In this document: positions 1 through 64,000 of the stretch, one piece after another
How the letters are laid out: each line of letters starts with the position of its first letter
Position numbering within the stretch: position 1 is the stretch's first letter
Source: Oleispira sp.
GTDB taxonomy: Bacteria > Pseudomonadota > Gammaproteobacteria > Pseudomonadales > Oceanobacteraceae
Direction of reading: 5' to 3'
Length of the DNA stretch: 64,000 nt
Assembly (NCBI GenBank): GCA_047616865.1
Contig: JBLGBO010000009.1
Coordinates: forward strand, 72,076-136,075
The notes under the pieces: model-generated
Database searches by the model: none
Told to the model about the DNA's origin: nothing
What the model saw: the letters and a program-made list of their open reading frames with translations, nothing else
Made by a program: the position numbers and the translations under genes

Positions 1-96
1 GGAATCGAACACTTTGAAATCGAATCCATTGCAACACTACCCAGTGGCATTAATTCAAATCAAATAATGGGAATAACTATTCTCAGTCCTGAATAA
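1..96 (+). CDS. 3' end of an upstream CDS (frame 1, stop taa at 94-96), probably the preceding gene of the minor-pilin operon
   Basis: Open frame from position 1 to the stop at 94-96, directly upstream of pilY1/pilE. Product not identifiable from 31 aa. Confidence 0.25.
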   Translation, partial: GIEHFEIESIATLPSGINSNQIMGITILSPE

Positions 97-145
97 AAAT
101 TTAATTAAACCCATCACCTTACTCCTGCTACTTAAGAGCATACTC

Positions 146-550
146 ATGAAAACTCGCCCATTATTACTATTGTTAATGCCATTTTTATATTGCAGTATAA
201 GCATCGCTGATATTGCCGATTTAAACATCGATAAAATAGATCCTGATAGAATAGATCCAACAATGCCTAGTGTTGTTTATCATATCAAACCCAAGGATTT
301 TTCGATTGCGTCATACCGCCAAGGAACTCCATCACATTTCAAATTAATACTGTGCCGCAGATGCAAAGAAAAAACATACCCGTTAAACCCTAAAGCTAAA
401 TTGACCTTTGACCAAAAAAAGATTACCCAGCACGAACTTGCTCTTATTGCGTTGAAAAAAGAATTTAATTACATCACTTTAGCAATTAATCGTCGCACTG
501 GACTCATAGATTCTTTTGCTTTTGATACTGTAAACAATACAGAAATTTAA
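146..550 (+). CDS. hypothetical small secreted protein (N-terminal signal peptide)
   Basis: 134-aa ORF with a hydrophobic N-terminus (LLLLLMPFLYCSISIA). It sits where pilX lies in Pseudomonas but has no prepilin GFTLIE motif. Confidence 0.35.
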   Translation: MKTRPLLLLLMPFLYCSISIADIADLNIDKIDPDRIDPTMPSVVYHIKPKDFSIASYRQGTPSHFKLILCRRCKEKTYPLNPKAKLTFDQKKITQHELALIALKKEFNYITLAINRRTGLIDSFAFDTVNNTEI

Positions 551-626
551 TTTCTAGTTAGTAGTAGCCTATATAAGTTTACTGCTATTAGTATTAATCC
601 AAACATATATCCAAGGAAGGATAAGA

Positions 627-3600
627 ATGAAAAAAATCATTCTCACATCACTGGCAATATTAGCTAATATTTTACCATTAATAAGTCAGGGCGATGATAC
701 AGAAATACACTTAGGTAATTCATTTACCGCGCTAGAGCCTAATGTCATTTTCATTATGGATACATCACTCAGCATGGGGGAATCTGTAGAAAACAGTACA
801 CGCCTAAAGATTGTAAAAGACATAGCAATTGATACCATTAAAAATACTAACAATATTAATATTGGCTTAATGAGTTTTAATGACATACAAGGGGCAACGT
901 TAAATCTAGCTCTCACTCCTGTCGCTAATGCCCGCACTGATTTTAATCTAATAATGAATGCCTATACTGCTGATGGCGGTACGCCTATTACCGAATCCCT
1001 CGATGAAGCACTACGCTATCTCAGTGGCGACAGCGTAAAATATGGTTCATCCGGCGCTGCTATAGCAATGAATTCCAGTAAAACGCAATATCAAAAACCC
1101 ATTGTGAATCAATGTCAAAAAAATCATATCATTCTATTCTCTGATGGCGCCCCAACCTATGATACATACTCTAATAGCGACATTCTCAGTAAGATAAACG
1201 CAAGCAATGATCCTCGAAAGGCTGAATTAACAAGCCTAGAAAATGAACAACGATGCTCAGCACCGACTGAATTTTCTTATCAAAATTACAAAGGCAAAAG
1301 GTTTACAAGCGGCTCTATTCTTTATAGGTATTCACATAAAAAATCATCAGGATCAAATAGATATGTTTACACTTATGATAGTGCAGGTGGTATCTGCGCC
1401 GAAGAGCTTGCTTTATTAGCTCAGGTCAATAATTTACATACTGATTCAACTATTCACCAAAATGTCACCATACATACCGTAGGGGGTTTTGTTGGTGGTG
1501 ACGCTTTAGATAAACTTAAAAATATTGCCAAATTTGGCTCCCCTTTTAATGATGTAAAACTTGCTGCTATCGATCCTAATAACCCTAGCGCGCCACGCCT
1601 ACTGATACCTTCAACTTATTATCCTGCTGACAATTCTGAAGAGTTAGCCAAACAACTAAAAATTCTTTTCACTTCAATAACAGACGAAGGCTCTACCTTC
1701 ACCGCTCCTGCCGTATCGGTCAATGCTTTTAATAGTCTGGAATTATCAGATGAGCTTTATTACGCATTATTTAAACCAAGCAAAAAATCTGATTGGCTCG
1801 GTAATTTAAAACGCTATCAACTCGAACAAACCAGCACTGGCACAGCCATAGTAGGCCAGGATGGACAACCCGTAATCGATGAGACAACGGCTTTTTTCAA
1901 GGCTTCAGCCATAAGTTTCTGGAGTGGTAACAACCCAGCTGCTGATGGCCTAGAAGTTTCAAAGGGGGGGATTGCGCAGCACCTAAATATTTCGCGTAAT
2001 ATCAAAACAATAAAAGAGGGGGCTTTGGTGAGCTTTTCATCCGCTAGTTTCACCAAGGAAGAATTAAACATCGAAGAGTCCGAAGCCTATCAACAGCGAT
2101 TATTATCCTGGGCACAAGGTATTGATATCGACTCCGGTCCTAATGCTGATGGATTAGATTCTGAGGGCAATATAATTCCACGCTTATCCATAGAAGATCC
2201 TTTGCATAGTGAACCAACTATAATCACTTATAGCTCAAATACTGATTCAAATGGTGACAGAACACAAAACCGTAGTCTTTTTTTGGGCACAAACAGCGGG
2301 TTTTTACATGCCTTTGATGTTAACGAACGCACTCCCAGAGAACACTTTGCTTTTATTCCTAAAGAACTATTACAAAACTTAAATCAATACTATTCTGGCG
2401 GCAGCTTTCATGATCATAAAACCTATGGCTTAGATGGCCCACTAACCCACTGGCATGACGATACTAACGACAATGGTCAGGTTGATAATAGTGAACAAGT
2501 CTATCTGTTTATTACCATGCGCCGCGGTGGCCAAAGCCTATACGCCTTAAATGTCACAAATCCTGATAGCCCTAGCTTATTATGGCAAAAACACGGTAAC
2601 TACCCAGCAGACTTTCCTAATAGACCAGCAGTTAGTATTGGCTACAATAACCTCGGCCAAACTTGGGGACGCTTAGAGCCCGCAACAGTTAAGTGGCAAG
2701 GGCAGCAAAGAGTCGTTCTATTTACCTCTGGAGGTTATGACCCCGCAGAAGATGGCACTTCGAGTGATGGCCCTAACAGTCGCATCGACCATACACTAGG
2801 CACTACTATTTATATGATTGATGCACTATCTGGCGCAGTTTTATGGGATGCTAATACTCACTCTGCTCCTGCCTCACCTGCTGAGTTCACTAACAGCTTT
2901 GCCGCTAATGTTTCACCTATTGATAGCAAGGGAGATGGGTTAGCCAACATAATCTTTGCCGCTGATACTGGCGGCCGTATTTGGCGCTTTGACATCAATG
3001 AGGACCATGTTTCCGGTGATCTGCAAACAGATTTTGCCAAATCAAGTCTTCTCGCCGACATAAACACAGGTAGTGGAGCAGGCAACCGCCGCTTTTTTAA
3101 TGAAATTGATGTAATTTATCGTAAAAAAGAAAAGGATATATTGTTAAGTGTTGGCTCAGGTTATCGTGCTCACCCACTAAGTTTAGTGGTCACTGACTAT
3201 CATTATATGATTCGCACACCTCTGATGAGTCCTGTTAATCACACAATAATACCAAGCGATCTCTTAAGTTGGGGTAGGCCTTCTGCGTATGGCTGGAAAA
3301 TTCCCCTGACCCAACCAGGGGAAAAGGTATTATCTCGCTCCAATACCTCAGCTAATACCACACTATTTACTACCTATGCCCCAAAATCAAATAATGCCGC
3401 TGACCTTTGCAGTTCTGATCCTGGTATTGCTACTTTATATTTATTAAATGACTCTGTGCATCGCTTTAGTCTAGTGCAAGCAGGAATTCCAGCTATGCCT
3501 ATCATAATACGCAATAAAGAGTCGAATAAAAAAGATGCGACTGCTTCATCTCGTAGTATTCTAGTCGGTACCGAAGTTGTGAAGCTATCACTACCCATAG

Positions 3601-3650
3601 GTAATGGTTATGATAATATGTCAAAAGACTACTGGCTGGAGAAGAACTAA
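627..3650 (+). CDS. pilY1: type IV pilus tip adhesin PilY1-like protein (N-terminal vWA domain with MIDAS DxSxS, C-terminal beta-propeller)
   Basis: 1007 aa with a signal peptide. Motif [11 protein letters not shown] is a vWA MIDAS. The size and a 1-nt stop/start overlap with the downstream pilin gene fit the PilY1-PilE arrangement. RBS aaggaagg at 613-620. Confidence 0.85.
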
Positions 3651-4186
3651 TGCGTATACAGAATAAAGGCTTTACACTAATCGAACTAATGATTGTCGTG
3701 GCCATCATCGGCATTTTAGCGGCTGTAGTAATGCCTGGTTACCGCCATTACGTACTAGAAAGCCAAAGAACCGATACGCAGGGTAAAATGTTACAAATGG
3801 TTGAACTGCAGGAACGCTTTTTCATTGATAACTTTCGATATACGACAGATTTAGATGGCGGTCCTAATGTAGGCCTTGGCTATGCCACAGACCCTGTCGT
3901 CATCAGCTATGGCGGAAACCCAGCATTTAATATTCAAGCATTTACTTGCGGAGATGCAACTATCTACCCTGATGCCCCCGATATTTCTAGATGCTTTTTA
4001 CTCGTCGCAATTCCTCAAGGTGACCAAGTGAATGATGGTGGTTTAATGATCGATAGTCGCGGTCGTAAAATACATGATTTTGCCAGCATCCAGCCAAGAG
4101 ACTGGAACGACAATGATTTAGGAGCAACTGACGCAGAAAGAGCGGCCGCTTGTCCTGAATGCGCTTTATTTCCAAACGCAGAGTGA
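3650..4186 (+). CDS. pilE: type IV pilin PilE/FimT-like minor pilin
   Basis: The N-terminus [19 protein letters not shown] is the class III prepilin cleavage/methylation motif. 178 aa. Confidence 0.85.
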
Positions 4187-4195
4187 TTTAAAACC

Positions 4196-4250
4196 AAAAA
4201 AGCCCGCACTTTATTCCTAATCTAACAAAGAATAAAATGCGGGCTTTTTC
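4196..4250. terminator. bidirectional intrinsic terminator between pilE (+) and ispH (-)
   Basis: Arms aaaaagcccgcac ... atgcgggcttttt flank a long loop and are followed by a T-run. The genes on either side converge. Confidence 0.5.
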
Positions 4251-4276
4251 TTTATCTAGCTTACAAACTAATTAAA

Positions 4277-5224
4277 TTAGTCTATCTCAACAAGCTTAAG
4301 CTCTTTCGGCAAAGAAAACACAACATTCTCTTCCTGCCCTTGCAGCTCTTCAGGCACTTCACCGCCCCACTCTTTCAAGCGATCAACCACCGACTGTACA
4401 AGTACTTCAGGAGCCGAAGCGCCGGCTGTAATACCAATACTTTCCACACCGTCTAGCCATTCTTTTTGAATCTCTTCAGCGTTATCAATTAAGTACGCTT
4501 TTGCTCCCATGCGCTCACCCAGTTCGCGCAAGCGATTAGAGTTAGAGCTATTTGGCGAACCTACTACCAATAATAATTCAGTACCTGCTGCCAATACTTT
4601 CACTGCGTCTTGGCGATTTTGCGTGGCGTAACAGATATCGTCTTTGCGTGGCCCTTCAATTTTTTCAAACTTAGCGCGTAGAGCTTCAATCACTCTTGCG
4701 GTATCGTCCATGGAAAGCGTCGTTTGCGTGACGTAATACAGTGCTGCTGGATTGTTAACCTCCAACGCAGCCACATCTTTTTCATCTTCAACCAGATAAA
4801 TATTGCCGCCATTAGAATGGTCGTACTGACCCATAGTACCTTCAACTTCTGGATGGCCTTTATGGCCAATCAAAATGCATTCACTGCCATCAGCGCTATA
4901 ACGGCTAACTTCTAAATGTACTTTGGTCACTAGCGGGCAGGTTGCATCAAATACTTTTAAGCCGCGATCAGTCGCTTCATTGCGCACGGTTTGTGAAACA
5001 CCATGGGCTGAAAAAATAACGATACTATCGTCTGGCACTTCGTGTAGCTCATCCACAAACACTGCGCCGCGTTCACGTAAGCCATTAACCACAAATTTGT
5101 TATGCACCACTTCATGGCGAACATAAATGGGGGGCTCGAATAAATCCAGCGCACGATTTACGATATCAATTGCGCGATCAACACCCGCACAAAAACCTCT
5201 AGGGTTCGCCATTTTTATTTTCAT
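4277..5224 (-). CDS. ispH: 4-hydroxy-3-methylbut-2-enyl diphosphate reductase
   Basis: N-terminus [15 protein letters not shown]...VRHEVVHN is the LytB/IspH signature. Conserved ispH-fkpB-lspA-ileS-ribF operon order. Confidence 0.95.
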
Positions 5225-5226
5225 AA

Positions 5227-5694
5227 TTAAGCGTCCACCGCCAGAATTTGAACTTCGAACTCTAGATCTTTACCGGCTAAAGGATGATTAAAATCAACCA
5301 CCACATAATCACCTTCAATCGATTTAATCACGCCCGGCAATTCTGCTTTCGCAGCATCAGCAAAAGAAACAACTAGGCCAGGAGATAAAGGCATATCAAC
5401 AGCAAAGCTAGAGCGTTTCATTTCTTGAATGTTTTGCGGATTTGTTTGACCAAATGCTTTTTCTGCTGGCACAGTGAAGGTTTTATGATCGCCAGTTGTC
5501 AGGCCAATTAAAAACTCTTCGAAGCCTGGTAATAAGTTGCCATCGCCTAATACAAACTCAGCAGGCTTGGTCTTAAAGGTTGAATCAACTTCGTCTTTTT
5601 TACGTGTGCCATCCGTTGCAATACCTTCCATACGTAAGGCAAAGTGCATAGAGACTTTAGAATCGGCTGCAATCGTTTGGATAAAATTAGACAT
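5227..5694 (-). CDS. fkpB: FKBP-type peptidyl-prolyl cis-trans isomerase
   Basis: 155 aa with FKBP-domain motifs, positioned between lspA and ispH as in E. coli and Pseudomonas. Confidence 0.85.
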
Positions 5695-6242
5695 TATTTT
5701 TCACCTTCTTTGTTCAGGTTTTTTTCTGCTATAGCGGCAGCCGCTTTTTCTCTACGGGCTTCAAATACCACGTCTAAACCTAGCATAACAGCACCAATGG
5801 TTATGGCACTATCAGCTATATTAAAGGCAGGGAAATATGAACCTGACCAATGCACAGAAATAAAATCAATCACGTGGCCATATACCAAGCGATCAAATAA
5901 ATTGCCCAATGCACCACCTAAAATAAGCGTTAGCGCAACCGCTAACCATTTATTTTCACGCGGTAGCTTATACAACCAGGCAATTAGCATAGTACTAACA
6001 CCGGCCGCTATAGCAGTAAAAAACCAACGCTGCCAGCCATCTTCACCCGCTAAAAAACTGAAGGCCGCACCAGGGTTATAAAGCAAGGTCAAATCAAATA
6101 CCGGTAGAATCGGTACAGGCTGACCATAGCTTAAAAAGTTTTCTGCTAGTTGCTTAGTAATCAAATCGAACGCAATCACGAAGACCGATAACCACAACCA
6201 AATTAGGGCTGAGGGTTCCCCAGCCTTACGTTCTTGGTTCAT
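5694..6242 (-). CDS. lspA: lipoprotein signal peptidase II
   Basis: Multi-TM protein with LspA motifs (FNIADSAI). Start moved to the internal Met (MNQERK...) so it does not overlap the ileS stop. Confidence 0.9.
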   Translation of the reverse strand: MNQERKAGEPSALIWLWLSVFVIAFDLITKQLAENFLSYGQPVPILPVFDLTLLYNPGAAFSFLAGEDGWQRWFFTAIAAGVSTMLIAWLYKLPRENKWLAVALTLILGGALGNLFDRLVYGHVIDFISVHWSGSYFPAFNIADSAITIGAVMLGLDVVFEARREKAAAAIAEKNLNKEGEK

Positions 6243-6264
6243 TTTAATACTCTCATCGTTTGTA

Positions 6265-9231
6265 TTAAGCGAAATGACGCACTTCGCCATCCCCCGCAAT
6301 ATTCGTTACACAACGGCTGCATAAAGTCGCATGTTCAGGATGCAAACCAACCGTCACATTGTGATGCCAGCAACGCTCGCATTTAATCGCCGTTGATGCA
6401 GAAAGCGATAAACGCAAACCACTAACATCTGTTTTTTGAGTCGTTGCTTCATCTGCAGAAGCTAACGTTTGAACATCGGCTGTTGAAGTAATTGTTACAA
6501 AGCGAAGTTCTTCACCTAGCTTTTCTAACTGAGTTTTTAATGCGTCATCGGCATATAAAGTGATATCAGCAGCTAAGCTTGAACCGACTTTCTTTTCAGC
6601 ACGGGCTTCTTCTAATATTTTATTCACAGCAGTTTTAACCGCCATAATTTGACGCCAGTAAGCATCATTTAGACTCAAGTCTTTAACTTCAGGAAGCTCA
6701 TACCATTCAGCAAGAAGCACTGATTTTTCACGTTCACGCTCATTGCCTTCAGCATCGACCGCAACCGGTAAAACATCCCAAATTTCTTCAGCAGTGAAAC
6801 TCAGCACTGGAGCAACCCAACGTACCATCGCTTCCGCAATATGGTACAAGGCCGTCTGCGCACTACGACGCGCGAGGCCATCAGCCTTACAGGTGTACTG
6901 GCGATCTTTAATAATATCTAGATAGAAAGCACCCAGTTCACCGACACTGAAGTTCATCAACAGCTTGGTCAAACCACTGAAGTTATAATCGCTATAAAGC
7001 TCTTTTACCTGCTTATCGATGTTCACTGCGCGATCTAAGATCCAAGCATCCAACGGCAACATATCTTCTACCGCAACCAAATCCGTTTTAGGATTAAAGC
7101 CAGCAATGTTGGCTAATAAGAAGCGACAAGTATTACGAATACGACGATAAGCATCGGCGTTACGTTTTAAAATTTCATCAGATACTGTCATCTCAGTGCT
7201 GTAGTCGGTATCGGCTACCCACCAGCGTAAAATGTCAGCGCCAAGTTTATCCATCACTTCGATAGGCGATACGGTATTACCGATCGACTTCGACATCTTG
7301 CGACCTTTCGCATCAACGGTAAAACCATGCGTCAAAGCGGTTTTATAAGGCGCTTGACCTTTCGCTGCAACCGAGGTCAATAATGACGACTGGAACCAAC
7401 CACGGTGTTGATCTGAACCTTCCAGATACAAATCAGCAGGAGAGCGCAAACCATCACGCTCATCCAACACAGCTGCGTGAGTCACACCCGAGTCAAACCA
7501 TACGTCTAATGTATCAGTTACTTTTACATAATTTTCAGCGTCTTCATCGCTAAGAAGATCTTGTACTTCTAATTCAAACCAAGCATCAATGCCTTTTTCT
7601 TCGACCTTTAACGCAACTTTCTCGATTAAGGCTTGGCTATCTGGATGCAGTGCGGAGGTTTCTTTGTGAACGAATAAGGCAATTGGCACCCCCCAAGTAC
7701 GCTGACGAGAAATACACCAATCAGGACGGCCATTCATCATGCCTTCGATACGGGCTTTACCCCAAGTTGGACGCCATTCGATATCATGTTCAACCGCGTG
7801 CATCGCTTGTGATAATAAAGACGTTTCCGCATTTTTAGATTCCATGGCGATAAACCACTGCGGCGTCGCACGGAAAATAATCGGCGTTTTATGGCGCCAG
7901 CAATGTGGGTAGCTGTGCTCGATTTTTAATTTCTTAATCAAAGCACCCTTCTCGCCAAGGATACCCAATACGCGGAAATTACCTTTATCGGCAACTGACA
8001 AGCCCGCAAGCTCTAGGCTTTCTAATTCTGGGCTATTGATGAAAGTCCCTTCTGCACTCACCAACATAGTTTCAGAGAAAATACCGTAGTGATTACATAC
8101 AACATAATCGTCTGCACCGTGCATAGGTGCAGTGTGAACAGAACCCGTACCTGCATCGGCCGTTACGTGAGTGCCTGTAATTACACGTACTTGCTTAAGA
8201 TCGTTTCCATTTTTTCCTGGCATAAATGGATGATTAACTTTCATTGTACTGTTTCTGGAATCATCTAATGTCCAGCCAAAATCTGCACCCTTAGCGTTAG
8301 CAATTACTTTAAAGTCTGTAATGCCATAACGACCCATCGCATCTTCAACAAGAGCCGTTGCCAGAACTAGTATTTCATCACTCTCAGCCAAATAGACTAA
8401 GGAGTATTCTAATTCTGGATGAACCGAAACCGCTTCGTTAGCAGGCAACGTCCAAGGCGTAGTAGTCCAAATAACAATGCTTGTTTTTCTACCGATATAG
8501 CTTTCTTCTGGCTCTACAAATGTAAAACGGTCACGAATATCATGTGAATTTGTAAATTCAAACTTCACATCAATGGCGATCGACTTTTTGTCTTGGTACT
8601 CAACTTCCGCTTCCGCCAATGCAGAACCACAATCCATACACCAGTTAACGGGCTTAAAGCCTTTTTCTAAATGGCCGTTGTCGGCAATTTTACCCAAGGT
8701 ACGAATGATGTTGGCTTCGAATTTGAAGTCCATGGTTAGGTAAGGATTTTCCCAATCACCTAATACCATCAAACGCTTAAAACCTTCACGCTGGCCATCA
8801 ACTTGCTTGGCCGCGTATTCACGACAATGTTGACGAAACTCAGCCGGAGTCACTTTATCCCCAGCTTTGCCAACCAATTCTTCAACTTTTAATTCAATCG
8901 GTAAACCGTGGCAATCCCAACCAGGAACATACGGTGCATCAAAGCCAGACATCGTCTTCGACTTAATGATGATATCTTTTAATACCTTGTTTACAGCGTG
9001 GCCAATGTGAATATCACCGTTCGCGTACGGAGGGCCATCGTGCAAAATAAACTGTTCACGACCAGAGCGAGCATTTCGAATTTTTTGGTACAAGCCCATA
9101 TCTTGCCACTGAGCTAACAATTCAGGCTCACGCTTCGCCAAATTTCCACGCATCGGGAAATCAGTTTCTGGCAAGTTTAATGTCGCCTTGTATTGGCTCT
9201 CTACTTTTCCCGCTTGGTCTTTATTGCTCAT
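6265..9231 (-). CDS. ileS: isoleucine--tRNA ligase
   Basis: 988 aa with the HIGH motif ([12 protein letters not shown]), KMSKS, and a C-terminal zinc finger CxxC...CxxC. Confidence 0.97.
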
Positions 9232-9303
9232 TTTTCTTCCAACTATAATTCGCCGCTAGGCTCTTATGTTTTAAAATTTAATTCTGTGTAGTCGTTGCTG
9301 CGC

Positions 9304-10278
9304 TTAGGAAAAAAATTCCCGAGCAACGGTCATATCTTGGGCGATGGCCGCTTTCAGCTCATCCAAACCCTTAAACTTTTTTTCTTCACGAATTTTCTGG
9401 CAAAACTCAATACTTAAACGCTTACCATATAAGTTTTCATCCCCTCCCAAACTAGGAAAGTCAAAAACGTGAACTTCTAACGATGGCTCTGGTGTACCAG
9501 CAACCGTAGGTTTAACCCCAATATTAGCCACACCTTGCCACTCTTTAATCCTACCCGCTTGATCAAGTGCTGGGCTTTCATGGCAATCGGCTACGCTAAT
9601 TTCCATCACTTTCACCGCATAAACCCCGGTCATAGGCAATTTATTACGCTGCAAAATCACATTTGCCGTGGGCACTCCAATCGTGCGCCCCAACTGACGG
9701 CCATAGCCAATACGGCCACTCATTCGATAAGGGCGACCCAATAACGTACCCGCCGTACCTAAATCATTAGCGCTTAAACATTCTCGAATTCGAGTACTGC
9801 TTACTCGCTGACCTTCTAACTCGAAGGTTTTGGTATCTTCAACGCTAAAGCCAGCTTGCTGCAAGAGCTGATAATCACCGGTACGGTCGCAACCAAAACG
9901 GAAATCATCACCCACAATTAAGTGACTAATTTTTAGCCCATCCAGCAAGATCGTCTGAATAAACTGATCGGCACTCATCGAACGTAGTTTTTGGTTAAAC
10001 GGCAAACACAATACATAGTCAACGCCAAAACTGGCGAGGTCTTGTAACTTCTCGCTCATATTAGCAAGACGCGCAGGGGCTTGGTCCGGTGCAAAAAACT
10101 CACGCGGTTGAGGCTCAAACATCATCACTACCGTCGGTAGCCGATGCTCTTCACCCTGTTTTTTCAGCTGTTGTAAAATTGCCTGATGCCCTAAATGAAC
10201 ACCATCAAAGTTGCCGATAGTAGCAACACAGCCGGAAAAGTCGGATGGAATGTTGTATAACCCACGAATAAGGCGCAT
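9304..10278 (-). CDS. ribF: bifunctional riboflavin kinase / FMN adenylyltransferase
   Basis: The N-terminus GNFDGVHLGHQ is the FAD synthetase motif. 324 aa, upstream of ileS. Confidence 0.95.
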   Translation of the reverse strand: MRLIRGLYNIPSDFSGCVATIGNFDGVHLGHQAILQQLKKQGEEHRLPTVVMMFEPQPREFFAPDQAPARLANMSEKLQDLASFGVDYVLCLPFNQKLRSMSADQFIQTILLDGLKISHLIVGDDFRFGCDRTGDYQLLQQAGFSVEDTKTFELEGQRVSSTRIRECLSANDLGTAGTLLGRPYRMSGRIGYGRQLGRTIGVPTANVILQRNKLPMTGVYAVKVMEISVADCHESPALDQAGRIKEWQGVANIGVKPTVAGTPEPSLEVHVFDFPSLGGDENLYGKRLSIEFCQKIREEKKFKGLDELKAAIAQDMTVAREFFS

Positions 10279-10351
10279 ACCGCAGATAAACCCCGCCTAA
10301 AATAACTGCGGGATTATAGCGACTTGACTAGCAAGTGAACAGGGCTTTTGA

Positions 10352-11497
10352 CTACTGACCGATGCTACGCATAAACTCTAATCGCTGTTCTGTCATCGGG
10401 TCTTGATAAGGAATAGACTGAAAGTCGTCTAAATTTACCCTCTCAACCTCATAGCTTTCATCAGCCATGCCATAAGCTTCAGCCATTCCCGGACGCTCTG
10501 ATTTCTTTATCAGAGTAATGCCCTGTAGTCGAAACGGTCCGCTAAAGCCTTTATCTCGTAATACCAGACCTTGAACTCTGGCATCTAAAGTATGTGAACC
10601 ACTGCTTAAACGTTGCTTGGCAATCAAATAACTGACCGCTGAATTCGTAGCCAGATCAAATAAACTGGCCGAGACTTGATAATAACCCCCGTCATCAACA
10701 TCAATATTGATGGGAATAATCAAATCGTTATCCTCAATTCGATTAACGCCCAAACCAACAACCCGAGCGACCTGAGTCACCAGCTGTATGGGAGCACTCT
10801 GAATAACTGGCGAATCACCATTAAAACGGACGCTAACGACAATCGAATAATCCTTTTCGTCAAAACTCGCGAGCTCACTACTCAGATCGATGCTGGCCTG
10901 AATACTGCGTTCCCCCTGCTGATCATTAGTCTGCAAAATTTTTAATGGCCAGCTTTGCTTACTTTTAGTCGACCTCAAATACGCCTCAAGCTTACTGAGG
11001 TTTTTCAAGCCTGCTACGGAAGACGTAATAATAATCTCGACTTCGACATTCTCAGCCGTCGAAAAACGATATTTAGTAGGCTTAATTAAAATACTAATAG
11101 TTTCGTCTAAAACGTCATAAGCCCTAGGACTTTCATGGCTTTGATTGGGATTAATAAGGTCTGTTTGTTCTGCAGAAAGGAATAACGAATAAGGAGCATA
11201 TTGAGAACGCTGCTCATAGATATCAGCCACACGCTGCATCTCGTGCTGCATTCCTCTTTCAACCGATACTTCTTTAGCTGGCTTTGGTGGCAATGTTTGC
11301 GCGCTAGCCGCTGGCTTAGCAACGATCTCAGCGTTGCCAGGCAAAAGCTCAACCCTTTTGTCGACATCTGCAATCACAATGGCTGTTGCAAGCGGTGGAG
11401 TCTCTTTAGCAGGCCAAAACACAACCGCTAATAGGATCACCGAGCTAAGCATAAGCAACGCCTTACGCTTGTCTAATTCCATCTTTTTTACCTCCAA
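10352..11497 (-). CDS. hypothetical membrane-anchored protein (N-terminal TM helix, large extracytoplasmic domain)
   Basis: 381 aa with one N-terminal TM segment (LLMLSSVILLAVVFW). No recognisable catalytic motif. Co-oriented immediately downstream of the secreted hydrolase gene. Confidence 0.5.
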   Translation of the reverse strand: MEVKKMELDKRKALLMLSSVILLAVVFWPAKETPPLATAIVIADVDKRVELLPGNAEIVAKPAASAQTLPPKPAKEVSVERGMQHEMQRVADIYEQRSQYAPYSLFLSAEQTDLINPNQSHESPRAYDVLDETISILIKPTKYRFSTAENVEVEIIITSSVAGLKNLSKLEAYLRSTKSKQSWPLKILQTNDQQGERSIQASIDLSSELASFDEKDYSIVVSVRFNGDSPVIQSAPIQLVTQVARVVGLGVNRIEDNDLIIPINIDVDDGGYYQVSASLFDLATNSAVSYLIAKQRLSSGSHTLDARVQGLVLRDKGFSGPFRLQGITLIKKSERPGMAEAYGMADESYEVERVNLDDFQSIPYQDPMTEQRLEFMRSIGQ

Positions 11498-11551
11498 TAA
11501 AAAAGGGATGATTAGATCATCCCTTTAAGAGCCACTATCTAACAATAGTCG

Positions 11552-20286: not shown

Positions 20287-21444
20287 CTATTTGCGCTTTT
20301 TAGGTAAAATATCCATGTATTTACAAATAATGCCGATCATAATTTCATCTGCACCACCACCGATAGACGCCAAGCGATTATCACGATAAAAACGTGAAAC
20401 CACGTTATCCCACATAAAGCCCATACCACCCCAATACTGAATACAGCTATCGGCCACTTCACGCACCAGACGACCTGATTTCAATTTCGCCATGGAGGCT
20501 AAGCGCGTCATATCTTCTTTATTCAAATACCCTTCACATGCTTGATAAACCATGCAACGCAGTGCTTCAATTTCTGTTTGCAGTTCGGCCATACGGAAAT
20601 GAATTACTTGATTATTAATCAGCGGCTGGCCAAACGTTTCACGCTCACGACAATAGGCAATCGTGGTATCAACACAAATTTCCATCGATTTTAATGACAT
20701 GGCTGCAACGTACATACGTTCTTCTTGGAACTGCATCATTTGCATCATGAAGCCAGCCCCTTCACTGCCAATTAGGTTTTTCTGTGGCACTCGCACATTG
20801 TCGAAAAATACCTGCGCGGTATCAGAAGAGCGCATACCGAGTTTGTCGAGTTTATCCGAAAGACTTACGCCCGCTAAATTCATCGGCACAACAATTAATG
20901 ATTTATTTTTATGCGCCTTATCGTCAGAGGTATTGGCTAATAAACAAATAAAATCGGCTTGAGTGGAGTTAGTAATCCACATTTTTGTACCATTGATGAT
21001 GTAATCATCGCCATCTTTTACCGCCGTCGTTTTAATCGCAGCAACATCAGATCCTGCACCTGGCTCACTCACGCCAATACATGCCACCATGTCACCGGCA
21101 ACCGCAGGTGCTAAAAAGGTTTCTTTAATATAGTCACTGCCAAAGCGAGCCAGCGCAGGCGTCGCCATACAGGTCTGCACGCCAATCGCCATGGGAACAC
21201 CACCACAGATAATGCCGCCAAATTCTTCCGCTGCCGCCATCTCATAAGAAAAGTCTAACCCCATTCCACCAGCAGACTCAGGCTTAGAAATACCCAACAA
21301 CCCCAAGTCGCCCATTTTCTTGAACAGTTCTTTTGCCGGGAAAATACCGTCTTTTTCCCACTGTTCTATATGAGGATTAATTTCGTTTTCTACGAAGTTA
21401 CGGACGGTTCTTTTAATTTCTTTATGTTCTTGAGTCAGAATCAT
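20287..21444 (-). CDS. acyl-CoA dehydrogenase (citronellyl-CoA/isovaleryl-CoA dehydrogenase type)
   Basis: 385 aa with ACAD-family motifs and a C-terminal YRDNRLASIGGGADEIM. Confidence 0.9.
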   Translation of the reverse strand: MILTQEHKEIKRTVRNFVENEINPHIEQWEKDGIFPAKELFKKMGDLGLLGISKPESAGGMGLDFSYEMAAAEEFGGIICGGVPMAIGVQTCMATPALARFGSDYIKETFLAPAVAGDMVACIGVSEPGAGSDVAAIKTTAVKDGDDYIINGTKMWITNSTQADFICLLANTSDDKAHKNKSLIVVPMNLAGVSLSDKLDKLGMRSSDTAQVFFDNVRVPQKNLIGSEGAGFMMQMMQFQEERMYVAAMSLKSMEICVDTTIAYCRERETFGQPLINNQVIHFRMAELQTEIEALRCMVYQACEGYLNKEDMTRLASMAKLKSGRLVREVADSCIQYWGGMGFMWDNVVSRFYRDNRLASIGGGADEIMIGIICKYMDILPKKRK

Positions 21445-21535
21445 TTTATTATTCCTATTCTTTTAATCTTTAATTTTATAATTTCGTACGCGTTGCTTTA
21501 ATTCTACAACGCCGTAATTCAAATTTCTGGCACAC

Positions 21536-21649
21536 TCTGCATGAGGTAGCTCGTTCTTCGCCACGCCGTGAATACGCCGCTTCGCTCTCCCTGTAGGCTC
21601 TCCGCAGCTCCCTGCTGCAGAAGGGCTTCAAACGAGCCACCTCATGCAT
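21536..21649. repeat. MITE-like palindromic repeat, family 1 (core gccgtgaatacgccgcttcgctctccctgtaggctc)
   Basis: Outer inverted repeat gcatgaggtagctcgtt / aacgagccacctcatgc encloses a core shared with copies at 21778-21871 and 50217-50323. Confidence 0.55.
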
Positions 21650-21777
21650 CGCCTCTAATATCGTTTTTTATTCAAAGCCTTCAATAATCTAAATTTGACG
21701 GCTTGTTGGTATTTTTATATTTTAAAATTAAATTCTGAATTTAAAATTTTATTGCTGTCAGCTTTCGCGTATCGGTA

Positions 21778-21871
21778 TTGGGTATGTCGTTTAAGGCCGT
21801 TAGATCCCAGGGATGGGATCTCCGAGCCTACATGGACGTATTCACGGCGTGCCGCCTAACGACATACCCAA
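21778..21871. repeat. MITE-like palindromic repeat, family 1 (inverted orientation)
   Basis: Outer inverted repeat ttgggtatgtcgtt / aacgacatacccaa. The reverse-complement core is ggcggcacgccgtgaatacg...gtaggctc, plus the palindrome gatcccagggatgggatc. Confidence 0.55.
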
Positions 21872-21931
21872 TATCGATAGCAAGCGAAAGCGATTAAAAA
21901 ACCAAAACCGTCGAACGCTCTTTATAGAATA

Positions 21932-23548
21932 TTAAAACCGCGATACACCAAAACTATTCCCCTGAAGACAGCGATGCTTCTCTTCATCACACATGTCTAA
22001 TAGCATCACCAACAACTTGCGCGTATCGCGTGGATCGATTAAACCGTCATCCCAGATTCGAGCCGTACCAAACAACGCAGTAGAACCTGCTTCTAACTTC
22101 GCCGCTGTCATCTGCTCAATCTGATCAAGCATCTTCTCGTCTGGTACCTGACCCATTTTCAGCTGTTTCTCTTCCGTCACAATGCGTAAAACTTTACCCG
22201 CCTGCGCACCACCCATCACCGCCGTCTTGCTATTTGGCCAAGCAAAAATAAATCTTGGATCCAAACCACGACCACACATTGCATAATTACCCGCACCGTA
22301 AGAACCACCAATCACAATTGAAATCTTAGGCACGCGCGCATTGGCAACCGACTGCAGCATTTTAGAACCGTGCTTAATGATGCCGCTCTTCTCAGACTCA
22401 GTACCCACCATAAAACCCGTGGTATTATGCAAAAACAAAAGAGACACCTGGTTCTGATCACACAGCTGAATAAACTGCGCCGCTTTATTTGCGCCCTTCG
22501 CCGTAATAGGACCATTGTTACCAATAATACCCACCGCATGACCAGCAACTTTAATAAATCCGCACACCGTTTGAATATCAAAATCTGGCTTAAAATCTTG
22601 AAACTCAGAGCCATCCGCAATGCGCGCAACCACTTCACGCACATCGTAAGGTTTCTTAGAATCACAAGGGACAACCCCTAATAATTCATCAGCACTATAA
22701 AGCGGTTCCTCATAAACCTTTTCTGTACGCGGAGATACTTGATCATTCCACGGCAGGCCAGCCATCACTTCACGAGCAATGCGCACACCATCGGCATCAT
22801 CTTCCGCTAAATAATCCGCCGTACCCGCTTCATAAGCATGTAGCTCAGCGCCGCCTAATTCTTCATCGGTCGCGATCTCGCCCGTCGCTGCTTTTAACAA
22901 AGGCGGCCCGGCTAAAAACATCTTTGTTTTATTACGCACCGCAATAATGAAATCAGAAAGACCCGGTTGATAAGCACCACCCGCCGTGGCATTACCATGC
23001 ACCACCGTAATCTGTGGAATACCCGCCGCGGATAAACGCGCTTGATTGGCAAACGCCTGCGCACCCGGAACAAAAACATCCGTCGCGTACTGCAAGTTTG
23101 CTCCACCCGATTCTGCCAAGGTCACAATCGGCAATTTATTTGCGCGCGCGATTTCTTGAATGCGTAAGGTTTTATCCAAGCCAGCAGGAGAAATAGTACC
23201 GCCTTTAATAGCGCTATTATTCACCTGAATCATGCAACGGCTACCCGCCACATAACCGATGCCAGCAATAATGCCACCCCCTGCGCTGCTGCCGTCTTTA
23301 TCATCATGCATCTTCAAACCGGCAAGGGAACACAACTCTAAAAAGTTAGAGCCGCCATCCAATAAAAGATTTAAACGTTCACGAGGTAATAGTTTTCCGC
23401 GCTGACGAAATTTTTCTTTTGCTTCTTCAGCTTTCACTAATACTTTTTCTTCAACCGCACGAAACTCATCAATCGCCAGCTGCATTGCGGCACAATTATT
23501 GGCAAAGTCTTCGCTAAGGGTTTCGATTTCTGACGTTAAAATAGCCAT
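21932..23548 (-). CDS. acyl-CoA carboxylase beta subunit (carboxyltransferase; geranyl-CoA/methylcrotonyl-CoA carboxylase type)
   Basis: 538-aa carboxyltransferase-domain protein in the AtuC/LiuB position. Confidence 0.9.
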   Translation of the reverse strand: MAILTSEIETLSEDFANNCAAMQLAIDEFRAVEEKVLVKAEEAKEKFRQRGKLLPRERLNLLLDGGSNFLELCSLAGLKMHDDKDGSSAGGGIIAGIGYVAGSRCMIQVNNSAIKGGTISPAGLDKTLRIQEIARANKLPIVTLAESGGANLQYATDVFVPGAQAFANQARLSAAGIPQITVVHGNATAGGAYQPGLSDFIIAVRNKTKMFLAGPPLLKAATGEIATDEELGGAELHAYEAGTADYLAEDDADGVRIAREVMAGLPWNDQVSPRTEKVYEEPLYSADELLGVVPCDSKKPYDVREVVARIADGSEFQDFKPDFDIQTVCGFIKVAGHAVGIIGNNGPITAKGANKAAQFIQLCDQNQVSLLFLHNTTGFMVGTESEKSGIIKHGSKMLQSVANARVPKISIVIGGSYGAGNYAMCGRGLDPRFIFAWPNSKTAVMGGAQAGKVLRIVTEEKQLKMGQVPDEKMLDQIEQMTAAKLEAGSTALFGTARIWDDGLIDPRDTRKLLVMLLDMCDEEKHRCLQGNSFGVSRF

Positions 23549-25422
23549 TATACTTTTGCCTCTTCTTTGCTCGCGCAGCTACCTTTACCGATACTGCCAA
23601 TAAGTTCTTGGTACTCTTCTTCCGCCTGCCTTGCCATGTTGGCAGGAACTGAAATCGGCATATCCAACAACTGCTGCGCCATCGCTTTACCTTGAGGGTC
23701 GATGCGCAAACTGGCGATACCACCTCCCCCCAGCGCTTGTTCCAGCATTAAGTTAAAAGCATTAAGTCCTGGCAGTGAATACAATTTCACATCGCTGTTT
23801 TCATTCATAATATGTGCAAGATATTGACGAATTTTTTCTGGCTGTACTGCGTGCTGAATATAAGGAAGATAAGCAGGATCACGGGCAAGAATACCCACAT
23901 TGCAATGGTCGCCCTTATCACCACTACGCGCCATAGCCAGATTAATTAACGACGTGGTTGCATCGCAAGCAGCAAGATTAATGTCCACTGCACCATCAAG
24001 TAACGCGCTTGATGCCTGCTCAAAATCTTCTAATGATTCACCTTGCGCAATCGCCACGGCAGAAGTTTGATCATTAACGTTATAACAAACGTCAATTTGA
24101 TCTTTAGGCCATAAGAACGAAAATAAACGAATCATCGGGCTGGGTTTAGGACGACCACCGACTAAGCCTGTTAAACCAGGAGCCATCGCCGTCGCGGCTT
24201 GGGCAATTTCACGAGCAAAAATAGCCAACGCTTTTTTATCTTGATGATGCGCCGCAATTTTAACCACGACTTCACGATTATCTAAAGCACGAGTGTGCGC
24301 GCCATACGTTGTTTCACTACCAAGGACTTCAATATCTGTCGCAGTAAAATCTTCCAGTCCCATGGCTTGGAAAATAACACTCACGCGCTCAATAATACTT
24401 TCTGCAACACGCTGACCTTTTGCGACCGCTTCACGACCACCTATCATAAAAGACGCATTACAGCGGAAGCCATCCATATACGTTGCGCTGACTTTATAAT
24501 GATCCGAGGGTGCACGACCTTTGGCACCCGAAACTAAAACATGATCATCATCTAACTGCTCGACTTTTACTGCAGTAAAATCGCACGTCACATCCGGCAG
24601 TAAATATTGTGAAGGGTCACCAATTTCATACAAAATTTGCTCGCCCACAGTCCCTTCAGAAATTAATCCACCGGTACCTTCTGGCTTACTCACCACAAAC
24701 GAACCGTCAGCCACACACTCAACAATCGGGAAGCCCATATTGGCATAACCCGCTTCCACTAATTGCCAGTCGGTGAAATTTCCACCGGTGCATTGCGCGC
24801 CACATTCAATCACGTGACCTGCAAGTGAACCTTGAGCTAATTGATCGTAATCTGTTTCAGACCAATCAAACTCATGCATTAATGGCCCAAGCACAACGGC
24901 GCTATCCACCACACGGCCAGTAATCACAATATCCGCACCGGCGTTTAACGCATCACGCACCGAACTTGCACCCAAATAACTATTAATACTTAAACACTGC
25001 TCGGGAAATTCCTCCCCCGAAAACATTTCAACCACCCCGGCATCGGCAAATTTTTGCTGACGCTTAACCAGATTGTCGCCCTCAACCGCAGCGACTGTTA
25101 AATCAATACCGGCCTTATCAATGGCTGCCTGCAAAGCGGCGACACAACTTCGAACATTCACACCGCCGGCGTTACTCACTACTTTGATGCCTTGCTCAGC
25201 AATCGGTTTAAGCAAACGCTCTAAGGTCATGACAAAATCGGGAGCAAAACCCGCATCAGGATTTTTCATGCGCGCGCCTGCCATAATCGACATCGTCACT
25301 TCAGCTAGATAATCAAATACCAAATAATCGATCTGGCCTTGCGTCACTAATTGCTGCGCGGCCATCGAGGTATCACCCCAAAACGCCGATGCACAACCAA
25401 TACGTACTTTCTTCTCTGTCAT
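23548..25422 (-). CDS. AtuA-like DUF1446-family protein (acyclic terpene utilisation protein A family)
   Basis: 624 aa, first gene of the operon, divergent from a TetR regulator. Its size and N-terminus resemble AtuA. Its stop overlaps the start of the carboxyltransferase gene. Confidence 0.7.
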   Translation of the reverse strand: MTEKKVRIGCASAFWGDTSMAAQQLVTQGQIDYLVFDYLAEVTMSIMAGARMKNPDAGFAPDFVMTLERLLKPIAEQGIKVVSNAGGVNVRSCVAALQAAIDKAGIDLTVAAVEGDNLVKRQQKFADAGVVEMFSGEEFPEQCLSINSYLGASSVRDALNAGADIVITGRVVDSAVVLGPLMHEFDWSETDYDQLAQGSLAGHVIECGAQCTGGNFTDWQLVEAGYANMGFPIVECVADGSFVVSKPEGTGGLISEGTVGEQILYEIGDPSQYLLPDVTCDFTAVKVEQLDDDHVLVSGAKGRAPSDHYKVSATYMDGFRCNASFMIGGREAVAKGQRVAESIIERVSVIFQAMGLEDFTATDIEVLGSETTYGAHTRALDNREVVVKIAAHHQDKKALAIFAREIAQAATAMAPGLTGLVGGRPKPSPMIRLFSFLWPKDQIDVCYNVNDQTSAVAIAQGESLEDFEQASSALLDGAVDINLAACDATTSLINLAMARSGDKGDHCNVGILARDPAYLPYIQHAVQPEKIRQYLAHIMNENSDVKLYSLPGLNAFNLMLEQALGGGGIASLRIDPQGKAMAQQLLDMPISVPANMARQAEEEYQELIGSIGKGSCASKEEAKV

Positions 25423-25468
25423 ATTCAGACCCTAAAAGACACACGAATAATTTCAATGACTGAAGAGT

Positions 25469-25486
25469 ACCAAGCAAGCGCTTGGT
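25469..25486. promoter_or_regulatory. candidate TetR (AtuR-like) operator palindrome in the divergent promoter region
   Basis: ACCAAGC-aagc-GCTTGGT contains the perfect 10-bp palindrome caagcgcttg (25475-25484). It lies between the divergent atuA-like and tetR genes. Confidence 0.3.
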
Positions 25487-25569
25487 TTGTAAAGTATCTG
25501 ATTCAATGGTATCTATATAATCAACGTACAAATGACAGCACACTACCCAGTATTGAGTACTTTTAACCT

Positions 25570-26199
25570 ATGGCCAAAAACATAATTCAGCCTTCCCCCA
25601 CTCATCAAGCATTGATCGATCAGGGCATCATCAACGCGCCAGACAGCGCTAAAGGTCGTTTATTACGGGCCGCCGCGATACTGTTTAAAGAAAAGGGTTA
25701 TGAACGCACAACCGTAAGAGATTTAGGCAAAGCCGTTGGCATTCAGTCGGGTAGCTTGTTTCATCATTACCCCAACAAAGAAGCCATCTTGCACGCGGTT
25801 ATGGAAGAAACCATCTTGCTCAATACCGAGCTAATGAAAGCTGCATTATCAAAAAGTCAAAAACCGGAAGATAAAGTACTGGCGCTGATTCAATGCGAAC
25901 TTGAATCCGTAATGGGGGAAACCGGAGCAGCGATGACAGTATTGGTGTATGAATGGCGTTCGCTCAACGAAGCCAGTCAGCAGCATATTTTGAAGCTACG
26001 CGACATTTATGAAGGTCTATGGATCAGCGCATTAACCGCCGCAAAAGAGTCAGGTTCGGTGGTGATAGACCCCTTCGTATTACGACGCTTATTGACCGGC
26101 GCATTGAGCTGGACCGTCAACTGGTATCGCCAAGAAGGCGATTTAACCATCGACCAACTCGCCCAAATGGCCCTTAGTCTCGCCATAAAGCCGCTTTAG
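25570..26199 (+). CDS. TetR/AcrR-family transcriptional repressor (AtuR/LiuR-like)
   Basis: HTH region TTVRDLGKAVGIQSGSLFHHYPNKEAIL. 209 aa, divergent from the catabolic operon. Confidence 0.85.
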   Translation: MAKNIIQPSPTHQALIDQGIINAPDSAKGRLLRAAAILFKEKGYERTTVRDLGKAVGIQSGSLFHHYPNKEAILHAVMEETILLNTELMKAALSKSQKPEDKVLALIQCELESVMGETGAAMTVLVYEWRSLNEASQQHILKLRDIYEGLWISALTAAKESGSVVIDPFVLRRLLTGALSWTVNWYRQEGDLTIDQLAQMALSLAIKPL

Positions 26200-26305
26200 G
26201 CCGTCCAACCCTATAAATATTTACAAATAAGCCATTGAATTTACTGGGGTTTTTGTTAACTTAGGCACGAATAAGCAAAGAGCCGTGAATATCCTTAATT
26301 GCCTG

Positions 26306-26334
26306 TTGACAATATAGGCGCTACTCAGGATAAT
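26306..26334 (+). promoter_or_regulatory. sigma70 promoter of rpsT
   Basis: TTGACA (26306-26311), 17-bp spacer, GATAAT (26329-26334), 44 bp upstream of the rpsT start. Confidence 0.6.
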
Positions 26335-26378
26335 TCACGCCCTTATTTTCAAGTTAATAATTCCCAAAGGAGCCGACT

Positions 26379-26648
26379 ATGGCAAATTCCGCTGGATCGA
26401 AAAAACGCGCACGCCAGGCTGTAGTACGTCGCTCTCGTAACGTAAGCCTTCGTTCTATGGTTCGTACTTACATTAAGAAAGTACAAGTTGCCATTGATGC
26501 AAACAACTATGAAGATGCACAAGTTGCATTGACTAATGCTATGCCATACATCGACAAGATGGTTACTAAAGGCATTTTGCACAAGAACAAAGCTGCTCGT
26601 ACTAAGAGCCGTTTAAATGCTGCAGTTTTTGCTGTTAAAGCAGCTTAA
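26379..26648 (+). CDS. rpsT: 30S ribosomal protein S20
   Basis: MANSAGSKKRARQAVVRRSRN... is the canonical S20 sequence. Confidence 0.95.
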   Translation: MANSAGSKKRARQAVVRRSRNVSLRSMVRTYIKKVQVAIDANNYEDAQVALTNAMPYIDKMVTKGILHKNKAARTKSRLNAAVFAVKAA

Positions 26649-26707
26649 TTGCTAAGCATTTAAATTAAGACCAAGCTCTCTCAGCGGAGGGAGCTTAGGA
26701 CTTAAAC

Positions 26708-26737
26708 AAAAAAACCAGCTTCGGCTGGTTTTTTTGT
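26708..26737 (+). terminator. rho-independent terminator of rpsT
   Basis: ccagc-ttcg-gctgg hairpin followed by ttttttt. Confidence 0.75.
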
Positions 26738-26809
26738 GCCTGCGATTTAGCCAAATCTGTGTAGAATAAACACCAATAACACATCAATTGGCGCTTAAAG
26801 TGATACACC

Positions 26810-28498
26810 ATGGATCCCTATAAAGATATCTGCACGACTCCACTAGAAATGCTTTACCAGTGGAATGAACAAGTCCCCAATCGAGTCTTCCTACGCCAGC
26901 CAGTGAATGGCCAATACAAAACCTATACATGGGCCCAAGTGAACGACCAAGCGCGCCGCTTGGCCTCTGCTCTACTCGCTCAAGGCTTAACGAAAGGCGA
27001 TCGCGTCGCTATTTTGTCCAAAAACTGTGCCGAATGGTTTATCAGTGATTATGCCATTCAACTAGCCGGCCTCATCAGCGTGCCACTCTACCCAATGCAA
27101 ACCCCTGATGCTCTAGAGTATGTGCTGAAACACAGCGACTCTAAAGTGATCATTATCGGTAAGCTAGACGGTGCGAAAACAATGGAAGCGGGTATTCCTG
27201 AAGATATCATTCGCATTGCGATGCCTTACGATATGGAGATGCGTATTGATAAATCGTGGGATAGCCTACTTAATCGCGCAGAACCTAGCACTGCAAGCCC
27301 TGTGCATCCGATGACTGATTTAATGACCATTATTTATACCTCAGGTACCACCGGCAATCCTAAAGGCGTAATGCATACTTATCGCAGCTTTAGCTTCGGT
27401 GCACAAAATGCGACTCGAGTATTGAAAATTAATAAAAACGATCGCTACTTATCCTTTTTACCACTCTCACATATTGCCGAACGCTTCATGGTACTCGGCT
27501 GTTCCACTTACGGTTGCAGCGACGTATCTTTCGTAGAATCTTTAGATACCTTTGGTGAAAATCTACAAACGACACGACCTACATTATTATTTGCAGTACC
27601 TAGAATTTGGCAAAAATTTCAGCAAAAAGTGAACAGTAAATTACCGCAGAAAAAGTTATCAAAATTACTGCGTATACCACTGATTAATAAACTGATTCGC
27701 AAGAAAATTCAAAGAGGTATGGGGCTGGATAAGTCACGCTTATTAATTTCAGGCGCTTCTCCCATCGCCCGAGATTTATTGCAATGGTACAAAGACATAG
27801 GCTTCGAAATTAACGAAGGTTATGGCATGACAGAAAATCTAGCGTACGGGCCAGCGTTAAACCTGCCCGGCGCTGTAAAAATAGGCACTGTCGGTTCAAT
27901 TACCGCAATGCCAAATACTGAAATAAAAATAACCGACGAGGGGGAGATTATCACCCGCTCTCCCACACTCATGACAGGCTATTATTTAGAACCCGAAAAA
28001 ACGGCAGAAACCATTCGTGATGGCTGGCTGCATACCGGTGACAGAGGCGAGATTGATAGCGAAGGTTATCTAACCATTACAGGGCGCATTAAAGACGTTT
28101 TTAAAACCAGTAAAGGAAAGTTTGTTCAGCCGAATAAAATTGAATGTTTATTACAGCATAATCCGTTAGTTGAACAGGTGTGTGTTTTAGGTTCGGGCGC
28201 ACCACAACCAGTATGTTTAATTGAACTGTCAGAAGAAGGGAAAGCGCTGGCACAAGAAAAAAAGCAAGCACTTGAATTGCACTTTATAGAAATTCTAAAA
28301 CAAGTAAACCAAGAAGTTGAGCATCACGAAATGCTCGATCGTCTATTTATCATTGCAGATGCTTGGACCACAGAGAATGGCTTATTAACCCCGACTATGA
28401 AGATCAAGCGCAACATAATAGAAAAGTACTATACGTCGTTATGCAATGAACACATAACCGATAAAAATAAAATCATTTGGGCGACGACTCAACTATAA
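26810..28498 (+). CDS. AMP-dependent acyl-CoA synthetase (long-chain fatty acid--CoA ligase type; AtuH-like position)
   Basis: AMP-binding motif IYTSGTTGNPKGV. 562 aa. Confidence 0.85.
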   Translation: MDPYKDICTTPLEMLYQWNEQVPNRVFLRQPVNGQYKTYTWAQVNDQARRLASALLAQGLTKGDRVAILSKNCAEWFISDYAIQLAGLISVPLYPMQTPDALEYVLKHSDSKVIIIGKLDGAKTMEAGIPEDIIRIAMPYDMEMRIDKSWDSLLNRAEPSTASPVHPMTDLMTIIYTSGTTGNPKGVMHTYRSFSFGAQNATRVLKINKNDRYLSFLPLSHIAERFMVLGCSTYGCSDVSFVESLDTFGENLQTTRPTLLFAVPRIWQKFQQKVNSKLPQKKLSKLLRIPLINKLIRKKIQRGMGLDKSRLLISGASPIARDLLQWYKDIGFEINEGYGMTENLAYGPALNLPGAVKIGTVGSITAMPNTEIKITDEGEIITRSPTLMTGYYLEPEKTAETIRDGWLHTGDRGEIDSEGYLTITGRIKDVFKTSKGKFVQPNKIECLLQHNPLVEQVCVLGSGAPQPVCLIELSEEGKALAQEKKQALELHFIEILKQVNQEVEHHEMLDRLFIIADAWTTENGLLTPTMKIKRNIIEKYYTSLCNEHITDKNKIIWATTQL

Positions 28499-28510
28499 AA
28501 TTTTATATAT

Positions 28511-28604
28511 TTTCTCCGTGAAGCGAAGCCTCCGTGCTCTCCGTGGTAAACTTTTTTGTCTAACTACAAGCAACAACGTTTACCACGAAGAACACGAAGA
28601 AAAG
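28511..28604. repeat. palindromic MITE-like intergenic repeat (family 2 copy)
   Basis: Arms ttctccgtgaagcgaagcctccgtgctctccgtggtaaac / gtttaccacgaagaacacgaagaaaag, related to 16301-16461. Confidence 0.45.
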
Positions 28605-28627
28605 CCTAAGATTATCATTTAAAAACG

Positions 28628-28828
28628 TTAGCCTTGCTCTCGCAAAGTAGTAACAACCTCGCCACCAATGCCCCAATTATCAGTATTCACTTCATCGATC
28701 ACCACAACCGTCGTCGCTGGGTTTTTATTTAATACATCCACCAAAAGCTGCGTTACCCCAGCAATCAATTGAGCTTTCTGTTCTCGGGTTACTTGCTCGT
28801 CGGTAATTTTAATATTGACATAAGGCAT
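28628..28828 (-). CDS. 4-oxalocrotonate tautomerase family protein
   Basis: MPYVNIKIT... has the hallmark Pro1 of the tautomerase superfamily. About 66 aa. Confidence 0.75.
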   Translation of the reverse strand: MPYVNIKITDEQVTREQKAQLIAGVTQLLVDVLNKNPATTVVVIDEVNTDNWGIGGEVVTTLREQG

Positions 28829-28853
28829 ATTCATTCCTCAACTTTAAAAGTTA

Positions 28854-29846
28854 TTAATTAGCATCTAACGATTTTTTTAACGTATTTCTACGTTCAATAT
28901 AGCGACTATGAGCAAGCCAAGCGCCAAGGCTGACCAAGACTAGACCCATGATCAACTCAACAGTAATCAACTCGTTAAATATTACGATGGCCGCTAGCCC
29001 AGAGATCACTGGGACGATCGACATCACAGCGCCCATGTTTGACGGCCCAATTTTTTGCACCGCTTTAACATAAAAAATCATCTGCACGATCGTCGCCATC
29101 ACACCTTGATAAAATGCCTGCAATAGAATATCCGTCCAACTTGCAGCGGATAATCCTTTGGGTAAAAAAACGATATAAACTGGCAAATAAAATAAGCACG
29201 TCAGCAATGCCAAACTCACCGTGACTTGCCACGGAGTGATCTGCCAACGCTTAATTAATACTGAAAATACCGCCCAAAAAAATGCCGCCGCAACCAACCA
29301 ACCATCGCCTAATAAAGTAGTAACATTGAATGTTATCGCACCATTAAATACGCCCAGTTCACCGGCAAATAAAACAACAATACCCAAGGTGATCACACCG
29401 ATGCCTAACCACTTCTGCGCACTATGGGATTCTTTATTAATTAAAAAGGATAAAACAATAATAAAAAGCGGCATCATACCCGGTAATAAAATGGCAGCAT
29501 GAGAAGCCGATGACCATTGAAAACCACTAAAGGCACACAAAGCATAAGCTAAGCCTCCGACCAAACTGCAAATAATTAAACGCGGCGTGAATAACGTAAA
29601 TCGATACTTAAACCACCAGATTGGCAACAGAATACTCGCACACGTCGCATAGCGAATCGCAATCACATCAAACGCCAACAGCTCACTGATTCCTCCCATG
29701 CGTGATACTAGAATAAACCCAGCCCAAATAAGAGCTGCCGCAAGGGCAAAACCATAGCCCTTCTGTAAATCACTCAAGCCCTGATCATGCGAAGCATGAT
29801 TCTGTATTGCTTTCATTACTCTCTTCATTGCTCTCTCATTACCCAT
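28854..29846 (-). CDS. DMT-superfamily (EamA-like) transporter
   Basis: 10-TM hydrophobic profile with duplicated EamA-like halves. The true start may be an internal Met. Confidence 0.75.
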   Translation of the reverse strand: MGNERAMKRVMKAIQNHASHDQGLSDLQKGYGFALAAALIWAGFILVSRMGGISELLAFDVIAIRYATCASILLPIWWFKYRFTLFTPRLIICSLVGGLAYALCAFSGFQWSSASHAAILLPGMMPLFIIVLSFLINKESHSAQKWLGIGVITLGIVVLFAGELGVFNGAITFNVTTLLGDGWLVAAAFFWAVFSVLIKRWQITPWQVTVSLALLTCLFYLPVYIVFLPKGLSAASWTDILLQAFYQGVMATIVQMIFYVKAVQKIGPSNMGAVMSIVPVISGLAAIVIFNELITVELIMGLVLVSLGAWLAHSRYIERRNTLKKSLDAN

Positions 29847-29948
29847 ACCTAGCGCTTCTGCTACCTAGCATAACAATAGCGCGCTTTATCATTCTTTAAA
29901 AATGAATAATAATGAATACATCGTTCACAAATAATGATTGAGATTAAC

Positions 29949-30797
29949 ATGGAGCTTTCAGATTTAAAGGTATTTCAACAAGTCGTGCTCTCCGGAGGCA
30001 TTACCGCCGCAGCGCAAAAACTGCATAGAGTGCCATCCAACATCACCGCACGGATTCAGAAATTAGAACAAGAGCTGAATACCCAGCTGTTCTTAAGAGA
30101 AAAGAACCGTTTACGTATCTCTCCCGCGGGCGAGCAGTTACTGCCCTACGCCAAACAGATGATCAAACTCTCACAGCAAGCCATCAACGAATTGCAGCAA
30201 ACGACTCCTAAGGGGCGTTTAACCATTGGTGCAATGGAAGCCGTTGCGGCAACCAGACTGACCGAACCTCTAATGCACTTCCATCAAGAATATCCAGACG
30301 TTAATCTACAAATAGTCACAGGACCAACGGGCCAGCTGATCGAAAGGGTTTTAGCCGGGGAAGTCGATGTCGCACTAGTGGCCGATCCCAGAAAAGATGC
30401 GCGACTCGAAATTAGTAATATTTTTGAAGAAGAATTGGTTTTAGTCTCAGACTTGAAACATAAAAAAATCAACAGCACCGAAGACCTTAACCCCGAGCCG
30501 ACACTATTGAGTTTTAGTCATTTGTGCGCTTACCGAGGCCGTATGCGAGATTGGACGAAAGAAGGTGGCATAGCTGCACACATTATTGAAATCAGCTCTT
30601 ACCACACATTATTAAGCTGCGTCGCCGCAGGCATGGGAGTCGGCATTGTTCCTAAAGTATTATTAGATCATTACCCTTTCGCTAGCAGCATTCAGCAGCA
30701 CAGACTCGACCAACAGTGGCGCCATAGCACCACCGCAATGATTTGGCGCAAAGACAGCCTAAAACCCAGTATGACTGCTTTTAGAGACTTTTTTTAA
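29949..30797 (+). CDS. LysR-family transcriptional regulator
   Basis: N-terminal HTH MELSDLKVFQQVVLSGGITAAAQKLHRVPSNITARIQKLE. Divergent from the DMT/tautomerase genes. Confidence 0.85.
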   Translation: MELSDLKVFQQVVLSGGITAAAQKLHRVPSNITARIQKLEQELNTQLFLREKNRLRISPAGEQLLPYAKQMIKLSQQAINELQQTTPKGRLTIGAMEAVAATRLTEPLMHFHQEYPDVNLQIVTGPTGQLIERVLAGEVDVALVADPRKDARLEISNIFEEELVLVSDLKHKKINSTEDLNPEPTLLSFSHLCAYRGRMRDWTKEGGIAAHIIEISSYHTLLSCVAAGMGVGIVPKVLLDHYPFASSIQQHRLDQQWRHSTTAMIWRKDSLKPSMTAFRDFF

Positions 30798-30803
30798 AAC
30801 TTA

Positions 30804-31235
30804 CTATTTTGCTGGGCCAACCGAGAAGTGAGCAATACGGTTACCCACTAACAAAGCCAAGATAAAGATCAAAATATCTTCCTGCCCCGTCATGATATTC
30901 AATAATGCCGGGCCAGGACAAAGCCCAACCATTCCCCAGCCAATACCGAATAAAGCCGCACCGATTAACAGTCGCGCATCCAATTGCGTAAGCGTTGGGC
31001 GATGAAAAACACCATGAAACCAAGGCTGCTTCATTTTACCGGAAAAATAATAAGCCAAAGCAAAAATAGCAATCGCAGCAACCATCACCGCCGCTAAAGC
31101 AGGCTGCCAATCACCAAAAATGTCAAGAAAGCCACGTACCTTGGCAGGGTTAGTCATACCCGAAAGTAACAGACCCAAACCAAATATAATGCCAGCCGCA
31201 AGCGGAGTAATCATCTTCATTATTTTATGATTCAT
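30804..31235 (-). CDS. YeeE/YedE-family membrane protein (half-size)
   Basis: 143 aa, 4 TM, Gly/Cys-containing helices typical of YeeE/YedE putative sulfur-compound transporter halves. Confidence 0.6.
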   Translation of the reverse strand: MNHKIMKMITPLAAGIIFGLGLLLSGMTNPAKVRGFLDIFGDWQPALAAVMVAAIAIFALAYYFSGKMKQPWFHGVFHRPTLTQLDARLLIGAALFGIGWGMVGLCPGPALLNIMTGQEDILIFILALLVGNRIAHFSVGPAK

Positions 31236-31236
31236 T

Positions 31237-31650
31237 TTATACTCCCATACCCACTATGTTATTCATAATCAAAACCGTCAGCATGCCAAAGGCCATAAAA
31301 GTACAGGTCGCCACCATCGATCGCACCGACAAACGGCCATTACCACAAACTCCATGACCTGATGTACAACCGTTACCAATATAGGTACCTGCGCCAACAA
31401 GAATACCCGCAACCGCAATAACGACTTTATTATTCGTCATCTGCATATCTGGCGTCCCAGAAAAATAAACGTATAACGGATATGCCAATAACAATCCGAT
31501 GAAAAAATAAAGACTCCAATATCGATGCCCTTGGCGTAATAAAAATAAATTAGCAACCACTCCTGATATACCACCGATACGACCAATGCCCAACCACAAC
31601 AAGGCTGCTGCAATACCGATTAAGGCACCGCCAGCGAGTTCATTCCACAT
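31237..31650 (-). CDS. YeeE/YedE-family membrane protein (half-size)
   Basis: 137 aa, 4 TM, conserved NGCTSGHGVCG-like motif. Adjacent to and co-oriented with the other half. Confidence 0.6.
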   Translation of the reverse strand: MWNELAGGALIGIAAALLWLGIGRIGGISGVVANLFLLRQGHRYWSLYFFIGLLLAYPLYVYFSGTPDMQMTNNKVVIAVAGILVGAGTYIGNGCTSGHGVCGNGRLSVRSMVATCTFMAFGMLTVLIMNNIVGMGV

Positions 31651-31803
31651 TTAAACATTCCTAAATTCTAATATACCGATGCATAATAACACGCCCTGAA
31701 CCCCCTTCGGTATTTCAGGTGTTGAACCTTATTTTGGTAGACTCAATAGACCTTAATCTAGTAAAGTTATAAAAAACTCAATACGAAGTAAGGATACTCA
31801 CTG

Positions 31804-34800
31804 GTGTTATCAATAAGCATATTACGTAAGCTAAGGATATTTTTCTGTCTCAGCCTAACAACTCTACTTTTACCTCAACATAGCTTCGCAGCATTACTCG
31901 ATGTTCAACAGGAAAATGACATTGTTTATTTTCTGTTTGCTGCACCCAATAAGATTGTTCGCTATGACCTGAGTAGCAATAAATTCATAAATAAAATCAG
32001 CTTAGATAATATACCAACCGCTTTCCATGTGAATAAATCCGCAATTTATATTTCCTATGGTGCAGAATTATTTAAGCATAAACTTGATGGGTTCACAGAC
32101 ACCAAGATATATCAAGCAGATGAAGACATAATAAATATAACAGCCATTGGCGCGAGTATTTATTTACTAAAAGATAATAGTCGTGCCGAAACGATCAGTG
32201 CGACTAATTTTCTAAGTACTGACAACGGTTATCATTACCAAGACTCTAGATACACCTCCAAAATTGCTTCACCGCTAAACCAAGCAATTTATACGCTAGG
32301 CTCTTCATCTAAGCCTTACAAAACGCTAATCAGTTATGCAGGGAAAATAGGCACTATAACGAGTTCACGATTTAGTCATTCAGAAATCCAATCGAATAAA
32401 ATATACCTACATCCTGATGAAGATAGAGTTTATACCGATGCAGGTTTAATCTACTCAACCGAAGACCTTTCATTTAAAGGAAGCTTAACCGGTAGTTTTA
32501 CAGACATGGCCTTTTTAGATAAACTGCCAGTTATCATTAGAAATCATACCCTCTACTTACTCACCGACACTGATAGGGACAACACGGAGTTCTCCTTAGA
32601 CCATACCCCAAGCCATGTTGCAGCAAAAGGCCAAATCATCACCACGTTCGTGACAACCGATAGCATAGCCACAGCTCATAAAACAAATATCGATCAACTT
32701 AGCGAACCACCGGTGGCAATTCCAGAAGATCCCAATTTCGCTAGCTATCACGCTGAGCTCATCACCACTGATAACAACAATATCGTCTACCTAGTCGATA
32801 AAAAAAATAAAGCAATACACCGTAGAATGGCCGCAGAAAGTGAATACACCAGCAGCTGGGGCTTAGTTAATAGTCCGAATTATATCAGCTACTCTGATTC
32901 TCATAAAAGACTCTATCTTGGTTATCGCTCAGGAAAAATCACCTATTTTGATGCCAGCTTAACAACAGGGGCCGTCGAAACCCACCTAATCAGCTTACCC
33001 TCTGAAATACTTGGCTTAACCGCTGCAGGAGATTATTTATACGTGAATGATCGCCAGGACGATAGCAGTACCAAAAGCTACAGCATCAACAAACTCGGCC
33101 AAGTCATAGATATTAGCAGCTCAAACGCGACTCAAAACTATGTGTGGAATCCATTAAATGACACCATTTATCATCTAGATGCTCGCTACCTAAGATGGAG
33201 AGCTCTATCCTCCAGCACGGGGGAGATTGATAGCCGTAATTACAGTAAACAAAAAACCAACAATACATCAAATTACAAACACCCTTTTTTAATAAGCCCG
33301 AATGGCCAAGTGCTATTAACCGGCTCAGGAGAAATTATAGGTGCTGAAAATAAAACCCTGCTCAACAGTCTTGATAATGCAATCGAGGATGCCACTTGGA
33401 TTAACGGCAACCTAGTAACAATTAAGGAAGGAGGAGATAAACTGCAAATTTGGCAAGAGGATTATTTGCTAGTAACAGAACACCCACTATCTAAAACACT
33501 AAAAACTCGGGTATTCAATTTACAAAATAAACTTTTAATTGTTAAGCAGTCGACTACGCGACCCGATATTATTTATTCTGACCTAGCAACACTTTCAGAA
33601 GTTGATAGCGATAGCGATACAATAAGCGATCTAAGCGACAACTGTGTATTAATTAGCAATCTCGATCAAGTCGATTTAGATTCTGATGGCAGCGGGGATT
33701 TATGTGATAATGATAGCGATGGAGATTTAATACCCAACCACATAGAAATTACCGCTGGCCTAAATGCATTCGACAATGAGGATGCATTATTAGATTTAGA
33801 CGGTGACGGCTTTAATAATTTAGTTGAATACTTCTACTCTACTGACATAAATGATAGCGAATCAAAGGCTGCCGTCATTCAAGAAATGAACGAGATTTTT
33901 GATAACGGAATTCCTCTAGGGTTTTATAGTTCCAACCCTAAAAATCCTTTAAGCATACTCAAGACAAACAATTCGTCATACCTAACACTCTCAACGCCTA
34001 ACAGTAATGAACAATCGCAGAGCCTATTTTATACAGCGGACTTTGAACAAGGCGCGCTGAGTATTGAATATGGTGCTTTATTGAATCGTTCCAAATACAA
34101 ACTCACAATCATAGTTGATGGTACGACAATAAAATCATCGACTGTTTACTATTATTATCATGACACTGATCCTATGCTGATTAGCCTTGAGAAAGGAATT
34201 CATACCATTGAATTTAAAATGACCTTTGATATCAACTCAAACTCGCAAAAAACATCACTCTTTTTCATTGATGAAATACATTATGGTCCAGATAGTGATG
34301 GCGATACTATATTCGATAGCCAAGACAACTGCCCTGCTACGGCCAATAGCAATCAATCTGACTCGGACCGCGATGGTTTAGGCAACGAATGCGATAACAA
34401 TCCTTTCGGTAGGGATAAAGATTCAGATGGATTTGGCGACAGTAAAGATAACTGCCCTAGTATTTACAATCCTGATCAATTAAATATTGATAATGATTAT
34501 TATGGCGATGCCTGCGACGATAGCGATGATAGACCCAGTGATGTTGACCAAGATGGTATTCCTGATGAGCGCGACAACTGTATGAATACAGCAAACCCCG
34601 ATCAAGACGATTTTGATTATGATCAGATCGGTGACGCCTGTGATCTAGACATCGATAATGATGGAGTATTGAATACTCTTGAAGATCAGTTTGATTTTAT
34701 GAATTCGTATGATCCTAGTGATGCCTCTCTCGATTTTGATAATGACGGCGCTTCAAATCAATACGAGATAAATAATAATTCCTCTCCAGCACAAGAGAAC

Positions 34801-35415
34801 ACATTCACAGAAATAGATTTATTAGACTATTACCCTGTTGGCGACCTAGATTACTTCTATATTTCTGACTATCAATTCATTCGTAGTTCTATGAAAAAAA
34901 CCGATACCCCTGGTCGCTTTATTCTCAGTAGTAGCAACGGAATAGAGTTAACCATTGAACGTCGAAGCAGTGGAATATACTTAGAATCTTTTACCTCTAC
35001 CTCTGGCTATTCAGACGCTTCGTATACTTTTGAGAACCATCTAATTCTTCCTAATCGTCTAAAACCTGGACACTCACTTACATTCAGCTCAATACAAACG
35101 GTCGCTGGCTCTAGTGATACCACGGAATATGAAAGATCGTTTTACTTAAAAGACGTTGGAGAAAGAGCTTGGAGAGGAAAAATTTATCCCTCCATTACCA
35201 TTATTGAAGATGGCGTAGAAAAGGTATATTTAAAAGGAATTGGGCAACTAACGTTAAACTATATGGAACTCGATAGCGTCAACTTCGATTTTATTGAGGC
35301 TCCAGGCGTTGTAGCTCCTGAGAAGAGTAAATCAAAAGCAGGCGCACTATCGCCACTCATCTTCTTTTTCTTTACAATAATGGCCATTGCCACACGAATA
35401 AGACGTCACCGGTAA
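31804..35415 (+). CDS. large secreted calcium-binding surface protein with thrombospondin type-3 (DxDxDG) repeats and a C-terminal TM/Arg-rich sorting-like tail
   Basis: 1203 aa. Signal peptide. Repeated DSDGDGxxD/DNCPxxxNPDQxDxDxDGxGDxCD modules at ~33590-34700. Terminal SPLIFFFFTIMAIATRIRRHR. Confidence 0.7.
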   Translation: MLSISILRKLRIFFCLSLTTLLLPQHSFAALLDVQQENDIVYFLFAAPNKIVRYDLSSNKFINKISLDNIPTAFHVNKSAIYISYGAELFKHKLDGFTDTKIYQADEDIINITAIGASIYLLKDNSRAETISATNFLSTDNGYHYQDSRYTSKIASPLNQAIYTLGSSSKPYKTLISYAGKIGTITSSRFSHSEIQSNKIYLHPDEDRVYTDAGLIYSTEDLSFKGSLTGSFTDMAFLDKLPVIIRNHTLYLLTDTDRDNTEFSLDHTPSHVAAKGQIITTFVTTDSIATAHKTNIDQLSEPPVAIPEDPNFASYHAELITTDNNNIVYLVDKKNKAIHRRMAAESEYTSSWGLVNSPNYISYSDSHKRLYLGYRSGKITYFDASLTTGAVETHLISLPSEILGLTAAGDYLYVNDRQDDSSTKSYSINKLGQVIDISSSNATQNYVWNPLNDTIYHLDARYLRWRALSSSTGEIDSRNYSKQKTNNTSNYKHPFLISPNGQVLLTGSGEIIGAENKTLLNSLDNAIEDATWINGNLVTIKEGGDKLQIWQEDYLLVTEHPLSKTLKTRVFNLQNKLLIVKQSTTRPDIIYSDLATLSEVDSDSDTISDLSDNCVLISNLDQVDLDSDGSGDLCDNDSDGDLIPNHIEITAGLNAFDNEDALLDLDGDGFNNLVEYFYSTDINDSESKAAVIQEMNEIFDNGIPLGFYSSNPKNPLSILKTNNSSYLTLSTPNSNEQSQSLFYTADFEQGALSIEYGALLNRSKYKLTIIVDGTTIKSSTVYYYYHDTDPMLISLEKGIHTIEFKMTFDINSNSQKTSLFFIDEIHYGPDSDGDTIFDSQDNCPATANSNQSDSDRDGLGNECDNNPFGRDKDSDGFGDSKDNCPSIYNPDQLNIDNDYYGDACDDSDDRPSDVDQDGIPDERDNCMNTANPDQDDFDYDQIGDACDLDIDNDGVLNTLEDQFDFMNSYDPSDASLDFDNDGASNQYEINNNSSPAQENTFTEIDLLDYYPVGDLDYFYISDYQFIRSSMKKTDTPGRFILSSSNGIELTIERRSSGIYLESFTSTSGYSDASYTFENHLILPNRLKPGHSLTFSSIQTVAGSSDTTEYERSFYLKDVGERAWRGKIYPSITIIEDGVEKVYLKGIGQLTLNYMELDSVNFDFIEAPGVVAPEKSKSKAGALSPLIFFFFTIMAIATRIRRHR

Positions 35416-35552
35416 ACATACTTGCAGGTCACGTGAGAAAACACTGGCCTGCAATCGCCCGACGAACTTCAATCTTTGCAAACCCTTACTTGCCCAGCTC
35501 CATAAAATATGGATTAATGCAGACTCATATTTCTCATTATTAGGTTCACTCT

Positions 35553-35894
35553 GTGAAAATAAAGCACCTTTTGGCGCTACTAATTATTATCACGAATACG
35601 CTCATCAACAGCGTATGGGCTTCAGTGCATCTAATAGCTAACGAACACATTGGTTTAGAAACCCCTCACCTGCACATTGTTTCCGATCTAAAAACGCTGT
35701 TTGACTTTGGCAGCGAGCTTGATGAATCCGCACCAGAAATTGAAGAAACACATTTTCATGTGTTAAGCGATTTAACCACCCAATATTCTGGCAGCGATAG
35801 CCTTAAAGCGAGCTTAAACATAAGCAGTACTATTCCACATTATCGTACACGCACCTATAGCCCGCCGATTCCACCCCCTACCACCTGCTCATAA
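35553..35894 (+). CDS. small His-rich secreted protein (possible periplasmic metal-binding protein)
   Basis: 113 aa with a signal peptide and multiple His pairs (HLIANEH, HLH, THFH). Immediately upstream of czcC. Confidence 0.4.
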   Translation: MKIKHLLALLIIITNTLINSVWASVHLIANEHIGLETPHLHIVSDLKTLFDFGSELDESAPEIEETHFHVLSDLTTQYSGSDSLKASLNISSTIPHYRTRTYSPPIPPPTTCS

Positions 35895-35956
35895 ATACTC
35901 ATTATTAAACCCATCTAATAATCATTTTTTCATAGCGAATGCTATGAGGGATATTT

Positions 35957-37213
35957 ATGAATAAACATCGAATACGTACCCGCTTGGGTATGCTAATGCT
36001 GGTGTGCAGCTTGCCTGCCTATAGCTTACCTGGCAGTACTTTATCTGGCAGTAATTTACCTGGCAGCCTGTCGCTAAAATATGCGCTGCAACTAACACTG
36101 CAACAAAACCCTCAATTGAAAGCATACCCTTATTATGTGCGTCAGTTAGACGGAGAAGCTGTCCAAGCTGATCTCAATCCAATACCCAAAGCAGAAATTG
36201 AATTGAGTTCAGATGAGGCCACTCTTACGTTAAGTCAGAACTTTGAACTAGGAAACAAACGCCAAGCCAGAGTCGGCTTCACCAACGCTAAACAAGCACA
36301 ACTGCAAGCCGAATTTGAAATAGCCAAGCTGGATGTACTGGCAGAAACCAGCCGTCGTTATTATCAATTATTGGCTTTGCAAAAACAGAAGGCGCTTTTA
36401 ATCACGCGCCTAGGACAAGAAAAACGCGCACTTAAAATCATCAACAAAAGAGCACAAGCAGGTTCCGTTGCCCAAGCTGATGTCGCGACGATGGCCCTGG
36501 GATTAGCGCGTTCTAACAATACATTAGAGCAGCTAGAATTTGGTATTACATTGCAACGAGATGCTCTTAGCGCAATGTGGTTAGGTCAAAATAATACCAG
36601 CCAATTATTGGGCAACCTAGCCAAGTTACCGCAACTGCCCGATGATAAAACATTAACGGCCCTCATCAGCCAAGGCATCGATCAGCTGCCAGACTATCGT
36701 TATCAAGTCGCTCTTTCGCGCTTAGCCGATAGCCGTGTTTCGTTAAACCAAGCTAATGGCAGCGCAGATTTAAATCTCGGTTTAGGCTTGCGTCATAACG
36801 ATACCCGTGGTGATCAAAGTTTAGTATTAACCGCCTCAATGCCACTTAGTTTTAACAACCCTAATCGTGGGCGTATCGCCAGCGCTCAAGCTCAACAAGC
36901 CTTAAGTTACGAGCAACTGGAATTAAAACGCCAGCAATTAAGCATTGAGCTAACGCGCATCCAAACCCGCTTAAAAAAAGAGCAACAGCTAGCACAGCGT
37001 ATTAATAACGACTTATTACCCCTCGCCAGCGAGCTGCTTAGCACAACCCAAAAAGCTTATCGCCAAGGCCAGTACAGTGTTCTGCAATGGATCGATGCAC
37101 AGAACAAAGTCTTTAATTTAGAGCAGGACTTAATCAATAGCCAAGTCCGTATTTTCAACCATGTATTAGAACTGGAACGTATTTTAGGCCAGTCAATTGT
37201 TAATACTCAATAA
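35957..37213 (+). CDS. czcC: outer-membrane efflux protein (TolC family) of a heavy-metal RND system
   Basis: 418 aa with a signal peptide and OEP-family repeat structure. First gene of the CBA operon. Confidence 0.8.
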   Translation: MNKHRIRTRLGMLMLVCSLPAYSLPGSTLSGSNLPGSLSLKYALQLTLQQNPQLKAYPYYVRQLDGEAVQADLNPIPKAEIELSSDEATLTLSQNFELGNKRQARVGFTNAKQAQLQAEFEIAKLDVLAETSRRYYQLLALQKQKALLITRLGQEKRALKIINKRAQAGSVAQADVATMALGLARSNNTLEQLEFGITLQRDALSAMWLGQNNTSQLLGNLAKLPQLPDDKTLTALISQGIDQLPDYRYQVALSRLADSRVSLNQANGSADLNLGLGLRHNDTRGDQSLVLTASMPLSFNNPNRGRIASAQAQQALSYEQLELKRQQLSIELTRIQTRLKKEQQLAQRINNDLLPLASELLSTTQKAYRQGQYSVLQWIDAQNKVFNLEQDLINSQVRIFNHVLELERILGQSIVNTQ

Positions 37214-38159
37214 GGTTTTTATAATGAATTTATTATCCAGAATAATCGCACCATTTTTTATCATACTGGCATTTGTAACCAGTAGTTTTGTCAGCAGCGT
37301 ATTTGCCAGCGATGATCACGACCATCATGAACACGAAGAAGAGCATGCCGACAGCACTGAAATATCGTCTTATTACATTCAAGTTTCCGGTATTAAATCT
37401 GAAGCAGCAGGCTCACAAAACCTCGCTCAAATCGATACCCTATTTGGGGTAATTTCTCCGGTCCAAGATCAAGTCTTCAGCCTGCACGCCACTTTCCCGA
37501 GTATGGTTGAAAAAGTCTTTGTACAAGTCGGTGATCAAGTAAAAAAAGGCCAAATACTGGCACGTTTAAGCAATATTCAAACACTGCAAAGCTACACACT
37601 TAAAAGCCCGTCAAATGGTGAAGTGACGTCACGTTCGGTCAATACCGGTAACCGTATCGATGCTGAAGAAATGTTGCAGGTGAGTGATTTATCCAAAGTT
37701 TGGGTTAACTTATCGGCCTTTCCAGAAAATATTGAGCGTTTAAAAAAAGGCCAACGCGCAAAAATTTACGATCTACATGATCATGAAAATGCAATCGGCG
37801 AAATCAGTTATATTGCCCCCCAAATGAGTGGTGGTCACATCGCTCGTGCCCGTGCAATTATTGATAATCAACAAGGTCACTGGCGCCCTGGCATGCATAT
37901 AAAAGCGGATGTCGAAGTATCGACTCGCACAATTCCCATTGCCGTAAAAGTTGATGCCTTACAAACTATGGAAGACAAAACCGTCGTCTTCAAACGCCAC
38001 GGCAATAAATTTGAAACAACGCCAGTAGAAGTCGGTGAAAAAGATGGTCAGTGGGCAGAAATACTTTCTGGCTTAAGCGCTGGAGATAATTATGTCAGCG
38101 AAAATAGCTTCCTAATAAAAGCCGATATTTTAAAGAGTGGTGCCAGCCATGACCATTAA
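37197..38159 (+). CDS. czcB: RND efflux periplasmic adaptor (membrane fusion protein) with His-rich N-terminus
   Basis: DDHDHHEHEEEHAD His-rich segment followed by an HlyD-like adaptor. Overlaps the flanking genes. Confidence 0.8.
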   Translation: MLILNKVFIMNLLSRIIAPFFIILAFVTSSFVSSVFASDDHDHHEHEEEHADSTEISSYYIQVSGIKSEAAGSQNLAQIDTLFGVISPVQDQVFSLHATFPSMVEKVFVQVGDQVKKGQILARLSNIQTLQSYTLKSPSNGEVTSRSVNTGNRIDAEEMLQVSDLSKVWVNLSAFPENIERLKKGQRAKIYDLHDHENAIGEISYIAPQMSGGHIARARAIIDNQQGHWRPGMHIKADVEVSTRTIPIAVKVDALQTMEDKTVVFKRHGNKFETTPVEVGEKDGQWAEILSGLSAGDNYVSENSFLIKADILKSGASHDH

Positions 38160-41100
38160 TCATTTAATCACCTTCGCGATCGAAAGGCGCTGGTTAATAA
38201 TGGTCCTAACCTTATTATTAGCCGCACTGGGTATTTATAAAACCACCCAATTACCGATTGATGCCGTGCCCGACATCACCAATATACAAGTGCAAATTAA
38301 CAGCTCCGCGCCGGGATACTCCCCCTTAGAAGCTGAGCAACGCATTAGCTATACGGTAGAAAATGCTATGGCAGGAATTCCAAAACTGGATTATACCCGA
38401 TCACTGTCGCGCTATGGATTATCACAAGTCACGGTGATTTTTGAAGAAGGCACGGATATTTATTGGGCTCGCCAGCAAATCAGCGAACGCCTACAAGGTA
38501 TCCAAAGTGAATTGCCTGCGGGGATAGAACCTAAACTTGGCCCTGTCGCTAGCGGTCTCGGTGAAATTTTCACCTACGCAGTACAAGCTGAAGTGGATGC
38601 GGTGACCGATGCAGGTAAACCTTATAGCGCAGAAGATTTAAGAACCATCCAAGACTGGATCATTCGCCCGCAACTAGTCAAAGTCCCAGGTATTACAGAA
38701 ATTAATAGCATGGGCGGTTATGCACGGGAGTATCAAGTAGCACCCATTCCGGGAAAACTTTTCGCTTATAAAGTCACCATGAATGAGCTAGTAGAAACTC
38801 TAAAAAATAATAACCAAAATTCTGGCGCAGGTTATATCGAACGCAACGGCGAGCAATGGTTAATCCGTTCACCGGGCCAGTTGAATAACCTAGAAGAGAT
38901 TGCTCAACTGGTGGTCACTCGTCGCGACGATGCCCCTGTGCGCATTAAAGATTTAGCCGAAGTGAAATACGGCAAAGAACTCAGAACAGGTTCAGCTACG
39001 TTTAATAGTGAAGAAACTGTACTGGGTACGGCGTTTATGTTACTCGGTGAAAATAGCCGCACGGTTTCAAAAGCCGTGGCAAAAAAACTGATCGAAATTA
39101 ACGATTTCTTACCCCCCGGTATTCAAGCCGTTCCTGTTTATGATCGCACAACCTTAGTCGATAAAACCATCGACACCGTGCGCACCAATTTATTCGAAGG
39201 TGCGGTATTGGTGATCGCCGTTTTATTTGCCCTATTAGGCAATATTCGTGCGGCGTTGATCGTGGCACTGGTTATTCCTTTAAGCATGTTATTTGCGATT
39301 ACCGGCATGGCGATGAATCGTGTCTCTGGCAACCTGATGAGTTTGGGAGCGATTGATTTCGGCATCATAGTCGATGGTGCAGTTATCGTGGTTGAAAACG
39401 CATTGCGGCGCTTAGGCTTAGCGCAAAAAAAATACGGCCGTTTATTAACCGTGCAAGAACGTTTATTAGAAGTCACTGCCAGTACCAAGGAAGTTTTCCG
39501 CCCAGCTGTTTTTGGCATGTTAATTATCATGCTGGTGTACTTACCCATTTTCGCCCTTGCAGGGGTTGAAGGAAAAATGTTTCATCCAATGGCGTTCACC
39601 GTTGTGGCGGCCTTGTTCGGTGCATTAATTTTCTCCATCACCTTTGTTCCTGCCGCTGTCGCCATTTTAGTGAAAGGCAAGGTCAGTGAAGAAGAAAACT
39701 TCGTTATGGCCAAAGCCCGTCGTCTTTATCAGCCGCTACTAAAAACCGCATTAAATAACAGCCCGATTGTTTTTATCGCGGCGATTATTTTGCTCTCGGC
39801 AACGGCTTATCAATCAACAAGACTGGGCAGTGAGTTCTTACCGCAATTAGATGAACATGATATTGCGTTACACGCCATGCGCATTCCGGGCACGGGCATA
39901 GAGCAAGCGACGGCAATGCAATTATTATTAGAAAAACGCATTATGGAATTTCCAGAAGTGAAACACGTTTTTTCTAAAATTGGCACCGCAGAAATAGCTA
40001 CCGACCCGATGCCACCCAATGTTGCTGATACTTTTTTGATATTAAAACCAATAGCAGATTGGCCCAACCCAGAGAAAGAAAAACAACAATTGGTGGATCA
40101 GATCCGTCATGCCATAGAAGATATCCCTGGCAATAACTATGAATTAACACAGCCGATTGAAATGCGTTTTAACGAACTTATTTCAGGTGTCCGTGCTGAT
40201 GTGGCATTAAGAGTTTATGGTGACGATCTAGATACTTTGGCTAAAATTGGTGGTCAAGTATCGCAACTATTAGCGCAAGTTTCTGGTGGCCAAGACGTGC
40301 GCATGGAACAAGCGAAGGGTTTGCCGATGATCTCCGTTATTCCTCAAAGGGATCATTTAGCCTTGCTAGGATTATCCGTTGCTGATGTGCAAGAGACTTT
40401 ACGTTCTGCCGTGAGTGGTATTGAAACGGGTTTAATTTACGAAGGTGATCGTCGTTTTAAATTATTGGTGCGCATGGATGAAAGCTTAAGCAAAGACCCT
40501 AAAGCATTGGCACAAATTCCCGTCGCAATTCCTTACCCAAGAAGCCCTGATGATGAAAAATCAGAATTGGATTATGTGCCACTCGGTGAAATCGCCGACA
40601 TAGTAGAAATACAAGGGCCTAACCAAATCAATCGCCGCAGCGGCAAACGCAACATAGTCGTTAGCGCCAATGTGGAAGACCGTGATTTAGGCTCTTTCAT
40701 TGCAGAAACCCAAGAACTCATGCGCAACGAACTTAAGTTGCCCGCAGGCTATTGGCTAGAATACGGCGGTACGTTTGAACAGTTAGAATCTGCCAGCCAG
40801 CGTTTAAGTATTGTAGTACCCATTACTCTGTTACTTATTTTAGGCTTGCTCTATAGCGCCTTTAGCTCAATGCGCGATACGCTAATTATTTTCACCGGCG
40901 TGCCACTCGCACTCACGGGCGGTATCATCGCACTAACGTTAAGAGATATGCCATTATCAATTTCTGCAGGCGTTGGCTTTATCGCTCTGTCAGGGGTTGC
41001 GGTATTAAACGGTGTTGTGATGCTGTCGTTTATCAAAGAACTGCGTGAAAGTGGCCTAAAGCTTGCTCAAGCCGTCTGGCAAGGTGCAAGTCAGCGCTTA

Positions 41101-41301
41101 CGTCCGGTATTGATGACAGCTTTAGTGGCAAGTTTAGGCTTTGTGCCGATGGCGTTTAATACTGGCACGGGGGCAGAAGTTCAACGACCACTGGCGACTG
41201 TAGTGATTGGCGGAATTATTTCTTCAACGCTGCTAACGCTCATCGTTCTGCCGACACTGTATCAGTGGGTGCATTCTCGCTTTAAGGGATTTAATCGATA
41301 A
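38137..41301 (+). CDS. czcA: heavy-metal efflux RND transporter (HME-RND, CzcA/CusA family)
   Basis: 1054 aa, 12 TM. The N-terminal RWLIMVLTLLLAALGIYKTTQLPIDAVPDITNIQVQI is the HME-RND signature. Confidence 0.93.
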   Translation: MVPAMTINHLITFAIERRWLIMVLTLLLAALGIYKTTQLPIDAVPDITNIQVQINSSAPGYSPLEAEQRISYTVENAMAGIPKLDYTRSLSRYGLSQVTVIFEEGTDIYWARQQISERLQGIQSELPAGIEPKLGPVASGLGEIFTYAVQAEVDAVTDAGKPYSAEDLRTIQDWIIRPQLVKVPGITEINSMGGYAREYQVAPIPGKLFAYKVTMNELVETLKNNNQNSGAGYIERNGEQWLIRSPGQLNNLEEIAQLVVTRRDDAPVRIKDLAEVKYGKELRTGSATFNSEETVLGTAFMLLGENSRTVSKAVAKKLIEINDFLPPGIQAVPVYDRTTLVDKTIDTVRTNLFEGAVLVIAVLFALLGNIRAALIVALVIPLSMLFAITGMAMNRVSGNLMSLGAIDFGIIVDGAVIVVENALRRLGLAQKKYGRLLTVQERLLEVTASTKEVFRPAVFGMLIIMLVYLPIFALAGVEGKMFHPMAFTVVAALFGALIFSITFVPAAVAILVKGKVSEEENFVMAKARRLYQPLLKTALNNSPIVFIAAIILLSATAYQSTRLGSEFLPQLDEHDIALHAMRIPGTGIEQATAMQLLLEKRIMEFPEVKHVFSKIGTAEIATDPMPPNVADTFLILKPIADWPNPEKEKQQLVDQIRHAIEDIPGNNYELTQPIEMRFNELISGVRADVALRVYGDDLDTLAKIGGQVSQLLAQVSGGQDVRMEQAKGLPMISVIPQRDHLALLGLSVADVQETLRSAVSGIETGLIYEGDRRFKLLVRMDESLSKDPKALAQIPVAIPYPRSPDDEKSELDYVPLGEIADIVEIQGPNQINRRSGKRNIVVSANVEDRDLGSFIAETQELMRNELKLPAGYWLEYGGTFEQLESASQRLSIVVPITLLLILGLLYSAFSSMRDTLIIFTGVPLALTGGIIALTLRDMPLSISAGVGFIALSGVAVLNGVVMLSFIKELRESGLKLAQAVWQGASQRLRPVLMTALVASLGFVPMAFNTGTGAEVQRPLATVVIGGIISSTLLTLIVLPTLYQWVHSRFKGFNR

Positions 41302-41321
41302 ATTAAAAGACTGCAGCATTT

Positions 41322-41351
41322 AAGGTTAGCAAAATATCTTGCTAACCTTTT
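41322..41351 (+). terminator. rho-independent terminator after czcA
   Basis: aaggttagcaa-aatatc-ttgctaacctttt hairpin followed by a T-run. Confidence 0.65.
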
Positions 41352-41523
41352 CTCAGGTCAATGCCCTTACTATATTAGGTCATGCGGAATTCGCGTTCGA
41401 ATCGGTCATTCACAACTGACCTTTAATTTCTGATTTAATGCTTAGTCAGCTTATTATTGGCAGCTTCTCAGTATGCCTAGACTATAATTTAGTTATCTTT
41501 CTTCTAAGTGTAGAGCGTCGAAC

Positions 41524-42252
41524 ATGTCACATCTATTCGCGGCACTCCTGATTTTACTTAGTGTTACTGTATTGGCAAACCCATTAACCATAGTGACGGA
41601 GCAGTATCCTCCCTACAACTATGAAGAACAGGGTTCTATAAAAGGAATGAGTACAGAAGTTGTAAGCGCCGTTTTAAAAGAATTGGATTTAGAGGTAGAC
41701 ATAGAAATATACCCCTGGGCCCGCGCATATGATATGGCCTCTACCCAAGAGAACGTACTGATATATTCCATTAGCCGCACCCCTCAGCGTGAATCATTAT
41801 TTAACTGGGTAGGGGTGATTGCATCTATTGATTTCACGATTTTCGCATTAGAAAGAAGACAGGACATTAATATCCAGTCCTTAGAAGATATCCGAGCCTA
41901 CATGTTAGGCCTAGTTAGGGGTGATGCCCTTGAACAGTTTTTTAGCGCTAACAATTTCACTGAGATAGAAAGAGTCAATACCAATAAACAGGCAATGGAA
42001 ATGCTGCTTGCGAGCAGAACCGATCTATGGCCAATATCAAAGCAAGCCGGCGCCTATATTCTAAAGAAAAACAACATGATACCAGCCCAAACCGTGAGGG
42101 CTGTATTTGAACTAGAAGAGTTTTCTTCTGAAGACCTGTACATGGCTTTTAGTCGCTCGACCAATAAAAAACTCGTGAATGACTTTAAGCGTGCCTTAGA
42201 AAAGATAAAGGAAAACGGTATTTATAACGAGATTATTTCACGCTATCAGTAA
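41524..42252 (+). CDS. orphan periplasmic substrate-binding protein (SBP_bac_3/PBPb family)
   Basis: 242 aa with a signal peptide and a type-3 solute-binding fold. No adjacent permease or ATPase. Confidence 0.7.
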   Translation: MSHLFAALLILLSVTVLANPLTIVTEQYPPYNYEEQGSIKGMSTEVVSAVLKELDLEVDIEIYPWARAYDMASTQENVLIYSISRTPQRESLFNWVGVIASIDFTIFALERRQDINIQSLEDIRAYMLGLVRGDALEQFFSANNFTEIERVNTNKQAMEMLLASRTDLWPISKQAGAYILKKNNMIPAQTVRAVFELEEFSSEDLYMAFSRSTNKKLVNDFKRALEKIKENGIYNEIISRYQ

Positions 42253-42419
42253 CGTTAGTTTCCTATACTCGATCCATCATACCTGTTCAGATTGACAGTT
42301 TTTATAGCCTCCCATTCAGCCTTAGTTATTTGTAACGCCGCTCTAACTTCATTGTGTTAGCGATTTAAAAATACAATAATTATTATTCAACTCATTTACT
42401 ATTATTCGCCATAATAATA

Positions 42420-43295
42420 TCAATCGCAATGATGAATACTTTCATTCAATACTCGATGAAATAAAGAATTCAATAAATCTATCGAATCTCCCTTGTCGCC
42501 ATATTTCCCAGCATAGCTTTCAAGCCTTAATAACTCAGTTTCAATAAAGGTATTAATGGGTTTTATAGGCAACGACAAAGCTTTTTCTGTCTCTGCTCGT
42601 TTACGGCGTAATAATTCGTTTATGTCTTCTAGCAAGCTATCGTTATCAAGTACACGATCCAACAAAACCGAAAACTGAATCGGCGCAGGTGTTTTATAAC
42701 GTTCTAACCAGCGTATCGATAGCAAAGCCCTTAGCACATAGAGATATTTTTTATAGGGCACTTTATCTGCTTTAAGATAACCTCGGTAATTGGTCTTGGC
42801 CATGCTGTGATAATGATGAATACCTTTTTCAGCGCTGTATATTTCTGGCAATAATGCCTTAGCACTCAAAGCAAAGTTTCCTTCGTTCGTATAAACAATC
42901 GGTGAATTGATCCACTCTACAAATGACGGATTGGAATTGCTGTATAGCTTCAAGGCTTTACGCAGATCCCAGCCATTAATATCGATCTCATCTACGATGG
43001 GATATTCGATAACATCTCGTTTAGCTTCTAAATCTATGTCTATATACCAATCTTTTTTGTGTATATAGATAAAACGTACATCATAATCACTCGTCGCTGA
43101 GGCAAAACCCCAAGCACGACTCCCTGACTCAATCGCTAGCAATACTTTAACGCCGTGCTCGATTTCTGCCGCGGCGATACGGTCTAATATTTCGTCGTGT
43201 ATGTTTTTTTCTATGTGCTCTATGGCATTTATTTCCATATCCAGTTTCATTTTATTGACTTTCCTTAATATATTTTTTAACCAGGCTAATCTCAT
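42420..43295 (-). CDS. Pol-beta-superfamily nucleotidyltransferase, RlaP-like (RNA-ligase-associated NTase family)
   Basis: GSRAWGFASATSDYDVRFIY is a hG[GS]x9-13DhD minimal NTase active site. 291 aa. Last gene of the rtcBA-linked module. Confidence 0.65.
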   Translation of the reverse strand: MRLAWLKNILRKVNKMKLDMEINAIEHIEKNIHDEILDRIAAAEIEHGVKVLLAIESGSRAWGFASATSDYDVRFIYIHKKDWYIDIDLEAKRDVIEYPIVDEIDINGWDLRKALKLYSNSNPSFVEWINSPIVYTNEGNFALSAKALLPEIYSAEKGIHHYHSMAKTNYRGYLKADKVPYKKYLYVLRALLSIRWLERYKTPAPIQFSVLLDRVLDNDSLLEDINELLRRKRAETEKALSLPIKPINTFIETELLRLESYAGKYGDKGDSIDLLNSLFHRVLNESIHHCD

Positions 43296-43324
43296 TTATT
43301 TGAAACTAGGCTAACCAACTGCGC

Positions 43325-44521
43325 TTATGTTCCTGACTGTCTAGTAGCAGAAGGGATTTTCACCAAATCATTCATTAAACCATCCAGCCCACCGTAAACA
43401 GAGATGTTATTAATACGGGCTGATATTTTTTCAAGTGTTTCCAGCTCTTTTAGGCGTAACAAGACAGCGTTATTTTCCATGACCTTCGCGGTATTGTGCA
43501 AGGAGCGCATCGCTTGAGTTTCTTCACGCCTTTTAATTAGATTAGCCTCAGCTTCTTTTTGCGCCTCTACTACCTTATTTAAAATTGCCTTCATGTCACC
43601 AGGCAATATAATGTCTTTGACACCCACCGACTGGACTTCAATGCCATACTCCATTAACCGAGTAGATATGCTGTTTTCTATGCATTCATTTAAGCTGTCT
43701 TTGTTTTCTAGCAACGCATCCAACGTTTGCGTACCTACGGCTTCACGTAAACGCAGCTGCATTTCGCGGTAGATAAAATCATTCATGCCATTCAATTTTA
43801 ATGCCGCTTTTTCTGCATCTACTATACAATAACTGGCACTTAGATTAATTCGCAAACTAACCCGGTCGCGCGTCAAAATCTCCTGCCCACTGACCTCCAG
43901 CGATTGTAAGCGTAAATCGATCATTTGCACTTCGATTGCTCTATTGTACTTCCAGAAACCGTACTGGCCTGGTGGCAAGAGGCGCTCATATTTACCGTTT
44001 ACAATTAATAGTGCGCAAAACTCGTTACGTACTTCAATATAACTAACGGCCTGAGCCAGTGTGTGTATTTTTTCCGAACCCGTTTGCATGATGGCATTAG
44101 CACCACGGCCTAAAAGATTCAAGTAACGACTATCGATTTGATAGCTTTCGCTGATATCAATAACCTTCACCGATACTTGTTCAGTATTTTCCATTTCATC
44201 ACCGCTAAAAAAGGCAACAAAACGACCTGGCTCCAACAGATCAACTAAGTGTCCATCACGAAAGACAAGGCCAACCTGATTATCAGTCATTTCATAATGA
44301 CTGATATAAGGCGTTAAAATTTCTGCGTATTTATTTAATAAAAACTTGGCATTATCATCTTGAAAATATAAACCTGTCACGTCGTGAATTTTTAATTCCA
44401 ATGCGCCATTGGCAGAAAATTCTCTGTACCGACCTGGCATTAATATTTTTTCAAAGCGCTGGCAGCGATATAACAAGCCTATCTGATTATCGGCGATATC
44501 ATAAGTGTTCCATAATTTCAT
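43325..44521 (-). CDS. SPFH/band-7 (slipin-like) domain protein with triplicated N-terminal SPFH-head motif
   Basis: C-terminal core GVKDIILPGDMKAILNKVVEAQKEAEANLIKRREETQA is SPFH. Three N-terminal copies of xNQxGLxxRxG...LxPGxYxF. No clear TM segment. Confidence 0.75.
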   Translation of the reverse strand: MKLWNTYDIADNQIGLLYRCQRFEKILMPGRYREFSANGALELKIHDVTGLYFQDDNAKFLLNKYAEILTPYISHYEMTDNQVGLVFRDGHLVDLLEPGRFVAFFSGDEMENTEQVSVKVIDISESYQIDSRYLNLLGRGANAIMQTGSEKIHTLAQAVSYIEVRNEFCALLIVNGKYERLLPPGQYGFWKYNRAIEVQMIDLRLQSLEVSGQEILTRDRVSLRINLSASYCIVDAEKAALKLNGMNDFIYREMQLRLREAVGTQTLDALLENKDSLNECIENSISTRLMEYGIEVQSVGVKDIILPGDMKAILNKVVEAQKEAEANLIKRREETQAMRSLHNTAKVMENNAVLLRLKELETLEKISARINNISVYGGLDGLMNDLVKIPSATRQSGT

Positions 44522-44761
44522 TTCATTTTACCTAACTCATACGAGCCATATTATATTTACTGAGGCGAGACCCTATCGGGAATGGTATGGTATTTTGCTT
44601 AGGTTAACAGGTTGATAAATACAGGGGCTACTCAGTGGTAATAACAACGGTATTCGCTTGCTATTACCATTAATTAGCATGTCGTTATCAAGTCCGCTAA
44701 CCAACCGACAAAATGCGATGCCATTGCAAATGGACCTCTATCAATTTATTCAAAGTTTAAA

Positions 44762-44826
44762 TGACTTTGTGAGGATTTGAACCTCGGGTCTTACGACCTT
44801 ACCGTAAGCCGTTGTTTAGACGGTGA
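44762..44826 (-). ncRNA. tRNA 3'-half-like element (class-II-like variable hairpin + T-arm GGTTCAAATCC + 3' acceptor strand, no 5' half)
   Basis: Reverse complement ...GGTCGTAAGACC-CGAGG-TTCAAAT-CCTCA-CAAAGTC-A. No matching 5' acceptor strand upstream. Directly abuts the tRNA-like element at 44829-44901. Confidence 0.4.
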
Positions 44827-44828
44827 AT

Positions 44829-44901
44829 GACTATCGCAGGAATCGAACCTGCACCGATCGACTTTTGTCGATTGCTCTAACTCACTGAGCTACATAGTCG
44901 C
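44829..44901 (-). ncRNA. non-canonical tRNA-like element (acceptor stem, D-arm and T-arm are good; anticodon loop has 6 nt). Candidate YrlA/Y-RNA-like RNA or tRNA pseudogene.
   Basis: Reverse complement GACTATG-TA-GCTC-AGTGAGTTA-GAGC-A-ATCGA-CAAAAG-TCGAT-CGGT-GCAGG-TTCGATT-CCTGC-GATAGTC-A. Stems pair, but the anticodon loop is 6 nt, so it is not a functional decoder. Confidence 0.5.
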
Positions 44902-45042
44902 ATTTAGGTTTTTTATCAGTGGTACACAATAAGTGAATAACCTTGCGCCAGCCTGGCATACAGAACCAGAACCATTAACTTAATAAAATATTGCCTAAAT
45001 AATTTTGTTCGAACGCTGTTTAAAACAACGCCGTCGCATTTT

Positions 45043-46086
45043 TTAATTTATCAATTCTTGCAAGTTTTTTAGGGGCGGTATATCCAGCTGCCAGCAACGC
45101 TTGTTTAATTGGTTCACTTCAATATTCAAATCCAGAAGTTGTTGAATAACGTTAATATTGGTAGTTGTATGTAAACTTGGTCGCCCTGTTTTAAAACTTC
45201 CCCCAGCAAATAACATCGGCAGTAATAATTGATCCGCCAAATATTCGCATACAGGCACTTGATTTTTCAGGTAACTTTGCACCCGCTGTTCAGCCAAGTT
45301 AGCGACCTTTTCGGCACGTAAACCTCTGCCACCCAGCTCATCAAATACTAGGGTGGTGTTCTCCATCGTCAGCTTCAGTGACAACAAATTTCCTGGCCCC
45401 GTAGACTCAACTAACTGCTCACTACACTCTTCTGGTAGCCAATGATGCTGCTGTTGTAATTGGCGTAATTCACGCACTAACACCTGCTGGGGAATTTGAC
45501 TGCCAATAGCATTGGCTTTTTTATCCACAAGTGCACCACTGTCTAATAACTGCAATGGCTCTAACACTTTGTGCGGTTTCAATTCCATCTTGATTGCACC
45601 ACCACCAGCGGGGTTAAAACCGTATTTCAATAGTTCGGCGGTGATCTGATAACCCATCTTTCTAACGGCCAAAATAAAACTGTTATTTAAAAATTCAAAA
45701 CTTGGTGCTTTGCTATTATGTGTACCGCCATTAATAATTACAGAGGATGCATGCGACTGTAATAATAGAGGCATCATTATAGTTTGTAGTACCAAGCTAG
45801 TACTGCCAGCGCTACCTACGGAAAATTCATAATCGCCGGGAATTACATTCCCTGGTTTAAAAATAACCTCTTGAGATCCCAGCTCATCACCACTGACATC
45901 TGCAGAACAAATAGTTTGTGCAGCGCGCAAGCAGGTTAAGTGCTGGCGTAACAAGCCAGGTTTTTTACGACCCCCTCGGATATTAACGATACGCACATCA
46001 AGACCTAGACACATCGCCAGGGTCAGTGTGGTGCGAAATATTTGTCCTCCACCTTCACCGGCGGCGCCATTAATTGTTCTCATCAT
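45043..46086 (-). CDS. rtcA: RNA 3'-terminal phosphate cyclase
   Basis: MMRTINGAAGEGGGQIFRTTLTLAM... aligns with E. coli RtcA [20 protein letters not shown]. The active-site His region (LQTIMMPLLLQSH) is present. Confidence 0.9.
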   Translation of the reverse strand: MMRTINGAAGEGGGQIFRTTLTLAMCLGLDVRIVNIRGGRKKPGLLRQHLTCLRAAQTICSADVSGDELGSQEVIFKPGNVIPGDYEFSVGSAGSTSLVLQTIMMPLLLQSHASSVIINGGTHNSKAPSFEFLNNSFILAVRKMGYQITAELLKYGFNPAGGGAIKMELKPHKVLEPLQLLDSGALVDKKANAIGSQIPQQVLVRELRQLQQQHHWLPEECSEQLVESTGPGNLLSLKLTMENTTLVFDELGGRGLRAEKVANLAEQRVQSYLKNQVPVCEYLADQLLLPMLFAGGSFKTGRPSLHTTTNINVIQQLLDLNIEVNQLNKRCWQLDIPPLKNLQELIN

Positions 46087-46123
46087 TCTTCCTTTAAATA
46101 CAATTTTCACTAATACTAAGTAA

Positions 46124-47350
46124 TTAACCTTTTACACAGACGACCTGTTTTAGCGTGTAGACAACTTCTACCAGATCTTTTTGCGCCTCCATTACCTTCT
46201 CAATGGATTTGTAAGCTGAAGGGGTTTCATCCAATATGCCCTCATCTGTTCTGCACTCCACACCCTCAAGTGCTTTTTTATGCTCAGTCATCGACACTAA
46301 TTTCTTAGCGGCCGTTCGTGACATCACACGTCCAGCACCATGACTGCAACTGCAAAAACTATCAGCATTGCCCAGTCCCCGCACAATAAAAGATTTTGCA
46401 CCCATGCTGCCAGGGATAATGCCCATCTCATCTTTTTGTGCCGATACCGCGCCCTTACGGGTAACCAATACATCCTTACCAAAATGATGCTCACGAGAAA
46501 TATAGTTATGGTGACAATTCACGGCTTCCACTCTTGCCTCAAACTCAATTCCCATAGTGAGCCTTACCGCCGCAATTACCCGAGCCATCATGACCTCACG
46601 GTTAATACGAGCAAAATTTTGTGCCCACTCTACCGCCTCAACATAATCAGTAAAATTATCGGAGCCCTCTGGCAAATAAGACAAATCGTTATCGGGCAAA
46701 TGTATATGCCAGCGCTCCATATCCTGCTTCGCCTTTTCGATAAAGTGCGTCCCTATACGGTTGCCTACACCACGAGAGCCACTGTGCAGCATAATCCATA
46801 CACTATTGTGCTCATCTAGGCACAACTCAATAAAATGGTTTCCCGTTCCCAACGTACCCAAATGATTCATGTTGTTGGTATTTTTCAAGACCTTATGTTT
46901 TTCTTTTAAAATATCAAACTGACCAGCCAATGGAGTCCACGCCTTAATTACATCTGCGGGTAAATCATTCCACGACCCCTTATCTCGCGCACCACGCAAG
47001 TGCCTAGAACGACCATGAGGAACGGCTTTTTCAATTGCAGAACGAATAGCAAATAAATTATCCGGTAGCTGATGAGCCAACAAACTGGTTTTAACCGCCA
47101 TCATCCCGCAACCAATATCCACTCCGACGGCCGCTGGAATTACCGCACCAATGGTGGGTACTACCGAACCGATCGTAGCGCCTTTACCTAGATGCACATC
47201 CGGCATGGCGGCAATCCATTTATGAATGAAAGGCATACGTGAAATATTTTTTAGCTGTTCACGGGCTTTGTCTTCAAACGGAACCCCTCGGGTCCAGGTT
47301 TTAATCGGTACACCACCGTCTTGCATCACTTCATAGGCTTCATCTGACAT
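46124..47350 (-). CDS. rtcB: RNA-splicing ligase RtcB
   Basis: 408 aa with PDVHLGKGATIGSV and C-terminal His/Cys metal-site motifs of RtcB. Confidence 0.95.
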   Translation of the reverse strand: MSDEAYEVMQDGGVPIKTWTRGVPFEDKAREQLKNISRMPFIHKWIAAMPDVHLGKGATIGSVVPTIGAVIPAAVGVDIGCGMMAVKTSLLAHQLPDNLFAIRSAIEKAVPHGRSRHLRGARDKGSWNDLPADVIKAWTPLAGQFDILKEKHKVLKNTNNMNHLGTLGTGNHFIELCLDEHNSVWIMLHSGSRGVGNRIGTHFIEKAKQDMERWHIHLPDNDLSYLPEGSDNFTDYVEAVEWAQNFARINREVMMARVIAAVRLTMGIEFEARVEAVNCHHNYISREHHFGKDVLVTRKGAVSAQKDEMGIIPGSMGAKSFIVRGLGNADSFCSCSHGAGRVMSRTAAKKLVSMTEHKKALEGVECRTDEGILDETPSAYKSIEKVMEAQKDLVEVVYTLKQVVCVKG

Positions 47351-47416
47351 TGCTAACTTCCTTACTGAGAATTTTGTTATGGCTCTTGTTATTGCCCTTT
47401 CAGTTACAGTTTGTAT

Positions 47417-47433
47417 AGCGATGACTATGCCAA
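47417..47433 (-). promoter_or_regulatory. sigma54 (-24/-12) promoter for rtcBA
   Basis: Minus-strand TTGGCAT-AGTCA-TCGCT has GG-N10-GC at canonical spacing, ~70 bp upstream of the rtcB ATG. The RtcR bEBP is encoded divergently. Confidence 0.45.
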
Positions 47434-47575
47434 CTTTTCAAATCCTCTTGAAAATAAATCGTAACCTATTGTTTTTATTACATTTATTAATTTTAAATAT
47501 ATTTAAATGAAAATTCACGACCACATAGGTTAGAATAATATCTATCTTATTCGATAGGTTTATAATATTTTAGAT

Positions 47576-49171
47576 ATGAAAACTGTTGCTATTAGTATAT
47601 TGGGTACCGTGCTAGATCGACGAGGAAAACGCCAAAACCGCTGGGATAAGTGGCGACCTACCGTCTCCATCTGCCAACAAGATGACTTAGTGATCGATCG
47701 TCTGGAGTTAATCTTTGATAACCATTCGCTAACCTTGGCTGAACAGGTCAAAGACGACATCGAGCAATCATCACCAGAAACCGAAGTTGTGCTCCATAAG
47801 GTTAATTATTTAGACCCATGGGACTTTGAAGATGTTTATAGCCAGCTTCTAGATTTCAGTCGAGCCTATGATTTCAATACCGATACAGAAGACTATTTAG
47901 TCCACATCACCACAGGGACACACGTTGCTCAGATCTGCCTGTATCTACTAACGGAATCTGGCTACCTGCCTGGGAAGTTAATACAAACCTCACCTTCAAA
48001 AAGTGAAAACAAAGCTAAGGGCTCTTATCAAATCATTGATCTGGATTTATCACGATATGACCAAATAGCCTCTCGCTTCAATAAAGAACATACTGAAGGC
48101 ACCACGCATCTCAAAAGTGGCATTGACACAAAAAACGAAAAATTTAATCTAATGATCGAGCAATTAGAGAAAGTATCCATTCGTTCCGATGAGCCTATTT
48201 TAATCACTGGACCAACAGGCGCAGGCAAATCGAAGCTGGCTGAGCGTATTTATCAATTGCGCAAACAGCGCGCCAAACTAAAGGGAAAACTCATTACGGT
48301 AAATTGTGCAACTTTACGTGGCGATAACGCCATCTCAGCATTATTTGGCCATAAAAAGGGAGCGTTTACTGGAGCGGCAGCAGACCGCACCGGTCTTTTA
48401 AGGGAGGCTAATGACGGTTTATTATTTTTAGATGAGATTGGTGAGCTTGGACTGGATGAGCAAGCAATGTTACTCAGCGCCATTGAAGATAAGCATTTTA
48501 TGCCACTCGGTTCAGATAAAATGGTGTTCAGTGATTTTCAATTAATTGTCGGCACTAACAGAGACTTAATTAAGCAAAGCCAACAAGGAAAGTTCAGGGA
48601 AGATCTATTAGCGCGTATTGATTTATGGACTTACCGATTACCAGCCCTAAAAGAACGCTTAGAAGATTTTGACGCCAATCTTGATTTTGAATTAGATAAA
48701 TTTTCTAGCAAGGCCGGTTACCTAGTGAAATTCAACAAGGCGGCCCGCGAAAAATATTTAGCCTTTTCTAAATCACCAGCCGCTAGCTGGAATGCTAATT
48801 TTCGGGATCTAAATGCCAGCATCACTCGAATGTCTACCCTGTCAGATGGAGGACGCATTACCGAAGACTTAGTTACTGAAGAAGTACTACGACTAAAGCA
48901 CAAATGGCGCGAGACAAATAGCACTGATCCCACACTGGTTTTGCAGTCACTGTTAGATGAGAAGACTTTAAGCGATATGGATTATTACGACCAACTTAAC
49001 TTACTTAATATCATCGATATTTGCCGCAACAGTCAATCAATGGCCGAAGCTGGGAGAACGCTATTTGACAAAAGCCGCCAAATTAAAAAGTCATCCAACG
49101 ACTCTCATAGAGTAAAACAACTACTCAGTAAGCTAGATATTTCTTTCGAAAAAATTCGACAACTGCCATAA
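47576..49171 (+). CDS. rtcR: sigma54-dependent transcriptional activator RtcR (N-terminal CARF-like domain, AAA+ sigma54-interaction domain, C-terminal HTH)
   Basis: Walker A GPTGAGKS and the GAFTGA motif (HKKGAFTGAAADR). 531 aa, divergent from rtcB. Confidence 0.9.
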   Translation: MKTVAISILGTVLDRRGKRQNRWDKWRPTVSICQQDDLVIDRLELIFDNHSLTLAEQVKDDIEQSSPETEVVLHKVNYLDPWDFEDVYSQLLDFSRAYDFNTDTEDYLVHITTGTHVAQICLYLLTESGYLPGKLIQTSPSKSENKAKGSYQIIDLDLSRYDQIASRFNKEHTEGTTHLKSGIDTKNEKFNLMIEQLEKVSIRSDEPILITGPTGAGKSKLAERIYQLRKQRAKLKGKLITVNCATLRGDNAISALFGHKKGAFTGAAADRTGLLREANDGLLFLDEIGELGLDEQAMLLSAIEDKHFMPLGSDKMVFSDFQLIVGTNRDLIKQSQQGKFREDLLARIDLWTYRLPALKERLEDFDANLDFELDKFSSKAGYLVKFNKAAREKYLAFSKSPAASWNANFRDLNASITRMSTLSDGGRITEDLVTEEVLRLKHKWRETNSTDPTLVLQSLLDEKTLSDMDYYDQLNLLNIIDICRNSQSMAEAGRTLFDKSRQIKKSSNDSHRVKQLLSKLDISFEKIRQLP

Positions 49172-49180
49172 CAGGGACAT

Positions 49181-49219
49181 AAAAAAGCCGCGCTCGTTAC
49201 CAAGCGCGGCTTTTATTTC
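49181..49219. terminator. bidirectional intrinsic terminator between rtcR (+) and kdsA (-)
   Basis: aaaaaagccgcgct-cgttacca-agcgcggcttttatttc. Confidence 0.7.
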
Positions 49220-49244
49220 ACAACATTTAAATAATAAAATTTTA

Positions 49245-50102
<858 letters not shown>

Positions 50103-50216
50103 TCAAAATAAGTTTGAAAATATAAATTATTATTCATTATGCCGATACGTTTGGTTCCTTAAGAACCTCACATACCGGTTATATGTTCTTTGTTACACCG
50201 TGCGCTTTTGCTCGCA

Positions 50217-50323
50217 CTAGAAGTTGAATTTTAGGCGGCACGCTGTGAATACGCCGCTTCGCTCTCCCTGTAAGCTCAACGATTCCATCCATGGAATCGG
50301 ATGGCCTTAAAAATTAACTTCTA
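50217..50323. repeat. MITE-like palindromic repeat, family 1 copy
   Basis: Outer inverted repeat ctagaagttgaatttt / aaaaattaacttctag. Core ggcggcacgctgtgaatacgccgcttcgctctccctgtaagctc plus the palindrome gattccatccatggaatc. Confidence 0.55.
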
Positions 50324-50698
50324 GCACTCACAGCTTACTACCTCCAGATTGCAATCGCGTACCAATTAAAAGCAATAAAGCTGGGGTAAAAAAACACTCA
50401 CGCATCAATGTAAGCCGTCAGACTTGAAAATAATTACTTACCGTAAAATCTGAATTAATTTCTATGGTGATGCATTAGGTGATTCGTTTCTGGCGGCGTC
50501 ATCTGGCATGGATGCCAGATACGAGCCTAAAGGGACAAAACTGCAGGAGCATGTTTTGCACTGCGAAGCTGCCCGAAGGGTAAAATACACGGATGTATTT
50601 TATACCTATTTACGGCGTCCCCTGAAATGAATTACCTAATACCGCGCATGCCAAACTGTAAATTCACGGCGTTTAAAAACCTACACTGTGCTTGAGCT

Positions 50699-51856
50699 TT
50701 AAAGCACCACTAAATTATCAATATGTATTAACTCAGCTTCGCCAACATAACCTAACAGCTCTTGCTGCTGGGCGCTGGTCTTACCGCACAATTTTTGCGC
50801 TTCGCTATGATCGAAATTAATCAACCCCTTAGCAATGATTCGGCCCTTGCCATCTAAGCAAGCAACCACCTCACCGCGGCGGAAAATACCTTTCACGGCT
50901 TTAACGCCCACAGGTAATAAACTATTACCGCCCTTCTTCAATGCCTTCACTGCACCGTCATCAAGAATAAGCTCGCCAGAATGCTGCAAGTGTCCAGCAA
51001 TCCACTGCTTGCGTGCAACTTCTGGTTCAGTATCCGCAACCAGAAGCGTACCAATTTTTTCTTTCGCCCGTAAACGAATCAATACATTTTCAATGCGACC
51101 GCCCACAATAACCGTATCCGCACCCGAGCGTGCAGCAACCGCCGCCGCTTTTACTTTCGTAATCATACCGCCACGACCTAAAGCACCACCATCACCAGCC
51201 ATCGCAGCAAACGATGGGTCAGACGCTCGGCCTTCGGTAATCAACTCAGCATCAGCATTATGGCGTGGATCTTTAGTAAATAAACCATCTTGATCAGTCA
51301 GAATAACCAGCGAATCGGCTTCGACTAAATTAGCAACTAACGCACCTAAGGTATCGTTATCACCAAAGCGAATTTCGTCAGTCACCACCGTATCATTTTC
51401 ATTCACGATCGGCACAACACCCATTTCAATTAACGTGCGCAACGTCGAGCGCGCATTAAGATAGCGTTGGCGATTGGATAAATCAGCGTGAGTTAATAAG
51501 ATTTGCGCGGTGTGTTTATTATGCTGCTGAAAAGCGGTTTCGTAAGCTTGTACTAAACCCATTTGACCGACCGCTGCCGCGGCTTGTAACTGATGAACTT
51601 CACTAGGGCGTGAAGTCCAACCTAAACGCGTCATTCCCTCGGCAACAGAGCCAGAAGAAACTAAAACGACTTCAATGCCTTGCGACATCAAATCAGCGAT
51701 TTGATCAACCCAAGCTTGAATACCTGGACGATTAAGGCCTTTGCCGTCATTCGTAAGCAGAGCGCTACCAATTTTAATAACCCAACGTTGACCGCTAACA
51801 AGGCGGTCTCTGGCGGTGTTTAAATCAACAACTGGTTTCATTGCTCTCATGCTCAC
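50699..51856 (-). CDS. proB: glutamate 5-kinase
   Basis: [12 protein letters not shown]... kinase domain plus a C-terminal PUA domain. 385 aa. The start may be the internal MKPVV. Confidence 0.9.
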
Positions 51857-51899
51857 TTATTTTTTATAGGCGCGGTTCATGAATCGCTATTGTAAGCGA

Positions 51900-53144
<1,245 letters not shown>

Positions 53145-53283
53145 TTAATCGAAGGAAATTTTTCTAGATTTTTCGCACCGTTACTAGGTGCTAAATTCTT
53201 TTCAGCAACACATTGCTGTTTTTCTCAAACAAAAACGCCCCAGCAAGGCCAGGGCGTCTTTGGTAACACACTTAACTGTAAAA

Positions 53284-53544
53284 TTAGCTAGCAGCGATGA
53301 TGCTGATAGTCTTACGGTTACGTGGTCCTTTAACTTCAAACTTAACTTCGCCCGCTTCAGTAGCGAATAAAGTGTGGTCACGACCCATACGAACGTTAGT
53401 TCCAGGGTGGAACTTAGTGCCACGCTGACGAATCAAAATGTTACCAGCTACTGCCTTTTGGCCGCCGAACATTTTGACGCCTAAGCGTTTAGCTTCGCTA
53501 TCGCGACCGTTATTAGTACTACCACCAGCTTTTTTGTGAGCCAT
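53284..53544 (-). CDS. rpmA: 50S ribosomal protein L27
   Basis: [24 protein letters not shown]... is the canonical L27 sequence. Confidence 0.95.
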
Positions 53545-53614
53545 GCTCTAGCCTCCTAGTTTGGACTCTCTGGGGCGTCACCACCGTCAGAGCTTCCATA
53601 ATTAATTTTTAAAA

Positions 53615-53926
53615 TTAAACAGCGATGCTGGTAATTTTGATTTCTGTGAACCACTGACGGTGACCCATCTGCTTCATGTGGTGCTTACGACGCTTGAACT
53701 TTATAATTTTAACTTTCTTGTGACGGCCATGAGCAACAACTTCAGCTGTTACTTTAGCGCCTTCAACAAGAGGCTGACCGATTTTAACATCGTCGCCATT
53801 GCCGATTAGCAAAATTCGTTCGATCTCTACTGCGCCGCCAGTAGCTACTTCAAGTTTTTCAACTTTAAGAGTTTGACCTTCTTCAACACGGTACTGTTTA
53901 CCGCCTGTAACAACAACTGCGTACAT
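53615..53926 (-). CDS. rplU: 50S ribosomal protein L21
   Basis: [25 protein letters not shown]... is the canonical L21 sequence. rplU-rpmA-obg operon order. Confidence 0.95.
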
Positions 53927-54191
53927 CGCAATGTCTCCGTTGTGGATTTAAGAATCTAAACACCGAACCTCACAAGTGATTTTACTCAACATGCCGTTGC
54001 TTTTGTTCTAAGTCTACGGGAAATACTCTGATTTCCAATATTGTAGAGAACGGAATTTCGGGGCGCGTGATTGTAACTCAACGCAAAAGCCAGTGCAAGC
54101 GCACATTTCGCCGTCTTACTTGACACTTTACGCCCTTGGCAATAGCATGTTCCCTCTATATTCCCTCTAGCCTAAAGGCCCTATTTTCACC

Positions 54192-55160
54192 ATGCAGGTT
54201 AAAGACATTTACGCGCTTATCGAGCAGGATTTTGCTGACGTCGATACACTGATCCGCGAACAACTCTCTTCTCGTGTTCCTCTGGTAGAAAAAATTGCCG
54301 ATTACATCGTCTCCAGTGGTGGCAAACGTTTACGCCCTCTACTCGTGATAATGACCGCGAAAGCGCTTGAGAAATCAGGCTCTCAAGCAAACAAACTCGC
54401 CGCTGTGATCGAGTTCCTTCACACCGCAACGCTATTGCACGATGATGTGGTTGATACGTCAGATATGCGCCGTGGCAACCCGACTGCAAATGAAAAATGG
54501 GGCAATGCGCCCAGTGTTCTAGTCGGTGACTTCTTATATTCTCGTTCTTTCCAAATGATGGTTGAGCTCAAAAATCTGCAAGTGATGGATATCTTATCCA
54601 ACTCCACTTGCGTGATTGCGGAAGGCGAAGTACTGCAACTGGTTAACTGTAAAAACCCAGATACCAGCGAAGAACAATATATGGATGTCATCAAGGGTAA
54701 AACCGCGATGTTATTCGAAGCGTCTACGCACTCAGCGGCAGTTTTATGCGAAGCTAATGCCGAGCAAGAACAAGCATTAAAAGAATATGGCCACCACCTA
54801 GGTATGGCATTCCAGCTAGTCGATGACGTACTCGACTATGAAGGTGATGCTGAGACCATGGGCAAGAACGTCGGTGACGATTTAGCCGAAGGTAAAGCCA
54901 CCTTGCCACTGATTCATGCCATGCGTGAAGGCACTGATGAACAAGCGAAATTGATTCGCAGAGCCATCCGTAAAGGCGGTTTGGAAGACATTGATGCCAT
55001 CATGGAGATTGTTAAAACATGTGGTTCACTAGAATACACCAAGAAAATTGCCCGCAAGCATGTTGAGCTGGCACAACAAAGTTTGAACTTTTTACCCGAT
55101 ACTGATGCCAAACAAGCGCTTCATAGCTTGGCCCGCATCGCCATTGAACGAAATACTTAA
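54192..55160 (+). CDS. ispB: octaprenyl diphosphate synthase
   Basis: Polyprenyl synthase motifs LLHDDVVD (first DDxxD) and a second DD motif. Divergent from rplU as in E. coli. Confidence 0.9.
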   Translation: MQVKDIYALIEQDFADVDTLIREQLSSRVPLVEKIADYIVSSGGKRLRPLLVIMTAKALEKSGSQANKLAAVIEFLHTATLLHDDVVDTSDMRRGNPTANEKWGNAPSVLVGDFLYSRSFQMMVELKNLQVMDILSNSTCVIAEGEVLQLVNCKNPDTSEEQYMDVIKGKTAMLFEASTHSAAVLCEANAEQEQALKEYGHHLGMAFQLVDDVLDYEGDAETMGKNVGDDLAEGKATLPLIHAMREGTDEQAKLIRRAIRKGGLEDIDAIMEIVKTCGSLEYTKKIARKHVELAQQSLNFLPDTDAKQALHSLARIAIERNT

Positions 55161-55240
55161 GCCTCAGCAGACGTTCAAGTCTTGCTAAGGCCCTGAAGAT
55201 CAAACTGTGATAAACAGTTGTACTAAATAGGAGCCTTAAC

Positions 55241-57103
55241 ATGGCTTGGATCGTCTCTCGCTTTTCTTTTCTATTCTCTGCCCTCGTCGTGCTGCTGAGC
55301 ATCAGTTCAGCTCAAGCCGGCATTCTCGACAATCTCATTGAAAGCGAACCCAAGTTCCTCCCCGTCACGGAAGCCTTTCCTTACCAAATCGAGCAAAAGG
55401 GTTCCGAACTAAGTATCATCTGGGAAACAGCTGACGACTATTATCTTTATAAAAAGAAAATCAATCTTAAACAAAGTAAGGTCAAGCATCTAGCCCGCAG
55501 TTTCAGCCAAGAAGGTCTACTAAAGCACGACGAAGCCTTTGGCGAAGTGATTGTTTTTTATGGACAAACTGAAGCGCTATTTGATCTTACTAAACTAGAT
55601 CCTCAACAACCCCCGCAACTCGGCTTCCAAGGCTGCGCCGATGCAGGCCTGTGTTATCCACCGCAAAAAATTAAACTCAATATCGACTGGTCATTAGTTA
55701 AAGCTGCTGTAAATAAAGACATAGCAAAGCCCGGCACTATTAATCCACCCGCCTTAACAACTGAACAGAATCCAGCAAACCCCTCTACAGATAATGACAG
55801 CTGGATCGAAGGTAAATCTTGGTTTAGCGTTGTTGGTTTATTCTTTATTCTAGGTTTGGGCCTCACCTTTACTCCCTGCGTTCTACCCATGGTCCCAATT
55901 CTCACCAGTATCGTTATTGGTCAGCACAAACATACCCCTGCCAAAGGTTTTGTTTTATCCACTACCTACGTGATGGGCATGGCCATTACTTATGCAGTTG
56001 CAGGCATCACCGTGGGTTTATTAGGGGCTGGCGCCAACATTCAAGCCTGGATGCAAACCCCTTGGATACTGTCCATCTTTGCTATCTTATTCTTAGTACT
56101 TTCTCTCTCAATGTTTGGTCTATACGAACTGCAATTACCCAGCGGCTTGCGTAATCGTTTAAACAACATGAATCAAAAGCAAAAAGGCGGCAATTTAATC
56201 AGCGTCTTTTTAATGGGTGTTCTTTCAGCTCTCGTCGTTTCACCTTGCGTATCAGCACCGCTTGCTGGCGCTTTGGTTTATCTGAGCACCACAGGGGATG
56301 CTTGGCTGGGTGGCAGTGCGTTATTAGCACTCGGTTTAGGTATGGGCACACCGCTTATTATCCTCGGCACGTCAGGCGCATCGATCATGCCGAAAGCGGG
56401 TGGCTGGATGGATCAGATCAAAGCCTTCTTTGGTATCTTATTAATCGGCGTCGCGATTTGGTTATTATCGCGATTCTTAGATGCCACCTTAATCCTCGCC
56501 ATGTGGGGTGTACTGGCGATTGTTTATGCAATCTACCTCGGCGCTATCGAACCGATTGAACCGGCTCAAACGGGTGTTAAGCGCACGGTAAAAGGCATCG
56601 GCTTTGTAATACTGGTGTATGGCGTACTCGCATTAATTGGCGCACTACAAGGTAATGATGATCCGCTTAAACCCCTTGCTTCTAGCTATGCCGACAGTGC
56701 TACTAATAATTCTCAAGCTCATAGTGCTGCTAGCCCATTCGAGAATATTGAAAATAAAACTCAGTTAGAGGCTGCGATTAAAAATCATCTCGCCGCCAAT
56801 CCTAATGGCGCCGTGATGCTCGATTATTACGCCGACTGGTGCATTGCCTGCAAGGTGATGGAAAAAGCTGTCTTTCACGAAGCAGACGTACAAGCTCATT
56901 GGCCAGAATTATTATGGCTGCAAATTGACGTTACCGATCAGACGGCTGAGCAAGTTGAACTGATGACAGATTTCAATTTATTCGGCCCACCCAGCATGTT
57001 GTTTTTCACCACGAATGGCGAGCAAGATACGCTAAGAATATTAGGCGAAATGCATAAAGAGGAATTTGTGCAGCACTTGAATAAAGTCAAAGCGACCTTA
57101 TAA
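55241..57103 (+). CDS. dsbD: thiol:disulfide interchange protein DsbD
   Basis: 620 aa: periplasmic N-domain, 8-TM core with Cys pairs, C-terminal thioredoxin domain WCIACK. Confidence 0.9.
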   Translation: MAWIVSRFSFLFSALVVLLSISSAQAGILDNLIESEPKFLPVTEAFPYQIEQKGSELSIIWETADDYYLYKKKINLKQSKVKHLARSFSQEGLLKHDEAFGEVIVFYGQTEALFDLTKLDPQQPPQLGFQGCADAGLCYPPQKIKLNIDWSLVKAAVNKDIAKPGTINPPALTTEQNPANPSTDNDSWIEGKSWFSVVGLFFILGLGLTFTPCVLPMVPILTSIVIGQHKHTPAKGFVLSTTYVMGMAITYAVAGITVGLLGAGANIQAWMQTPWILSIFAILFLVLSLSMFGLYELQLPSGLRNRLNNMNQKQKGGNLISVFLMGVLSALVVSPCVSAPLAGALVYLSTTGDAWLGGSALLALGLGMGTPLIILGTSGASIMPKAGGWMDQIKAFFGILLIGVAIWLLSRFLDATLILAMWGVLAIVYAIYLGAIEPIEPAQTGVKRTVKGIGFVILVYGVLALIGALQGNDDPLKPLASSYADSATNNSQAHSAASPFENIENKTQLEAAIKNHLAANPNGAVMLDYYADWCIACKVMEKAVFHEADVQAHWPELLWLQIDVTDQTAEQVELMTDFNLFGPPSMLFFTTNGEQDTLRILGEMHKEEFVQHLNKVKATL

Positions 57104-57139
57104 CCTCTACTAGACATAAATCAAAAATCGAGTTTCATT

Positions 57140-57577
57140 ATGCTAATCGTTTGCTCACACTGCCACGCTACCAACCGCATCCCTGAAGGCCGAAAAGCCA
57201 GCGAAGGCCAATGCGGAAAATGTAAGCAAACGATCTGGCAAGGCAAGCCCGTCGATTTAAGCGAAAGCCAATTTGCCAAATATACCAGTAAAAACGACAT
57301 GCCAGTGGTAGTCGACTTCTGGGCCAGCTGGTGCGGACCTTGTAAAGCCATGGCACCGGCCTACGCCCAAGTCGCTGAGCAAATGAAAGACCAAGCTTTA
57401 TTCGCCAAAGTAAATACTGAACATGCACAGCAGCTGGGTTCACAATTAAATATCCGCAGCATCCCCACCCTCGCTGTTTTTCGCAATGGCAAAGAGGTCG
57501 ATCGAATAGCAGGTGCACTACCTGCAAATCAGTTGCACCAATGGATTCAGCAAGCGCTGACTAAAATGCCACAATAA
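57140..57577 (+). CDS. trxC: thioredoxin 2 (N-terminal zinc-finger thioredoxin)
   Basis: N-terminal CSHC...CGKC zinc finger followed by a WCGPC thioredoxin active site. Confidence 0.85.
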   Translation: MLIVCSHCHATNRIPEGRKASEGQCGKCKQTIWQGKPVDLSESQFAKYTSKNDMPVVVDFWASWCGPCKAMAPAYAQVAEQMKDQALFAKVNTEHAQQLGSQLNIRSIPTLAVFRNGKEVDRIAGALPANQLHQWIQQALTKMPQ

Positions 57578-57679
57578 ATCACTACCGACCCTTGCGCTAG
57601 ATCAATTCAAGATGTCTACAGGAGTCTATTCTGAAATCAACAAATAATTCATCCCAGAATAGATAAGTAAGGACATACA

Positions 57680-57925
57680 ATGACCATTGAAAATCATAGC
57701 CTGCATAACGAATTCCCTCAGCACAATGACCGAATTCGTGAGTTAAAAATGAGCGATCGCCATTTTGTTCGTTTGTTTGAGGAATACCACGATACAGACC
57801 GTGAAATACGTAAGATTGAAGAAGGCTCAGAAGCGTCTTCAGATGCACGTATTGAAGGGCTAAAAATGCGTCGTGTACATTTGAAAGATGATTTATTAGG
57901 TATGCTAGAAACAACCGGCGCGTGA
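57680..57925 (+). CDS. YdcH-family protein (DUF465)
   Basis: 81 aa. HFVRLFEEYHDTDREIRKIE matches the DUF465 consensus. Confidence 0.6.
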   Translation: MTIENHSLHNEFPQHNDRIRELKMSDRHFVRLFEEYHDTDREIRKIEEGSEASSDARIEGLKMRRVHLKDDLLGMLETTGA

Positions 57926-58000
57926 AGAATTTTCTTTAAACTTAAGGGGCTAATAATCAATATCAGCCCCTTAAGTACCGCACGTTTTAAAGCCAAACGC

Positions 58001-58966
58001 TTAAATATGATTCAATAGCATCATCTCACCTGGATGTGGCTGCAAATAAAATGAGTTCTCGATATAGCTTTTTGGGTGGCGACGGAAATGATGGCGAAAT
58101 AAGGTAATCGGCACGATCAACGGCAATAAACCTTTATGATAATCTTCAATGGTTGCACATAACTCTTCTTTATCTCCCGCATCCAAATCATTCTTCAAGT
58201 ATCCCTGAATGTGTTGCATAGTATTCACATGATTCTTTCGAGTCGCATTCGACTTTAGCAAAGTCATCATCGAGGCCAAATACCCTAATGCTAAAGCATT
58301 AATTTCTTGATCATTATTCGCTAATGAAGCGCCTAACACTCTACCCAAGTTTTGGTTATGGCTCATAAAAATATACTTATGCTTAGCGTGGAAAGCCTGC
58401 AAACCAGCCAAGGTAAAACCTTCTTTCTCCATCGCCTGCCAGCGCGCATAGATATAAACTCGCTGAATAAAATTTTCACGTAAACGCGAGTCTGATAATC
58501 GCCCTTCTTCTTCAACCGGAAGGTGCGGAAAATTTTCCATTAAACGCTTGGCATACAAGCCAACCGCTATTTTTTCCGCCATGCCCTTCTTTTCATAACC
58601 GTTATACAGTTTAACTCGCTCCATACCGCAGCTAGGGGAGTCTTTCTTTAAGATGTAGCCACTTAGCTCGCTATGCCAGCCTTTTTGATCTTCAGCGGAC
58701 TGGTAGAGTTGCTCAGTCACATCCAAGTCATCAGTCTTAGTCCCCACACAACGAATTTCATCATCCAGATTAATCAAGCGTATCGTTTCACGCGGAATTC
58801 CTAAGCCAATACTGACCTCTGGACAGAAAGGCGTAAATTCAAAATAATCATTTAAAATGTCAGTCACATAGGCATTCTTTTTATGGCCGGAATCAAAGCG
58901 CACATTTTCGCCCATTAAACAGCTGCTAACACCGATTTTTATTTTCTGGATTTCTTCTGAATTCAT
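58001..58966 (-). CDS. DUF523/DUF1722 fusion protein (2-thiouracil-desulfurase-like N-domain + YbgA-like C-domain)
   Basis: N-terminal IGVSSCLMGENVRFDSGHK... (DUF523 Cys cluster) and a C-terminal DUF1722-like helical region. 321 aa. Confidence 0.55.
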   Translation of the reverse strand: MNSEEIQKIKIGVSSCLMGENVRFDSGHKKNAYVTDILNDYFEFTPFCPEVSIGLGIPRETIRLINLDDEIRCVGTKTDDLDVTEQLYQSAEDQKGWHSELSGYILKKDSPSCGMERVKLYNGYEKKGMAEKIAVGLYAKRLMENFPHLPVEEEGRLSDSRLRENFIQRVYIYARWQAMEKEGFTLAGLQAFHAKHKYIFMSHNQNLGRVLGASLANNDQEINALALGYLASMMTLLKSNATRKNHVNTMQHIQGYLKNDLDAGDKEELCATIEDYHKGLLPLIVPITLFRHHFRRHPKSYIENSFYLQPHPGEMMLLNHI

Positions 58967-59088
58967 GTTATTTAACCTAAGGACAATTGATAATCATACG
59001 CAGTAAAAAGAACTCTGGATCACCTTTAGTGTAGCTGACCGTCTAGAGATAGGCACCTACTCAAACTCGAACCCGCGAAAACTGTCAA

Positions 59089-59994
59089 TCATTCCACAAA
59101 CAGTGACTGCAACCAGCTCAAGACAATAGTGTAACTGGCCTGCTTACGTTCATTCGCTTTCGTCACCCAATATACTCCTTCTTTAATCGCTGAATATTGA
59201 TCTGATACCACTGCTAATTTTTTTGATCTTACCTTGGTAGTCGACATTGGAAATACAGCTAAGGCAAGACCCAGGCCTTCTTCTGCTGCACACATTGCGG
59301 CCTCATAAGAATCAAAAAATAATTCTTTTTTTGACTCAAATCGACAACCGGTATAAGTCATATAGCGCTGCCAGTCATTCACATGACTACGACTATGAAT
59401 AAGCGTATGTTCTTGCCAATTTATCTTAGGCTTGCCTTCAATTCTTTTATCTAAACCGTGAGCCTTAAGGTAACCTTTACTCGCGACTATGTTCGACGAT
59501 AACGAACATATTCGTTCAGCATTCGCATTTTCCCAAGGCGGCAAGCCAAAACGAATGGCGCCATCAATATCTGTTGCCGCTAAATCTTCCAATTCGGCAC
59601 TGGTTTCAATAATAAGATTGATCTCTGGGTATTTAATTTGAAACTCATGCAAATGGGGAATCACAATTTCATGCGCCACAAAGGCTGTCATGCTGATTTT
59701 TAGATTCGAAGAATAAAATTGATCAGAAAATTGAGCACAACCACTCTCATAACGACTCATAGTTTTTTTCGCCACAAGATAAAATGCCTCTCCAGCATTC
59801 GTTAGCTGCAACGCTCTTTTTTGGCGACTAAATAGCGCTAAGCCCATATGGCTTTCTAAGCTTTTAATTTGCTGACTAATTGCTGATGGAGTCACATTCA
59901 ATGCTTCTGCCGCCAATTTAAAACTGCGGTAATGGGCTGCGTTAACAAATGCAGTCAAATATTGAATCGGGGGCAGGCGCTGAATATTAGCCAT
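59089..59994 (-). CDS. LysR-family transcriptional regulator
   Basis: N-terminal HTH LTAFVNAAHYRSFKLAAEALNVTPSAISQQIKSLE. 301 aa. Confidence 0.85.
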   Translation of the reverse strand: MANIQRLPPIQYLTAFVNAAHYRSFKLAAEALNVTPSAISQQIKSLESHMGLALFSRQKRALQLTNAGEAFYLVAKKTMSRYESGCAQFSDQFYSSNLKISMTAFVAHEIVIPHLHEFQIKYPEINLIIETSAELEDLAATDIDGAIRFGLPPWENANAERICSLSSNIVASKGYLKAHGLDKRIEGKPKINWQEHTLIHSRSHVNDWQRYMTYTGCRFESKKELFFDSYEAAMCAAEEGLGLALAVFPMSTTKVRSKKLAVVSDQYSAIKEGVYWVTKANERKQASYTIVLSWLQSLFVE

Positions 59995-60120
59995 AAAGGT
60001 AAACCATAAGATTAGAAAATCTAATTTAATAGTAAGATATTATCGTTTGTAAACAAGCCTTTTTTTCTAGACACTCATACCAGTACAAACACTCATAAAT
60101 CCCCAAGCAAGAGCTAACAT

Positions 60121-64000: not shown

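Follow-up and report, generated by a model that had tools for sequence, protein, structure and literature searches.

The stretch of Oleispira sp. DNA analyzed here (64,000 nucleotides; the window) carries four copies, A to D, of a MITE-like hairpin repeat, the diverged copy D included. Once transcribed, the GGA strand of these repeats is a candidate dual CsrA/RsmA-binding module mounted on a long double-stranded stem, a reading to which we give just short of an even chance. We infer transcription, CsrA binding, and the regulatory outcome from features of the sequence.

All four copies, which are 108-167 bp long, follow a common plan in which a long, copy-specific outer stem (P1) surrounds two parts: a conserved block, 27 nt long or, in A and C, 38 nt, and P2, an inner hairpin whose stem is variable and whose loop is conserved. 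The genes at the two gaps that hold them encode a carboxyltransferase and an acyl-CoA (citronellyl-CoA) dehydrogenase (A and B) and proB and kdsA (C and D). An earlier note on this DNA had named the flanking genes correctly, to which proB is added here, and had located three palindromic elements that share GGCGGCACGCYGTGAATACG, then ..CCNTGTARGCTC, and then a short internal palindrome. These elements lie where it placed them, and a search of the window for GGCGGCACGCYGTGAATACG with up to 3 mismatches yields 3 matches versus 0 expected. All three are real, but the fourth, D, had been overlooked, as had the grouping of the copies in pairs. The "perfect 14-17 bp" copy-specific repeats reported at their ends are roughly right, although this length underestimates the stem of B (31/34 nt), and A has one A.C pair and C a 1-nt indel. 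The features are as follows, with scores from a covariance model (R1).

21509-21520, minus strand: core fragment ACGCCGTAATTC, which adjoins A and is kept in genome L004, which is without A; it may be a remnant of an older copy.
21538-21648, minus strand (the GGA-loop strand): copy A, R1 49.5 bits, E 3e-10.
21538-21555 / 21631-21648: outer stem of A, 18 bp with one A.C (G.U on the opposite strand).
21563-21600, minus strand: conserved core of A, plus-strand spelling ACGCCGTGAATACG[CCGCTTCGCTC]TCCCTGTAGGCTC, minus-strand spelling GAGCCUACAGGGA..CGUAUUCACGGCGU.
21604-21618, minus strand: P2 of A, minus-strand apex CAGGGAGC.
21649-21760, no strand: A/B spacer of a divergent pair, AT-rich (31% GC over the slightly wider 21636-21785).
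21695-21723, plus strand: weak sigma-70-like site, TTGACG-17-TATTTT, in the A/B spacer and directed into B.
21761-21891, plus strand: copy B, R1 62.1 bits, E 2e-13.
21761-21791 / 21858-21891: outer stem of B, 22 nt at 95%, extending to 31/34 nt.
21803-21820, plus strand: P2 of B, GAUCCC-AGGGA-UGGGAUC, apex CAGGGAUG.
21824-21850, plus strand: canonical 27-nt core of B, plus-strand spelling GAGCCUACAUGGACGUAUUCACGGCGU, containing UACAUGGACGUA.
50217-50324, minus strand: copy C, between proB and kdsA, R1 49.1 bits.
50217-50235 / 50305-50324: outer stem of C, 19/20 nt with a 1-nt indel.
50240-50277, minus strand: core of C, 38-nt variant.
50281-50298, minus strand: P2 of C, minus-strand apex CAUGGAUG.
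50325-50473, no strand: C/D spacer of a divergent pair, with TGTAAG at 50409-50414, 60 nt upstream of D.
50474-50640, plus strand: copy D, a diverged long variant in the same gap as C, R1 23 bits, E 0.0017.
50474-50490 / 50624-50640: outer stem of D.
50501-50520, plus strand: P2 of D, apex CAUGGAUG.
50663-50672, plus strand: core fragment TTCACGGCGT, downstream of D (5 matches in the window versus 0.3 expected).

The 38-nt core variant of A has an 11-nt insert in its loop. In D, the loop of the conserved mini-hairpin has received a 64-nt insertion that brings CAGGAG, AAGGGU, and the hairpin UACACGGAUGUA (50582-50601), and GGA occurs 4 times on its plus strand versus once on the minus strand. 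The orthologue of D in another Oleispira genome (L001), which aligns with D, is canonical and scores 70.8 bits. The copies fold stably, with energies far below those of shuffled sequences (z -3.3 to -9.2). The strand that folds is the complement of the one on which that note had spelled its core: the GGA strand is the more stable in 4/4 window copies, for example A at -61.8 kcal/mol (minus) versus -50.5 (plus), B at -71.1 (plus) versus -66.3 (minus), and D at -70.2 versus -59.5.

The same architecture is present in at least 120 metagenome loci, and the covariance model yields 163 matches at E<1e-3. A three-way junction is closed by P1, which has a median of 28 bp and is specific to the lineage or the copy. 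One branch of the junction is the conserved mini-hairpin GCC-UAC-[A N GGA Y]-GUA-UUCAC-GGC, and the other is P2, with its freely varying stem and conserved apex CA-N-GGA-U-G. This junction is strongly backed by covariation. Among 40 diverse sequences, 91.7% of cells are paired, a figure that falls to 31-44% when partners are slid as a control, and two-sided changes occupy 290 cells versus 76 in shuffles (0/500 shuffles reach 290). The Y5-R23 pair covaries (C-G 119, T-A 17, mismatched 3). P2 stems differ in every copy, even between B-type units, and in the orthologues of C from L001, L003, and L005 the changes in this stem are compensatory. The mini-hairpins carried by the insertion sequence ISXa1 likewise have helices that change compensatorily (GCG/CGC, GUC/GAC, CUC/GAG) around an unchanged AGGGAC loop. 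Outside the loops, GAGCC, UUCAC, and GGCGU are conserved, for which CsrA gives no account. The arrangement that the earlier note had described, a conserved core with variable termini, is genuine and holds family-wide.

Selection for this fold acts on the strand opposite to the one on which the earlier note had spelled its core. Among 77 non-redundant arm families, G.U-compatible pairs in P1 number 73 on the GGA strand versus 19 on the other (p=1e-8), and this wobble bias is greater where host genes transcribe the GGA strand (18:2 versus 17:10). The bias is no proof of RNA, because folded single-stranded DNA tolerates G.T wobble too. Orientation is near random relative to both the upstream gene (same/opposite 60/47) and the downstream gene (48/65), and in about half of the copies, B among them, it is the UCC strand that enters the neighboring mRNA. 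The Rfam Ysr224 RNA of Yersinia is also the UCC strand.

These data bear on the view of the earlier note, in which the repeats would form generic hairpins in RNA, have no dedicated protein partner, and either end or attenuate transcription or stabilize the upstream mRNA, thereby splitting the atu operon. We regard this view as decidedly improbable. The folds are indeed very stable, B lies 41 nt past the carboxyltransferase stop codon (gene end 21932), and in the wider data set the closest gene neighbors are 3' ends (median 46 nt). YPAL-positive transcripts are described as accumulating to higher levels (De Gregorio 2006, as summarized in PMC2229807), and the repeats may serve as RNA-stability hairpins of the kind proposed for YPAL (PMC2229807). 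The operon may plausibly be split into two expression units: the atuC-atuD gap, only ~50 bp in relatives, has become 487 bp in the window, and the sequence upstream of atuD is also conserved in L004. However, a function as intrinsic terminators or attenuators did not hold up, because the stems have no U-tract after them: neither gap contains a terminator-like site, and T-rich tails follow 3/77 outer stems on one strand and 0/77 on the other. A generic hairpin is also insufficient because Yersinia, Oleispira, and Xanthomonadales all retain the 27-nt block and the loops despite freely varying stems, and it leaves the strand-specific wobble bias unexplained.

The earlier note had not recognized that the conserved parts form hairpin loops with a match to the CsrA consensus. 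On the GGA strand, both hairpin apexes read CA-N-GGA-N-G, and the conserved hairpin UACA(N)GGA(Y)GUA is essentially the CsrA SELEX optimum RUACARGGAUGU, in which ACA and GGA are invariant and GGA sits within a hairpin loop (PMC4347634, PMC6849547). The structural consensus for CsrA is (A/U)CANGGANG(U/A) (PMC4347634, PMC6849547), and the two variable positions of the 27-mer hairpin are exactly its two N positions. By sequence, the repeats thus place GGA in a hairpin loop as CsrA/RsmA-binding RNAs do. At the position left unconstrained by the search pattern, 126/139 instances read TCCN. P2 apexes carry TCC, and so GGA on the opposite strand, in 75/77 cases, and none has GGA on the core strand. 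The two GGA motifs are 22-24 nt apart in 71/75 cases, which is within reach of a single dimer. Work by Mercante in 2009 reportedly put the permitted spacing of CsrA sites at 10-63 nt, with an optimum near 18. Long variants (D and positions 3692-3810 of locus L134) have extra GGA motifs that are conserved between both, giving 4-5 GGA motifs in ~130 nt. A csrA gene is generally present in Gammaproteobacteria; none occurs in the DNA retrieved for the loci, as expected for so little sequence. In the literature searched, no paper names both YPAL and CsrA, and CsrA, MITE, and GGA are combined only in the Rfam 12 database paper; neither of two MITE reviews (PMC3184786, PMC10969869) mentions CsrA.

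The earlier note had called the elements MITE-like, and much of this idea stands. The core, which would not have denoted a dispersed family if confined to the three sites, is present elsewhere, so the dispersed family stands. Like MITEs in general, its members are non-coding, under ~300 bp, multi-copy, and mobile. Whole units move: B-type arms recur at a second locus in other Oleispira genomes, copy A is present or absent depending on the genome, and the atuC-atuD gap of relatives spans only ~50 bp. At the L004 site that is without A, the empty-site comparison, which bears on whether a core was inserted into a pre-existing hairpin, reveals neither arm and no clean excision. What did not stand are terminal inverted repeats common to the members and to an autonomous IS: the termini differ among A, B, C, and D, and the IS that carry the module hold it in a subterminal position. 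Multi-copy families with terminal inverted repeats do occur in other genomes. By inspection only, we noticed no direct repeats flanking A to D.

Host taxonomy covers ~10 of the ~125 loci, and the named hosts are Gammaproteobacteria in 10/10 cases: Oleispira, Marinobacter, Alcanivorax, Rheinheimera (three loci), Aeromonadaceae, Xanthomonadales, an unclassified Gammaproteobacteria MAG, and one host placed in this class only by its best protein matches. Carriers also include Yersinia and other Enterobacterales, and the module is found on an alphaproteobacterial plasmid, inside ISXa1. Copy B gave no blastn match to 5,426 E. coli genomes, and a plasmid search with the consensus returned mostly GC-rich noise, except for pDCA and its Xanthobacter twin. 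Between two copies at locus L109 lie 1.5 kb that encode, by eye, an HtpX-like protease and no transposase.

One alternative is that the repeats are purely selfish MITEs, wherein the conserved center is a recognition structure for the mobilizing machinery (a single-stranded DNA fold or a duplex bound by a transposase or host factor), for example an ISXa1-type transposase of the ISAs1 family, and the GGA loops are coincidental with respect to CsrA. We judge this somewhat unlikely. ISXa1 (L138) and one 87% relative (L145), the only such elements that carry the module, bear it inside each terminus, in a subterminal position, with the same outward geometry as chromosomal pairs. Adjacent copies form ~24 divergent pairs versus 2 convergent ones, orientation relative to genes is random, some families have terminal inverted repeats and target duplications, and the strand bias could stem from a single folded DNA strand. 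However, ISAs1-family relatives at 76% transposase identity or below are without the module, so the ends of that family do not depend on it, and tblastn found no transposase near any of the ~125 other loci. Constant centers with variable termini are the reverse of usual transposase recognition. An 11/12 match to the CsrA SELEX optimum together with a second CANGGAUG apex is unlikely by chance (estimated at ~1e-5 per motif tested), and the wobble bias is larger where host genes transcribe the GGA strand. A general link of the module to ISAs1-family IS was considered and rejected, since six plasmid elements and five closer relatives are without it.

Each member of a divergent pair could instead be an independent sRNA gene, a sponge like CsrB or RsmZ, with a promoter in the spacer driving outward transcription, and D, with its 5 GGA-type motifs, would be the Oleispira Csr-type sRNA. 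In favor of this reading, which we hold to be quite unlikely, the divergent geometry sets both GGA strands downstream of the spacer, and the reading would explain why the strand bias does not depend on how host genes are oriented. The GGA-rich long variants D and L134 3692-3810 also suit it, as does the TTGACG-17-TATTTT site upstream of B. The TGTAAG upstream of D, which we take to be a possible GacA/UvrY-type half-site, is kept in L001. Nevertheless, promoter-like sites in the spacers of both gaps do not exceed chance (2 found in the A/B spacer versus 1.1 expected), and the C/D spacer has no full GacA palindrome. Pair spacers share no motif and are not conserved, and their AT-richness was not found outside Oleispira. 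Terminators are absent, many copies are solitary and near gene 3' ends, and Rfam models of CsrB, RsmY, and RsmZ match none of them.

In Oleispira, the elements are low in copy number and belong to a widespread superfamily of palindromic, MITE-like repeats in Gammaproteobacteria, which includes YPAL/RU-2 and whose members share one structured module and not their termini. Under the CsrA-binding reading, the two GGA loops of the transcribed strand, 22-24 nt apart, would be bound by one CsrA/RsmA dimer, and the element would serve as a portable module, which might act as a decoy and titrate CsrA or might draw CsrA in cis to the adjacent mRNA. The long double-stranded P1 may add stability or act as an RNase III-type processing element. 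Transcripts of atuD and kdsA would contain the GGA strand of copies A and C, and for B and D this strand would require transcription from the spacers. The units spread as MITEs, and their copy-specific perfect arms would be maintained by selection for pairing, probably with palindrome self-correction. More tentatively still, the repeats may constitute a mobile, pan-gammaproteobacterial CsrA-binding cassette, in which MITEs (YPAL and dozens of unnamed families) and at least one IS, ISXa1, disperse a near-optimal dual candidate module through genomes, transposition rewires or buffers the Csr/Rsm regulon, and the Oleispira pairs, including the 5-GGA variant, are possible missing sponge RNAs.

In Gammaproteobacteria, CsrA/RsmA exerts master post-transcriptional control over carbon metabolism, motility, biofilm formation, and virulence, and a few dedicated sRNAs are known to antagonize it. 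If the repeats carry near-optimal CsrA sites, many bacteria, including Yersinia with its 60-100 YPAL copies, would have a far larger and more evolvable pool of CsrA ligands than has been assumed. MITE insertion would then offer a ready route to place genes under Csr control or to buffer that control, and the function of YPAL-type repeats, a long-standing question, would become directly testable. Regardless of CsrA, the analysis defines a three-way-junction motif that covaries strongly, counts more than 160 instances, and is linked to YPAL and ISXa1, and its only coverage by a curated RNA family is a Yersinia-only model.

Comparison with known systems places the module among several classes of repeats and RNAs. 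Two resemblances were rejected by inspection or for want of further support: GTTRRRY/RYYYAAC-like ends, as in integron attC sites, are wrongly ordered and not kept in A, and GTGAATACGT-CCC, which presumably resembles the 1369F primer region of 16S rRNA, had nothing else in favor of 16S rRNA mimicry. Correia/NEMIS and ERIC/RU-1 MITEs are also small intergenic palindromes that form long RNA hairpins, and they affect mRNA processing or stability, NEMIS via RNase III (PMC2229807), but they have conserved termini and TA target sites, whereas in the module the center is conserved and the termini vary. The resemblance of GGCGACAAGCGAGTGAATCC to the ERIC sequence GGCGGCACGCCGTGAATACG is short, and an E. 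coli ERIC copy gave no covariance-model match, so a relationship was rejected. REP/REPIN elements, which RAYT transposases mobilize, share a GTAG tetranucleotide adjoining a hairpin (TGTAGGCUC + P2) and frequent inverted doublets. Their stems are conserved within each genome, with GTAG on the recognized strand, whereas P2 is the most variable part of the module, its wobble bias is opposite to the GTAG strand, and the arms of doublet partners are unrelated.

The likeness to CsrB/CsrC/RsmX/Y/Z and to CsrA SELEX ligands lies in the hairpin-loop GGA, the near-SELEX hairpin, the spacing of sites for one dimer, and the 4-5 GGA motifs of long variants. In contrast to these sRNAs, with which the module has no sequence or Rfam match, its standard unit has only two sites inside a long perfect stem, is dispersed and mobile, and has no recognizable dedicated promoter or terminator. 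ISXa1, an ISAs1-family IS of Xanthobacter/Ancylobacter pDCA plasmids with an identical transposase in a Marinobacterium record, contains one full module inside each end, GGA strands outward. It differs from the window pairs in having a transposase gene, 17-bp terminal repeats, and an 8-bp target duplication, all of which the pairs lack.

The closest relative is YPAL/RU-2 (Rfam RF02770, Ysr224), which is likewise intergenic, palindromic, and often just downstream of genes. Its arms are unrelated to those in the window, its ends (AGGTTATTGACAAA...TTTGTCAGCAGTCT, at 167-168 bp) were not found in the window copies, and Y. pestis has 60-100 near-identical copies versus 4 per 64 kb with unique arms here. 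YPAL copies also have target-site duplications (3-26 bp, at or beside dyad symmetry) of terminator-like hairpins on their flanks, clear at L007 (15 bp) and at L008 (a duplicated 19-bp hairpin). Against the Ysr224 gathering score of 70 bits, B reaches 21.1 bits (E 0.027), and A and C give no match. Nevertheless, the central ~65 nt of YPAL/RU-2 is the same module: the published RU-2 sequence contains gtaaag-CGUCCGCGCCAAGGAUGGCGCGGCUC-GAGCCUACAUGGAUGUAUUUACGGCGU-ctttac (PMC2759123, Table 1b), and RU-2 and the Yersinia locus L007 both have the 27-mer and a hairpin with a CCAUCCNUGG / CCANGGAUGG apex. The covariance model, which was built without Yersinia sequences, scores YPAL/RU-2 at 61 bits. By this shared module, which ISXa1 also carries at both ends, the Oleispira copies belong to one large, hitherto not unified family of hairpin repeats in Gammaproteobacteria, with YPAL among its relatives.

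The 487-bp gap between the carboxyltransferase and acyl-CoA dehydrogenase genes holds two palindromic elements, A and B, that are mutually inverted, and a third, C, lies in the proB-kdsA gap, where a covariance model also matches a fourth, diverged copy, D. The strand given for each copy is the one with the GGA loops (GGA strand), which is the complement of the strand on which the core was first described (core strand).

20287-21444, minus strand, acyl-CoA/citronellyl-CoA dehydrogenase gene (atuD)
21538-21648, minus strand, copy A
21761-21891, plus strand, copy B
21932-23548, minus strand, carboxyltransferase gene (atuC)
49245-50084, kdsA
50217-50324, minus strand, copy C
50474-50640, plus strand, copy D
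50699-51856, proB

Copies A, B, and C have GGCGGCACGCYGTGAATACG in common, which gives three matches in the window at three or fewer mismatches when none is expected and is followed by CCNTGTARGCTC, an internal hairpin, and GGCCTTAAA. Each copy is enclosed by an inverted repeat of its own. When folded as RNA, a check proposed in the earlier note, all three proved far more stable than their shuffled counterparts, with z from −3.3 to −9.2, and the description of three elements with a shared core and copy-specific inverted repeats is therefore correct. Copy B lies 41 nt past the carboxyltransferase stop codon, and short core fragments are present at 21509-21520 and 50663-50672; an isolated TTTACGGCGT at 42600-42609 that matches the 3′ end of the core may be chance. 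The ~90 nt upstream of the atuD start (21445-21530) are nearly identical to positions 5880-5954 of an Oleispira locus (L004) in which the rest of the gap differs, and they are probably a promoter or operator giving atuD its own expression signal. Elsewhere in the window, a 22-nt inverted repeat (5717-5738 and 6004-6025, 95% complementary) around 265 nt is unrelated to this family, and a 20-nt hairpin between A and T runs (AAAAAGCCCGCACTTTATTC and GAATAAAATGCGGGCTTTTT, 4197-4249) resembles a bidirectional terminator.

Apart from one match attributed to chance, everything that a search with the exact core 20-mer recovered across one genome per species was an Oleispira orthologue, either of C (L001, L003, and L005) or of B (L004). 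A pattern covering both core variants matched at least 120 loci in soil, sediment, freshwater, and marine metagenomes, as well as five contigs of a viral collection, four of them Yersinia-like; the core is thus dispersed rather than local. Every instance has a long, near-perfect, lineage-specific outer stem (median 28 bp) directly against a 27-mer, ACGCCGTRAATACRTCCNTGTAGGCTC, 3′ of which come a hairpin with a freely variable stem and the loop (A/G)TCC(C/A)T, a few bases, and the second arm. Because this plan recurs in every instance, the combination of conserved core and variable termini first noticed in the window is a property of the entire superfamily. All 10 named hosts are Gammaproteobacteria, as are Yersinia and its relatives. 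Multicopy families whose terminal inverted repeats are specific to them occur in other genomes, as do tandem arrays and copies that follow tRNA genes. Individual cases include three same-strand units in tandem with a period of ~177 nt and a divergent copy ahead (L118 4721-5334), copies immediately 3′ of consecutive tRNA genes (L100 849-1185), and an 11-nt tandem duplication (TGCAGCATCCC) within the inner hairpin of one copy (L085, about 2595-2681) from a family with terminal repeats TAACATCTCAATAAGTCCGGGC. A fifth Oleispira locus (L040 4158-4243 and L044 7360-7445) has a 38-nt core variant and a further distinct arm pair, on a contig that also carries a citronellol/citronellal dehydrogenase-like gene whose protein cluster includes O. 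antarctica RB-8.

To assess the three-way junction formed by these helices, pairs were counted in an alignment of 40 diverse instances. Pairing occurs in 91.7% of cells versus 65% in shuffles, and changes on both sides occur in 290 cells versus 76 in shuffles, with 290 reached by 0 of 500 shuffles; sliding the partners by 1 to 3 columns lowers pairing to 31 to 44%. Positions 5 and 23 of the 27-mer covary (C-G 119, T-A 17, mismatched 3). The inner stem of Oleispira C orthologues changes by compensatory pairs (GATTCCA/TGGAATC, GATCAC/GTGATC, and GATTGCA/TGCAATC) between constant flanks, and copies of the insertion sequence ISXa1 have both small helices altered by compensatory replacement with the loop kept.

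Transition mismatches in the outer stem, counted for one element per arm family (n = 77), are strongly asymmetric and indicate which strand folds: 73 are G·U on the GGA strand versus 19 on the core strand (p = 1e-8). This bias is present in every gene context, being strongest where neighboring genes transcribe the GGA strand (18:2) and weakest where the core strand is transcribed (17:10). The GGA strand also folds better in all four window copies.

On this strand, the conserved mini-hairpin reads GCC-UAC-A-N-GGA-Y-GUA-UUCAC-GGC and the apex of the variable hairpin reads CA-N-GGA-U-G, with 22 to 24 nt from GGA to GGA. At the position that the search pattern left free, 126 of 139 instances have TCCN. 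Of 77 inner-hairpin apexes, 75 have TCC on the core strand (GGA on its complement), and none has GGA on the core strand. The CsrA SELEX consensus RUACARGGAUGU has invariant ACA and GGA, with GGA in a hairpin loop, and the structure-based RsmE consensus is (A/U)CANGGANG(U/A) (PMC4347634, PMC6849547). The conserved hairpin matches the former at 10 to 11 of 12 positions, and its two variable positions are precisely both N of the latter. Long variants (copy D and L134 3692-3810), which come from two related taxa and do not occupy the same locus, have in common a ~64-nt homologous insertion within the loop of the mini-hairpin. It brings two to three extra GGA motifs that are conserved between both variants, and this form looks like a small Csr/Rsm-type sponge. 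Combined, the structural, strand, and consensus evidence leads us to favor, tentatively and at slightly less than an even chance, an RNA-level module, carried on a long double-stranded stem and spread by MITE-like movement, that would bind a CsrA/RsmA dimer.

Evidence of movement comes from the site between C and proB, where L003 (7632-7760) and L005 (653-808) have arms about 90% identical to those of B in the window and L004, and where the window (50474-50640) and L001 (6864-6975) have completely different, D-type arms. A ~135-bp unit including its arms thus occupies two loci in different Oleispira genomes. The four B-type units have identical cores and four unrelated inner-hairpin stems (21803-21820 in B), a hypervariability that points to either module swapping or a concerted turnover of palindromes. 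Copy A is absent in L004, the atuC-atuD gap is just ~50 bp in Thalassolituus and other relatives, and one relative instead harbors two elements between atuD and the hydratase gene.

The main rival explanation is that the module center serves transposition as folded DNA, which is supported by ISXa1, the near-random orientation of elements relative to genes (gene 3′ ends are preferred), and the geometry of adjacent copies. About 24 pairs, including A/B and C/D, are divergent versus 2 convergent, with GGA strands pointing outward from a 70- to 300-nt spacer and with unrelated arms in the partners. The same geometry is found in ISXa1 (L138 48-1621; Ancylobacter novellus plasmid pDCA, NZ_KU922118.1), an element with an ISAs1-family transposase, perfect 17-bp repeats at its termini, and a duplicated 8-bp target (GGTTGGGG). 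Its two structured modules lie inside the ends, one at each, and an 87% relative shares this placement. This ISXa1 copy adjoins a haloalkane dehalogenase gene and encodes a transposase that recurs with 100% identity in a Marinobacterium ramblicola record. Against the rival stand the precision of the CsrA consensus match and the lack of the module in the more distant ISAs1-family elements examined. Since there is also no transposase near the other module loci, ISXa1 is a carrier and not the general source of the family.

If the module does bind CsrA/RsmA, A and C would be in binding orientation in transcripts running into atuD and kdsA, and B would be in nonbinding orientation in the carboxyltransferase mRNA. 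The binding strands of B and D would need transcription initiated in the spacers, where promoter evidence is weak. The perfect copy-specific arms and the inner stem's very rapid, concerted turnover fit selection for pairing, probably aided by palindrome self-correction.

Among known kinds of element, the window copies can be equated neither with intrinsic terminators, a form in which the earlier suggestion of transcriptional attenuation was not borne out, nor with ERIC elements. They are not REP-like either, because no other part is as poorly conserved as the hairpin and because it is the non-GTAG strand that shows the bias. At threshold, no Rfam family covers the elements in the window and 20 metagenome loci scanned, the window's single match being a tRNA gene (44828-44899, minus strand). 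In a permissive scan, B weakly matched the Yersinia sRNA family Ysr224, with 21 bits versus a gathering score of 70; this family is multicopy (PMC9029176, PMC12112432). Its consensus retrieved elements of ~165 bp from plasmids of Yersinia and enterobacteria, where direct duplications of terminator-like hairpins flank them, and the module is present verbatim in the published Y. pestis RU-2/YPAL sequence (PMC2759123 Table 1b). YPAL is described as a 167- to 168-bp MITE with target duplications of 3 to 26 bp at dyad symmetries and possible effects on mRNA stability (PMC2229807); our literature search found no paper tying YPAL or MITEs to CsrA. What the window elements share with YPAL is limited to the central module; they differ from it in arms, length, and copy number and are therefore relatives of YPAL rather than YPAL itself.

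Follow-up and report, generated by a model that had tools for sequence, protein, structure and literature searches.

A thrombospondin type-3 repeat protein from Oleispira with a putative divergent GlyGly-CTERM tail

We have found that the ORF at 31804..35415 on the + strand of a 64-kb stretch of Oleispira DNA (the window, within which all coordinates are given) encodes a 1203-aa TSP3-repeat protein whose C-terminus, ...KAGALSPLIFFFFTIMAIATRIRRHR, is supported by orthology as a divergent, slightly degenerate GlyGly-CTERM tail. Considered as a whole, the protein is best explained as an exported, calcium-loaded multidomain binding protein carrying such a tail, a reading that we put at a probability of about 0.6. 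Since the tail copies a known GlyGly-CTERM signal, the protein would be an uncharacterised member of a known system and not a new system. Both the span of the ORF and its C-terminus are as claimed in an earlier note on this DNA. The features of the gene and its product are as follows.

31790..31794, + strand: Shine-Dalgarno-like AAGGA, 9 nt 5' of the GTG start, read from the sequence
31804..35415, + strand: whole gene for the 1203-aa TSP3-repeat protein, stop codon included (ORF, Pfam TSP_3, orthologs)
31804..31890, + strand: Sec signal peptide, aa 1-29 (n-region RK..R, h-region IFFCLSLTTLLL, c-region SFA/A; read from the sequence)
31891..33588, + strand: tandem beta-propeller, aa 30-595 (AF2 pLDDT 89.5, pTM 0.87)
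33589..33873, + strand: TSP3 calcium-loop block 1, aa 596-690 (4 loops, Cys614-Cys634 pair)
33874..34287, + strand: jelly-roll beta-sandwich, aa 691-828 (MAM / CBM22 / CBM6-35-36 / gingipain adhesin-like)
34288..34773, + strand: TSP3 calcium-loop block 2, aa 829-990 (9 loops, three Cys pairs)
34774..35298, + strand: C-terminal all-beta domain, aa 991-1165 (AF2: 11 strands, pLDDT about 85-92)
35299..35334, + strand: low-complexity linker APGVVAPEKSKS, aa 1166-1177 (length and sequence vary among orthologs)
35335..35346, + strand: signature motif K-A-G-A, aa 1178-1181 (G1180 invariant in 18/18 orthologs)
35347..35394, + strand: hydrophobic helix LSPLIFFFFTIMAIAT, aa 1182-1197 (helix-breaking Pro at +4)
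35395..35412, + strand: basic cluster RIRRHR, aa 1198-1203 (extreme C-terminus)

The GTG start codon is matched by the equivalent start residue in orthologs, which also keep the layout of the signal peptide, and two Logan contigs carry an exact copy of the gene. No lipobox is seen on reading the signal peptide. Two AF2 models (pLDDT 89.5 and 85.8) give the order of parts as signal peptide, tandem propeller, TSP3 wire, beta-sandwich, second TSP3 wire, beta-domain, linker and tail, and fold matches comprise tandem propellers, thrombospondin signature domains and MAM/CBM/adhesin jelly rolls. The beta-propeller-like periodicity that the earlier note had seen in the N-terminal region is borne out by the model of this region, for which all of the top Foldseek matches in the PDB are tandem WD-type propellers (Utp21 and Apaf-1-type double WD propellers, at 8-12% identity). 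A profile of the propeller region gave one marginal match and missed the 18 known orthologs, so that it is uninformative on distant relatives. The jelly-roll beta-sandwich, 138 aa long and free of Cys, splits the TSP3 repeats into two blocks. The C-terminal all-beta domain has no Pfam match and no sequence match to TSP_C. It is smaller than the ~230 aa previously proposed, with a globular part of about 175 aa (991-1165) that is followed by 38 aa of linker and tail. No protease domain was found in the protein by Pfam search.

The TSP3 assignment, for which the earlier note had made HMM support the test, is secure: Pfam TSP_3 (PF02412), with a cutoff of 25 bits, matches 6 stretches of the protein and scores 88.9. 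The sequence holds 14 DxDxD cores, compared with 1.3 expected in shuffled sequences (shuffle maximum 7), and four Cys pairs with a spacing of 20 residues mark the canonical repeats. The calcium loops described earlier are thus present, but a relaxed count gives 13 and not more than 15, and they are divided between two blocks (aa 596-690 and 829-990) instead of filling a single central third. Block 1 is modelled by AF2 as an irregular 'wire' that is almost devoid of regular secondary structure. By analogy with known repeats of this type the loops probably bind Ca2+. The family profile aligns with COMP at E=2.6e-54 and with thrombospondin-2 at E=2.8e-44 over positions 825-954, and on this profile evidence the type-3 repeats are truly homologous to those of COMP and thrombospondin. 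The thrombospondin/COMP signature domain (PDB 1yo8, 2rhp, 3fby, 1ux6) shares with the Oleispira protein the DxDxDGxxDxxD loops, the Cys pairs, the predicted irregular calcium wire and the beta-sandwich that follows. The Oleispira protein differs from thrombospondin in that it is without EGF repeats, carries its repeats in two blocks, and has both a tandem propeller and a tail for membrane sorting. The TSP_C lectin-like domain has no Pfam match in the protein, and the family profile aligns with COMP and thrombospondin-1/2 no further than the repeats (825-954). Foldseek matched the thrombospondin signature domains overall, with a TM of about 0.1. A true thrombospondin signature domain was rejected on the absence of TSP_C.

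The end of the protein, KAGA / LSPLIFFFFTIMAIAT / RIRRHR-stop, has the tripartite GlyGly-CTERM layout at the extreme C-terminus. By the heuristic of a Kyte-Doolittle mean above 1.8, the only 17-aa windows to qualify in the whole protein start at aa 1179-1181, and a similarly heuristic reading of the sequence finds the signal peptide and no strongly hydrophobic segments elsewhere. The linker preceding the motif is flexible and rich in Pro and Lys, R1198 and R1201 of the basic cluster are well conserved, and aa 1166-1203 are free of Cys, unlike MYXO-CTERM. Aligning the tail with GGGS, SGGA and SGGH tails fixed the register of K-A-G-A.

The case for GlyGly-CTERM membership comes from the orthologs. 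The 18 full-length orthologs align collinearly from signal peptide to tail, and among them is P0016, whose tail passes the GlyGly-CTERM model TIGR03501 (19.2 bits, against a curated cutoff of 15.5). Under the curation rule of Haft and Varghese (2011, PMC3237569), a tail missed by the HMM is promoted if its protein is homologous over the full length, tail included, to one with a trusted tail, and the homology seen here does continue, by way of P0016, through a trusted tail. The tails of P0009, P0017 and P0018 fall under the TIGR03501 cutoff at 12.3-13.9 bits (P0009, with G-G-A, at 12.3). Those of P0002, P0007 and P0015 match weakly (E 0.0008-0.17) to the last ~30 positions of the SVAGG family GlyGly-CTERM protein (NF038115), a likeness confined to the tail and not extending to the protein body, which is unrelated; the window tail is unmatched by this family. 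Indeed, neither alone nor within the full protein is the window tail matched at E<=10 by any NCBIfam sorting-signal model, and the other A-G ortholog tails are likewise unmatched. The earlier idea of a sorting signal is in this way supported and refined by orthology to a divergent GlyGly-CTERM, although the tail of the window protein itself lacks an NCBIfam match.

Within the motif, G1180 has an entropy of 0 (18/18), with flanking positions at 1-2.7 bits. Residue 1179 is only ever Gly or Ala, being Ala in the window tail and in 8 of the 18 aligned sequences, and has switched at least twice independently. A-G and G-G tails are swapped as cassettes between close alleles, and the A-G tail retains 92% identity between alleles that share just 58% in the adjacent domain. 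This cassette exchange is in keeping with functional equivalence of the two forms and with the published finding that GlyGly-CTERM motifs are interchangeable (PMC13393428). From its position in the alignment we propose that G1180 is the P1 residue and the site of lipid attachment, equivalent to the VesB glycine exposed by rhombosortase. In the known system, cleavage by rhombosortase leaves the motif's second Gly exposed, and this residue is then lipid-modified, as known for VesB only (PMC6219818). VesB tolerates changes ahead of this residue, with G382A keeping 116% and S381K 123% of activity, and Ala occurs naturally at motif positions in some targets (PMC11389362). VesB S384A has <1% activity in V. 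cholerae (PMC11389362), and it is to this inactive variant that the Ala at P1' of the Oleispira tail, an Ala shared by P0009, is equivalent. VesB also requires Leu at +7 and Pro at +12, whereas the Oleispira tail has Pro at +4. Further differences from the known cargo VesB, VesC and Xds (Vibrio cholerae) and ExeM (Shewanella) are the motif, K-A-G-A in place of the typical S-G-G-S with its two most highly conserved Gly, and the nature of the protein, the known cargo being proteases or nucleases and the Oleispira cargo a 130-kDa non-enzymatic TSP3/propeller protein.

These comparisons suggest a pathway in which the protein would be exported by Sec via its signal peptide and held in the inner membrane by the C-terminal helix, with RIRRHR in the cytoplasm. 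Rhombosortase, a rhomboid-family intramembrane protease, would then cleave K-A-G/A after G1180, and the new C-terminal glycine would receive a lipid that contains glycerophosphoethanolamine. The type II secretion system would carry the lipidated protein to the cell surface. There, the tandem propeller and jelly-roll could serve as ligand-binding modules on two rigid Ca2+-filled TSP3 wires, and by analogy the protein might act as an adhesin or a matrix/cohesion protein.

With respect to the TIGR03501/TIGR03902 system, the window tail fails the curated HMM, and our reading presumes a cognate rhombosortase in this Oleispira genome. The search for a rhombosortase or exosortase advised in the earlier note yielded no rhombosortase in the window plus 10 kb beyond each end (about 84 kb of contig), nor within 10 kb in eight ortholog-bearing regions (the window's own contigs, P0012, P0015, P0016, P0017, P0018, P0007 and P0013). 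A profile built from 137 representatives and run on the window and loci L001-L014 (L001-L008 being ortholog loci) recovered the Shewanella control loci and no rhombosortase in the window or the remaining loci. Rhomboid genes are also absent from the Pfam annotation of further ortholog loci and of the window flanks (10 kb each). Wider searches gave six Shewanella-type rhombosortases (TIGR03902, 179 bits) from a metagenome contig scan with a back-translated 15-mer active-site peptide; only Shewanella among the matches listed for a protein search from a Shewanella-type seed; and at least 150 diverse enzymes in a search of representatives, with Oceanospirillales absent among the 10 that were named. 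The best 80 loci of a genome scan, those most like its Colwellia-like first sequence, were from Alteromonadales and one Saccharophagus, and in none of these 80 was a GlyGly-CTERM target adjacent. Rhombosortase genes are usually unlinked to their targets in multi-target genomes (PMC3237569). In favour of our reading, the related genera Bermanella (Oceanobacter sp. RED65) and Cellvibrio count among the genomes curated as having GlyGly-CTERM (PMC3237569). Of the same-tail proteins that the earlier note had suggested seeking, none with a GlyGly-CTERM-like tail occurs elsewhere in the 64-kb window, but an S8/PKD peptidase with an SSSSGGGG-TM-basic tail is encoded 6 kb from the ortholog on two related Oleispira contigs (L008 and L096). 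The tail of this peptidase also fails TIGR03501, and the peptidase is absent from the window.

The failure of NCBIfam to match the window tail, the Ala at P1' and the want of a rhombosortase in the reachable DNA all weigh against our preferred explanation, as do the Pro at +4 and the failure of the S8 peptidase tail on TIGR03501. The first three of these, together with the missing GG-tailed S8 peptidase that relatives carry, favour the view of the tail as a decayed GlyGly-CTERM, or as a plain stop-transfer helix, that goes unprocessed, leaving a periplasmic ectodomain tethered to the inner membrane. We consider this unlikely but a serious contender. A plain anchor would leave unexplained the single invariant Gly flanked by variable neighbours across orthologs of 35-99% identity, and equally the limitation of residue 1179 to Gly or Ala. 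The preservation of the A-G tail beside a far more diverged domain also speaks against it. A 130-kDa Ca2+-dependent TSP3/propeller ectodomain would be unusual in the periplasm, and the usual separation of rhombosortase from its targets in multi-target genomes weakens the argument from the missing gene.

It is improbable that the protein is a soluble extracellular Ca2+-binding protein released when a GlpG-type rhomboid or another protease cuts the disordered linker, given that conservation falls on the Gly where the helix begins and not on the linker, and that the protein has no protease domain for self-release. The flexible linker of variable length would suit such a cut, and there is precedent both in the cleavage of the VesB linker by GlpG when rhombosortase is absent (PMC11389362) and in the self-release of VesC by autoproteolysis (PMC13393428); release would in any case be compatible with surface anchoring. 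Very improbable indeed is that the tail is read by a different sorting enzyme, whether exosortase (PEP-CTERM), myxosortase (MYXO-CTERM), a proteobacterial sortase (LPXTG) or an undescribed one. The tripartite layout is common to all of these systems, and the best NCBIfam match, a partial one, is to MtsC of Myxococcus xanthus (NF047638, 'cell-cell cohesion MYXO-CTERM protein'), which likewise combines TSP3 repeats with a tripartite C-terminal tag and is attributed to 2020 work by the citation in PMC12475490. Yet this match covers the TSP3 repeats only and scores 137.3 bits against a cutoff of 350, and MtsC has no tandem propeller and a Cys-containing, myxosortase-processed tag. A linker stretch, APE[KQ]S, is conserved in Oleispira-type orthologs, but the APE sits 6 residues before the motif and outgroup orthologs are without it. 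PEP, LPXTG and Cys motifs are all missing from the tail, and the ortholog tails are of the GlyGly-CTERM type and not of the others. The PEP-CTERM, MYXO-CTERM and LPXTG readings were rejected on the absence of both a motif next to the helix and a model match.

Rhombosortase/type II surface display has so far been known mainly from proteases and nucleases. If the divergent GlyGly-CTERM reading is true, a small family of large calcium-repeat proteins from cold-marine hydrocarbon degraders and their relatives joins this pathway, and natural Ala-Gly variants with an invariant cleavage-site Gly escape the curated GlyGly-CTERM model. The G-G-S, G-G-A, G-G-H, A-G-A and A-G-H tails of the orthologs would then form a natural test set for rhombosortase specificity. 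In other respects this is an ordinary, uncharacterised surface protein. A bolder and unlikely proposal is that the Ala-Gly tail is a functional, HMM-invisible GlyGly-CTERM variant exchanged as a cassette among Oleispira alleles, or, alternatively or additionally, that the Asp-rich protein binds divalent metals on the cell surface and acts in concert with the adjacent efflux systems; on the cassette reading, the substrate repertoire of rhombosortase would be systematically under-annotated.

We found no literature specific to Oleispira rhomboids or to bacterial TSP3 adhesins, and a promoter/terminator scan around the gene gave nothing exceeding shuffled expectation. The neighbourhood is as the earlier note described it, with a split Sulf_transp/DUF6691 (YeeE/YedE-type) pair divergent from the gene and a czc-like OEP/membrane-fusion/AcrB-family RND triplet downstream. 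A functional operon with czc was rejected on the grounds that the synteny is limited to Oleispira and that a separate small ORF of 113 aa lies between the TSP3 gene and the triplet. Throughout Oleispira czcCBA adjoins the orthologs, and in a Cellvibrio MAG the ortholog is adjoined by a CDF transporter.

The TSP3 gene is preceded by an AAGGA sequence nine bases 5' of its GTG start and its product terminates in ...KAGALSPLIFFFFTIMAIATRIRRHR. Reading of the sequence returned both the open reading frame and this C-terminus exactly as the earlier note had them, and the identical protein is recorded on two independent Logan contigs. The window's IleS, Obg and GdhA are identical to MFT4907407.1, MFT4907441.1 and MFT4907452.1 at NCBI, which places the stretch in an Oleispira sp. 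MAG. The neighbors are also as previously described, with a YeeE/YedE-type pair (a split Sulf_transp/DUF6691 pair, accompanied by a LysR regulator) on the opposite strand beside the gene and an efflux operon (an OEP / membrane-fusion / AcrB-family RND triplet) downstream, beyond a 113-aa ORF.

The TSP3 gene and adjoining features
31804..35415, + strand: TSP3-repeat protein ORF, 1203 aa, GTG start (from sequence)
35553-35894, + strand: 113-aa ORF, N-terminus resembling a signal peptide, several His residues; between the TSP3 and OEP genes
35957-41301: RND efflux triplet, adjoining the TSP3 gene
L006 (retrieved contig region, Cellvibrio MAG) 13782-14735: CDF transporter beside a TSP3 ortholog

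The 113-aa ORF found no match in Pfam or NCBIfam. Oleispira-type contigs L008, L096 and L097 each have an unannotated ORF of comparable length (114-130 aa) in the corresponding place, and the window ORF might encode a small accessory protein that serves the efflux operon in the periplasm. TSP3 orthologs adjoin cation-efflux genes in two distant lineages: in Oleispira the neighbor is an RND triplet, in the Cellvibrio MAG a CDF transporter. This adjacency may be coincidence, and was not found in three other lineages (L003, L004, L095).

The TSP3 assignment is upheld by Pfam PF02412 (88.9 bits; cutoff 25), and orthologs already carry the NCBI name 'thrombospondin type 3 repeat-containing protein'. 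In profile searches the family aligned with COMP (E=2.6e-54) and thrombospondin-2 (E=2.8e-44), both alignments being confined to the repeats (profile positions 825-954). The protein contains 14 DxDxD cores, where chance alone would give 1.3, and the canonical repeats are marked by four Cys pairs with 20-residue spacing. The earlier description of more than 15 loops in the central third was right about the calcium loops themselves and modestly overstated in number and placement, since even a relaxed count gives 13 calcium-type loops in two stretches (four in aa 596-690 and nine in aa 829-990).

AlphaFold2 models were built from the 18-ortholog alignment. The N-terminal half, earlier proposed to be propeller-like, is modeled as a tandem beta-propeller (pLDDT 89.5, pTM 0.87), and its top PDB matches agree: every one is a double WD-type propeller, sharing 8-12% identity. 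In the model of the C-terminal half (pLDDT 85.8), a beta-sandwich (~aa 695-829) and a terminal beta-domain (~aa 1013-1164) accompany two stretches nearly devoid of regular secondary structure, which are predicted to be calcium wires. Foldseek ranked the signature domains of thrombospondin-2, thrombospondin-1 and COMP highest for this half, with CBM6/35/36 and MAM jelly rolls next; no TSP_C domain was detected by sequence using Pfam or family-profile alignment. The modeled domains appear to be binding modules, not enzymes, and for this reason we infer that the protein may have an adhesive or matrix-binding role.

The earlier note likened the C-terminal tail to sortase-like signals. This idea drew no support from the NCBIfam sorting-signal models, none of which matched the tail even at E≤10, and judged alone the TSP3 protein would fail GlyGly-CTERM membership. 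A protein search identified 18 full-length orthologs (35-99% identity) from Oleispira, Cellvibrio and other marine bacteria, and their tails align in register with that of the window protein. The tail of ortholog P0016 (GGSLSWFIIIFLSML...) passes the GlyGly-CTERM model TIGR03501 at 19.2 bits (cutoff 15.5), those of P0009, P0017 and P0018 score 12.3-13.9 bits, and for P0002, P0007 and P0015 there is a weak match to the tail end of the SVAGG GlyGly-CTERM family. The four A-G tails tried (window, P0004, P0010 and P0013) matched nothing in NCBIfam. The proposed P1 residue, G1180, is invariant in 18/18 aligned sequences (entropy 0), with positions up to ten residues either side at ~1 to 2.7 bits each. 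Position 1179 is exclusively Gly (10/18) or Ala (8/18), the tree requiring at least two independent switches between them and the outgroup state being G-G-S. An A-P-E-[KQ]-S linker stretch (aa 1171-1175, nt 35314-35328) is conserved in most Oleispira-type orthologs and not in the outgroup; it matched no PEP-CTERM model.

The GlyGly-CTERM HMM is stringent by design, and low-scoring tails have been promoted where homology along the whole protein 'reaches and then continues through' tails already trusted (Haft and Varghese, PMC3237569), a description that the TSP3 protein tail fits on the basis of the alignment. We file the protein as a homolog of GlyGly-CTERM cargo that probably works alike, with a tail below the curated HMM threshold. 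Overall, we favor, with a probability of about 0.6, a Sec-exported, calcium-loaded TSP3/propeller binding protein whose tail is a divergent GlyGly-CTERM signal.

The main rival, which we consider unlikely, is that the tail is an unprocessed inner-membrane anchor. Bearing on this is the mosaicism of the family. Relative to the window protein, P0002 is 91% identical in the C-domain and 58% in the tail, whereas P0005 is 92% identical in the tail and 58% in the C-domain. In three other ortholog pairs the C-terminal halves (TSP3 block 2, C-domain and tail in the P0002-P0014 comparison) are 90-100% identical and the propellers only 45-54%. These patterns suggest that C-terminal cassettes recombine between alleles, unless some metagenome contigs are chimeric, and the A-G and G-G tails would therefore be alternative cassettes on one kind of protein. 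Such exchange fits functional equivalence of the two tails better than decay, and agrees with published work in which GlyGly-CTERM motifs were interchangeable (PMC13393428). A further comparison is with the Vibrio cholerae rhombosortase substrate VesB. Site saturation identified G383 as the most sensitive VesB position; activity was kept in G382A (116%), G383A (153%) and S381K (123%), and Ala is naturally present in some rhombosortase targets (PMC11389362). P3, P2 and P1 of the K-A-G-A motif are all compatible with these data, whereas its P1' Ala is not, VesB S384A having <1% activity (PMC11389362); the helix-breaking Pro is also at +4 rather than +12. The P1' Ala and the Pro position are real caveats to the GlyGly-CTERM reading, though both rest on one enzyme-substrate pair in another bacterial order. 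G-G-A also occurs in P0009, whose tail nearly passes TIGR03501.

The weak point of the GlyGly-CTERM reading is the cognate rhombosortase. Rhombosortases were retrieved using the published SO_2504 active-site peptide, back-translated; the seed scored 179 bits on the rhombosortase model TIGR03902, and a profile was built from 137 of 150 diverse representatives. This profile recovered control loci at 221-238 bits and no rhombosortase in the window or 14 loci (L001-L014, including ortholog loci L001-L008). Pfam annotation likewise revealed no rhomboid gene in the later ortholog loci or within 10 kb beyond each window end. Not finding the enzyme nearby is no surprise, as its gene adjoins that of its target only where a genome has a single target (PMC3237569). 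The best 80 loci of a rhombosortase genome scan, those closest to the query's first sequence, were all from Alteromonadales plus one Saccharophagus. Indirect support comes from the curated GlyGly-CTERM genomes, which include Bermanella (as Oceanobacter sp. RED65) and Cellvibrio japonicus (PMC3237569). Recognition of the tail by another sorting enzyme, or release of the protein via linker cleavage, are minor alternatives.

The GlyGly-CTERM reading is also indirectly supported by an 861-aa S8/PKD peptidase, C-terminus AASSSSGGGGALLYFGVILFLLSGMNFRTRHKSF, located ~6 kb from the TSP3 ortholog on two Oleispira-type contigs. Its alignment to NCBIfam sortase-dependent M36 peptidases extends to the profile ends; its tail fails TIGR03501.

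Features at the czcA-kdsA position
L096 10610-13195, - strand: S8/PKD peptidase with canonical SSSSGGGG-helix-basic tail, downstream of czcA
L008 19586-22221, - strand: S8/PKD peptidase, downstream of czcA, split into two gene calls
Window 41524-42252: solute-binding protein gene
Window 42420-49171: RNA-repair island (RlaP, Band_7/SPFH, RtcA, RtcB, sigma-54 activator RtcR)

The split in L008 perhaps reflects a frameshift or assembly error. The peptidase is absent from the 64-kb window, where the czcA-kdsA interval is occupied by the solute-binding protein gene and the RNA-repair island; the two alternatives at one position therefore define a strain-variable locus.

Elsewhere, the products of a type IV pilus minor-pilin cluster (window 146-4186 and L102) include a 1007-aa VWA-PilY1 protein and a pilin of the ComP_DUS type; two more PilY1 paralogs, along with PilW/PilX/GspH-like genes, are found a short way upstream of the window. 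A Big_5 and Ice_binding domain protein (L100 8081-9538, - strand), encoded ~0.5 kb past the window's right-hand gene gdhA, fits a cold-adapted Oleispira.

Follow-up and report, generated by a model that had tools for sequence, protein, structure and literature searches.

The locus described here, at positions 42420–49171 of the 64,000-nt stretch of DNA that we analysed (the window), belongs to a type that had already been predicted and is real: an RtcR-controlled operon in which RtcB and RtcA are joined by a stomatin-like soluble protein, an RNA shaped like a tRNA and the nucleotide-adding enzyme RlaP. What may be novel is that the tRNA-shaped RNA is embedded in a much larger conserved folded RNA. 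Divergently from rtcR on the plus strand run rtcB, rtcA, a 521-nt non-coding gap, an SPFH gene and rlaP, all on the minus strand. On balance we favour assigning the locus to the predicted RtcB/Band-7/b7a-tRNA/RlaP class of RNA-repair systems, here under RtcR/sigma54 control and with the RNA and the SPFH protein as a putative scaffold, which would function as a ribonucleoprotein cofactor in the repair of cleaved tRNAs.

The first-pass annotation had placed five genes here and had read them, with a tRNA-like RNA, as an extended RtcR/sigma54 RNA-repair module. This is borne out, as each gene lies where it was placed and matches the expected Pfam family in a profile search. The product of rtcR (47576–49171, plus strand) is a sigma54-dependent activator (PF00158 Sigma54_activat, 1.2e-45) and begins with an RtcR sensor domain of the CARF type (PF06956, 8.6e-85, residues 2–182). 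On the minus strand, rtcB (46124–47350) encodes the 3'-phosphate/2',3'-cyclic-phosphate RNA ligase, matching PF01139 over its full length (3.3e-127), and rtcA (45043–46110) the RNA 3'-terminal phosphate cyclase (PF01137, 4.3e-72, plus RTC_insert). The rtcA start codon is uncertain, being either the listed GTG or an ATG a few codons inward. The 398-aa SPFH/Band-7 protein (43325–44521, minus strand; PF01145, 4.8e-29) is of the soluble stomatin type, its SPFH domain being preceded by two additional beta repeats at the N-terminus and followed by a long helix at the C-terminus; it matches cage-forming assembly subunits, and no hydrophobic anchor segment was seen on inspection by eye. Beginning 29 nt downstream of its stop codon, the last gene (42420–43295, minus strand) encodes a 291-aa Pol-beta nucleotidyltransferase that had been likened to RlaP; it carries the GS...DYD motif (ESGSRAWGFASATSDYD) and is a true member of that family (PF10127, 1.9e-81, profile positions 1–248 of 249).

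A predicted sigma54 promoter, a −24/−12 box (TTGGCATAGTCATCGCT) read from the sequence at 47417–47433 on the minus strand, precedes the rtcB ATG by ~67 nt. Of 54 related loci with rtcR, 30 have the same box, TTGGCAY-N5-TCGCT, ahead of rtcB, at 48–185 nt in most and further off in two; in one of the 30 it directly fronts the RNA and the SPFH gene. Loci L075 and L079, in which the gene order is rtcR divergent from RNA-SPFH-rtcB-rtcA-rlaP, have a sigma54 box immediately before the RNA. Between rtcA and the SPFH gene we found neither a terminator-like site nor an extra sigma54 or sigma70 site on the minus strand, in agreement with the earlier remark that no strong terminator separates rtcA from the genes downstream. 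On this basis, a single RtcR-driven transcript running from rtcB through rlaP is plausible, as had been suggested.

We surveyed the neighbourhoods of 80 related genome loci. In 77 of the 80 a tRNA-like call precedes the SPFH gene by 250–700 nt, so that gene and RNA hardly ever occur apart, and this arrangement is found in several families of gammaproteobacteria and also outside them. Whether rtcA, rtcB or rtcR comes before it, the RNA is always immediately followed by the SPFH gene. Conserved linkage of the SPFH and nucleotidyltransferase genes to the rtc genes had been proposed as a test of the module; for the SPFH gene it is found, with rtcB on the same strand in 62/80 loci, rtcR in 55/80 and rtcA in 46/80, but an RlaP-like gene is present in only 19/80. 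Other neighbours are also tRNA- or RNA-repair genes, namely an RNase Z-like metallo-beta-lactamase, RtcB2-PrfH, an HD-kinase protein and, in many relatives, added arrays of 5–23 tRNA genes. SPFH and RlaP genes are likewise neighbours in L082, a close relative, in L019 and L061, and in E. coli. The E. coli pair comes with a sigma54 box of its own and is not next to rtcBA, so the two genes can form a unit by themselves; the leader of this slipin-RlaP pair retains only the T-arm mimic described below.

The tRNA-like RNA itself, of the b7a-tRNA type, is at 44828–44899 on the minus strand. It scores 51.2 bits against the Rfam tRNA model and folds as a cloverleaf whose D and T arms are canonical, its CCA not encoded; ARAGORN reports it as 'tRNA-???', finding no anticodon. 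The anticodon arm is a 6-bp stem capped by an AAAA tetraloop. The cloverleaf positions are 95.8% paired, against 37–47% when the partners are slid. Hypervariability is confined to the anticodon loop, which has 44 different sequences among 69 aligned members and is only 4–6 nt long in 18 of them (four in the window and in L082), so that the earlier view of the element as something other than an ordinary tRNA is upheld. The D-arm stem is invariant in 69/69 sequences. A D arm held constant beside an anticodon loop that can change or shorten suits an RNA recognised for its tRNA shape better than one used in decoding.

The RNA had been placed at 44762–44901, but what is conserved is far larger, roughly 430 nt from about 44998 to about 44567 on the minus strand. 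The entire gap forms a structured RNA of several domains, consisting of a 5' domain, the tRNA-like unit, a T-arm mimic module and a 3' domain, with strong covariation that supports structure in every domain; in a search of Rfam 15 only the tRNA part was matched. The 5' domain (44902–44998), supported by pairing and covariation in an alignment of 69 sequences built by sequence alone (A2), has five helices, among them an outer stem of TTAGG (44998–44994) with CCTAA (44908–44904) and inner hairpins at 44970–44952 and 44948–44924, and carries the invariant motifs AGCGG, GGTTCTG, CTGGCRC and TGTGTACC. In this domain 92.4% of cells are paired (n=69), as opposed to 31–46% with slid partners, and the covariation score of 0.562 compares with at most 0.145 and was reached by 0/500 shuffles. 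The domain has no match in Rfam.

Two tandem tRNA-like elements had been proposed; the first stands, whereas the second, at 44751–44823 on the minus strand, has no cloverleaf and was rejected as a tRNA-like element. It is instead a T-arm ('elbow') mimic module, conserved in the 69 aligned loci, made up of a hairpin (44823–44809), a GNRA-type hairpin (44798–44787), the T-arm mimic GAGGTTCAAATCCTC (44785–44771) and a further hairpin (44769–44751), with covariation in hairpin and T-arm mimic. Loci from Cellvibrio and Paraglaciecola have one or two complete extra tRNA-like units at this position. The 3' domain (44567–44738, minus strand) is closed by a long-range helix of GAGGTCC (44738–44732) with GGGTCTC (44573–44567). 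With each arm aligned on its own across 69 loci, the helix was 89.7% paired, compared with 42–53% when slid, with compensatory changes from AT to GC in 23 sequences and from CG to TA in 20; the internal fold, in a 37-sequence subset, was 87.6% paired against 38–40% when slid, and 52 of its 56 pairs showed compensatory changes. The domain ends ~45 nt before the SPFH start codon here and 16–146 nt before it in all loci examined. At 172 nt, the window's 3' domain is below the 200–300 nt of most relatives, and its 7-bp closing helix includes two G.U pairs. In the window's tRNA-like unit the acceptor stem also has a G.G mismatch at its base, and the D-loop is without the GG that is present in the near-identical contig L083. 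These oddities count against the reading favoured here, and the window RNA may be a weakened copy.

How might these components work together? The sensor domain of Salmonella RtcR binds 5' tRNA halves with cyclic-phosphate ends (PMC7790460), and by extension from that established case, cleaved-tRNA fragments bearing a 2',3'-cyclic phosphate would bind RtcR here, which would then switch on the promoter at 47417–47433 and yield one transcript covering rtcB, rtcA, the structured RNA, the SPFH gene and rlaP. The tRNA-processing enzymes would probably free the structured RNA, which we infer to associate with the soluble, oligomerising stomatin-like protein as a ribonucleoprotein scaffold; we propose that, because it would display tRNA-shaped surfaces, such a scaffold could bring the repair enzymes to broken tRNAs or arrange them there. 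RlaP would extend trimmed 3' ends by one or two nucleotides, RtcA would restore cyclic-phosphate ends and RtcB would then reseal the tRNA. RlaP adds 1–2 NMP onto RNA 3'-OH ends, and over-trimmed, repaired tRNA functions better after its action; its product ends in a 3'-OH that RtcB cannot directly ligate, a problem raised by the RlaP authors themselves (PMC12776372).

It is conceivable, if rather unlikely, that the RNA is instead a decoy or sensor, a bait for tRNA-targeting toxins that the SPFH protein merely stabilises or sequesters. It could act as a competitive toxin sink, or be cleaved into cyclic-phosphate fragments that feed RtcR and amplify induction. The nature of the RtcR ligand, a 5' tRNA half with a cyclic-phosphate end (PMC7790460), speaks for such a role, as do the hypervariability of the anticodon loop, reminiscent of an arms race, and the tRNA arrays of many relatives, which might supply spare or resistant tRNAs. 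However, anticodon nucleases are unlikely to recognise loops of 4–6 nt, such as the tetraloop of the window and L082, and the conserved 5' and 3' domains and the near-obligate SPFH pairing would be left unexplained.

The fixed position of the RNA upstream of the SPFH gene, the short distance at which the 3' domain stops before its start codon, and the E. coli leader with a T-arm mimic alone before slipin-RlaP could also be accommodated if the RNA acted only in cis, with the tRNA-like unit as an RNase P/RNase Z signal that splits rtcBA from the SPFH-rlaP message, the 3' domain as a leader controlling SPFH translation or stability, and no trans-acting RNA at all. We consider this improbable: a processing signal would have no need of about 500 nt in which at least 14 helices covary, nor of an invariant D arm and a further T-arm mimic, no riboswitch or leader family in Rfam matches, and in L075 and L079 the RNA leads the operon, so that there is nothing upstream from which it would have to be separated. 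That rtcBA has only by chance come to lie next to a tRNA gene of the ordinary kind (or a tRNA pseudogene) and an unrelated SPFH membrane scaffold is already contradicted by the conservation data and has hardly any probability left, for although the element exceeds the Rfam tRNA threshold (51 bits), ARAGORN gives ordinary-looking anticodons to many orthologous elements and membrane scaffolding is usual for SPFH proteins, the arrangement is too widespread (77/80 loci), the 'anticodon' varies between orthologous positions in a loop often too short, the flanking domains covary and are not tRNA, and the protein has no anchor visible by eye.

Burroughs and Aravind reportedly predicted RtcB/Band-7/b7a-tRNA/RlaP repair systems in Nucleic Acids Research in 2016. 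To judge from the account given in bioRxiv 10.1101/312249, the idea of a Band-7/b7a-tRNA cofactor for RtcB systems is theirs, and their class shares with the reading favoured here an RtcB gene adjoining Band-7/SPFH, a predicted tRNA-like RNA immediately before the SPFH gene, and RlaP in the gene string. As far as that account goes nothing essential differs, the locus here having a tetraloop-ended anticodon arm and a tRNA-like unit set within larger covarying 5' and 3' domains with a T-arm mimic, which is possibly new. The suggestion that the composition is unusual, or a new variant, must therefore be abandoned: it matches the system of Burroughs and Aravind (2016), RlaP in rtc operons was published before (PMC12776372) and the rtc locus of Pseudomonas aeruginosa PA14 has an embedded SPFH gene, PaFlo8 (PMC13086221). 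Deletion of this P. aeruginosa homologue gave no phenotype in standard assays, a point against the favoured reading. Pseudomonas rtc loci share the protein set of RtcR, RtcB, RtcA, RlaP and SPFH (PMC12776372, PMC13086221) but are ordered rtcR divergent from rtcB-rlaP-rtcA, with rlaP between rtcB and rtcA; the biochemical work on RlaP concerned the Pseudomonas enzymes, not the one encoded here.

The Salmonella operon rsr-yrlB-yrlA-rtcB-rtcA is likewise RtcR/sigma54-controlled and encodes a non-enzymatic RNA-binding protein (a role that the SPFH protein would fill here) and an RNA with a tRNA-like module. As had been noted, no Ro60/TROVE gene is present at our locus, nor is there a Y RNA (Rfam finds only the tRNA). 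The SPFH and nucleotidyltransferase pair had been thought to take the place of Rsr, but the better parallel is of Rsr and Y RNA with SPFH and RNA, RlaP-like genes accompanying SPFH in so few loci. The RNA and its partner follow rtcA here and precede rtcB in Salmonella, and the cloverleaf is free, whereas the Salmonella domain is closed by a Ro-binding stem. Also among the closest systems is the eukaryotic vault, with its major vault protein (SPFH 'shoulder' domain), vault RNA and TEP1 (TROVE domain). Operons of the E. coli K-12 type share the divergent rtcR, the sigma54 promoter and rtcB followed by rtcA; they end there, whereas the string at this locus continues through the RNA, the SPFH gene and rlaP.

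The ORF list and a Pfam scan agree on the five-gene string that the first-pass annotation had placed here (coordinates are window positions). The activator gene rtcR (47576-49171, + strand; RtcR domain PF06956, 8.6e-85; sigma54-interaction domain PF00158, 1.2e-45), whose product combines an RtcR/CARF-type N-terminal domain with a sigma54-interaction AAA+ domain, is divergent across a 225 nt spacer from rtcB (46124-47350, - strand; PF01139, 3.3e-127). On the - strand rtcB is followed after 13 nt by rtcA (45043-46110; PF01137, 4.3e-72), then by a non-coding gap, a gene for a 398-aa SPFH/Band-7 protein (43325-44521; Pfam, 4.8e-29) and rlaP (42420-43295), which ends the string because the next gene, encoding a solute-binding protein (41524-42252, + strand), is convergent with it. 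The 291-aa nucleotidyltransferase encoded by rlaP does belong to the RlaP family, as had been suspected: the match to PF10127 (1.9e-81) covers profile positions 1-248 of 249, and the Pol-beta catalytic motif GS...DYD is present as GSRAWGFASATSDYD. Comparison with PDB sequences gave no match, and hence no solved structure was found by sequence. RlaP has been described in rtc operons, and the addition of 1-2 NMPs to RNA 3'-OH ends has been documented only with enzymes from P. fluorescens and P. aeruginosa (PMC12776372). A genomic island was considered and rejected, as the GC content is 38-45% across 34-58 kb and has no compositional break.

The Rtc system is widespread and affects survival of ribosome-targeting antibiotics and tRNA-cleaving toxins. 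SPFH/Band-7 modules with 'a novel tRNA-like molecule' are reportedly described in the 2016 abstract of Burroughs and Aravind, in which RlaP is said to be a ligase-associated nucleotidyltransferase. The window shares with RtcR-controlled rtcBA operons the divergent RtcR activator, a sigma54 box and adjacent rtcB and rtcA, and it shares with b7a-tRNA systems a tRNA-like RNA directly upstream of the Band-7/SPFH gene and by RtcB. It is a member of the RtcB/Band-7/b7a-tRNA class predicted in silico and no new kind of system; the RNA-repair theme of the first-pass interpretation is upheld, whereas its suggestion of novelty and unusual composition gives way to this class assignment. In the passage of a preprint that quotes Burroughs & Aravind 2016, b7a-tRNA is called experimentally unvalidated (bioRxiv 10.1101/312249). 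The window differs from the Ro60/Y RNA module, whose operon combines a Ro60 (TROVE) gene with a Y RNA: Pfam assigns every ORF from rtcR up to the convergent gene for the solute-binding protein to families other than Ro60, just as the absence of Rsr had been reported, and an Rfam scan of all 64 kb yields no Y RNA.

A sequence match to a sigma54 -24/-12 box of the GG-N10-GC type, TTGGCATAGTCATCGCT, lies at 47433-47417, ~67 nt upstream of the rtcB ATG, and the box TTGGCAY-N5-TCGCT precedes rtcB in 30 of 54 related loci with rtcR. Consensus scans of the - strand from rtcA to the SPFH gene found no terminator-like, promoter-like or extra sigma54-like sites, which bears out the earlier remark that no strong terminator follows rtcA. 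Since internal sites of this kind are missing from that interval and only 29 nt lie between the SPFH gene and rlaP, a single RtcR-driven transcript over the string is plausible. The CTGGCRC motif conserved in the 5' part of the gap RNA was weighed as a second sigma54 box and discarded because there is no -12 element at the right spacing and because the region covaries as RNA.

The tRNA-like element itself (44828-44899, - strand; Rfam tRNA, 51.2 bits; 'tRNA-???' in ARAGORN) lies 306 nt upstream of the SPFH ATG. Its D and T arms are canonical, but an AAAA tetraloop caps the 6-bp stem of the anticodon arm and leaves the window's RNA without an anticodon. The 'anticodon' is not conserved in an alignment of 69 related RNA sequences either, which has 44 different anticodon-loop sequences: the loop is 7 nt long in 51 members, 22 of which have CUCAUAA (reading as a CAU anticodon), and 4-6 nt long in the other 18, and ACCA is encoded after the acceptor stem in only 13/69. 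The D-arm stem GCUC/GAGC, in contrast, is identical in 69/69 (alignment columns 176-179 and 189-192; window 44890-44874). Covariation is seen in the acceptor, anticodon and T stems, with 95.8% pairing compared to 37-47% when the pairing partners are shifted (69 loci). Invariance of the D-arm stem where the other stems covary points to sequence-specific recognition of the D arm and, judged from these alignment patterns, the selected feature of the RNA is its tRNA shape and not decoding. An ordinary decoding tRNA, the identity against which the first-pass annotation had cautioned, is rejected by the missing anticodon, the short and variable loops, a D-loop that lacks GG (GTGAGTT at 44880) and a G.G mismatch at position 7-66 at the base of the acceptor stem. 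Of two closest relatives, both contigs assembled from public sequencing runs, L082 also has a tetraloop (GAAA) closing the anticodon arm, which makes the tetraloop a stable feature of the window's clade as opposed to random decay. The other, L083, is nearly identical to the window and has GTGGGTT in the D-loop, as well as GGCAC in the 5' domain where the window has GGCGC (44945); these oddities and the G.G mismatch could reflect differences between strains or an RNA that is slightly eroded. That the tRNA-like RNA acts as a decoy or sensor is an explanation weakened by the presence of the tetraloop.

The gap holds considerably more than a tRNA mimic. Directly upstream of the tRNA-like unit is a 5' domain of ~100 nt with five helices and the invariant motifs AGCGG, GGTTCTG, CTGGCRC and TGTGTACC. 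When 69 loci were aligned with MAFFT by sequence alone, 92.4% of the domain's cells were paired (31-46% with shifted partners), 380 cells carried double changes (at most 95 in the control), and the covariation score was 0.562 against at most 0.145; none of 500 shuffles reached the observed value. On the other side of the unit, where a second tRNA-like element had been called, there is no cloverleaf; in its place is a T-arm mimic module (- strand) consisting of a hairpin (44823-44809), a GNRA-type hairpin (44798-44787), the T-arm mimic GAGGTTCAAATCCTC (44785-44771) and a further hairpin (44769-44751). In loci L076-L080 (Cellvibrio and relatives), among them L079 (Paraglaciecola marina, ~6520-6800), the module is replaced by 1-2 further complete tandem tRNA-like units, such that the window's mimic may be a reduced second unit or the extra units may be expansions. 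After the module comes a 3' domain of 170-300 nt that stops just short of the ribosome-binding site of the SPFH gene and has a conserved long-range closing helix, with consensus arms GAGGCCCA and TGGGCCTC, formed in the window by GAGGTCC (44738-44732) and GGGTCTC (44573-44567) on the - strand. As a global MAFFT alignment of this domain across all loci was too gappy, it was replaced by independently aligned arms, in which 89.7% of cells are paired (42-53% with shifted partners) with many compensatory changes, and by a 37-sequence subset. Within this subset RNAalifold predicts 56 pairs inside the domain, 52 of them with compensatory changes, and 87.6% pairing as opposed to 38-40% in the control, a comparison somewhat favourable to the structure, which was derived from the same alignment.

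The gap is a multi-domain, covarying structured region; its RNA is much bigger than a tRNA mimic and has a more elaborate fold. Its size and conserved structure weaken the explanation that the RNA is purely a cis-acting processing signal and leader, as do loci whose operon starts with the RNA: L075 and L079 have the order rtcR | RNA-SPFH-rtcB-rtcA-rlaP and a sigma54 box immediately 5' of the RNA. Rfam 15, applied to the gap and eight related loci, matches the tRNA part only (RF00005), apart from weak matches to snoR26, HepA IRES, mir-137 and DUF3800-XI that we attribute to chance. Nine matches in viral contigs to CTGGCRC...GTGTAYC...GTAGCTCA were also rejected, as ~40 are expected by chance and none is accompanied by SPFH/Rtc genes or a tRNA. 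The extended covarying RNA may be undescribed. Literature searches on such a tRNA-like molecule and on surveys of structured RNAs that mention rtcB returned nothing relevant, and within the literature searched the term 'b7a-tRNA' occurs in only one paper.

Homologues of the SPFH protein number >7,000 in a protein search, many of them full length, under the NCBI name 'slipin family protein'. A scan of species-representative genomes yielded 80 loci (protein identity 46-61%) from Microbulbifer, Cellvibrionaceae, Halieaceae, Kangiellaceae, Ketobacter, Methylococcales and others. An ARAGORN tRNA call lies on the same strand 250-700 nt upstream of the SPFH gene in 77/80, making the SPFH protein and the tRNA-like RNA a near-obligate pair. 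The linkage to rtc genes expected by the first-pass annotation is borne out in these relatives, with rtcB on the same strand in 62/80, rtcR in 55/80 and rtcA in 46/80; an RlaP-like ORF, always downstream of SPFH and on the same strand, is present in 19/80, and in L082 (SPFH identity 84%) the SPFH-RlaP adjacency is kept. In most loci ~500-700 nt before the SPFH gene are non-coding, whichever gene lies upstream (rtcA, rtcB or rtcR), and the gap is longer where tRNA arrays have been inserted. Chance adjacency of the RNA, SPFH and rtc genes is excluded by this conservation.

An AlphaFold2 model of the SPFH protein (pLDDT 78) has two N-terminal five-strand beta repeats, an SPFH domain and then a long oligomerisation-type helix, the scaffold arrangement of stomatin/SPFH cage formers. 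One beta-strand segment occurs in three copies (residues 7-66, 79-144 and 173-206), and the two N-terminal repeats share homology with one another at E=3e-8 and with the opening strands of the SPFH domain at E=1e-4. Visual inspection of 21 aligned homologues revealed no hydrophobic anchor segment, a lack that is unusual in stomatin-type proteins. Major vault protein gave the longest alignment, but stomatin, HflK and prohibitin match with better scores; the resemblance is therefore not specific, vault-like identity was rejected, and the vault analogy is suggestive only. A protein search of a phage collection found no full-length SPFH homologue. In P. aeruginosa PA14 the SPFH gene PaFlo8 is inside the rtc locus (PMC13086221), and its deletion has no phenotype in standard assays.

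The best-supported mechanism is one in which the RNA and the SPFH protein form a repair cofactor. The identities of the parts, their linkage and the RNA structure are observed; we infer that the string is co-transcribed, that the RNA is processed and bound by the protein, and that the complex acts as a cofactor. tRNA damage would activate RtcR, which for the Salmonella protein is known to occur through 5' tRNA halves with a terminal 2',3'-cyclic phosphate (PMC7790460), and RtcR would drive sigma54 transcription of the string from rtcB through rtcA and the RNA to the SPFH gene and rlaP. The oligomeric SPFH protein would then assemble with the structured RNA into a ribonucleoprotein cofactor with tRNA-shaped surfaces that, on broken tRNAs, might organise RlaP to refill 3' ends, RtcA to regenerate cyclic-phosphate ends and RtcB to ligate. 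A more specific proposal, which we advance tentatively and rate at somewhat under an even chance, is that b7a-tRNA is the core of a single large RNA (~430 nt here, 500-650 nt in relatives; not in Rfam 15) that could join the soluble stomatin-like protein with its repeats in a cage- or ring-shaped RNP; such a particle would be the bacterial equivalent, devoted to tRNA repair, of Ro/Y-RNA or vault particles. To the observed covarying structure of the gap this proposal adds that its domains may be one RNA and that this RNA may bind the SPFH protein.

At least three extra ordinary-looking tRNA genes accompany the SPFH/RtcB genes in 17/80 loci, the largest arrays having up to 22. Arrays lie upstream of SPFH in L018, L032, L035, L036, L037 and L065 and between SPFH and RlaP in L062 and L070, with smaller sets in L001, L002, L010, L019, L034, L043 and L059; the window has no array. 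Such neighboring tRNAs could be spares linked to the repair system. Among the genes downstream of SPFH in L001 (8730-12134), L016 (8192-9199) and L055 (8638-9609 and 11376-12644) are those for RNase Z-like metallo-beta-lactamase proteins, an RtcB2-PrfH pair, an HD + AAA_33 kinase protein and a divergent second enzyme of the RlaP type (PF10127, 4e-18), all of which fit an RNA/tRNA repair theme.

The SPFH-RNA pair, the large RNA and a sigma54-linked SPFH-RlaP pair in E. coli offer tractable targets for understanding what a stomatin-like scaffold and an RNA shaped like a tRNA contribute to RNA repair. The E. coli slipin-RlaP pair is found in 1,625 of 5,426 complete genomes (~30%), between a DUF3811 gene and lysC and with no adjoining rtcBA. 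In one such locus, L081 (CP061233.1, 604841-619932), slipin is at 6974-8101 and RlaP at 8107-8898; the leader (6445-6973), which lacks a complete tRNA-like unit and has no Rfam match, carries a sigma54-type box, TGGCACgcttcTCGCA, and the T-arm mimic GGGTTCGATTCCC.

What the first reader, a model, noticed from the sequence alone, without database searches (positions are those of the whole stretch)
42420..43295. RlaP-like minimal nucleotidyltransferase as terminal gene of the RtcB module
The 291-aa protein has the Pol-beta-superfamily signature GSRAWGFASATSDYDV (GS ... DxD) followed by a ~180-aa helical region. This is the architecture of the RNA-ligase-associated NTase family described from RNA-repair operon context analyses. 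Its substrate is unknown; candidates include CCA-like tailing or nucleotidylation of the adjacent tRNA-like RNAs or of damaged RNA 3' ends. The annotated ORF start probably over-extends; Met at residue 16 or 20 is the likely true start.
Basis: partly seen in the sequence, partly recalled or inferred. Interest (0 to 1): 0.55.

Follow-up and report, generated by a model that had tools for sequence, protein, structure and literature searches.

The report
RlaP RNA-repair nucleotidyltransferase ending an RtcB operon

Summary
The ORF at 42420-43295 (-) exists and carries GSRAWGFASATSDYDV at residues 58-73. It matches Pfam PF10127 (RlaP) end to end (E 1.9e-81) and matches no other nucleotidyltransferase family. 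It is 47-48% identical to the two Pseudomonas RlaP enzymes characterised in a December 2025 preprint, which add 1-2 NMP to RNA 3'-OH ends and prefer Mn2+. All three catalytic motifs align: G58-S59, D70/D72 and D105.

The true start is Met16 (ATG at 43250). An AAGGA Shine-Dalgarno lies 11 nt upstream, and two sister lineages have in-frame stops within the 15-codon extension.

The gene is the last one in this set: sigma54 promoter, rtcB, rtcA, tRNA-like RNA(s), Band-7 gene, rlaP, with rtcR divergent. This is the Band-7/"b7a-tRNA" RtcB operon type attributed to Burroughs and Aravind (2016).

Three caveats apply:
- "Substrate unknown" is now outdated.
- Most close homologues (48 of 52 well-flanked genomic loci) are not next to any RNA-repair gene.
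- RlaP's 3'-OH product does not fit RtcB's need for a 3'-phosphate, so its role in the cell is still open.

In related Band-7 operons rlaP sits directly after a CCA-adding/repair enzyme or RNase Z. That points to tRNA 3'-end chemistry.

Verdict: a new member of a known kind, of modest interest.

The parts
42420..43250 (-). rlaP coding sequence from the likely true start Met16 (276 aa). The mechanical ORF extends to 43295 (291 aa).
   Evidence: Pfam PF10127 E 1.9e-81. 47-48% identity to PfRlaP and PaRlaP. Close homologues are called at 276 aa. Sister contigs have in-frame stops in the upstream extension.
43262..43266 (-). Shine-Dalgarno-like AAGGA, 11 nt upstream of the Met16 ATG
   Evidence: Read from the sequence. 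It is conserved in sister L081.
43077..43124 (-). Codons for GSRAWGFASATSDYDV (ORF residues 58-73), holding the hG[GS] motif and the DxD metal-binding carboxylates D70 and D72
   Evidence: The residues are invariant in alignments A1, A3 and A4. They align with the catalytic motifs marked in preprint Fig. S3.
42981..42983 (-). Codon for D105 (D90 in Met16 numbering), the likely third catalytic aspartate within DEIDINGW
   Evidence: Invariant down to 25% identical phage homologues. It aligns with the bolded D of ELDV/ELDI in PfRlaP and PaRlaP. It lies at the start of strand 89-95 in the model.
43325..44521 (-). Band-7/SPFH protein gene (398 aa), immediately upstream of rlaP
   Evidence: Pfam Band_7 E 4.8e-29. 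Homologues occur in RtcB operons of Alteromonadales-type loci and metagenomes.
44828..44899 (-). tRNA-like RNA of the 'b7a-tRNA' type with a 6-nt anticodon loop
   Evidence: Rfam tRNA 51.2 bits against a gathering score of 29. ARAGORN reports a 2-nt 'anticodon'. Equivalent elements lie upstream of Band-7 genes in related loci. The literature description is cited.
44762..44827 (-). Degenerate second tRNA-like unit. Only a T-arm-like GAGGTTCAAATCCTC is evident.
   Evidence: Read from the sequence. Neither ARAGORN nor Rfam calls it. Related loci carry two or three full tandem units.
45043..46110 (-). rtcA (RNA 3'-terminal phosphate cyclase)
   Evidence: Pfam RTC E 4.3e-72. NCBIfam NF003246 at 368 bits against a cutoff of 352.
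46124..47350 (-). rtcB (3'-phosphate RNA ligase)
   Evidence: Pfam RtcB E 3.3e-127.
47417..47432 (-). Sigma54-type promoter element TGGCATAGTCATCGCT, about 65 nt upstream of the rtcB ATG
   Evidence: Single match in the window, with 0.17 expected by chance. It is conserved at the same position in L081, L083, L087 and L094. Sequence.
47576..49171 (+). rtcR (sigma54-dependent activator of the RNA-repair operon), divergent from rtcB
   Evidence: NCBIfam NF038308 at 759 bits against a cutoff of 650. Pfam RtcR plus Sigma54_activat.

Best explanation
The gene encodes a catalytically intact RlaP-family (PF10127) Pol-beta-type nucleotidyltransferase. By homology to the characterised Pseudomonas enzymes, it most likely uses Mn2+ and any NTP to add one or two untemplated nucleotides to the 3'-OH end of RNA. 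It would not act on 3'-phosphate ends or on DNA, and it would prefer broken tRNA-like substrates.

It is most likely transcribed from the RtcR/sigma54 promoter as the last cistron of rtcB-rtcA-(tRNA-like RNA)-band7-rlaP. It would therefore be made when RNA damage switches on RtcR. Its probable job is to re-extend RNA, most likely tRNA or tRNA-like, whose 3' end has lost nucleotides. This would run alongside RtcB sealing of 3'-phosphate/5'-OH breaks.

Shown here: family membership, intact active-site residues, operon position, and conservation of that position in the nearest relatives. Inferred: the enzymatic activity (from 47-48% identical enzymes), co-transcription, and the substrate in the cell.
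For: - Family: PF10127 matches full length at E 1.9e-81, with no other family matched. PHROG 14344 'nucleotidyltransferase' matches at 4.5e-68.
- Link to characterised enzymes: 48% and 47% identity to PfRlaP and PaRlaP (E 2e-65 and 6e-69), with GS, DxD and the third Asp aligned. Those enzymes add 1-2 NMP to RNA 3'-OH, reject 3'-P ends and DNA, prefer Mn2+, and favour the 5' half of a nicked tRNA.
- Active site: the catalytic residues, plus R45, R59, K98, K167, R174 and K217 (Met16 numbering), are invariant down to 25% identity.
- Structure: a confident two-domain model, nucleotidyltransferase domain plus helical domain.
- Operon: rtcR | sigma54 element | rtcB-rtcA-tRNA-like-band7-rlaP, all on one strand, with a 74-nt band7-rlaP spacer and no terminator predicted there.
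- Conserved position: rlaP closes the rtcB operon in every relative of at least 69% identity whose context I examined (L081-L089). It also does so in Alteromonadales-type loci and in 16 of 25 metagenomic Band-7 plus RtcB loci.
- tRNA 3'-end theme: in 12 related loci rlaP lies directly after a multifunctional CCA addition/repair gene, and in 3 loci directly after RNase Z.
- Phages: in jumbo phages CcrColossus and BcepSauron the homologue lies 1.4-1.8 kb from an annotated RNA ligase.
Against: - No activity was measured for this protein. The biochemical reference is a single unreviewed preprint, and the sequences I compared were machine-read from its supplementary figure.
- RlaP makes 3'-OH ends, but RtcB needs 3'-phosphate or 2',3'-cyclic phosphate. 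The preprint's authors flag this themselves. The window operon encodes no phosphatase or kinase to bridge the gap.
- Of 52 well-flanked genomic loci with homologues of 55-65% identity, 48 have no RtcB, RtcA, RtcR, Band-7, Cca or RNase Z gene nearby, and no other conserved neighbour. The enzyme therefore does not depend on a linked ligase.
- Co-transcription is inferred only. No terminator was predicted downstream of rlaP either.
Confidence: 0.8

Rival explanations
1. RlaP's dedicated substrates are the operon's own tRNA-like RNAs (b7a-tRNAs), or the acceptor 3' ends of trimmed tRNAs. It would perform a CCA-like maturation or repair step rather than refilling anticodon-loop gaps. This refines the main explanation and does not fully exclude it.
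For: - A tRNA-like RNA that passes the Rfam tRNA threshold lies about 1.5 kb upstream in the same operon and has no encoded CCA.
- In related Band-7 operons rlaP directly follows, sometimes overlapping, a multifunctional CCA addition/repair gene (NF008137, 489 bits against a 451 cutoff) or RNase Z (TIGR02651, 293 bits against 292.95). Both are tRNA 3'-end enzymes.
- tRNA-like units sit upstream of Band-7 genes in nearly all related loci.
Against: - Sister lineages deleted the tRNA-like RNA and Band-7 gene but kept rlaP intact.
- Most homologues have no tRNA-like neighbour.
- In the preprint, annealing into a tRNA-like complex lowered reactivity at the acceptor-side 3' end and raised it at the anticodon-loop break.
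- RlaP shows little NTP specificity, unlike CCA addition.
Confidence: 0.2
2. It is an antibiotic or small-molecule nucleotidyltransferase of the ANT(4')/KNTase, Lnu/LinB or AAD(9) type that happens to lie beside the RNA-repair genes.
For: The best solved-structure matches are ANT(4')/KNTase (6un8, 1kny; E 1.7e-5), LinB and AAD(9). They share the arrangement of a nucleotidyltransferase domain plus a helical domain.
Against: - The similarity is at fold level only (TM 0.22-0.47, 10-15% identity).
- No Pfam or NCBIfam resistance family matched.
- Operon membership is conserved in relatives.
- Characterised family members act on RNA and not on DNA or protein.
Confidence: 0.02
3. It synthesises or remodels a nucleotide signal, as the Hailong HalB enzyme makes oligodeoxyadenylate. 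The signal would feed back on the CARF-domain regulator RtcR rather than repair RNA.
For: HalB is among the top structural neighbours (9dbh/9dbj, TM 0.38-0.55). In L037 and L045 rlaP lies directly downstream of rtcR on the same strand, not with rtcBA.
Against: - The similarity to HalB is structural only (9-12% identity).
- There is no HalA-like effector gene.
- The preprint found primer-dependent +1/+2 addition to RNA and does not describe free oligonucleotide synthesis.
- Most homologues are not near rtcR.
Confidence: 0.03

Closest known systems
PfRlaP and PaRlaP, the RlaP enzymes of Pseudomonas fluorescens and P. aeruginosa (Carruthers, Fatma and Huang, bioRxiv 10.64898/2025.12.29.696909)
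   Same: Same Pfam family (PF10127). 47-48% identity over about 220-255 residues, with GS, DxD and the third Asp aligned. Same two-domain architecture. Encoded in an RtcR-regulated rtcB/rtcA operon.
   Different: In Pseudomonas the gene lies between rtcB and rtcA. Here it is last, after a tRNA-like RNA and a Band-7 gene that the two Pseudomonas operons, as described in the preprint, do not include. The activity of the window protein is untested.
Band-7 / b7a-tRNA type of RtcB operon (Burroughs and Aravind 2016, as summarised in bioRxiv 10.1101/312249)
   Same: RtcB is encoded together with a Band-7 domain protein and a predicted tRNA-like RNA. The same gene set recurs in Alteromonadales-type and metagenomic loci.
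   Different: The gene order differs. In the window the tRNA-like/Band-7 cassette follows rtcA; in most relatives it precedes rtcB. Only one full tRNA-like unit is left here. I could not read the 2016 paper, so I cannot say whether RlaP, Cca and RNase Z were already listed as parts of this operon type.
Jumbo-phage RlaP homologues (phiKZ gp237, BcepSauron gp377, CcrColossus gp172), annotated 'YcgL' or 'nucleotidyltransferase'
   Same: 31-42% identity with all catalytic residues conserved. An RNA ligase gene lies nearby in BcepSauron and CcrColossus.
   Different: The setting is phage-encoded. The nearby ligase is annotated as an RnlA-type/putative RNA ligase rather than RtcB. There is no RtcR, Band-7 gene or tRNA-like RNA.
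Kanamycin nucleotidyltransferase / ANT(4') and Hailong HalB, the nearest solved structures
   Same: A Pol-beta nucleotidyltransferase domain followed by a helical domain.
   Different: 10-14% identity and TM below 0.55. The substrates differ (aminoglycosides; free dATP polymerisation). The genomic context also differs.

Membership tests
RlaP (Pfam PF10127) | Sequence match to the family profile above the curated threshold, over the full domain | tested here: met
   273.9 bits against a cutoff of 23, E 1.9e-81, profile positions 1-248 of 249.
RlaP (Pfam PF10127) | Pol-beta nucleotidyltransferase catalytic motifs: hG[GS], [DE]h[DE]h, and a third h[DE]h carboxylate | tested here: met
   G58-S59, D70-Y-D72 and D105 (ORF numbering). 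They are invariant in A1, A3 and A4 down to 25% identity. They align with the motifs marked in PfRlaP and PaRlaP.
RlaP (Pfam PF10127) | N-terminal nucleotidyltransferase domain plus C-terminal helical domain, as in the PfRlaP crystal structure | tested here: met
   AF2 model with pLDDT 91.2: strands and helices over residues 15-122, then helices over 126-271. Whether the last helix packs back onto the nucleotidyltransferase domain, as described, was not checked.
RlaP (Pfam PF10127) | Gene-neighbourhood association with an RNA ligase, the origin of the family name | tested here: met
   rtcB lies on the same strand about 2.9 kb upstream, in one apparent operon. This is conserved in L081-L089. 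It does not hold for 48 of 52 well-flanked homologous loci at 55-65% identity, so it is not universal in the family.
RlaP (Pfam PF10127) | Mn2+-dependent addition of 1-2 NMP to RNA 3'-OH | not testable with these tools
   Known only for PfRlaP and PaRlaP. Testing it here needs purified protein.
Band-7 / b7a-tRNA RtcB operon | RtcB encoded with a Band-7 domain protein and an adjacent tRNA-like RNA | tested here: met
   Band_7 E 4.8e-29. Rfam tRNA 51.2 bits at 44828-44899, 306 nt upstream of the Band-7 start. Definition taken.
Antibiotic nucleotidyltransferases (ANT(4'), Lnu/Lin, AAD) | Sequence membership in a resistance nucleotidyltransferase family | tested here: not met
   No Pfam or NCBIfam hit other than RlaP. 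Only fold-level similarity, TM 0.22-0.47 at 10-15% identity.
DUF4037-type nucleotidyltransferases | Sequence match to the DUF4037 profile | tested here: not met
   No such Pfam hit at E<=0.01.
Class II CCA-adding enzyme / poly(A) polymerase (PF01743) | PolyA_pol head domain | tested here: not met
   No PF01743 hit for the window protein. True Cca genes (PF01743, PF12627 and HD) sit next to rlaP in related loci as separate proteins.
Known anti-phage defence nucleotidyltransferases (PADLOC models) | Match to a defence-system protein model | tested here: not met
   No PADLOC hit for RlaP or the Band-7 protein.

The most novel reading that the evidence does not exclude
In Band-7-type RtcB operons, RlaP may belong to a dedicated tRNA 3'-end branch rather than an anticodon-loop refilling step. 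The other parts would be the CCA-less tRNA-like RNAs and, in relatives, an operon-encoded CCA/repair enzyme or RNase Z. In the window, which has neither Cca nor RNase Z, RlaP alone would re-extend trimmed tRNA or tRNA-like 3' ends. The tRNA-like RNAs, with their odd-sized anticodon loops, could serve as decoys or sensors for tRNA-targeting nucleases. This would also explain why RlaP's 3'-OH chemistry does not feed RtcB.
Probability: 0.2. Interest if true: 0.6.

Novelty: new member of a known kind. Interest (0 to 1): 0.25.

Why it matters
The annotation itself is routine. The family was named from gene-context analysis in 2016, and a 2025 preprint gave it a biochemical activity.

This locus is useful as a compact natural example that puts RtcB, RtcA, a tRNA-like RNA, a Band-7 protein and RlaP under one RtcR/sigma54 promoter. 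Sister lineages have cleanly deleted the tRNA-like/Band-7 cassette, which makes a ready-made comparison.

The open question is how a 3'-OH-producing tailing enzyme cooperates with a ligase that needs a 3'-phosphate. The comparative data here bear on it, because rlaP is tightly coupled to Cca or RNase Z genes in related operons. That suggests testing tRNA 3'-end repair directly. Solving this would clarify what bacterial Rtc systems repair.

Tried and rejected
- PDB sequence search found no relative. The PfRlaP crystal structure is not in the PDB copies searched, so structural comparison reached only distant nucleotidyltransferases.
- NCBIfam and PADLOC have no model that matches the protein.
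- Burroughs and Aravind 2016, the paper that named the family, is not held under its DOI or the PMC id I recalled. Statements about it rest on two papers that cite it.
- The strict sigma54 consensus TGGCAC-N4-6-TTGC has no match in the window. A relaxed pattern found the single element upstream of rtcB.
- Simple terminator scans and folding found no convincing terminator after rlaP or between band7 and rlaP. Operon boundaries therefore rest on gene orientation.
- The genome collection did not return the source species. The best locus is 65% identical, so close context came from exact-protein look-ups instead.
- My greedy ORF caller produced spurious opposite-strand ORFs in high-GC loci. The neighbourhood counts that I quote rely on tblastn.
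- Rejected readings: antibiotic nucleotidyltransferase, signal synthase, and a degenerate or inactive enzyme. All catalytic residues are intact.
- A first Band-7 alignment failed because a coordinate range contained a stop codon. It was redone from ORF coordinates.

Full report
**Observation**

The minus-strand ORF 42420-43295 encodes 291 aa. It contains GSRAWGFASATSDYDV at residues 58-73. Pfam gives one hit, PF10127 "RlaP, RNA repair pathway DNA polymerase beta family": E 1.9e-81, 273.9 bits, residues 32-280 covering profile positions 1-248 of 249. No other nucleotidyltransferase family appears at E<=0.01. NCBIfam and PADLOC have no matching model. PHROG 14344 "nucleotidyltransferase" matches at 4.5e-68. 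At least 7,999 database proteins match at E<=1e-5, all of the listed ones carrying PF10127. The gene is real and the family call is secure.

**Start codon**

The closest homologues (99, 95 and 91% identity) are called at 276 aa, which corresponds to Met16. AAGGA lies 11 nt upstream of the ATG at 43250, while the ATG at 43295 has no such motif. In sister contigs L081 and L087, the 15 codons before the Met16 equivalent contain three or four in-frame stops. A 2-nt indel also puts the upstream ATG out of frame there. Position 20 is Ile in those sisters, whereas the Sinobacterium homologue starts at the Met20 equivalent.

**Active site and fold**

I aligned the window protein with three bacterial homologues (62-68% identical) and with four phage homologues: phiKZ gp237, BcepSauron gp377, CcrColossus gp172 and Fusobacterium phage Fnu1 gp006 (25-37% identical). 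The invariant positions, in Met16 numbering, are G43, S44, R45, G48, S51, S54, D55, D57, R59, Y62, Y69, D79, D90, K98, N107, E112, W113, Y120, H146, Y147, K167, R174 and K217. In ORF numbering the catalytic set is G58-S59, D70, D72 and D105.

An AlphaFold2 model built on 48 sequences is confident (pLDDT 91.2, pTM 0.88). It shows an alpha/beta nucleotidyltransferase domain followed by a helical domain.

Foldseek against the PDB finds only distant two-domain nucleotidyltransferases: ANT(4')/KNTase, Hailong HalB, 3c18, LinB and AAD(9). Their TM-scores are 0.22-0.55 at 9-15% identity. No RlaP structure is in that copy, and a sequence search of the PDB also found nothing.

**Link to experiment**

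A December 2025 bioRxiv preprint (10.64898/2025.12.29.696909) characterises RlaP from P. fluorescens and P. aeruginosa. Its findings are:
- The enzymes add one or two NMPs from any NTP, and also dATP, to the 3'-OH of RNA.
- They do not act on 3'-phosphorylated RNA, DNA or protein.
- They prefer Mn2+ or Co2+ over Mg2+.
- They favour the 3' end of the 5' half in a nicked-tRNA mimic.
- The 2.1 A structure is a nucleotidyltransferase domain plus a helical domain with a conserved cleft.

The authors propose that RlaP refills nucleotides removed by "smart" ribotoxins before ligation. They also point out that a 3'-OH product is incompatible with RtcB.

I took the two sequences from the preprint's supplementary Fig. 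S3 (machine-read). The window protein is 48% and 47% identical to them (E 2e-65 and 6e-69), and the three marked catalytic motifs align exactly.

**Surroundings**

On the minus strand the order is as follows:
- rtcB, 46124-47350
- rtcA, 45043-46110
- a 520-nt spacer holding a tRNA-like RNA at 44828-44899 (Rfam tRNA 51.2 bits; 6-nt anticodon loop) and a degenerate second unit
- a Band-7/SPFH gene, 43325-44521
- rlaP

rtcR (47576-49171) is divergent. A sigma54-type element, TGGCATAGTCATCGCT, lies at 47417-47432, about 65 nt before the rtcB ATG. It is the only match in the window (0.17 expected) and is conserved at the same place in four related contigs. No terminator is predicted between band7 and rlaP, which are 74 nt apart. 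The next gene downstream is convergent. rlaP is therefore plausibly the last cistron of the RtcR-dependent transcript, although that is an inference.

Adjacency of RtcB to a Band-7 protein and a "band 7-associated tRNA" is attributed to Burroughs and Aravind 2016 by bioRxiv 10.1101/312249. I could not read the 2016 paper itself.

**Comparative context: nearest relatives**

A 99% identical protein lies in the same rtcB-rtcA-band7-rlaP order (L086). The 95% and 91% lineages have rtcB-rtcA-rlaP with a gap of about 224 bp. For L081, that gap aligns as a fusion of the sequence just after rtcA with the last ~60 nt of the Band-7 gene, joined at a GGCTGG micro-repeat. This is a deletion of about 1.57 kb that removed the tRNA-like RNA and Band-7 gene and kept rlaP. 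Sinobacterium caligoides (69%) has rtcR | rtcB-rlaP.

**Comparative context: more distant relatives**

Among 80 species-representative genomic loci at 55-65% identity, only a few are linked to repair genes:
- Three Alteromonadales-type loci carry rtcR | tRNA-like x2-band7-rtcB-rtcA-(cca)-rlaP.
- Two loci carry rtcA-rtcB | rtcR-rlaP.

Of the 52 loci with at least 5 kb on both sides, 48 show no RtcB, RtcA, RtcR, Band-7, Cca or RNase Z homologue. No other conserved neighbour appears either. RtcB-linked genes fall in at least four separate clades of a neighbour-joining tree. Ligase linkage is thus real here but patchy in this part of the family.

**Comparative context: from the Band-7 side**

A metagenome scan with a Band-7 alignment gave 25 loci that hold both Band-7 and RtcB, and 16 of them also hold RlaP. 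In 12 loci across both scans rlaP lies directly after, and sometimes overlaps, a gene for a multifunctional CCA addition/repair protein. That gene has PolyA_pol, RNA-binding and HD domains and scores 489 bits on NCBIfam NF008137 against a 451 cutoff. In three loci rlaP lies directly after RNase Z (TIGR02651, 293 bits against 292.95), which is preceded by a DUF4275 or zf_Tbcl protein. The window has neither gene.

Both Cca and RNase Z make or use tRNA 3'-OH ends. From my own knowledge, the E. coli Cca HD domain also has 2',3'-cyclic phosphodiesterase and phosphatase activity. This neighbourhood fits an enzyme that needs 3'-OH RNA. It hints that RlaP serves a tRNA 3'-end branch running parallel to RtcB sealing.

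**Mechanism proposed**

RNA damage activates RtcR. From my own knowledge, Hughes et al. 2020 reported that tRNA fragments ending in a 2',3'-cyclic phosphate bind its CARF domain. RtcR then fires the sigma54 promoter. RtcB and RtcA deal with 3'-phosphate/5'-OH breaks. RlaP, with Mn2+ and any NTP, adds 1-2 nt to 3'-OH ends of tRNA or tRNA-like RNA that have lost nucleotides.

Family membership and an intact active site are shown. Activity is inferred from enzymes 47-48% identical. Co-transcription and the physiological substrate are inferred.

**Rivals**

- A dedicated role on the operon's own tRNA-like RNAs or on tRNA acceptor ends. This is compatible with the Cca and RNase Z neighbours. It is weakened because sisters lost the tRNA-like RNA yet kept rlaP, and by the preprint's substrate preference.
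- An antibiotic nucleotidyltransferase. The similarity is at fold level only.
- A HalB-like signal synthase acting on RtcR. There is no supporting chemistry or partner gene.

**Verdict**

This is a new member of a known and recently characterised family, in a previously described operon type. Interest is modest. What remains of value is the unresolved RlaP/RtcB end-chemistry problem and the Cca/RNase Z coupling seen in relatives.

Noticed in passing
window 43383-44946 compared with L081:7800-7960, L083 and L087: Sister lineages with 91-95% identical RlaP have only a ~224-bp gap between rtcA and rlaP, with no tRNA-like RNA or Band-7 gene called. In L081 the gap aligns as a ~1.57-kb deletion joined at a GGCTGG micro-repeat, leaving the last ~60 nt of the Band-7 gene as a remnant. 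The cassette is therefore dispensable for keeping rlaP.
   Followed up: yes
window 44762-44899 (-); L050:6193-6333, L055:2353-2496, L068:6142-6287, L101:7588-7800, L104:5097-5310: The Band-7-associated tRNA-like RNAs come as 1-3 tandem units directly upstream of Band-7 genes. Their anticodon loops are often abnormal: ARAGORN reports 2-nt or 4-nt 'anticodons', or anticodon TTA ('tRNA-Stop'). Apart from L050 unit 1, they have no clearly encoded CCA. In the window only unit 1 is intact, with a 6-nt loop, and unit 2 keeps little more than a T-arm.
   Followed up: partly
window 44626-44700 (-); L068:6310-6400, L055:2540-2610, L050:6370-6440: Downstream of the tRNA-like units and before the Band-7 start, the loci share short sequence blocks and a hairpin built around GCAAGC. 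Examples are GTTATTACCACTG in the window and L068, and AGCAAGCGGGA..GCTCCC in L055. These may belong to a larger structured RNA. No Rfam family matches.
   Followed up: no
L101:11572-12840, L103-L106, L109, L111, L113, L119, L121, L055:6134-7252; L099:9723-10703, L129:12773-13732, L145:11425-12396: In related Band-7-type RtcB operons, rlaP lies immediately downstream of a multifunctional CCA addition/repair gene or an RNase Z gene. The RNase Z gene is preceded by a DUF4275 or zf_Tbcl protein. The window operon lacks these genes.
   Followed up: partly
L116:266-2638, L117:1279-3749, L099:13907-16987, L094:5681-6508: Arrays of 5 to 23 ordinary-looking tRNA genes lie within a few kb of Band-7/RtcB(/RlaP) clusters in several metagenomic contigs. 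This suggests a tRNA back-up supply linked to the repair genes.
   Followed up: no
L091 (CcrColossus gp172, with gp167 RNA ligase), L093 (BcepSauron_377, with _373 RNA ligase), L090 (phiKZ gp237): RlaP homologues of 31-42% identity are found in 89 phage records, mostly jumbo phages of Pseudomonas, Burkholderia, Caulobacter and Brevundimonas. They are often annotated 'YcgL'. In two phages examined, an annotated RNA ligase lies 1.4-1.8 kb away.
   Followed up: partly
L087:5406-8086, L088, L089: In the lineage with 91% identical RlaP, the genes after rlaP run in the same direction and encode an AAA ATPase, a 136-aa protein and a TPR protein. The window instead has the convergent SBP_bac_3 gene. 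Synteny breaks exactly at the 3' end of rlaP.
   Followed up: no
window 45043-46110 (-): The mechanical rtcA ORF (355 aa, GTG start) is probably over-extended as well. The orthologue is called at 346 aa in several sister contigs and at 360 aa in others.
   Followed up: no
window 43325-44521 (-), residues 1-163 of the Band-7 protein: The Pfam Band_7 domain covers only residues 164-334. The ~160-aa N-terminal part has no family hit and seems to repeat a short motif (..DNQ[IV]GL.. ...L.PGR[YF]...) two or three times. I did not look for a membrane segment.
   Followed up: no
L037:3022-5425, L045:8310-10777: In two betaproteobacterial loci (Janthinobacterium, Rhodoferax) rlaP follows rtcR on the same strand, while rtcB and rtcA are divergent. 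L045 and two other loci (L054, L067) also carry a distant RtcB paralogue (28-29% identity) just downstream of rlaP.
   Followed up: no

Follow-up and report, generated by a model that had tools for sequence, protein, structure and literature searches.

An SPFH protein with three SPFH1 subdomains and no membrane anchor, encoded beside a tRNA-like RNA in an RtcB RNA-repair operon of Oleispira sp.

Introduction

Proteins of the SPFH/Band-7 superfamily follow the canonical order TM-SPFH1-SPFH2-CC1-CC2-CT, in which SPFH1 comprises strands beta1-beta5 and the beta5-beta6 linker marks the border between SPFH1 and SPFH2 (PMC12624060). An N-terminal TM helix is typical of SPFH proteins but not universal, being absent from flotillin and from MVP (PMC12624060). 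Stomatins, HflK/C, QmcA, prohibitin and erlin share the common SPFH1-SPFH2-CC1-CC2-CT core, with a single SPFH1 and a TM helix or hairpin at the N-terminus, and many of them pair with NfeD or with a protease. Only one SPFH assembly free of membranes is known, the vault (PMC12624060). In its protein, MVP, nine beta repeats at the N-terminus are combined with an SPFH shoulder and a cap helix, and small RNAs associate with MVP.

SPFH genes have also been described next to RNA-repair genes. As quoted by Wang et al. [quoted passage not shown] According to the same preprint, the Band-7/b7a-tRNA pair is apparently interchangeable with Rsr/YrlA in RtcB operons, and the b7a-tRNA RNA is a prediction without experimental validation. 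Ro60 (Rsr) with its YrlA Y RNA occupies the same slot in rsr-yrlBA-rtcBA operons and follows the same logic under RtcR, but the Ro60 fold (TROVE/vWA) is unrelated to SPFH and the relation is one of analogy only. In P. aeruginosa, the SPFH gene PaFlo8 (PA14_60630) is located inside the rtcR-rtcB-rtcA locus (PMC13086221). Its product has been treated as a membrane-microdomain protein, and its deletion gave no phenotype in general assays of growth, virulence, motility, biofilm and peroxide response (PMC13086221). In Anabaena, derepression of rtcB and a tRNA operon is accompanied by that of a slipin gene. Among other components of such loci, the RlaP family adds nucleotides to RNA 3' ends (PMC12776372), and RtcR responds to damaged tRNAs, as stated for Salmonella in PMC7790460.

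Here we characterize an SPFH gene in a 64,000-nucleotide stretch of Oleispira sp. DNA, referred to in its entirety as the window. The locus represents the Band-7/b7a-tRNA module described in 2016 for RtcB RNA-repair operons. This module is defined by a Band-7 gene clustered with RtcB and by an adjoining tRNA-like ncRNA gene, and the window matches it exactly; as far as the published description is quoted, nothing distinguishes one from the other. The family and its link to RtcB and to a tRNA-like RNA are thus found in the literature, in the quoted part of Burroughs and Aravind (2016), and were absent from the initial annotation of this DNA. By its position in the rtc locus, PaFlo8 is a putative orthologue of the gene in the window.

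The SPFH gene and its product

The SPFH/Band-7 (“slipin family”) gene extends from 43325 to 44521 on the minus strand and encodes 398 aa from an ATG start, as determined from its open reading frame and Pfam Band_7 match. On the plus strand, translation of the same interval is full of stops, and that orientation was rejected. A single Pfam domain, Band_7 (PF01145), was detected at aa 164-334 (E 4.8e-29, profile positions 3-175 of 176), and its score of 102.1 bits against a gathering cutoff of 23.6 places the protein in the SPFH/Band-7 superfamily. An SPFH core had been proposed at about residues 200-330; the domain is indeed present, although in Pfam it starts at aa 164 and not near 200. Similarity to HflK/HflC in NCBIfam was sub-threshold only.

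The overall layout is SPFH1x3-SPFH2-CC1-CC2-tail, without a TM helix. The alpha/beta core of SPFH2 (aa 206-306; 43604-43906, minus strand) was delimited by alignment with stomatin and by AlphaFold2 (AF2) secondary structure. It is followed by two long helices, aa 308-349 and 352-370 (43406-43603, minus strand), which correspond to CC1 and CC2 according to AF2 and conservation. In alignment A1 (39 full-length homologues, 54-84% identity), on which the hhalign sub-alignments and the AF2 model are also based, these helices make up the most conserved region of the family, with near-invariant columns 300-364. They can be aligned, as far as residue 289 of 9oh9_A, with the coiled coils of the chains in the human stomatin cage. 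The C-terminal tail (aa 373-398; 43325-43405 on the minus strand, including the stop codon) holds a conserved VYGGLDG segment and a low-confidence end, and is disordered in the AF2 model (pLDDT < 50).

The best matches in sequence and fold are stomatins, HflK/C, QmcA, prohibitin and erlin. The family profile matched P. horikoshii stomatin (3bk6) with E 6.7e-27 and human stomatin with 2e-23. In a Foldseek search with the full-length model, stomatin scored best (2.4e-15), and HflK, prohibitin, QmcA and erlin were matched as well. Combining AF2 and Foldseek, SPFH1, the SPFH2 core and the two long helices are all recognizable. The protein belongs to the stomatin-like “slipin” branch of the SPFH/Band-7 superfamily.

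Triplication of the SPFH1 subdomain

Three SPFH head motifs had been quoted in the initial annotation, and all are present, at aa 11-35, 80-105 and 170-192. They fall within three tandem units on the minus strand: R1 (aa 4-50; 44372-44512), R2 (aa 73-123; 44153-44305) and R3 (aa 159-205; 43907-44047). In A1, the units share the consensus D-x-[EQ]-x-[GA]-L-[LV]-[YF]-R-x-G-x-[FL]-x-x-[VL]-L-x-P-G-x-[HFY]. Comparison of sub-alignments by hhalign gave a probability of 96.9% (E 2e-10) for R1 (aa 1-72) and R2 (aa 73-158), 96.2% (E 2.6e-9) for R2 and R3 (aa 159-235), and 73% (E 3e-5) for R1 and R3. As an internal control, the N-terminal part was compared with the C-terminal 240 aa, and R1 and R2 aligned only to the first 45 positions. 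The repeat is well above chance. An HMM of the unit also recovered three copies at equivalent positions in the E. coli and Citrobacter homologues (~ 40% identity), which had been left out of its training (i-E 2e-6, 7e-5 and 6e-8).

The AF2 model (mean pLDDT 81.2) shows five predicted strands in every unit, at residues 4-9, 13-19, 22-27, 30-35 and 41-47 in R1, 73-77, 82-88, 91-96, 101-105 and 116-122 in R2, and 159-164, 168-174, 177-182, 185-190 and 196-202 in R3; the alpha/beta core, the two long helices and the tail come after R3. An AlphaFold check of the three repeats, suggested in the initial annotation, thus returned a five-strand unit in each. Because the cryo-EM literature bounds SPFH1 at the beta5-beta6 linker (PMC12624060), the five-strand unit is equated with SPFH1. 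The repeats are therefore real, but what had been called a head “motif” is more than that, being a defined subdomain with strands beta1-beta5 (PMC12624060). Since the Band_7 profile match runs from aa 164, the third head is the N-terminus of the Band_7 domain itself, i.e. the native SPFH1, and R1 and R2 are extra SPFH1-like units. The results of hhalign, the unit HMM and the AF2 strands agree on three tandem heads, as first proposed, and domain parsing is in line with them, giving a single Band_7 in Pfam and, by hhalign, N-terminal units that match the family's own R3. The membrane-proximal SPFH1 subdomain is triplicated, with two added units and the native one.

Searches of PDB sequences with the N-terminal profile A2 and the single-unit profile A3 gave no significant match. 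HflK residues 98-124 (YTIKEAERGVVTRFGKFSHLVEPGLNW) were matched at the correct place by the N-terminal profiles, with E 0.75 only. The link of R1 and R2 to canonical SPFH1 is therefore drawn through the family's own R3 and through structure. When the isolated N-terminal model was used in Foldseek against the PDB, nothing was found at E ≤ 0.001, and a probability of at least 0.9 was reached by HflK and erlin-2 only.

The units differ in charge in the close family, where R1 is basic (mean net charge +2.2) and R2 acidic (-4.7). In the E. coli homologue, R1 has not kept this basic character, and an RNA-binding rim or a binding site on R1 is therefore hypothetical.

Absence of a membrane anchor

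The maximum Kyte-Doolittle mean over 19 residues is 1.02, far below that of a TM helix, and the scan detected neither an N-terminal TM helix nor a membrane hairpin in the protein. A segment of at least 1.6 is also missing in 176 of 180 complete family members (98%). Homologues in A1 share the start Met (M-x-x-W-K-T...), so that no anchor is hidden upstream. The proposed lack of an anchor is confirmed by these results, and the protein is predicted to be soluble or peripheral, as had been suggested.

Family size and number of units

A word-indexed homologue search with a threshold of E ≤ 0.001 disclosed 7,715 proteins, of which the best 120 are all ~ 380-390 aa long with coverage of 95-100%; many are named “slipin family protein”, and they come from Microbulbifer, Saccharophagus, Cellvibrionaceae and others. 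With the N-terminal profile, an exhaustive HMM search yielded 983 cluster representatives, 427 of them at E ≤ 1e-10, and many of the 983 are longer proteins with 3-7 matched stretches.

Units were counted with the single-unit HMM in complete proteins among the best 150. Three units were found in 40 proteins, four in eight, five in six, six in three, and at least nine in two. In all ten longer relatives inspected (408-894 aa), the units are followed by one Band_7 and conserved RREET-containing helices, and Band_7 was the only Pfam domain detected in multi-repeat relatives. The tRNA-like gene and Rtc genes are absent from the vicinity of the relatives with at least nine units. We found no published description of the multiplied SPFH1, its variable copy number and the near-universal loss of the anchor, the 2016 paper being represented here by quotations from it.

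The family occurs in ~ 30% of complete E. coli genomes. A plasmid origin was considered and rejected, as full-length matches in the plasmid collection turned out to be chromids or mis-assigned chromosomes.

Operon and tRNA-like RNA

On the minus strand, the order of genes is rtcB, rtcA, a gap of 521 nt with the tRNA-like gene, the SPFH gene and rlaP, while rtcR is divergent. The RNA ligase gene rtcB is located at 46124-47350 (minus strand; PF01139, E 3.3e-127) and the RNA 3'-phosphate cyclase gene rtcA at 45043-46110 (minus strand; PF01137, E 4.3e-72). The gene for an RlaP-family nucleotidyltransferase (42420-43295, minus strand; PF10127, E 1.9e-81) lies 29 nt downstream of the SPFH gene. The regulator gene rtcR (47576-49171, plus strand; PF06956, E 8.6e-85, and PF00158) encodes a CARF and sigma-54 activator protein. 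The neighbours named in the initial annotation, RlaP and a tRNA-like RNA, and its RNA-repair context were therefore correctly recognized.

A sigma-54-like -24/-12 element (TGGCATAGTCATCGC; 47418-47432, minus strand) with two mismatches is positioned 68 nt upstream of rtcB and is a candidate RtcR-dependent promoter of the whole operon. Matches to the sigma-54 pattern are not above chance window-wide, so the support for this candidate comes from its position only. No terminator-like site was found on the minus strand from rtcA to the SPFH gene, and the scan for an internal terminator or promoter that would separate the SPFH gene from rtcBA gave nothing convincing. An adjoining NfeD-family partner gene is absent, the neighbours of the SPFH gene being the tRNA-like RNA, rtcA and RlaP. 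Pfam detected no protease partner typical of membrane stomatins among the operon proteins, and no TROVE domain in the five operon proteins scanned. An HNH gene is not present in the window.

The tRNA-like gene of b7a-tRNA type (44828-44899, minus strand; Rfam tRNA, 51.2 bits) is situated upstream of the SPFH gene. It has a full cloverleaf and an abnormal anticodon loop, CCA is not encoded, and ARAGORN reports it as “tRNA-???” with an unassignable anticodon. A second, partial tRNA-like module (44765-44823, minus strand) consists of two hairpins and the T-arm GAGGTTCAAATCCTC (44771-44785). This T-arm is followed by AAAGTCA, which resembles the 3' acceptor strand of the first module; it is conserved across loci, and its exact match is unique in the window. 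Folding of the segment 44755-44905 gave z = -2.9. A Y RNA or another Rfam family was also sought in the ~ 520-nt intergenic region, where tRNA was the sole match.

Conserved context across related loci

In 80 loci from as many species, the genes up to 6 kb away from the SPFH gene were recorded. Linkage to the tRNA-like gene is near-obligate: in 77/80 loci it precedes the SPFH gene, at a distance of 288-516 nt. Linkage to Rtc genes is frequent, with RtcB in 65/80 loci, RtcR in 55/80 and RtcA in 46/80; RlaP is found in 13/80. The tRNA-like gene and the SPFH gene thus represent the invariant core. Predicted “anticodons” of the tRNA-like gene differ widely among loci, with CAT in about one third. 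Tandem tRNA-like genes or tRNA arrays adjoin some relatives.

No Rtc gene was detected within 6 kb in 13/80 loci, and in seven of these 13 an HNH nuclease is present instead, which means that the module does not serve strictly as an accessory to repair. A conserved HNH endonuclease of ~ 185 aa is found directly upstream of the tRNA-like gene in 18/80 loci. Other arrangements include a five-unit relative with the order rtcR | tRNA-like-SPFH-rtcB-rtcA-rlaP, and Citrobacter, in which rtcR is paired with only the SPFH gene and a nucleotidyltransferase. The E. coli copy has a near-consensus sigma-54 element upstream.

Comparison with the vault

The protein and its locus resemble MVP in the lack of a membrane anchor, an N-terminal array of small beta units, an SPFH shoulder, a long helix and a small RNA. 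In Foldseek, the full-length model matched MVP with E 8e-11 to 5e-10 over 414-465 aligned columns, compared with ~ 250-290 for stomatin or HflK. MVP is not retrieved when the N-terminal model is searched by itself, and neither Pfam Vault repeat (PF01505) nor MVP_shoulder (PF11978) gave a match with E ≤ 1 to the window protein or to seven multi-repeat relatives. The likeness to the vault is therefore architectural. At the sensitivity used, it is SPFH1 of prohibitin and HflK that the N-terminal units resemble, rather than the repeats of MVP, and MVP differs in having nine repeats and Pfam families of its own that are unmatched here. The bacterial MVP homologues of preprint 10.1101/872010, from Myxococcales, Cytophagales and cyanobacteria, were considered and set aside as true MVP homologues that are not members of the slipin family.

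Discussion

The window protein departs from the described SPFH cages in that it lacks a TM helix, contains SPFH1 three times and is encoded next to an RNA gene and genes for RNA-repair enzymes. On balance, we favour the interpretation that this cytoplasmic protein is the partner of the upstream tRNA-like RNA in the Band-7/b7a-tRNA module for RtcB repair, acting as a ring or RNP repair scaffold. It would most likely oligomerize and, bound to RNA, provide a scaffold for the RNA repair that RtcR induces. The operon would be transcribed from the RtcR/sigma-54 promoter as damaged tRNA ends accumulate, judging from RtcR in Salmonella (PMC7790460). Because CC1/CC2 is the most conserved region and aligns to the helices of the human stomatin cage, we infer that the protein self-assembles through these helices into a ring or cup, as do stomatin, HflK/C, QmcA, prohibitin and erlin. 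The extra SPFH1 units would replace membrane contact and form a protein rim, which, alone or with the surfaces of SPFH2 and CC, may bind the tRNA-like RNA. In the manner of a scaffold or chaperone, the resulting RNP could serve to concentrate or present broken tRNA or rRNA together with RtcB, RtcA and RlaP. Such a role would parallel, by analogy, the one that has been put forward for Ro60-YrlA in operons of the alternative type.

It is also conceivable, albeit unlikely, that the protein is a flotillin-like peripheral membrane scaffold. Its SPFH1 units would then lie on the inner face of the cytoplasmic membrane, in a microdomain ring that tethers RNA and enzymes or has a role unrelated to RNA. 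Canonical SPFH1 itself contacts the membrane and flotillins do without a TM helix (PMC12624060), and a basic R1 in most relatives, together with the invariant Trp4, would suit anionic lipids. However, there is no hydrophobic segment (maximum Kyte-Doolittle mean 1.02), R2 is strongly acidic, an NfeD or protease partner is absent, and the obligate partner is an RNA gene. Off the membrane, rings might be paired rim-to-rim through R1, in the manner of half-vaults, into a closed capsule enclosing the tRNA-like RNA and/or damaged RNA and enzymes. The order of domains in MVP (beta repeats, SPFH “shoulder”, long helix, tail) is matched, the full-length alignment to MVP is longer than that to stomatin or HflK, the number of repeats can expand to at least nine in relatives, a dedicated small RNA is present as in vaults, and the vault is the precedent for an SPFH assembly without a membrane; we nevertheless regard this capsule as quite unlikely. 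Quite unlikely, too, is a broader proposal for the whole family, namely that its members form prokaryotic membrane-free SPFH cages with a wall of iterated SPFH1 (from three to at least nine per chain), the three-unit, Rtc-linked ones packaging or presenting the tRNA-like RNA. The family would then be a counterpart of the vault and possibly an evolutionary model for it, in which MVP repeats would be iterated SPFH1.

The variability of the anticodon loop among loci, the HNH gene in 18/80 loci, including seven of the 13 without Rtc genes, and the tandem tRNA-like genes or tRNA arrays beside relatives would fit a conflict module. The tRNA-like RNA would in that case act as a decoy for, or a sensor of, toxins that target tRNA (anticodon nucleases, phage factors), held or sensed by an SPFH oligomer that controls an effector such as the HNH nuclease, and RtcB would be one of several outputs. 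The window has neither an HNH gene nor any toxin or immunity signature that we could find, and the dominant partners are repair enzymes under RtcR; we regard such a module as very unlikely.

SPFH proteins have been studied almost only as organisers of membrane microdomains, with the vault as the one known exception (PMC12624060). In the large bacterial family described here, the anchor is lost, the membrane-touching subdomain is multiplied, and the gene is tied to a tRNA-like RNA and to RNA repair. The family thus offers a tractable system for studying what an SPFH ring does off the membrane, and what the accessory RNPs of RtcB operons, Ro60/Y RNA and Band-7/tRNA-like RNA, add to repair. If the assembly were closed, it would also have a bearing on the origin of vaults.

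tRNA-like elements upstream of the SPFH gene

In the window, the tRNA-like gene at 44828-44899 (minus strand) is immediately followed on its 3' side by another, partial tRNA-like module at 44765-44823 on the same strand. Two hairpins are present in this module, plus the T-arm GAGGTTCAAATCCTC at 44771-44785, which is conserved across loci, and its 3' strand, AAAGTCA, is similar to the acceptor 3' strand of the first module. Because the minimum free energy fold pairs the single 5' acceptor strand with the distal 3' strand of the partial module, one 5' strand may be common to two alternative cloverleaves.

We have also addressed the question of the "anticodon" of the tRNA-like element located upstream of the SPFH gene in 77 related loci, and found it to be non-conserved. 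The predicted triplet is CAT in about one third of these loci, while in the remaining ones the triplets are scattered over many types or are unassignable, the latter including the element in the window.

Genes neighboring the SPFH gene

The rtcA ORF of the window, as defined by mechanical ORF listing (45043-46110, minus strand), begins at GTG and carries nine additional residues ahead of a double Met (MKIVFKGRMMRTING...). The true start is probably one of the two ATGs of this double Met.

An HNH endonuclease (PF14279/PF01844), conserved and about 185 amino acids long, was observed near SPFH genes of related loci, for example in L027 (4842-5399), L036 (4859-5416), and L059 (4823-5398). It is present anywhere in the locus in 27 of the 80 loci, in 18 of the 80 directly upstream of the tRNA-like gene and on the same strand, and it was found in seven of the 13 loci devoid of any Rtc gene. 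The window lacks an HNH endonuclease gene.

In Enterobacteria, a two-gene island comprised of a slipin family protein and an RlaP-like nucleotidyltransferase is located between yjbD(DUF3811)/rluF and lysC, as illustrated by E. coli STEC639 (L087, 4445-6898) and Citrobacter freundii (L086, 3969-7922). In Citrobacter the island adjoins rtcR and lacks neighboring rtcBA genes. Of 5,426 complete E. coli genomes, 1,625 contain at least 80% of the 2.45-kb island, and the leader of the island in E. coli contains a near-consensus sigma-54 element, CTGGCACGCTTCTCGCA, together with a T-arm hairpin only, without a full tRNA.

Relatives with a larger number of units

Relatives with at least nine SPFH1-like units, P0232 (894 aa; L081, 2609-5293) and P0136 (787 aa; L082, 6001-8364), adjoin genes for DUF2330, a MatE transporter, and a HEAT-repeat protein, and have neither a tRNA-like gene nor Rtc genes nearby. 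Upstream of five-unit relatives lie four tRNA-like genes in tandem in L083 (804-1124) and ten tRNA genes forming an array in L085 (2892-4496); the link between SPFH proteins and tRNAs may therefore reach to tRNA arrays.

Follow-up and report, generated by a model that had tools for sequence, protein, structure and literature searches.

A tRNA-like element predicted to form the core of a larger structured RNA between rtcA and an SPFH gene in Oleispira sp.

Organization of the RNA-repair operon

The window (the whole 64-kb stretch of Oleispira sp. DNA analysed here) contains an RNA-repair operon with the gene order rtcR / rtcB-rtcA-[RNA]-SPFH-rlaP. The assignments were made with Pfam and NCBIfam and agree with an earlier note on this DNA, which had placed two tandem tRNA-like elements, A and B, inside an rtcBA-SPFH operon. 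Although RtcB/RtcA operons are widespread, little is understood about their natural substrates or the accessory factors involved. The rtcR gene is divergent from the other genes of the operon, whose flanks are occupied by housekeeping neighbours, namely a solute-binding protein gene and kdsA. The genes and the candidate promoter are as follows.

47576–49171, plus strand: rtcR, sigma-54 activator with an RtcR/CARF-type N-terminal domain (NCBIfam RNA_repair_RtcR, 759 bits; Pfam RtcR and Sigma54_activat)
47418–47432, minus strand: candidate sigma-54 promoter TGGCATAGTCATCGC, GG-N10-GC (located about 68 nt upstream of rtcB; 2 mismatches to the pattern)
46124–47350, minus strand: rtcB, RNA ligase (Pfam RtcB, E = 3.3e-127)
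45043–46110, minus strand: rtcA, RNA 3'-phosphate cyclase (Pfam RTC, E = 4.3e-72; NCBIfam equivalog)
43325–44521, minus strand: SPFH/Band-7 ('slipin') protein, 398 aa
42420–43295, minus strand: RlaP nucleotidyltransferase, PF10127 (Pfam RlaP, E = 1.9e-81)

The sequence at 47418–47432 is a candidate promoter solely by its position, the number of sigma-54 pattern matches in the window being not above chance. Pfam and NCBIfam analysis of the flanking genes revealed no integrase near the tRNA-like element, and no TROVE/Rsr protein was found by Pfam among the 8 operon and flanking proteins and 10 further large ORFs of the window.

The SPFH protein is composed of two extra N-terminal beta units, the SPFH domain, and a long helix, and no hydrophobic segment was found in its 398 residues. 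The fold matches those of stomatin, HflK/C, prohibitin, flotillin, and major vault protein, and the solved structures among these matches are ring or cage complexes. The SPFH protein is probably soluble and cage-forming.

A conserved tRNA-like element upstream of the SPFH gene

Related loci from gamma-, alpha-, and beta-proteobacteria were retrieved by the SPFH protein alone; about 550 genome loci were found, and 80 of them were fetched for comparison. In 77 of the 80 loci, which represent many genera, the SPFH start is preceded at a distance of 190–640 nt by a tRNA-like gene on the same strand. The corresponding element of the window, element B, likewise lies on the strand of the SPFH gene, with 306 nt between its end and the SPFH start downstream. 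The adjacency of the RNA and the SPFH gene is constant while rtcB, rtcA, and rlaP shift position or are missing; with a strict tblastn filter, at least 54 of 82 loci had RtcB no more than 6 kb away. The SPFH proteins of the related loci share 40–60% identity, and the gene orders differ; the SPFH proteins of the cultivable Saccharophagus degradans and Microbulbifer spp. are 58–60% identical to that of the window.

44828–44899, minus strand: tRNA-like core (element B, b7a-tRNA), full cloverleaf without encoded CCA (Rfam tRNA; ARAGORN; covariation)

The cloverleaf that the earlier note had drawn at 44829–44901 was confirmed, although its span is 44828–44899. The Rfam tRNA model (RF00005) matched element B over model positions 1–71 with 51.2 bits (gathering score 29, E = 4.7e-08), which is the sole gathering-level Rfam match across the 64 kb. 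ARAGORN reported 'tRNA-???' on 44828–44899 because the anticodon loop is abnormal. The element has the D-stem GCTC/GAGC, the T-arm GCAGG-TTCGATT-CCTGC, and an A as the discriminator. The acceptor stem described as 7 bp long does comprise seven positions, but these are six Watson-Crick pairs and one G.G mismatch. Folding of element B in isolation gave the cloverleaf (z = -3.36).

In the anticodon arm, ATCGA-CAAAAG-TCGAT, a 5-bp stem closes a 6-nt loop, as the earlier note had read it. The discriminator is followed by TTCACC, so that CCA is not encoded in the window copy, while many relatives have ACC or ACCA after the element. The two closest relatives (L081 and L082) share the 6-nt loop, and the anticodon stem of L082 carries a compensatory change (ATCGG/CCGAT); on these comparative grounds we regard the loop as genuine and not as a sequencing error. 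The combination of a 7-nt loop, U33, and a readable anticodon that characterizes a canonical decoding tRNA is not found in element B. The 6-nt loop and the lack of an encoded CCA led us to predict that the element is non-decoding, in agreement with the original proposal.

When 78 family members were aligned blind to structure, the cloverleaf was 93.7% paired, with 16 of 21 pairs covarying and an invariant D-stem. The anticodon loop varied: among 80 members it was 7 nt long in 59, 6 nt in 12, 5 nt in 4, 4 nt in 4, and 8 nt in 1. The loop thus deviates from 7 nt in 21 of the 80 members, and U33 is missing from many of the 7-nt loops, while the 5-bp stem is kept. Across the family, loop length ranges from 4 to 8 nt. 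Several of the loops match the textbook anticodon loops of Lys(UUU), Asn(GUU), Ile(GAU), and Met(CAU) tRNAs. The cloverleaf was probably derived from a tRNA with the anticodon CAU.

Element A is a four-hairpin module

The region directly 3' of element B folds into four hairpins, which were combined in a covariance model, R1.

44809–44823, minus strand: H1, anticodon-arm-like hairpin CCGT-CTAAACA-ACGG with a 7-nt loop (R1 helix 1: 5/5 pairs changed on both sides, 91.4% paired)
44787–44798, minus strand: H2, GNRA-type hairpin GGTC-GTAA-GACC (R1 helix 2: 4/4 pairs covary, 99.5% paired)
44771–44785, minus strand: T2, T-arm-like hairpin GAGG-TTCAAAT-CCTC (R1 helix 3: 100% paired, 2/4 covary, GGTTC[G/A]A loop conserved)
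44751–44769, minus strand: H3, hairpin CAAAGT-CATTTAA-ACTTTG (R1 helix 4: 5/5 pairs covary)

R1 matched the window once, at 44728–44827 with 87.6 bits, and 49 related loci once apiece, each time directly 3' of the tRNA-like element (50 sources with the window). In total, 16 of the 18 pairs of element A covary. In distant relatives, two complete tRNA-like elements stand back to back, the second replacing the four-hairpin module. The R1 matches and these complete pairs bear out the proposal of a tandem, partial second tRNA-like module, and elements A and B are both well above chance. The GGTC-GTAA-GACC hairpin and the T-arm of element A were correctly recognized at the outset and are conserved; H1 (44823–44809) had been missed.

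The description of CAAAGTC (44769–44763) as a 3' acceptor strand lacking its 5' half proved to be mistaken, since this segment is the 5' arm of the covarying H3. In one RNAalifold result, CAAAGTCA was paired with element B's 5' acceptor strand. H3 is, however, kept in L020 (CATGT/ACATG) and L017 (CAGGA/TCCTG), where pairing with the locus's own 5' acceptor strand is impossible, and L082 shows the compensatory pair CAAAGA/TCTTTG. The acceptor-strand assignment of CAAAGTCA was therefore rejected, and we attribute its likeness to an acceptor strand to common descent of the two tandem tRNA-like modules; we do not take it for a functional alternative fold.

Flanking domains and the whole RNA

Conserved structure extends on both sides of the tRNA-like modules.

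44900–45020, minus strand: 5' domain D1 (RNAalifold covariation; model R2)
44567–44738, minus strand: 3' domain D4 (long-range helix of GAGGTCC, 44738–44732, with GGGTCTC, 44573–44567)

D1 is closed by helix P1, in which ATTTAGG (45000–44994) pairs with CCTAAAT (44908–44902) and encloses three further helices; P1 stops 2 nt short of the tRNA-like element. When RNAalifold was applied to 36 loci aligned by MAFFT without structural information, 22 of 30 pairs showed compensatory changes, and on the model-fitted alignment 94.2% of the cells were paired and 23 of 30 pairs covaried. The model R2 matched the window at 44899–45020 (79.2 bits, E = 3.8e-18) and 71 fetched loci, once apiece and always upstream of the tRNA-like element. 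The 72 sources are also broken down as 70 related loci, the window, and a close relative set unrelated to E. coli.

D4 has a length of about 172 nt in the window, among the shortest of the family (166–295 nt). The boxes of its long-range helix were drawn from a structure-blind alignment of 37 sequences, and 99.7% of the cells were paired, with compensatory changes at 7 of 8 pairs, compared with at most 51% pairing for a slid partner; gaps in the alignment preclude a reliable consensus structure for the interior of D4. The helix ends 45 nt short of the SPFH start codon. The conserved box AGAGGYCCATGG was considered as a ribosome-binding site (RBS) with the start of a small ORF and rejected, because in several loci, the window among them, ATT, ATA, or ACT stands in place of the ATG, and because this box has a distal pairing partner. 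The spacer between the 3' box and the RBS of the SPFH gene is about 20–190 nt long and variable in sequence, and no conserved RBS-sequestering element was found in this stretch of the related loci.

Transcription signals were also sought around these domains. No prominent sigma-70 promoter or intrinsic terminator was found within the rtcA-SPFH gap, and a sigma-54 promoter directly upstream of D1 was absent in 64 of 67 loci, which fits co-transcription with the operon. TGGCAC in the 5' domain was considered as a sigma-54 promoter and discarded, as it has no GC at -12 and its bases sit in a covarying helix.

The conserved RNA is about 430 nt long in the window (approximately 45020–44567, minus strand) and 500–560 nt long in relatives, and the fold of 446 nt of the window gave z = -4.46. 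From the covariation and folding analyses we conclude that the rtcA-SPFH intergenic region is predicted to be one multi-domain structured RNA with a tRNA-like core. A search of Rfam 15 over 44300–45300 found nothing credible besides tRNA at E <= 10, and the Y_RNA/YrlA match that the earlier note had thought worth seeking was not among the results.

The E. coli cassette of a slipin and a nucleotidyltransferase gene, present in 1625 of 5426 genomes, was examined as a further carrier of the RNA and rejected; it showed no tRNA-like element and no 5' domain, and a lone T-arm-like hairpin appeared with E = 0.4. Upstream of the related slipin gene of E. coli, PGAP has no RNA gene annotated. Since the RNA is absent from Rfam as well, current pipelines miss such RNAs or call an odd tRNA. 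A phage origin was not supported either: among phage records, the SPFH protein had a single weak partial tblastn match, and of 92 viral stretches retrieved with a degenerate 5'-domain pattern, none was confirmed by the covariance model.

Assignment to the predicted b7a-tRNA

A b7a-tRNA (band 7-associated tRNA) of RNA-repair operons was reportedly predicted by Burroughs and Aravind in 2016. A preprint describes it as a predicted ncRNA beside a Band-7 gene and RtcB that bears a strong likeness to an authentic tRNA, and proposes that it is functionally redundant with YrlA; occasional swaps between b7a-tRNA and YrlA and between Band-7 and Rsr are said there to suggest functional equivalence (bioRxiv 10.1101/312249). 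The adjacency to a Band-7/SPFH gene, the RtcB operon, and the cloverleaf (the anticodon loop excepted) are all found in the window. On this sequence and context evidence, we assign element B to the predicted b7a-tRNA, and both it and 77 of the 80 related loci fit this description exactly. There are differences from that description, however. The b7a-tRNA is presented there as tRNA-sized, whereas here it is the core of an RNA of about 430 nt (500–560 nt in relatives) to which a 5' domain, a further tRNA-like module that is partial or complete, and a 3' domain closed by a helix are added. In addition, the 6-nt anticodon loop of the window copy is unlike that of an authentic tRNA.

The comparative data thus indicate that the b7a-tRNA is real, conserved in three proteobacterial classes, in all likelihood non-decoding, and the core of a large covarying RNA. 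What was a one-line prediction of 2016 would become an RNA whose boundaries and helices are defined and can be tested. To our knowledge, recent studies of the rtc locus in P. aeruginosa have overlooked the SPFH protein and the RNA. Large structured ncRNAs are rare in bacteria, and one tied to a cage-type protein and RNA repair would offer a direct handle on the recognition and repair of damaged tRNAs.

Proposed function and alternatives

Given the observed sequence features, their conservation, the covariation of the helices, and the strict RNA-SPFH linkage, we are inclined, with a little more confidence than doubt, to regard the RNA as a co-transcribed scaffold or cofactor of the SPFH protein in RtcB-based RNA repair. 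The RNA would be made within the RtcR/sigma-54-controlled rtcB-rtcA-[RNA]-SPFH-rlaP transcript and released by processing. D1, element A, and D4 may dock it onto an oligomer of the soluble SPFH protein encoded downstream. The resulting RNP could then present the tRNA-shaped module to RtcB, RtcA, RlaP, or damaged-tRNA substrates, by analogy with Y RNA-Ro60 in rsr-yrlBA-rtcBA operons, and its role would lie in repair. A bolder version of this reading, which we put forward tentatively and hold to be somewhat doubtful, is that an ncRNA class of about 430–560 nt, not previously described, with one or two tRNA-shaped modules, forms an RNA-repair RNP with a soluble vault-like SPFH cage and exposes its freely evolving loop as a toxin bait or mimic. 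If this is true, Ro-Y RNA and vault particles would both have a bacterial counterpart in this particle.

The variability of the loop raises the possibility that baiting is instead the principal function, the tRNA-like module offering its anticodon arm to nucleases of the PrrC/RloC, colicin E5/D-like, or VapC-like types. The module might be an uncleavable mimic that soaks toxins up, or it might be cleaved as a report of attack; in either case its loop would be in an arms race. The loop is indeed hypervariable in length and sequence on a conserved stem and cloverleaf, and the Lys(UUU), Asn(GUU), Ile(GAU), and Met(CAU) loops seen in several members are typical targets of anticodon nucleases. Furthermore, at least 14 related loci contain, within the operon itself, arrays of 3–18 spare tRNAs, among them Asn, Gln, Lys, His, and Arg, pointing to a context of tRNA attack, and YrlA's tRNA-like domain has itself been suggested to be a competitive inhibitor of an anticodon nuclease (Hughes et al., PMC7790460). 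Simple loss of constraint, however, accounts equally well for the loop variation, and about half of the loops mimic no real anticodon loop, being 4–6 or 8 nt long or lacking U33. Short loops showed no significant association with the presence of RlaP (6/14 versus 15/67 loci, uncorrected for phylogeny). Baiting also leaves unexplained both the approximately 350 nt of conserved flanking structure and the strict linkage to SPFH. We consider it unlikely as the main function.

A purely cis-acting element, which would produce no trans-acting RNA, seems to us rather improbable as well, and a shade more so. In that case the tRNA-like element would be a punctuation mark at which RNase P and RNase Z separate rtcBA from SPFH-rlaP, and the stability or translation of the downstream mRNA would be set by the structure around it. 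The intercistronic position, the lack of a prominent internal promoter or terminator, and the end of the long-range helix so close to the SPFH start codon agree with this explanation, and a 7-bp acceptor stem with a T-arm is the determinant for RNase P. In M. smegmatis, a YrlA with such a stem is a substrate for RNase P cleavage and acquires CCA (PMC4201824). On the other hand, a covarying multi-domain structure of about 430–560 nt far exceeds the needs of a processing site, the stretch between the 3' box and the RBS is variable and devoid of a conserved RBS-sequestering element, and the RNA accompanies SPFH even without any upstream repair-set gene. Processing would be equally compatible with the scaffold model.

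A decaying tRNA gene, a pseudogene, or an integrase att-site remnant that came to lie in the operon by chance, which the earlier note had kept as an alternative, is very improbable. The missing CCA and the 6-nt loop would suit such a relic, and element A superficially looks like the duplicated 3' half of a tRNA, as at att sites. The position, strand, and fold are nevertheless kept in 77 of 80 loci of three proteobacterial classes, every variable stem shows compensatory changes, and the flanking domains of the larger RNA covary. The T-arm sequence of element A is unlike that of element B, which argues against an att duplication, and the flanking solute-binding protein gene and kdsA are not accompanied by any integrase. 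The 40–60% SPFH identity and the varied gene orders further argue against a recently spread mobile island.

Comparison with Y RNAs and other large RNAs

A close parallel to the proposed scaffold RNA is found in YrlA/YrlB and Ro60, where a tRNA-mimicking ncRNA likewise resides in an RtcR-controlled RtcB/RtcA operon (Chen et al. 2014, PMC4201824; Hughes et al. 2020, PMC7790460), just upstream of the gene of a ring- or cage-type partner. YrlA and YrlB are also paired modules of a single precursor, one tRNA-like and the other with a T-arm only, and they are non-decoding (PMC4201824). Element B possesses the D-arm, T-arm, and acceptor stem of YrlA, and the D. radiodurans Yrn1 has a 6-nt 'anticodon loop'. 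The portrayal of element B as YrlA-like therefore holds in so far as it is predicted to be a non-decoding tRNA mimic, with YrlA named as its functional counterpart in the literature (10.1101/312249), but not as a statement of membership. In YrlA, a long stem of the 5' and 3' ends carries the Ro60 site, and the tRNA-like domain has no closed anticodon arm (PMC4201824). The RNA of the window has no such terminal stem, and its full, closed anticodon arm takes the place of a stem leading into the Ro-binding helix; the motif GNCGAAN0-1G was not seen near element B on reading the sequence. It is also far longer, at about 430 nt versus 80–130 nt for Y RNAs (PMC4201824), and YrlA showed no sequence or model match to it. 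That the RNA is a genuine YrlA-type Y RNA binding a Ro60 (Rsr) encoded elsewhere in the genome is thus scarcely credible despite the tRNA-like fold, the rtcBA setting, and the paired modules, as there is no Rsr/TROVE protein in the operon or the large ORFs of the window, no non-tRNA Rfam match at E <= 10, and an invariant genomic partner that is SPFH and not Rsr.

Among the closest known systems we also count the eukaryotic vault particle, which consists of major vault protein and vault RNA. The large bacterial RNAs GOLLD, ROOL, OLE, and raiA resemble the present RNA in being non-coding, covarying, multi-helix structures of several hundred nucleotides, but no Rfam model of these families matches the RNA of the window. 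GOLLD and ROOL often adjoin tRNA genes.

Operon context of the RNA

The RNA is located in the gap between rtcA and the gene of an SPFH/Band-7 "slipin" protein. RlaP adds 1 or 2 nucleotides to the 3' ends of damaged RNA (PMC12776372), and damaged tRNAs activate RtcR (PMC7790460), which places the operon in tRNA repair. The components in the window are as follows.

47576-49171, plus strand: rtcR
46124-47350, minus strand: rtcB
45043-46110, minus strand: rtcA
rtcA-SPFH gap, 520 nt: holds the RNA
43325-44521, minus strand: SPFH/Band-7 slipin protein gene
42420-43295, minus strand: RlaP gene

No integrase and no TROVE/Rsr protein was found among the proteins of the operon and its flanks and 10 other large ORFs of the window. 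Housekeeping genes flank the operon (a solute-binding protein gene, kdsA, proB, and obg), and together with the absence of an integrase near it they argue against an att-site remnant of an integrase-borne island, the alternative raised in the earlier note. A GG-N10-GC site, supported by position only, lies between rtcR and rtcB; in 64 of 67 loci no sigma-54 promoter immediately precedes the RNA, and the gap contains no outstanding sigma-70 promoter or terminator.

The first beta-hairpin unit of the SPFH domain seems to have two additional copies in residues 1-160 of the protein, and the motif DNQxGLxxRxGxxxxxLxPGR is present three times. The protein lacks any hydrophobic segment, whereas its structural matches (stomatin, HflK/C, and prohibitin) are membrane-anchored. 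In the related locus L082, the SPFH frame is broken into 76-aa and 247-aa ORFs (L082:3112-4307), reflecting either a frameshift/pseudogene or an assembly error in the Logan contig.

The tRNA-like core and its conservation

The tRNA-like core (element B; 44899-44828, minus strand) reads GACTATG-TA-GCTC-AGTGAGTTA-GAGC-A-ATCGA-CAAAAG-TCGAT-CGGT-GCAGG-TTCGATT-CCTGC-GATAGTC-A. It matched the Rfam tRNA model end to end (51.2 bits, gathering score 29, E = 4.7e-08) as the sole gathering-level Rfam match within the 64-kb window, was labeled "tRNA-???" by ARAGORN, and folded by itself into a cloverleaf (-25.1 kcal/mol, z = -3.36). These results agree with the cloverleaf described in the earlier note; its span needed correction to 44828-44899, and the acceptor stem has a G.G at pair 7-66. 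The anticodon loop of 6 nt is genuine, being likewise 6 nt in the two closest relatives recovered, L081 and L082 (SPFH proteins 84% and 89% identical to that of the window), and the anticodon stem of L082 carries a compensatory change.

Eighty loci, on contigs representing one genome per species, were retrieved with the SPFH protein as the only query; they come from Cellvibrionaceae, Microbulbifer, Halieaceae, Kangiellaceae, Enterovibrio, Arenimonas, and alpha- and beta-proteobacteria. In 77 of them, ARAGORN detected a tRNA-like gene on the same strand as the SPFH gene, 190-640 nt ahead of the SPFH start. As for the three exceptions, one contig starts at the SPFH gene, the copy in L036 is visibly rearranged, and model searches of L054 found the 5' domain described below but not the tRNA-like element. 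The RNA-SPFH adjacency is kept while rtcB, rtcA, and rlaP are reordered or absent. In a structure-blind alignment of 78 members, 93.7% of the cloverleaf was paired, with both-side changes in 16 of the 21 pairs. The D-stem GCUC/GAGC (window 44889-44886 and 44878-44875; columns 11-14 and 24-27 of alignment A9) is invariant in all 76 distinct sequences from three proteobacterial classes, whereas every other stem covaries, a pattern that may reflect sequence-specific D-arm recognition.

The 5-bp anticodon stem is retained across 80 members, with a loop of 7 nt in 59, 6 nt in 12, 5 nt in four, 4 nt in four, and 8 nt in one. The commonest loop, CUCAUAA (21 members), is that of a CAU-anticodon tRNA, and U33 is absent from many other 7-nt loops. 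The variable length and the missing U33 indicate that selection for decoding does not act on the family as a whole; judging from its sequence, the window's copy is certainly unable to do so. Short loops showed no significant association with the presence of RlaP.

Element A and the tandem modules

The sequence directly following the core (element A) is also conserved and folds into four hairpins, all on the minus strand.

44823-44809: H1, CCGT-CTAAACA-ACGG
44798-44787: H2, GGTC-GTAA-GACC
44785-44771: T2, GAGG-TTCAAAT-CCTC
44769-44751: H3, CAAAGT-CATTTAA-ACTTTG

A covariance model built from 13 sequences gave one match in the window (44728-44827, 87.6 bits) and a single match in each of 49 related loci, always immediately after the tRNA-like element. 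In the model-fitted alignment, 94.3% of the cells were paired and 16 of the 18 pairs covaried; sliding the partner by 1-3 columns reduced the pairing to 37-53%. The segment that had been read as a 3' acceptor strand belongs to H3 as its 5' arm; in L082, this hairpin carries the compensatory change CAAAGA/TCTTTG. RNAalifold can pair the arm with the 5' strand of the element B acceptor stem. L017 and L020 keep H3 but cannot make that pairing.

The proposal of two tandem tRNA-like modules is nevertheless a fair description of the family: 10 of the 11 distant loci (alpha-proteobacteria, Enterovibrio, and Arenimonas) possess two complete Rfam-level elements, 1-6 nt apart, at the corresponding position (L059, L061, L065, L067, L068, L069, L071, L072, L074, and L075). 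The acceptor stem of the second is often weak (Rfam model positions 3-68 or 4-67), and the same 5' domain lies upstream. In Microbulbifer echini (L036:5620-5700), the first module's D-arm is fused to a single T-arm with H3 immediately behind it, an arrangement resembling a deletion of the segment that separates two repeated T-arm modules; this element was missed by ARAGORN and Rfam, and its 5' domain is intact. Because of the paired elements and the L036 fusion, the resemblance of the H3 arm to an acceptor strand probably reflects ancestry. From this comparison of loci, the second module is reduced in the window's clade.

A larger structured RNA

The 5' domain extends from just past the rtcA stop codon to 2 nt short of the tRNA-like element, and a helix further downstream encloses a 3' domain.

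45000-44994 with 44908-44902, minus strand: 5' domain closing helix (ATTTAGG with CCTAAAT), enclosing three more helices
44738-44732 with 44573-44567, minus strand: long-range helix, GAGGYCCA with distal TGGGCCTC (GGGTCTC in the window)

RNAalifold on a structure-blind MAFFT alignment of 36 loci gave 30 pairs in the 5' domain, 22 of them with compensatory changes. The derived model found one match in each of 72 sources, the window (44899-45020, 79.2 bits) and 71 retrieved loci, among them the distant loci from alpha- and beta-proteobacteria as well as two with no ARAGORN tRNA; in the fitted alignment, 94.2% of the cells were paired and 23 of the 30 pairs covaried. Both boxes of the long-range helix were drawn from a structure-blind alignment of 37 sequences. 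Their pairing reached 99.7% of the cells, with covariation in seven of the eight pairs (e.g., GAGGCTCA/TGAGCCTC, GAGGTTCA/TGAACCTC, and GGAGTCCA/TGGACTCC), and Kangiellaceae form the equivalent pairing by another sequence, GGGCTTC/GAAGCCC. The 3' domain inside this helix measures 166-295 nt in the family and 172 nt in the window; the alignment yielded no reliable consensus structure for its interior. The 446 nt of the window's RNA fold with z = -4.46.

The stretch between the 3' box and the SPFH ribosome-binding site is variable in length and sequence. Some relatives, but not the window, have an extra GC-rich hairpin with a T-run there, such as GTGGCACTTCCATGTGCCAC-TTTTT in L013, roughly 60-120 nt ahead of the SPFH start. 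This hairpin may be a terminator or attenuator, in which case the RNA would end there as a separate transcript.

The tRNA-like element adds a member to the predicted b7a-tRNA ("band 7-associated tRNA") family, which in the accessible description "strongly resembles an authentic tRNA" and is presumed redundant with YrlA, the bacterial Y RNA (10.1101/312249). Five features appear to be new relative to that tRNA-sized description, as far as it is accessible: the 5' domain and the long-range helix, the half-tRNA module of four hairpins, the dimeric versions found in other classes, and the free variation in the loop. No Rfam family matches the 5' domain, element A, the long-range helix, or the 3' domain, and the dimeric versions are likewise absent from Rfam 15. 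Recent literature on the P. aeruginosa rtc locus mentions no RNA.

Possible function

The best-supported reading of our analysis is that the RNA would serve as a co-transcribed, multi-domain scaffold or cofactor. The tRNA-shaped core would mimic substrates of the repair enzymes, and the flanking domains would bind the SPFH oligomer, a partnership modeled on that of Y RNA and Ro60 in rsr-yrlBA-rtcBA operons. This reading is based on the strict RNA-SPFH linkage, the extent of covarying structure, the loss of the decoding constraint, and the reported swaps between b7a-tRNA/YrlA and Band-7/Rsr (10.1101/312249). Two serious rivals are each compatible in part with the scaffold model. A bait or decoy for anticodon nucleases would account for the hypervariable loop and for the tRNA arrays of at least 14 related loci, and an RNase P processing or stability element that acts only in cis would fit the 7-bp acceptor stem, a major RNase P determinant (PMC4201824); however, both explain the large conserved flanks less well than the scaffold does.

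E. coli cassette and tRNA arrays

A slipin gene and a nucleotidyltransferase gene lie between yjbD and lysC in 1625 of 5426 complete E. coli genomes, e.g., STEC639 (L083:5445-7900) and WAT (L084; NZ_CP012380.1 4474082-4476006). The slipin is 39% identical to the window's SPFH protein, and the cassette adjoins a zeta-toxin gene and lacks RtcB. ARAGORN, Rfam, and both covariance models detected no tRNA-like element or 5' domain in the cassette, and PGAP annotates no RNA upstream of the slipin gene. Within the 530-nt upstream gap, one sequence matches a sigma-54 promoter well (TGGCACGCTTCTCGCA, L083:5661-5676); a solitary T-arm-like hairpin (TGGGTTCGATTCCCA, L083:5786-5800) is also present, with a second hairpin after it. 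Phage searches with the SPFH protein and the 5' domain gave no confirmed match.

The window has no tRNA array. At least 14 related RtcB/SPFH loci (L001, L006, L013, L014, L026, L027, L028, L044, L046, L048, L057, L063, L064, and L066) contain arrays of 3-18 same-strand tRNA genes, located between rtcB/rtcA and the tRNA-like RNA or downstream of SPFH, with CCA encoded in those whose sequences were read. Recurrent species are the Asn, Gln, Lys, His, Pro, Cys, and Arg tRNAs, which are typical anticodon-nuclease targets, and the arrays look like a "repair plus replace" arrangement.
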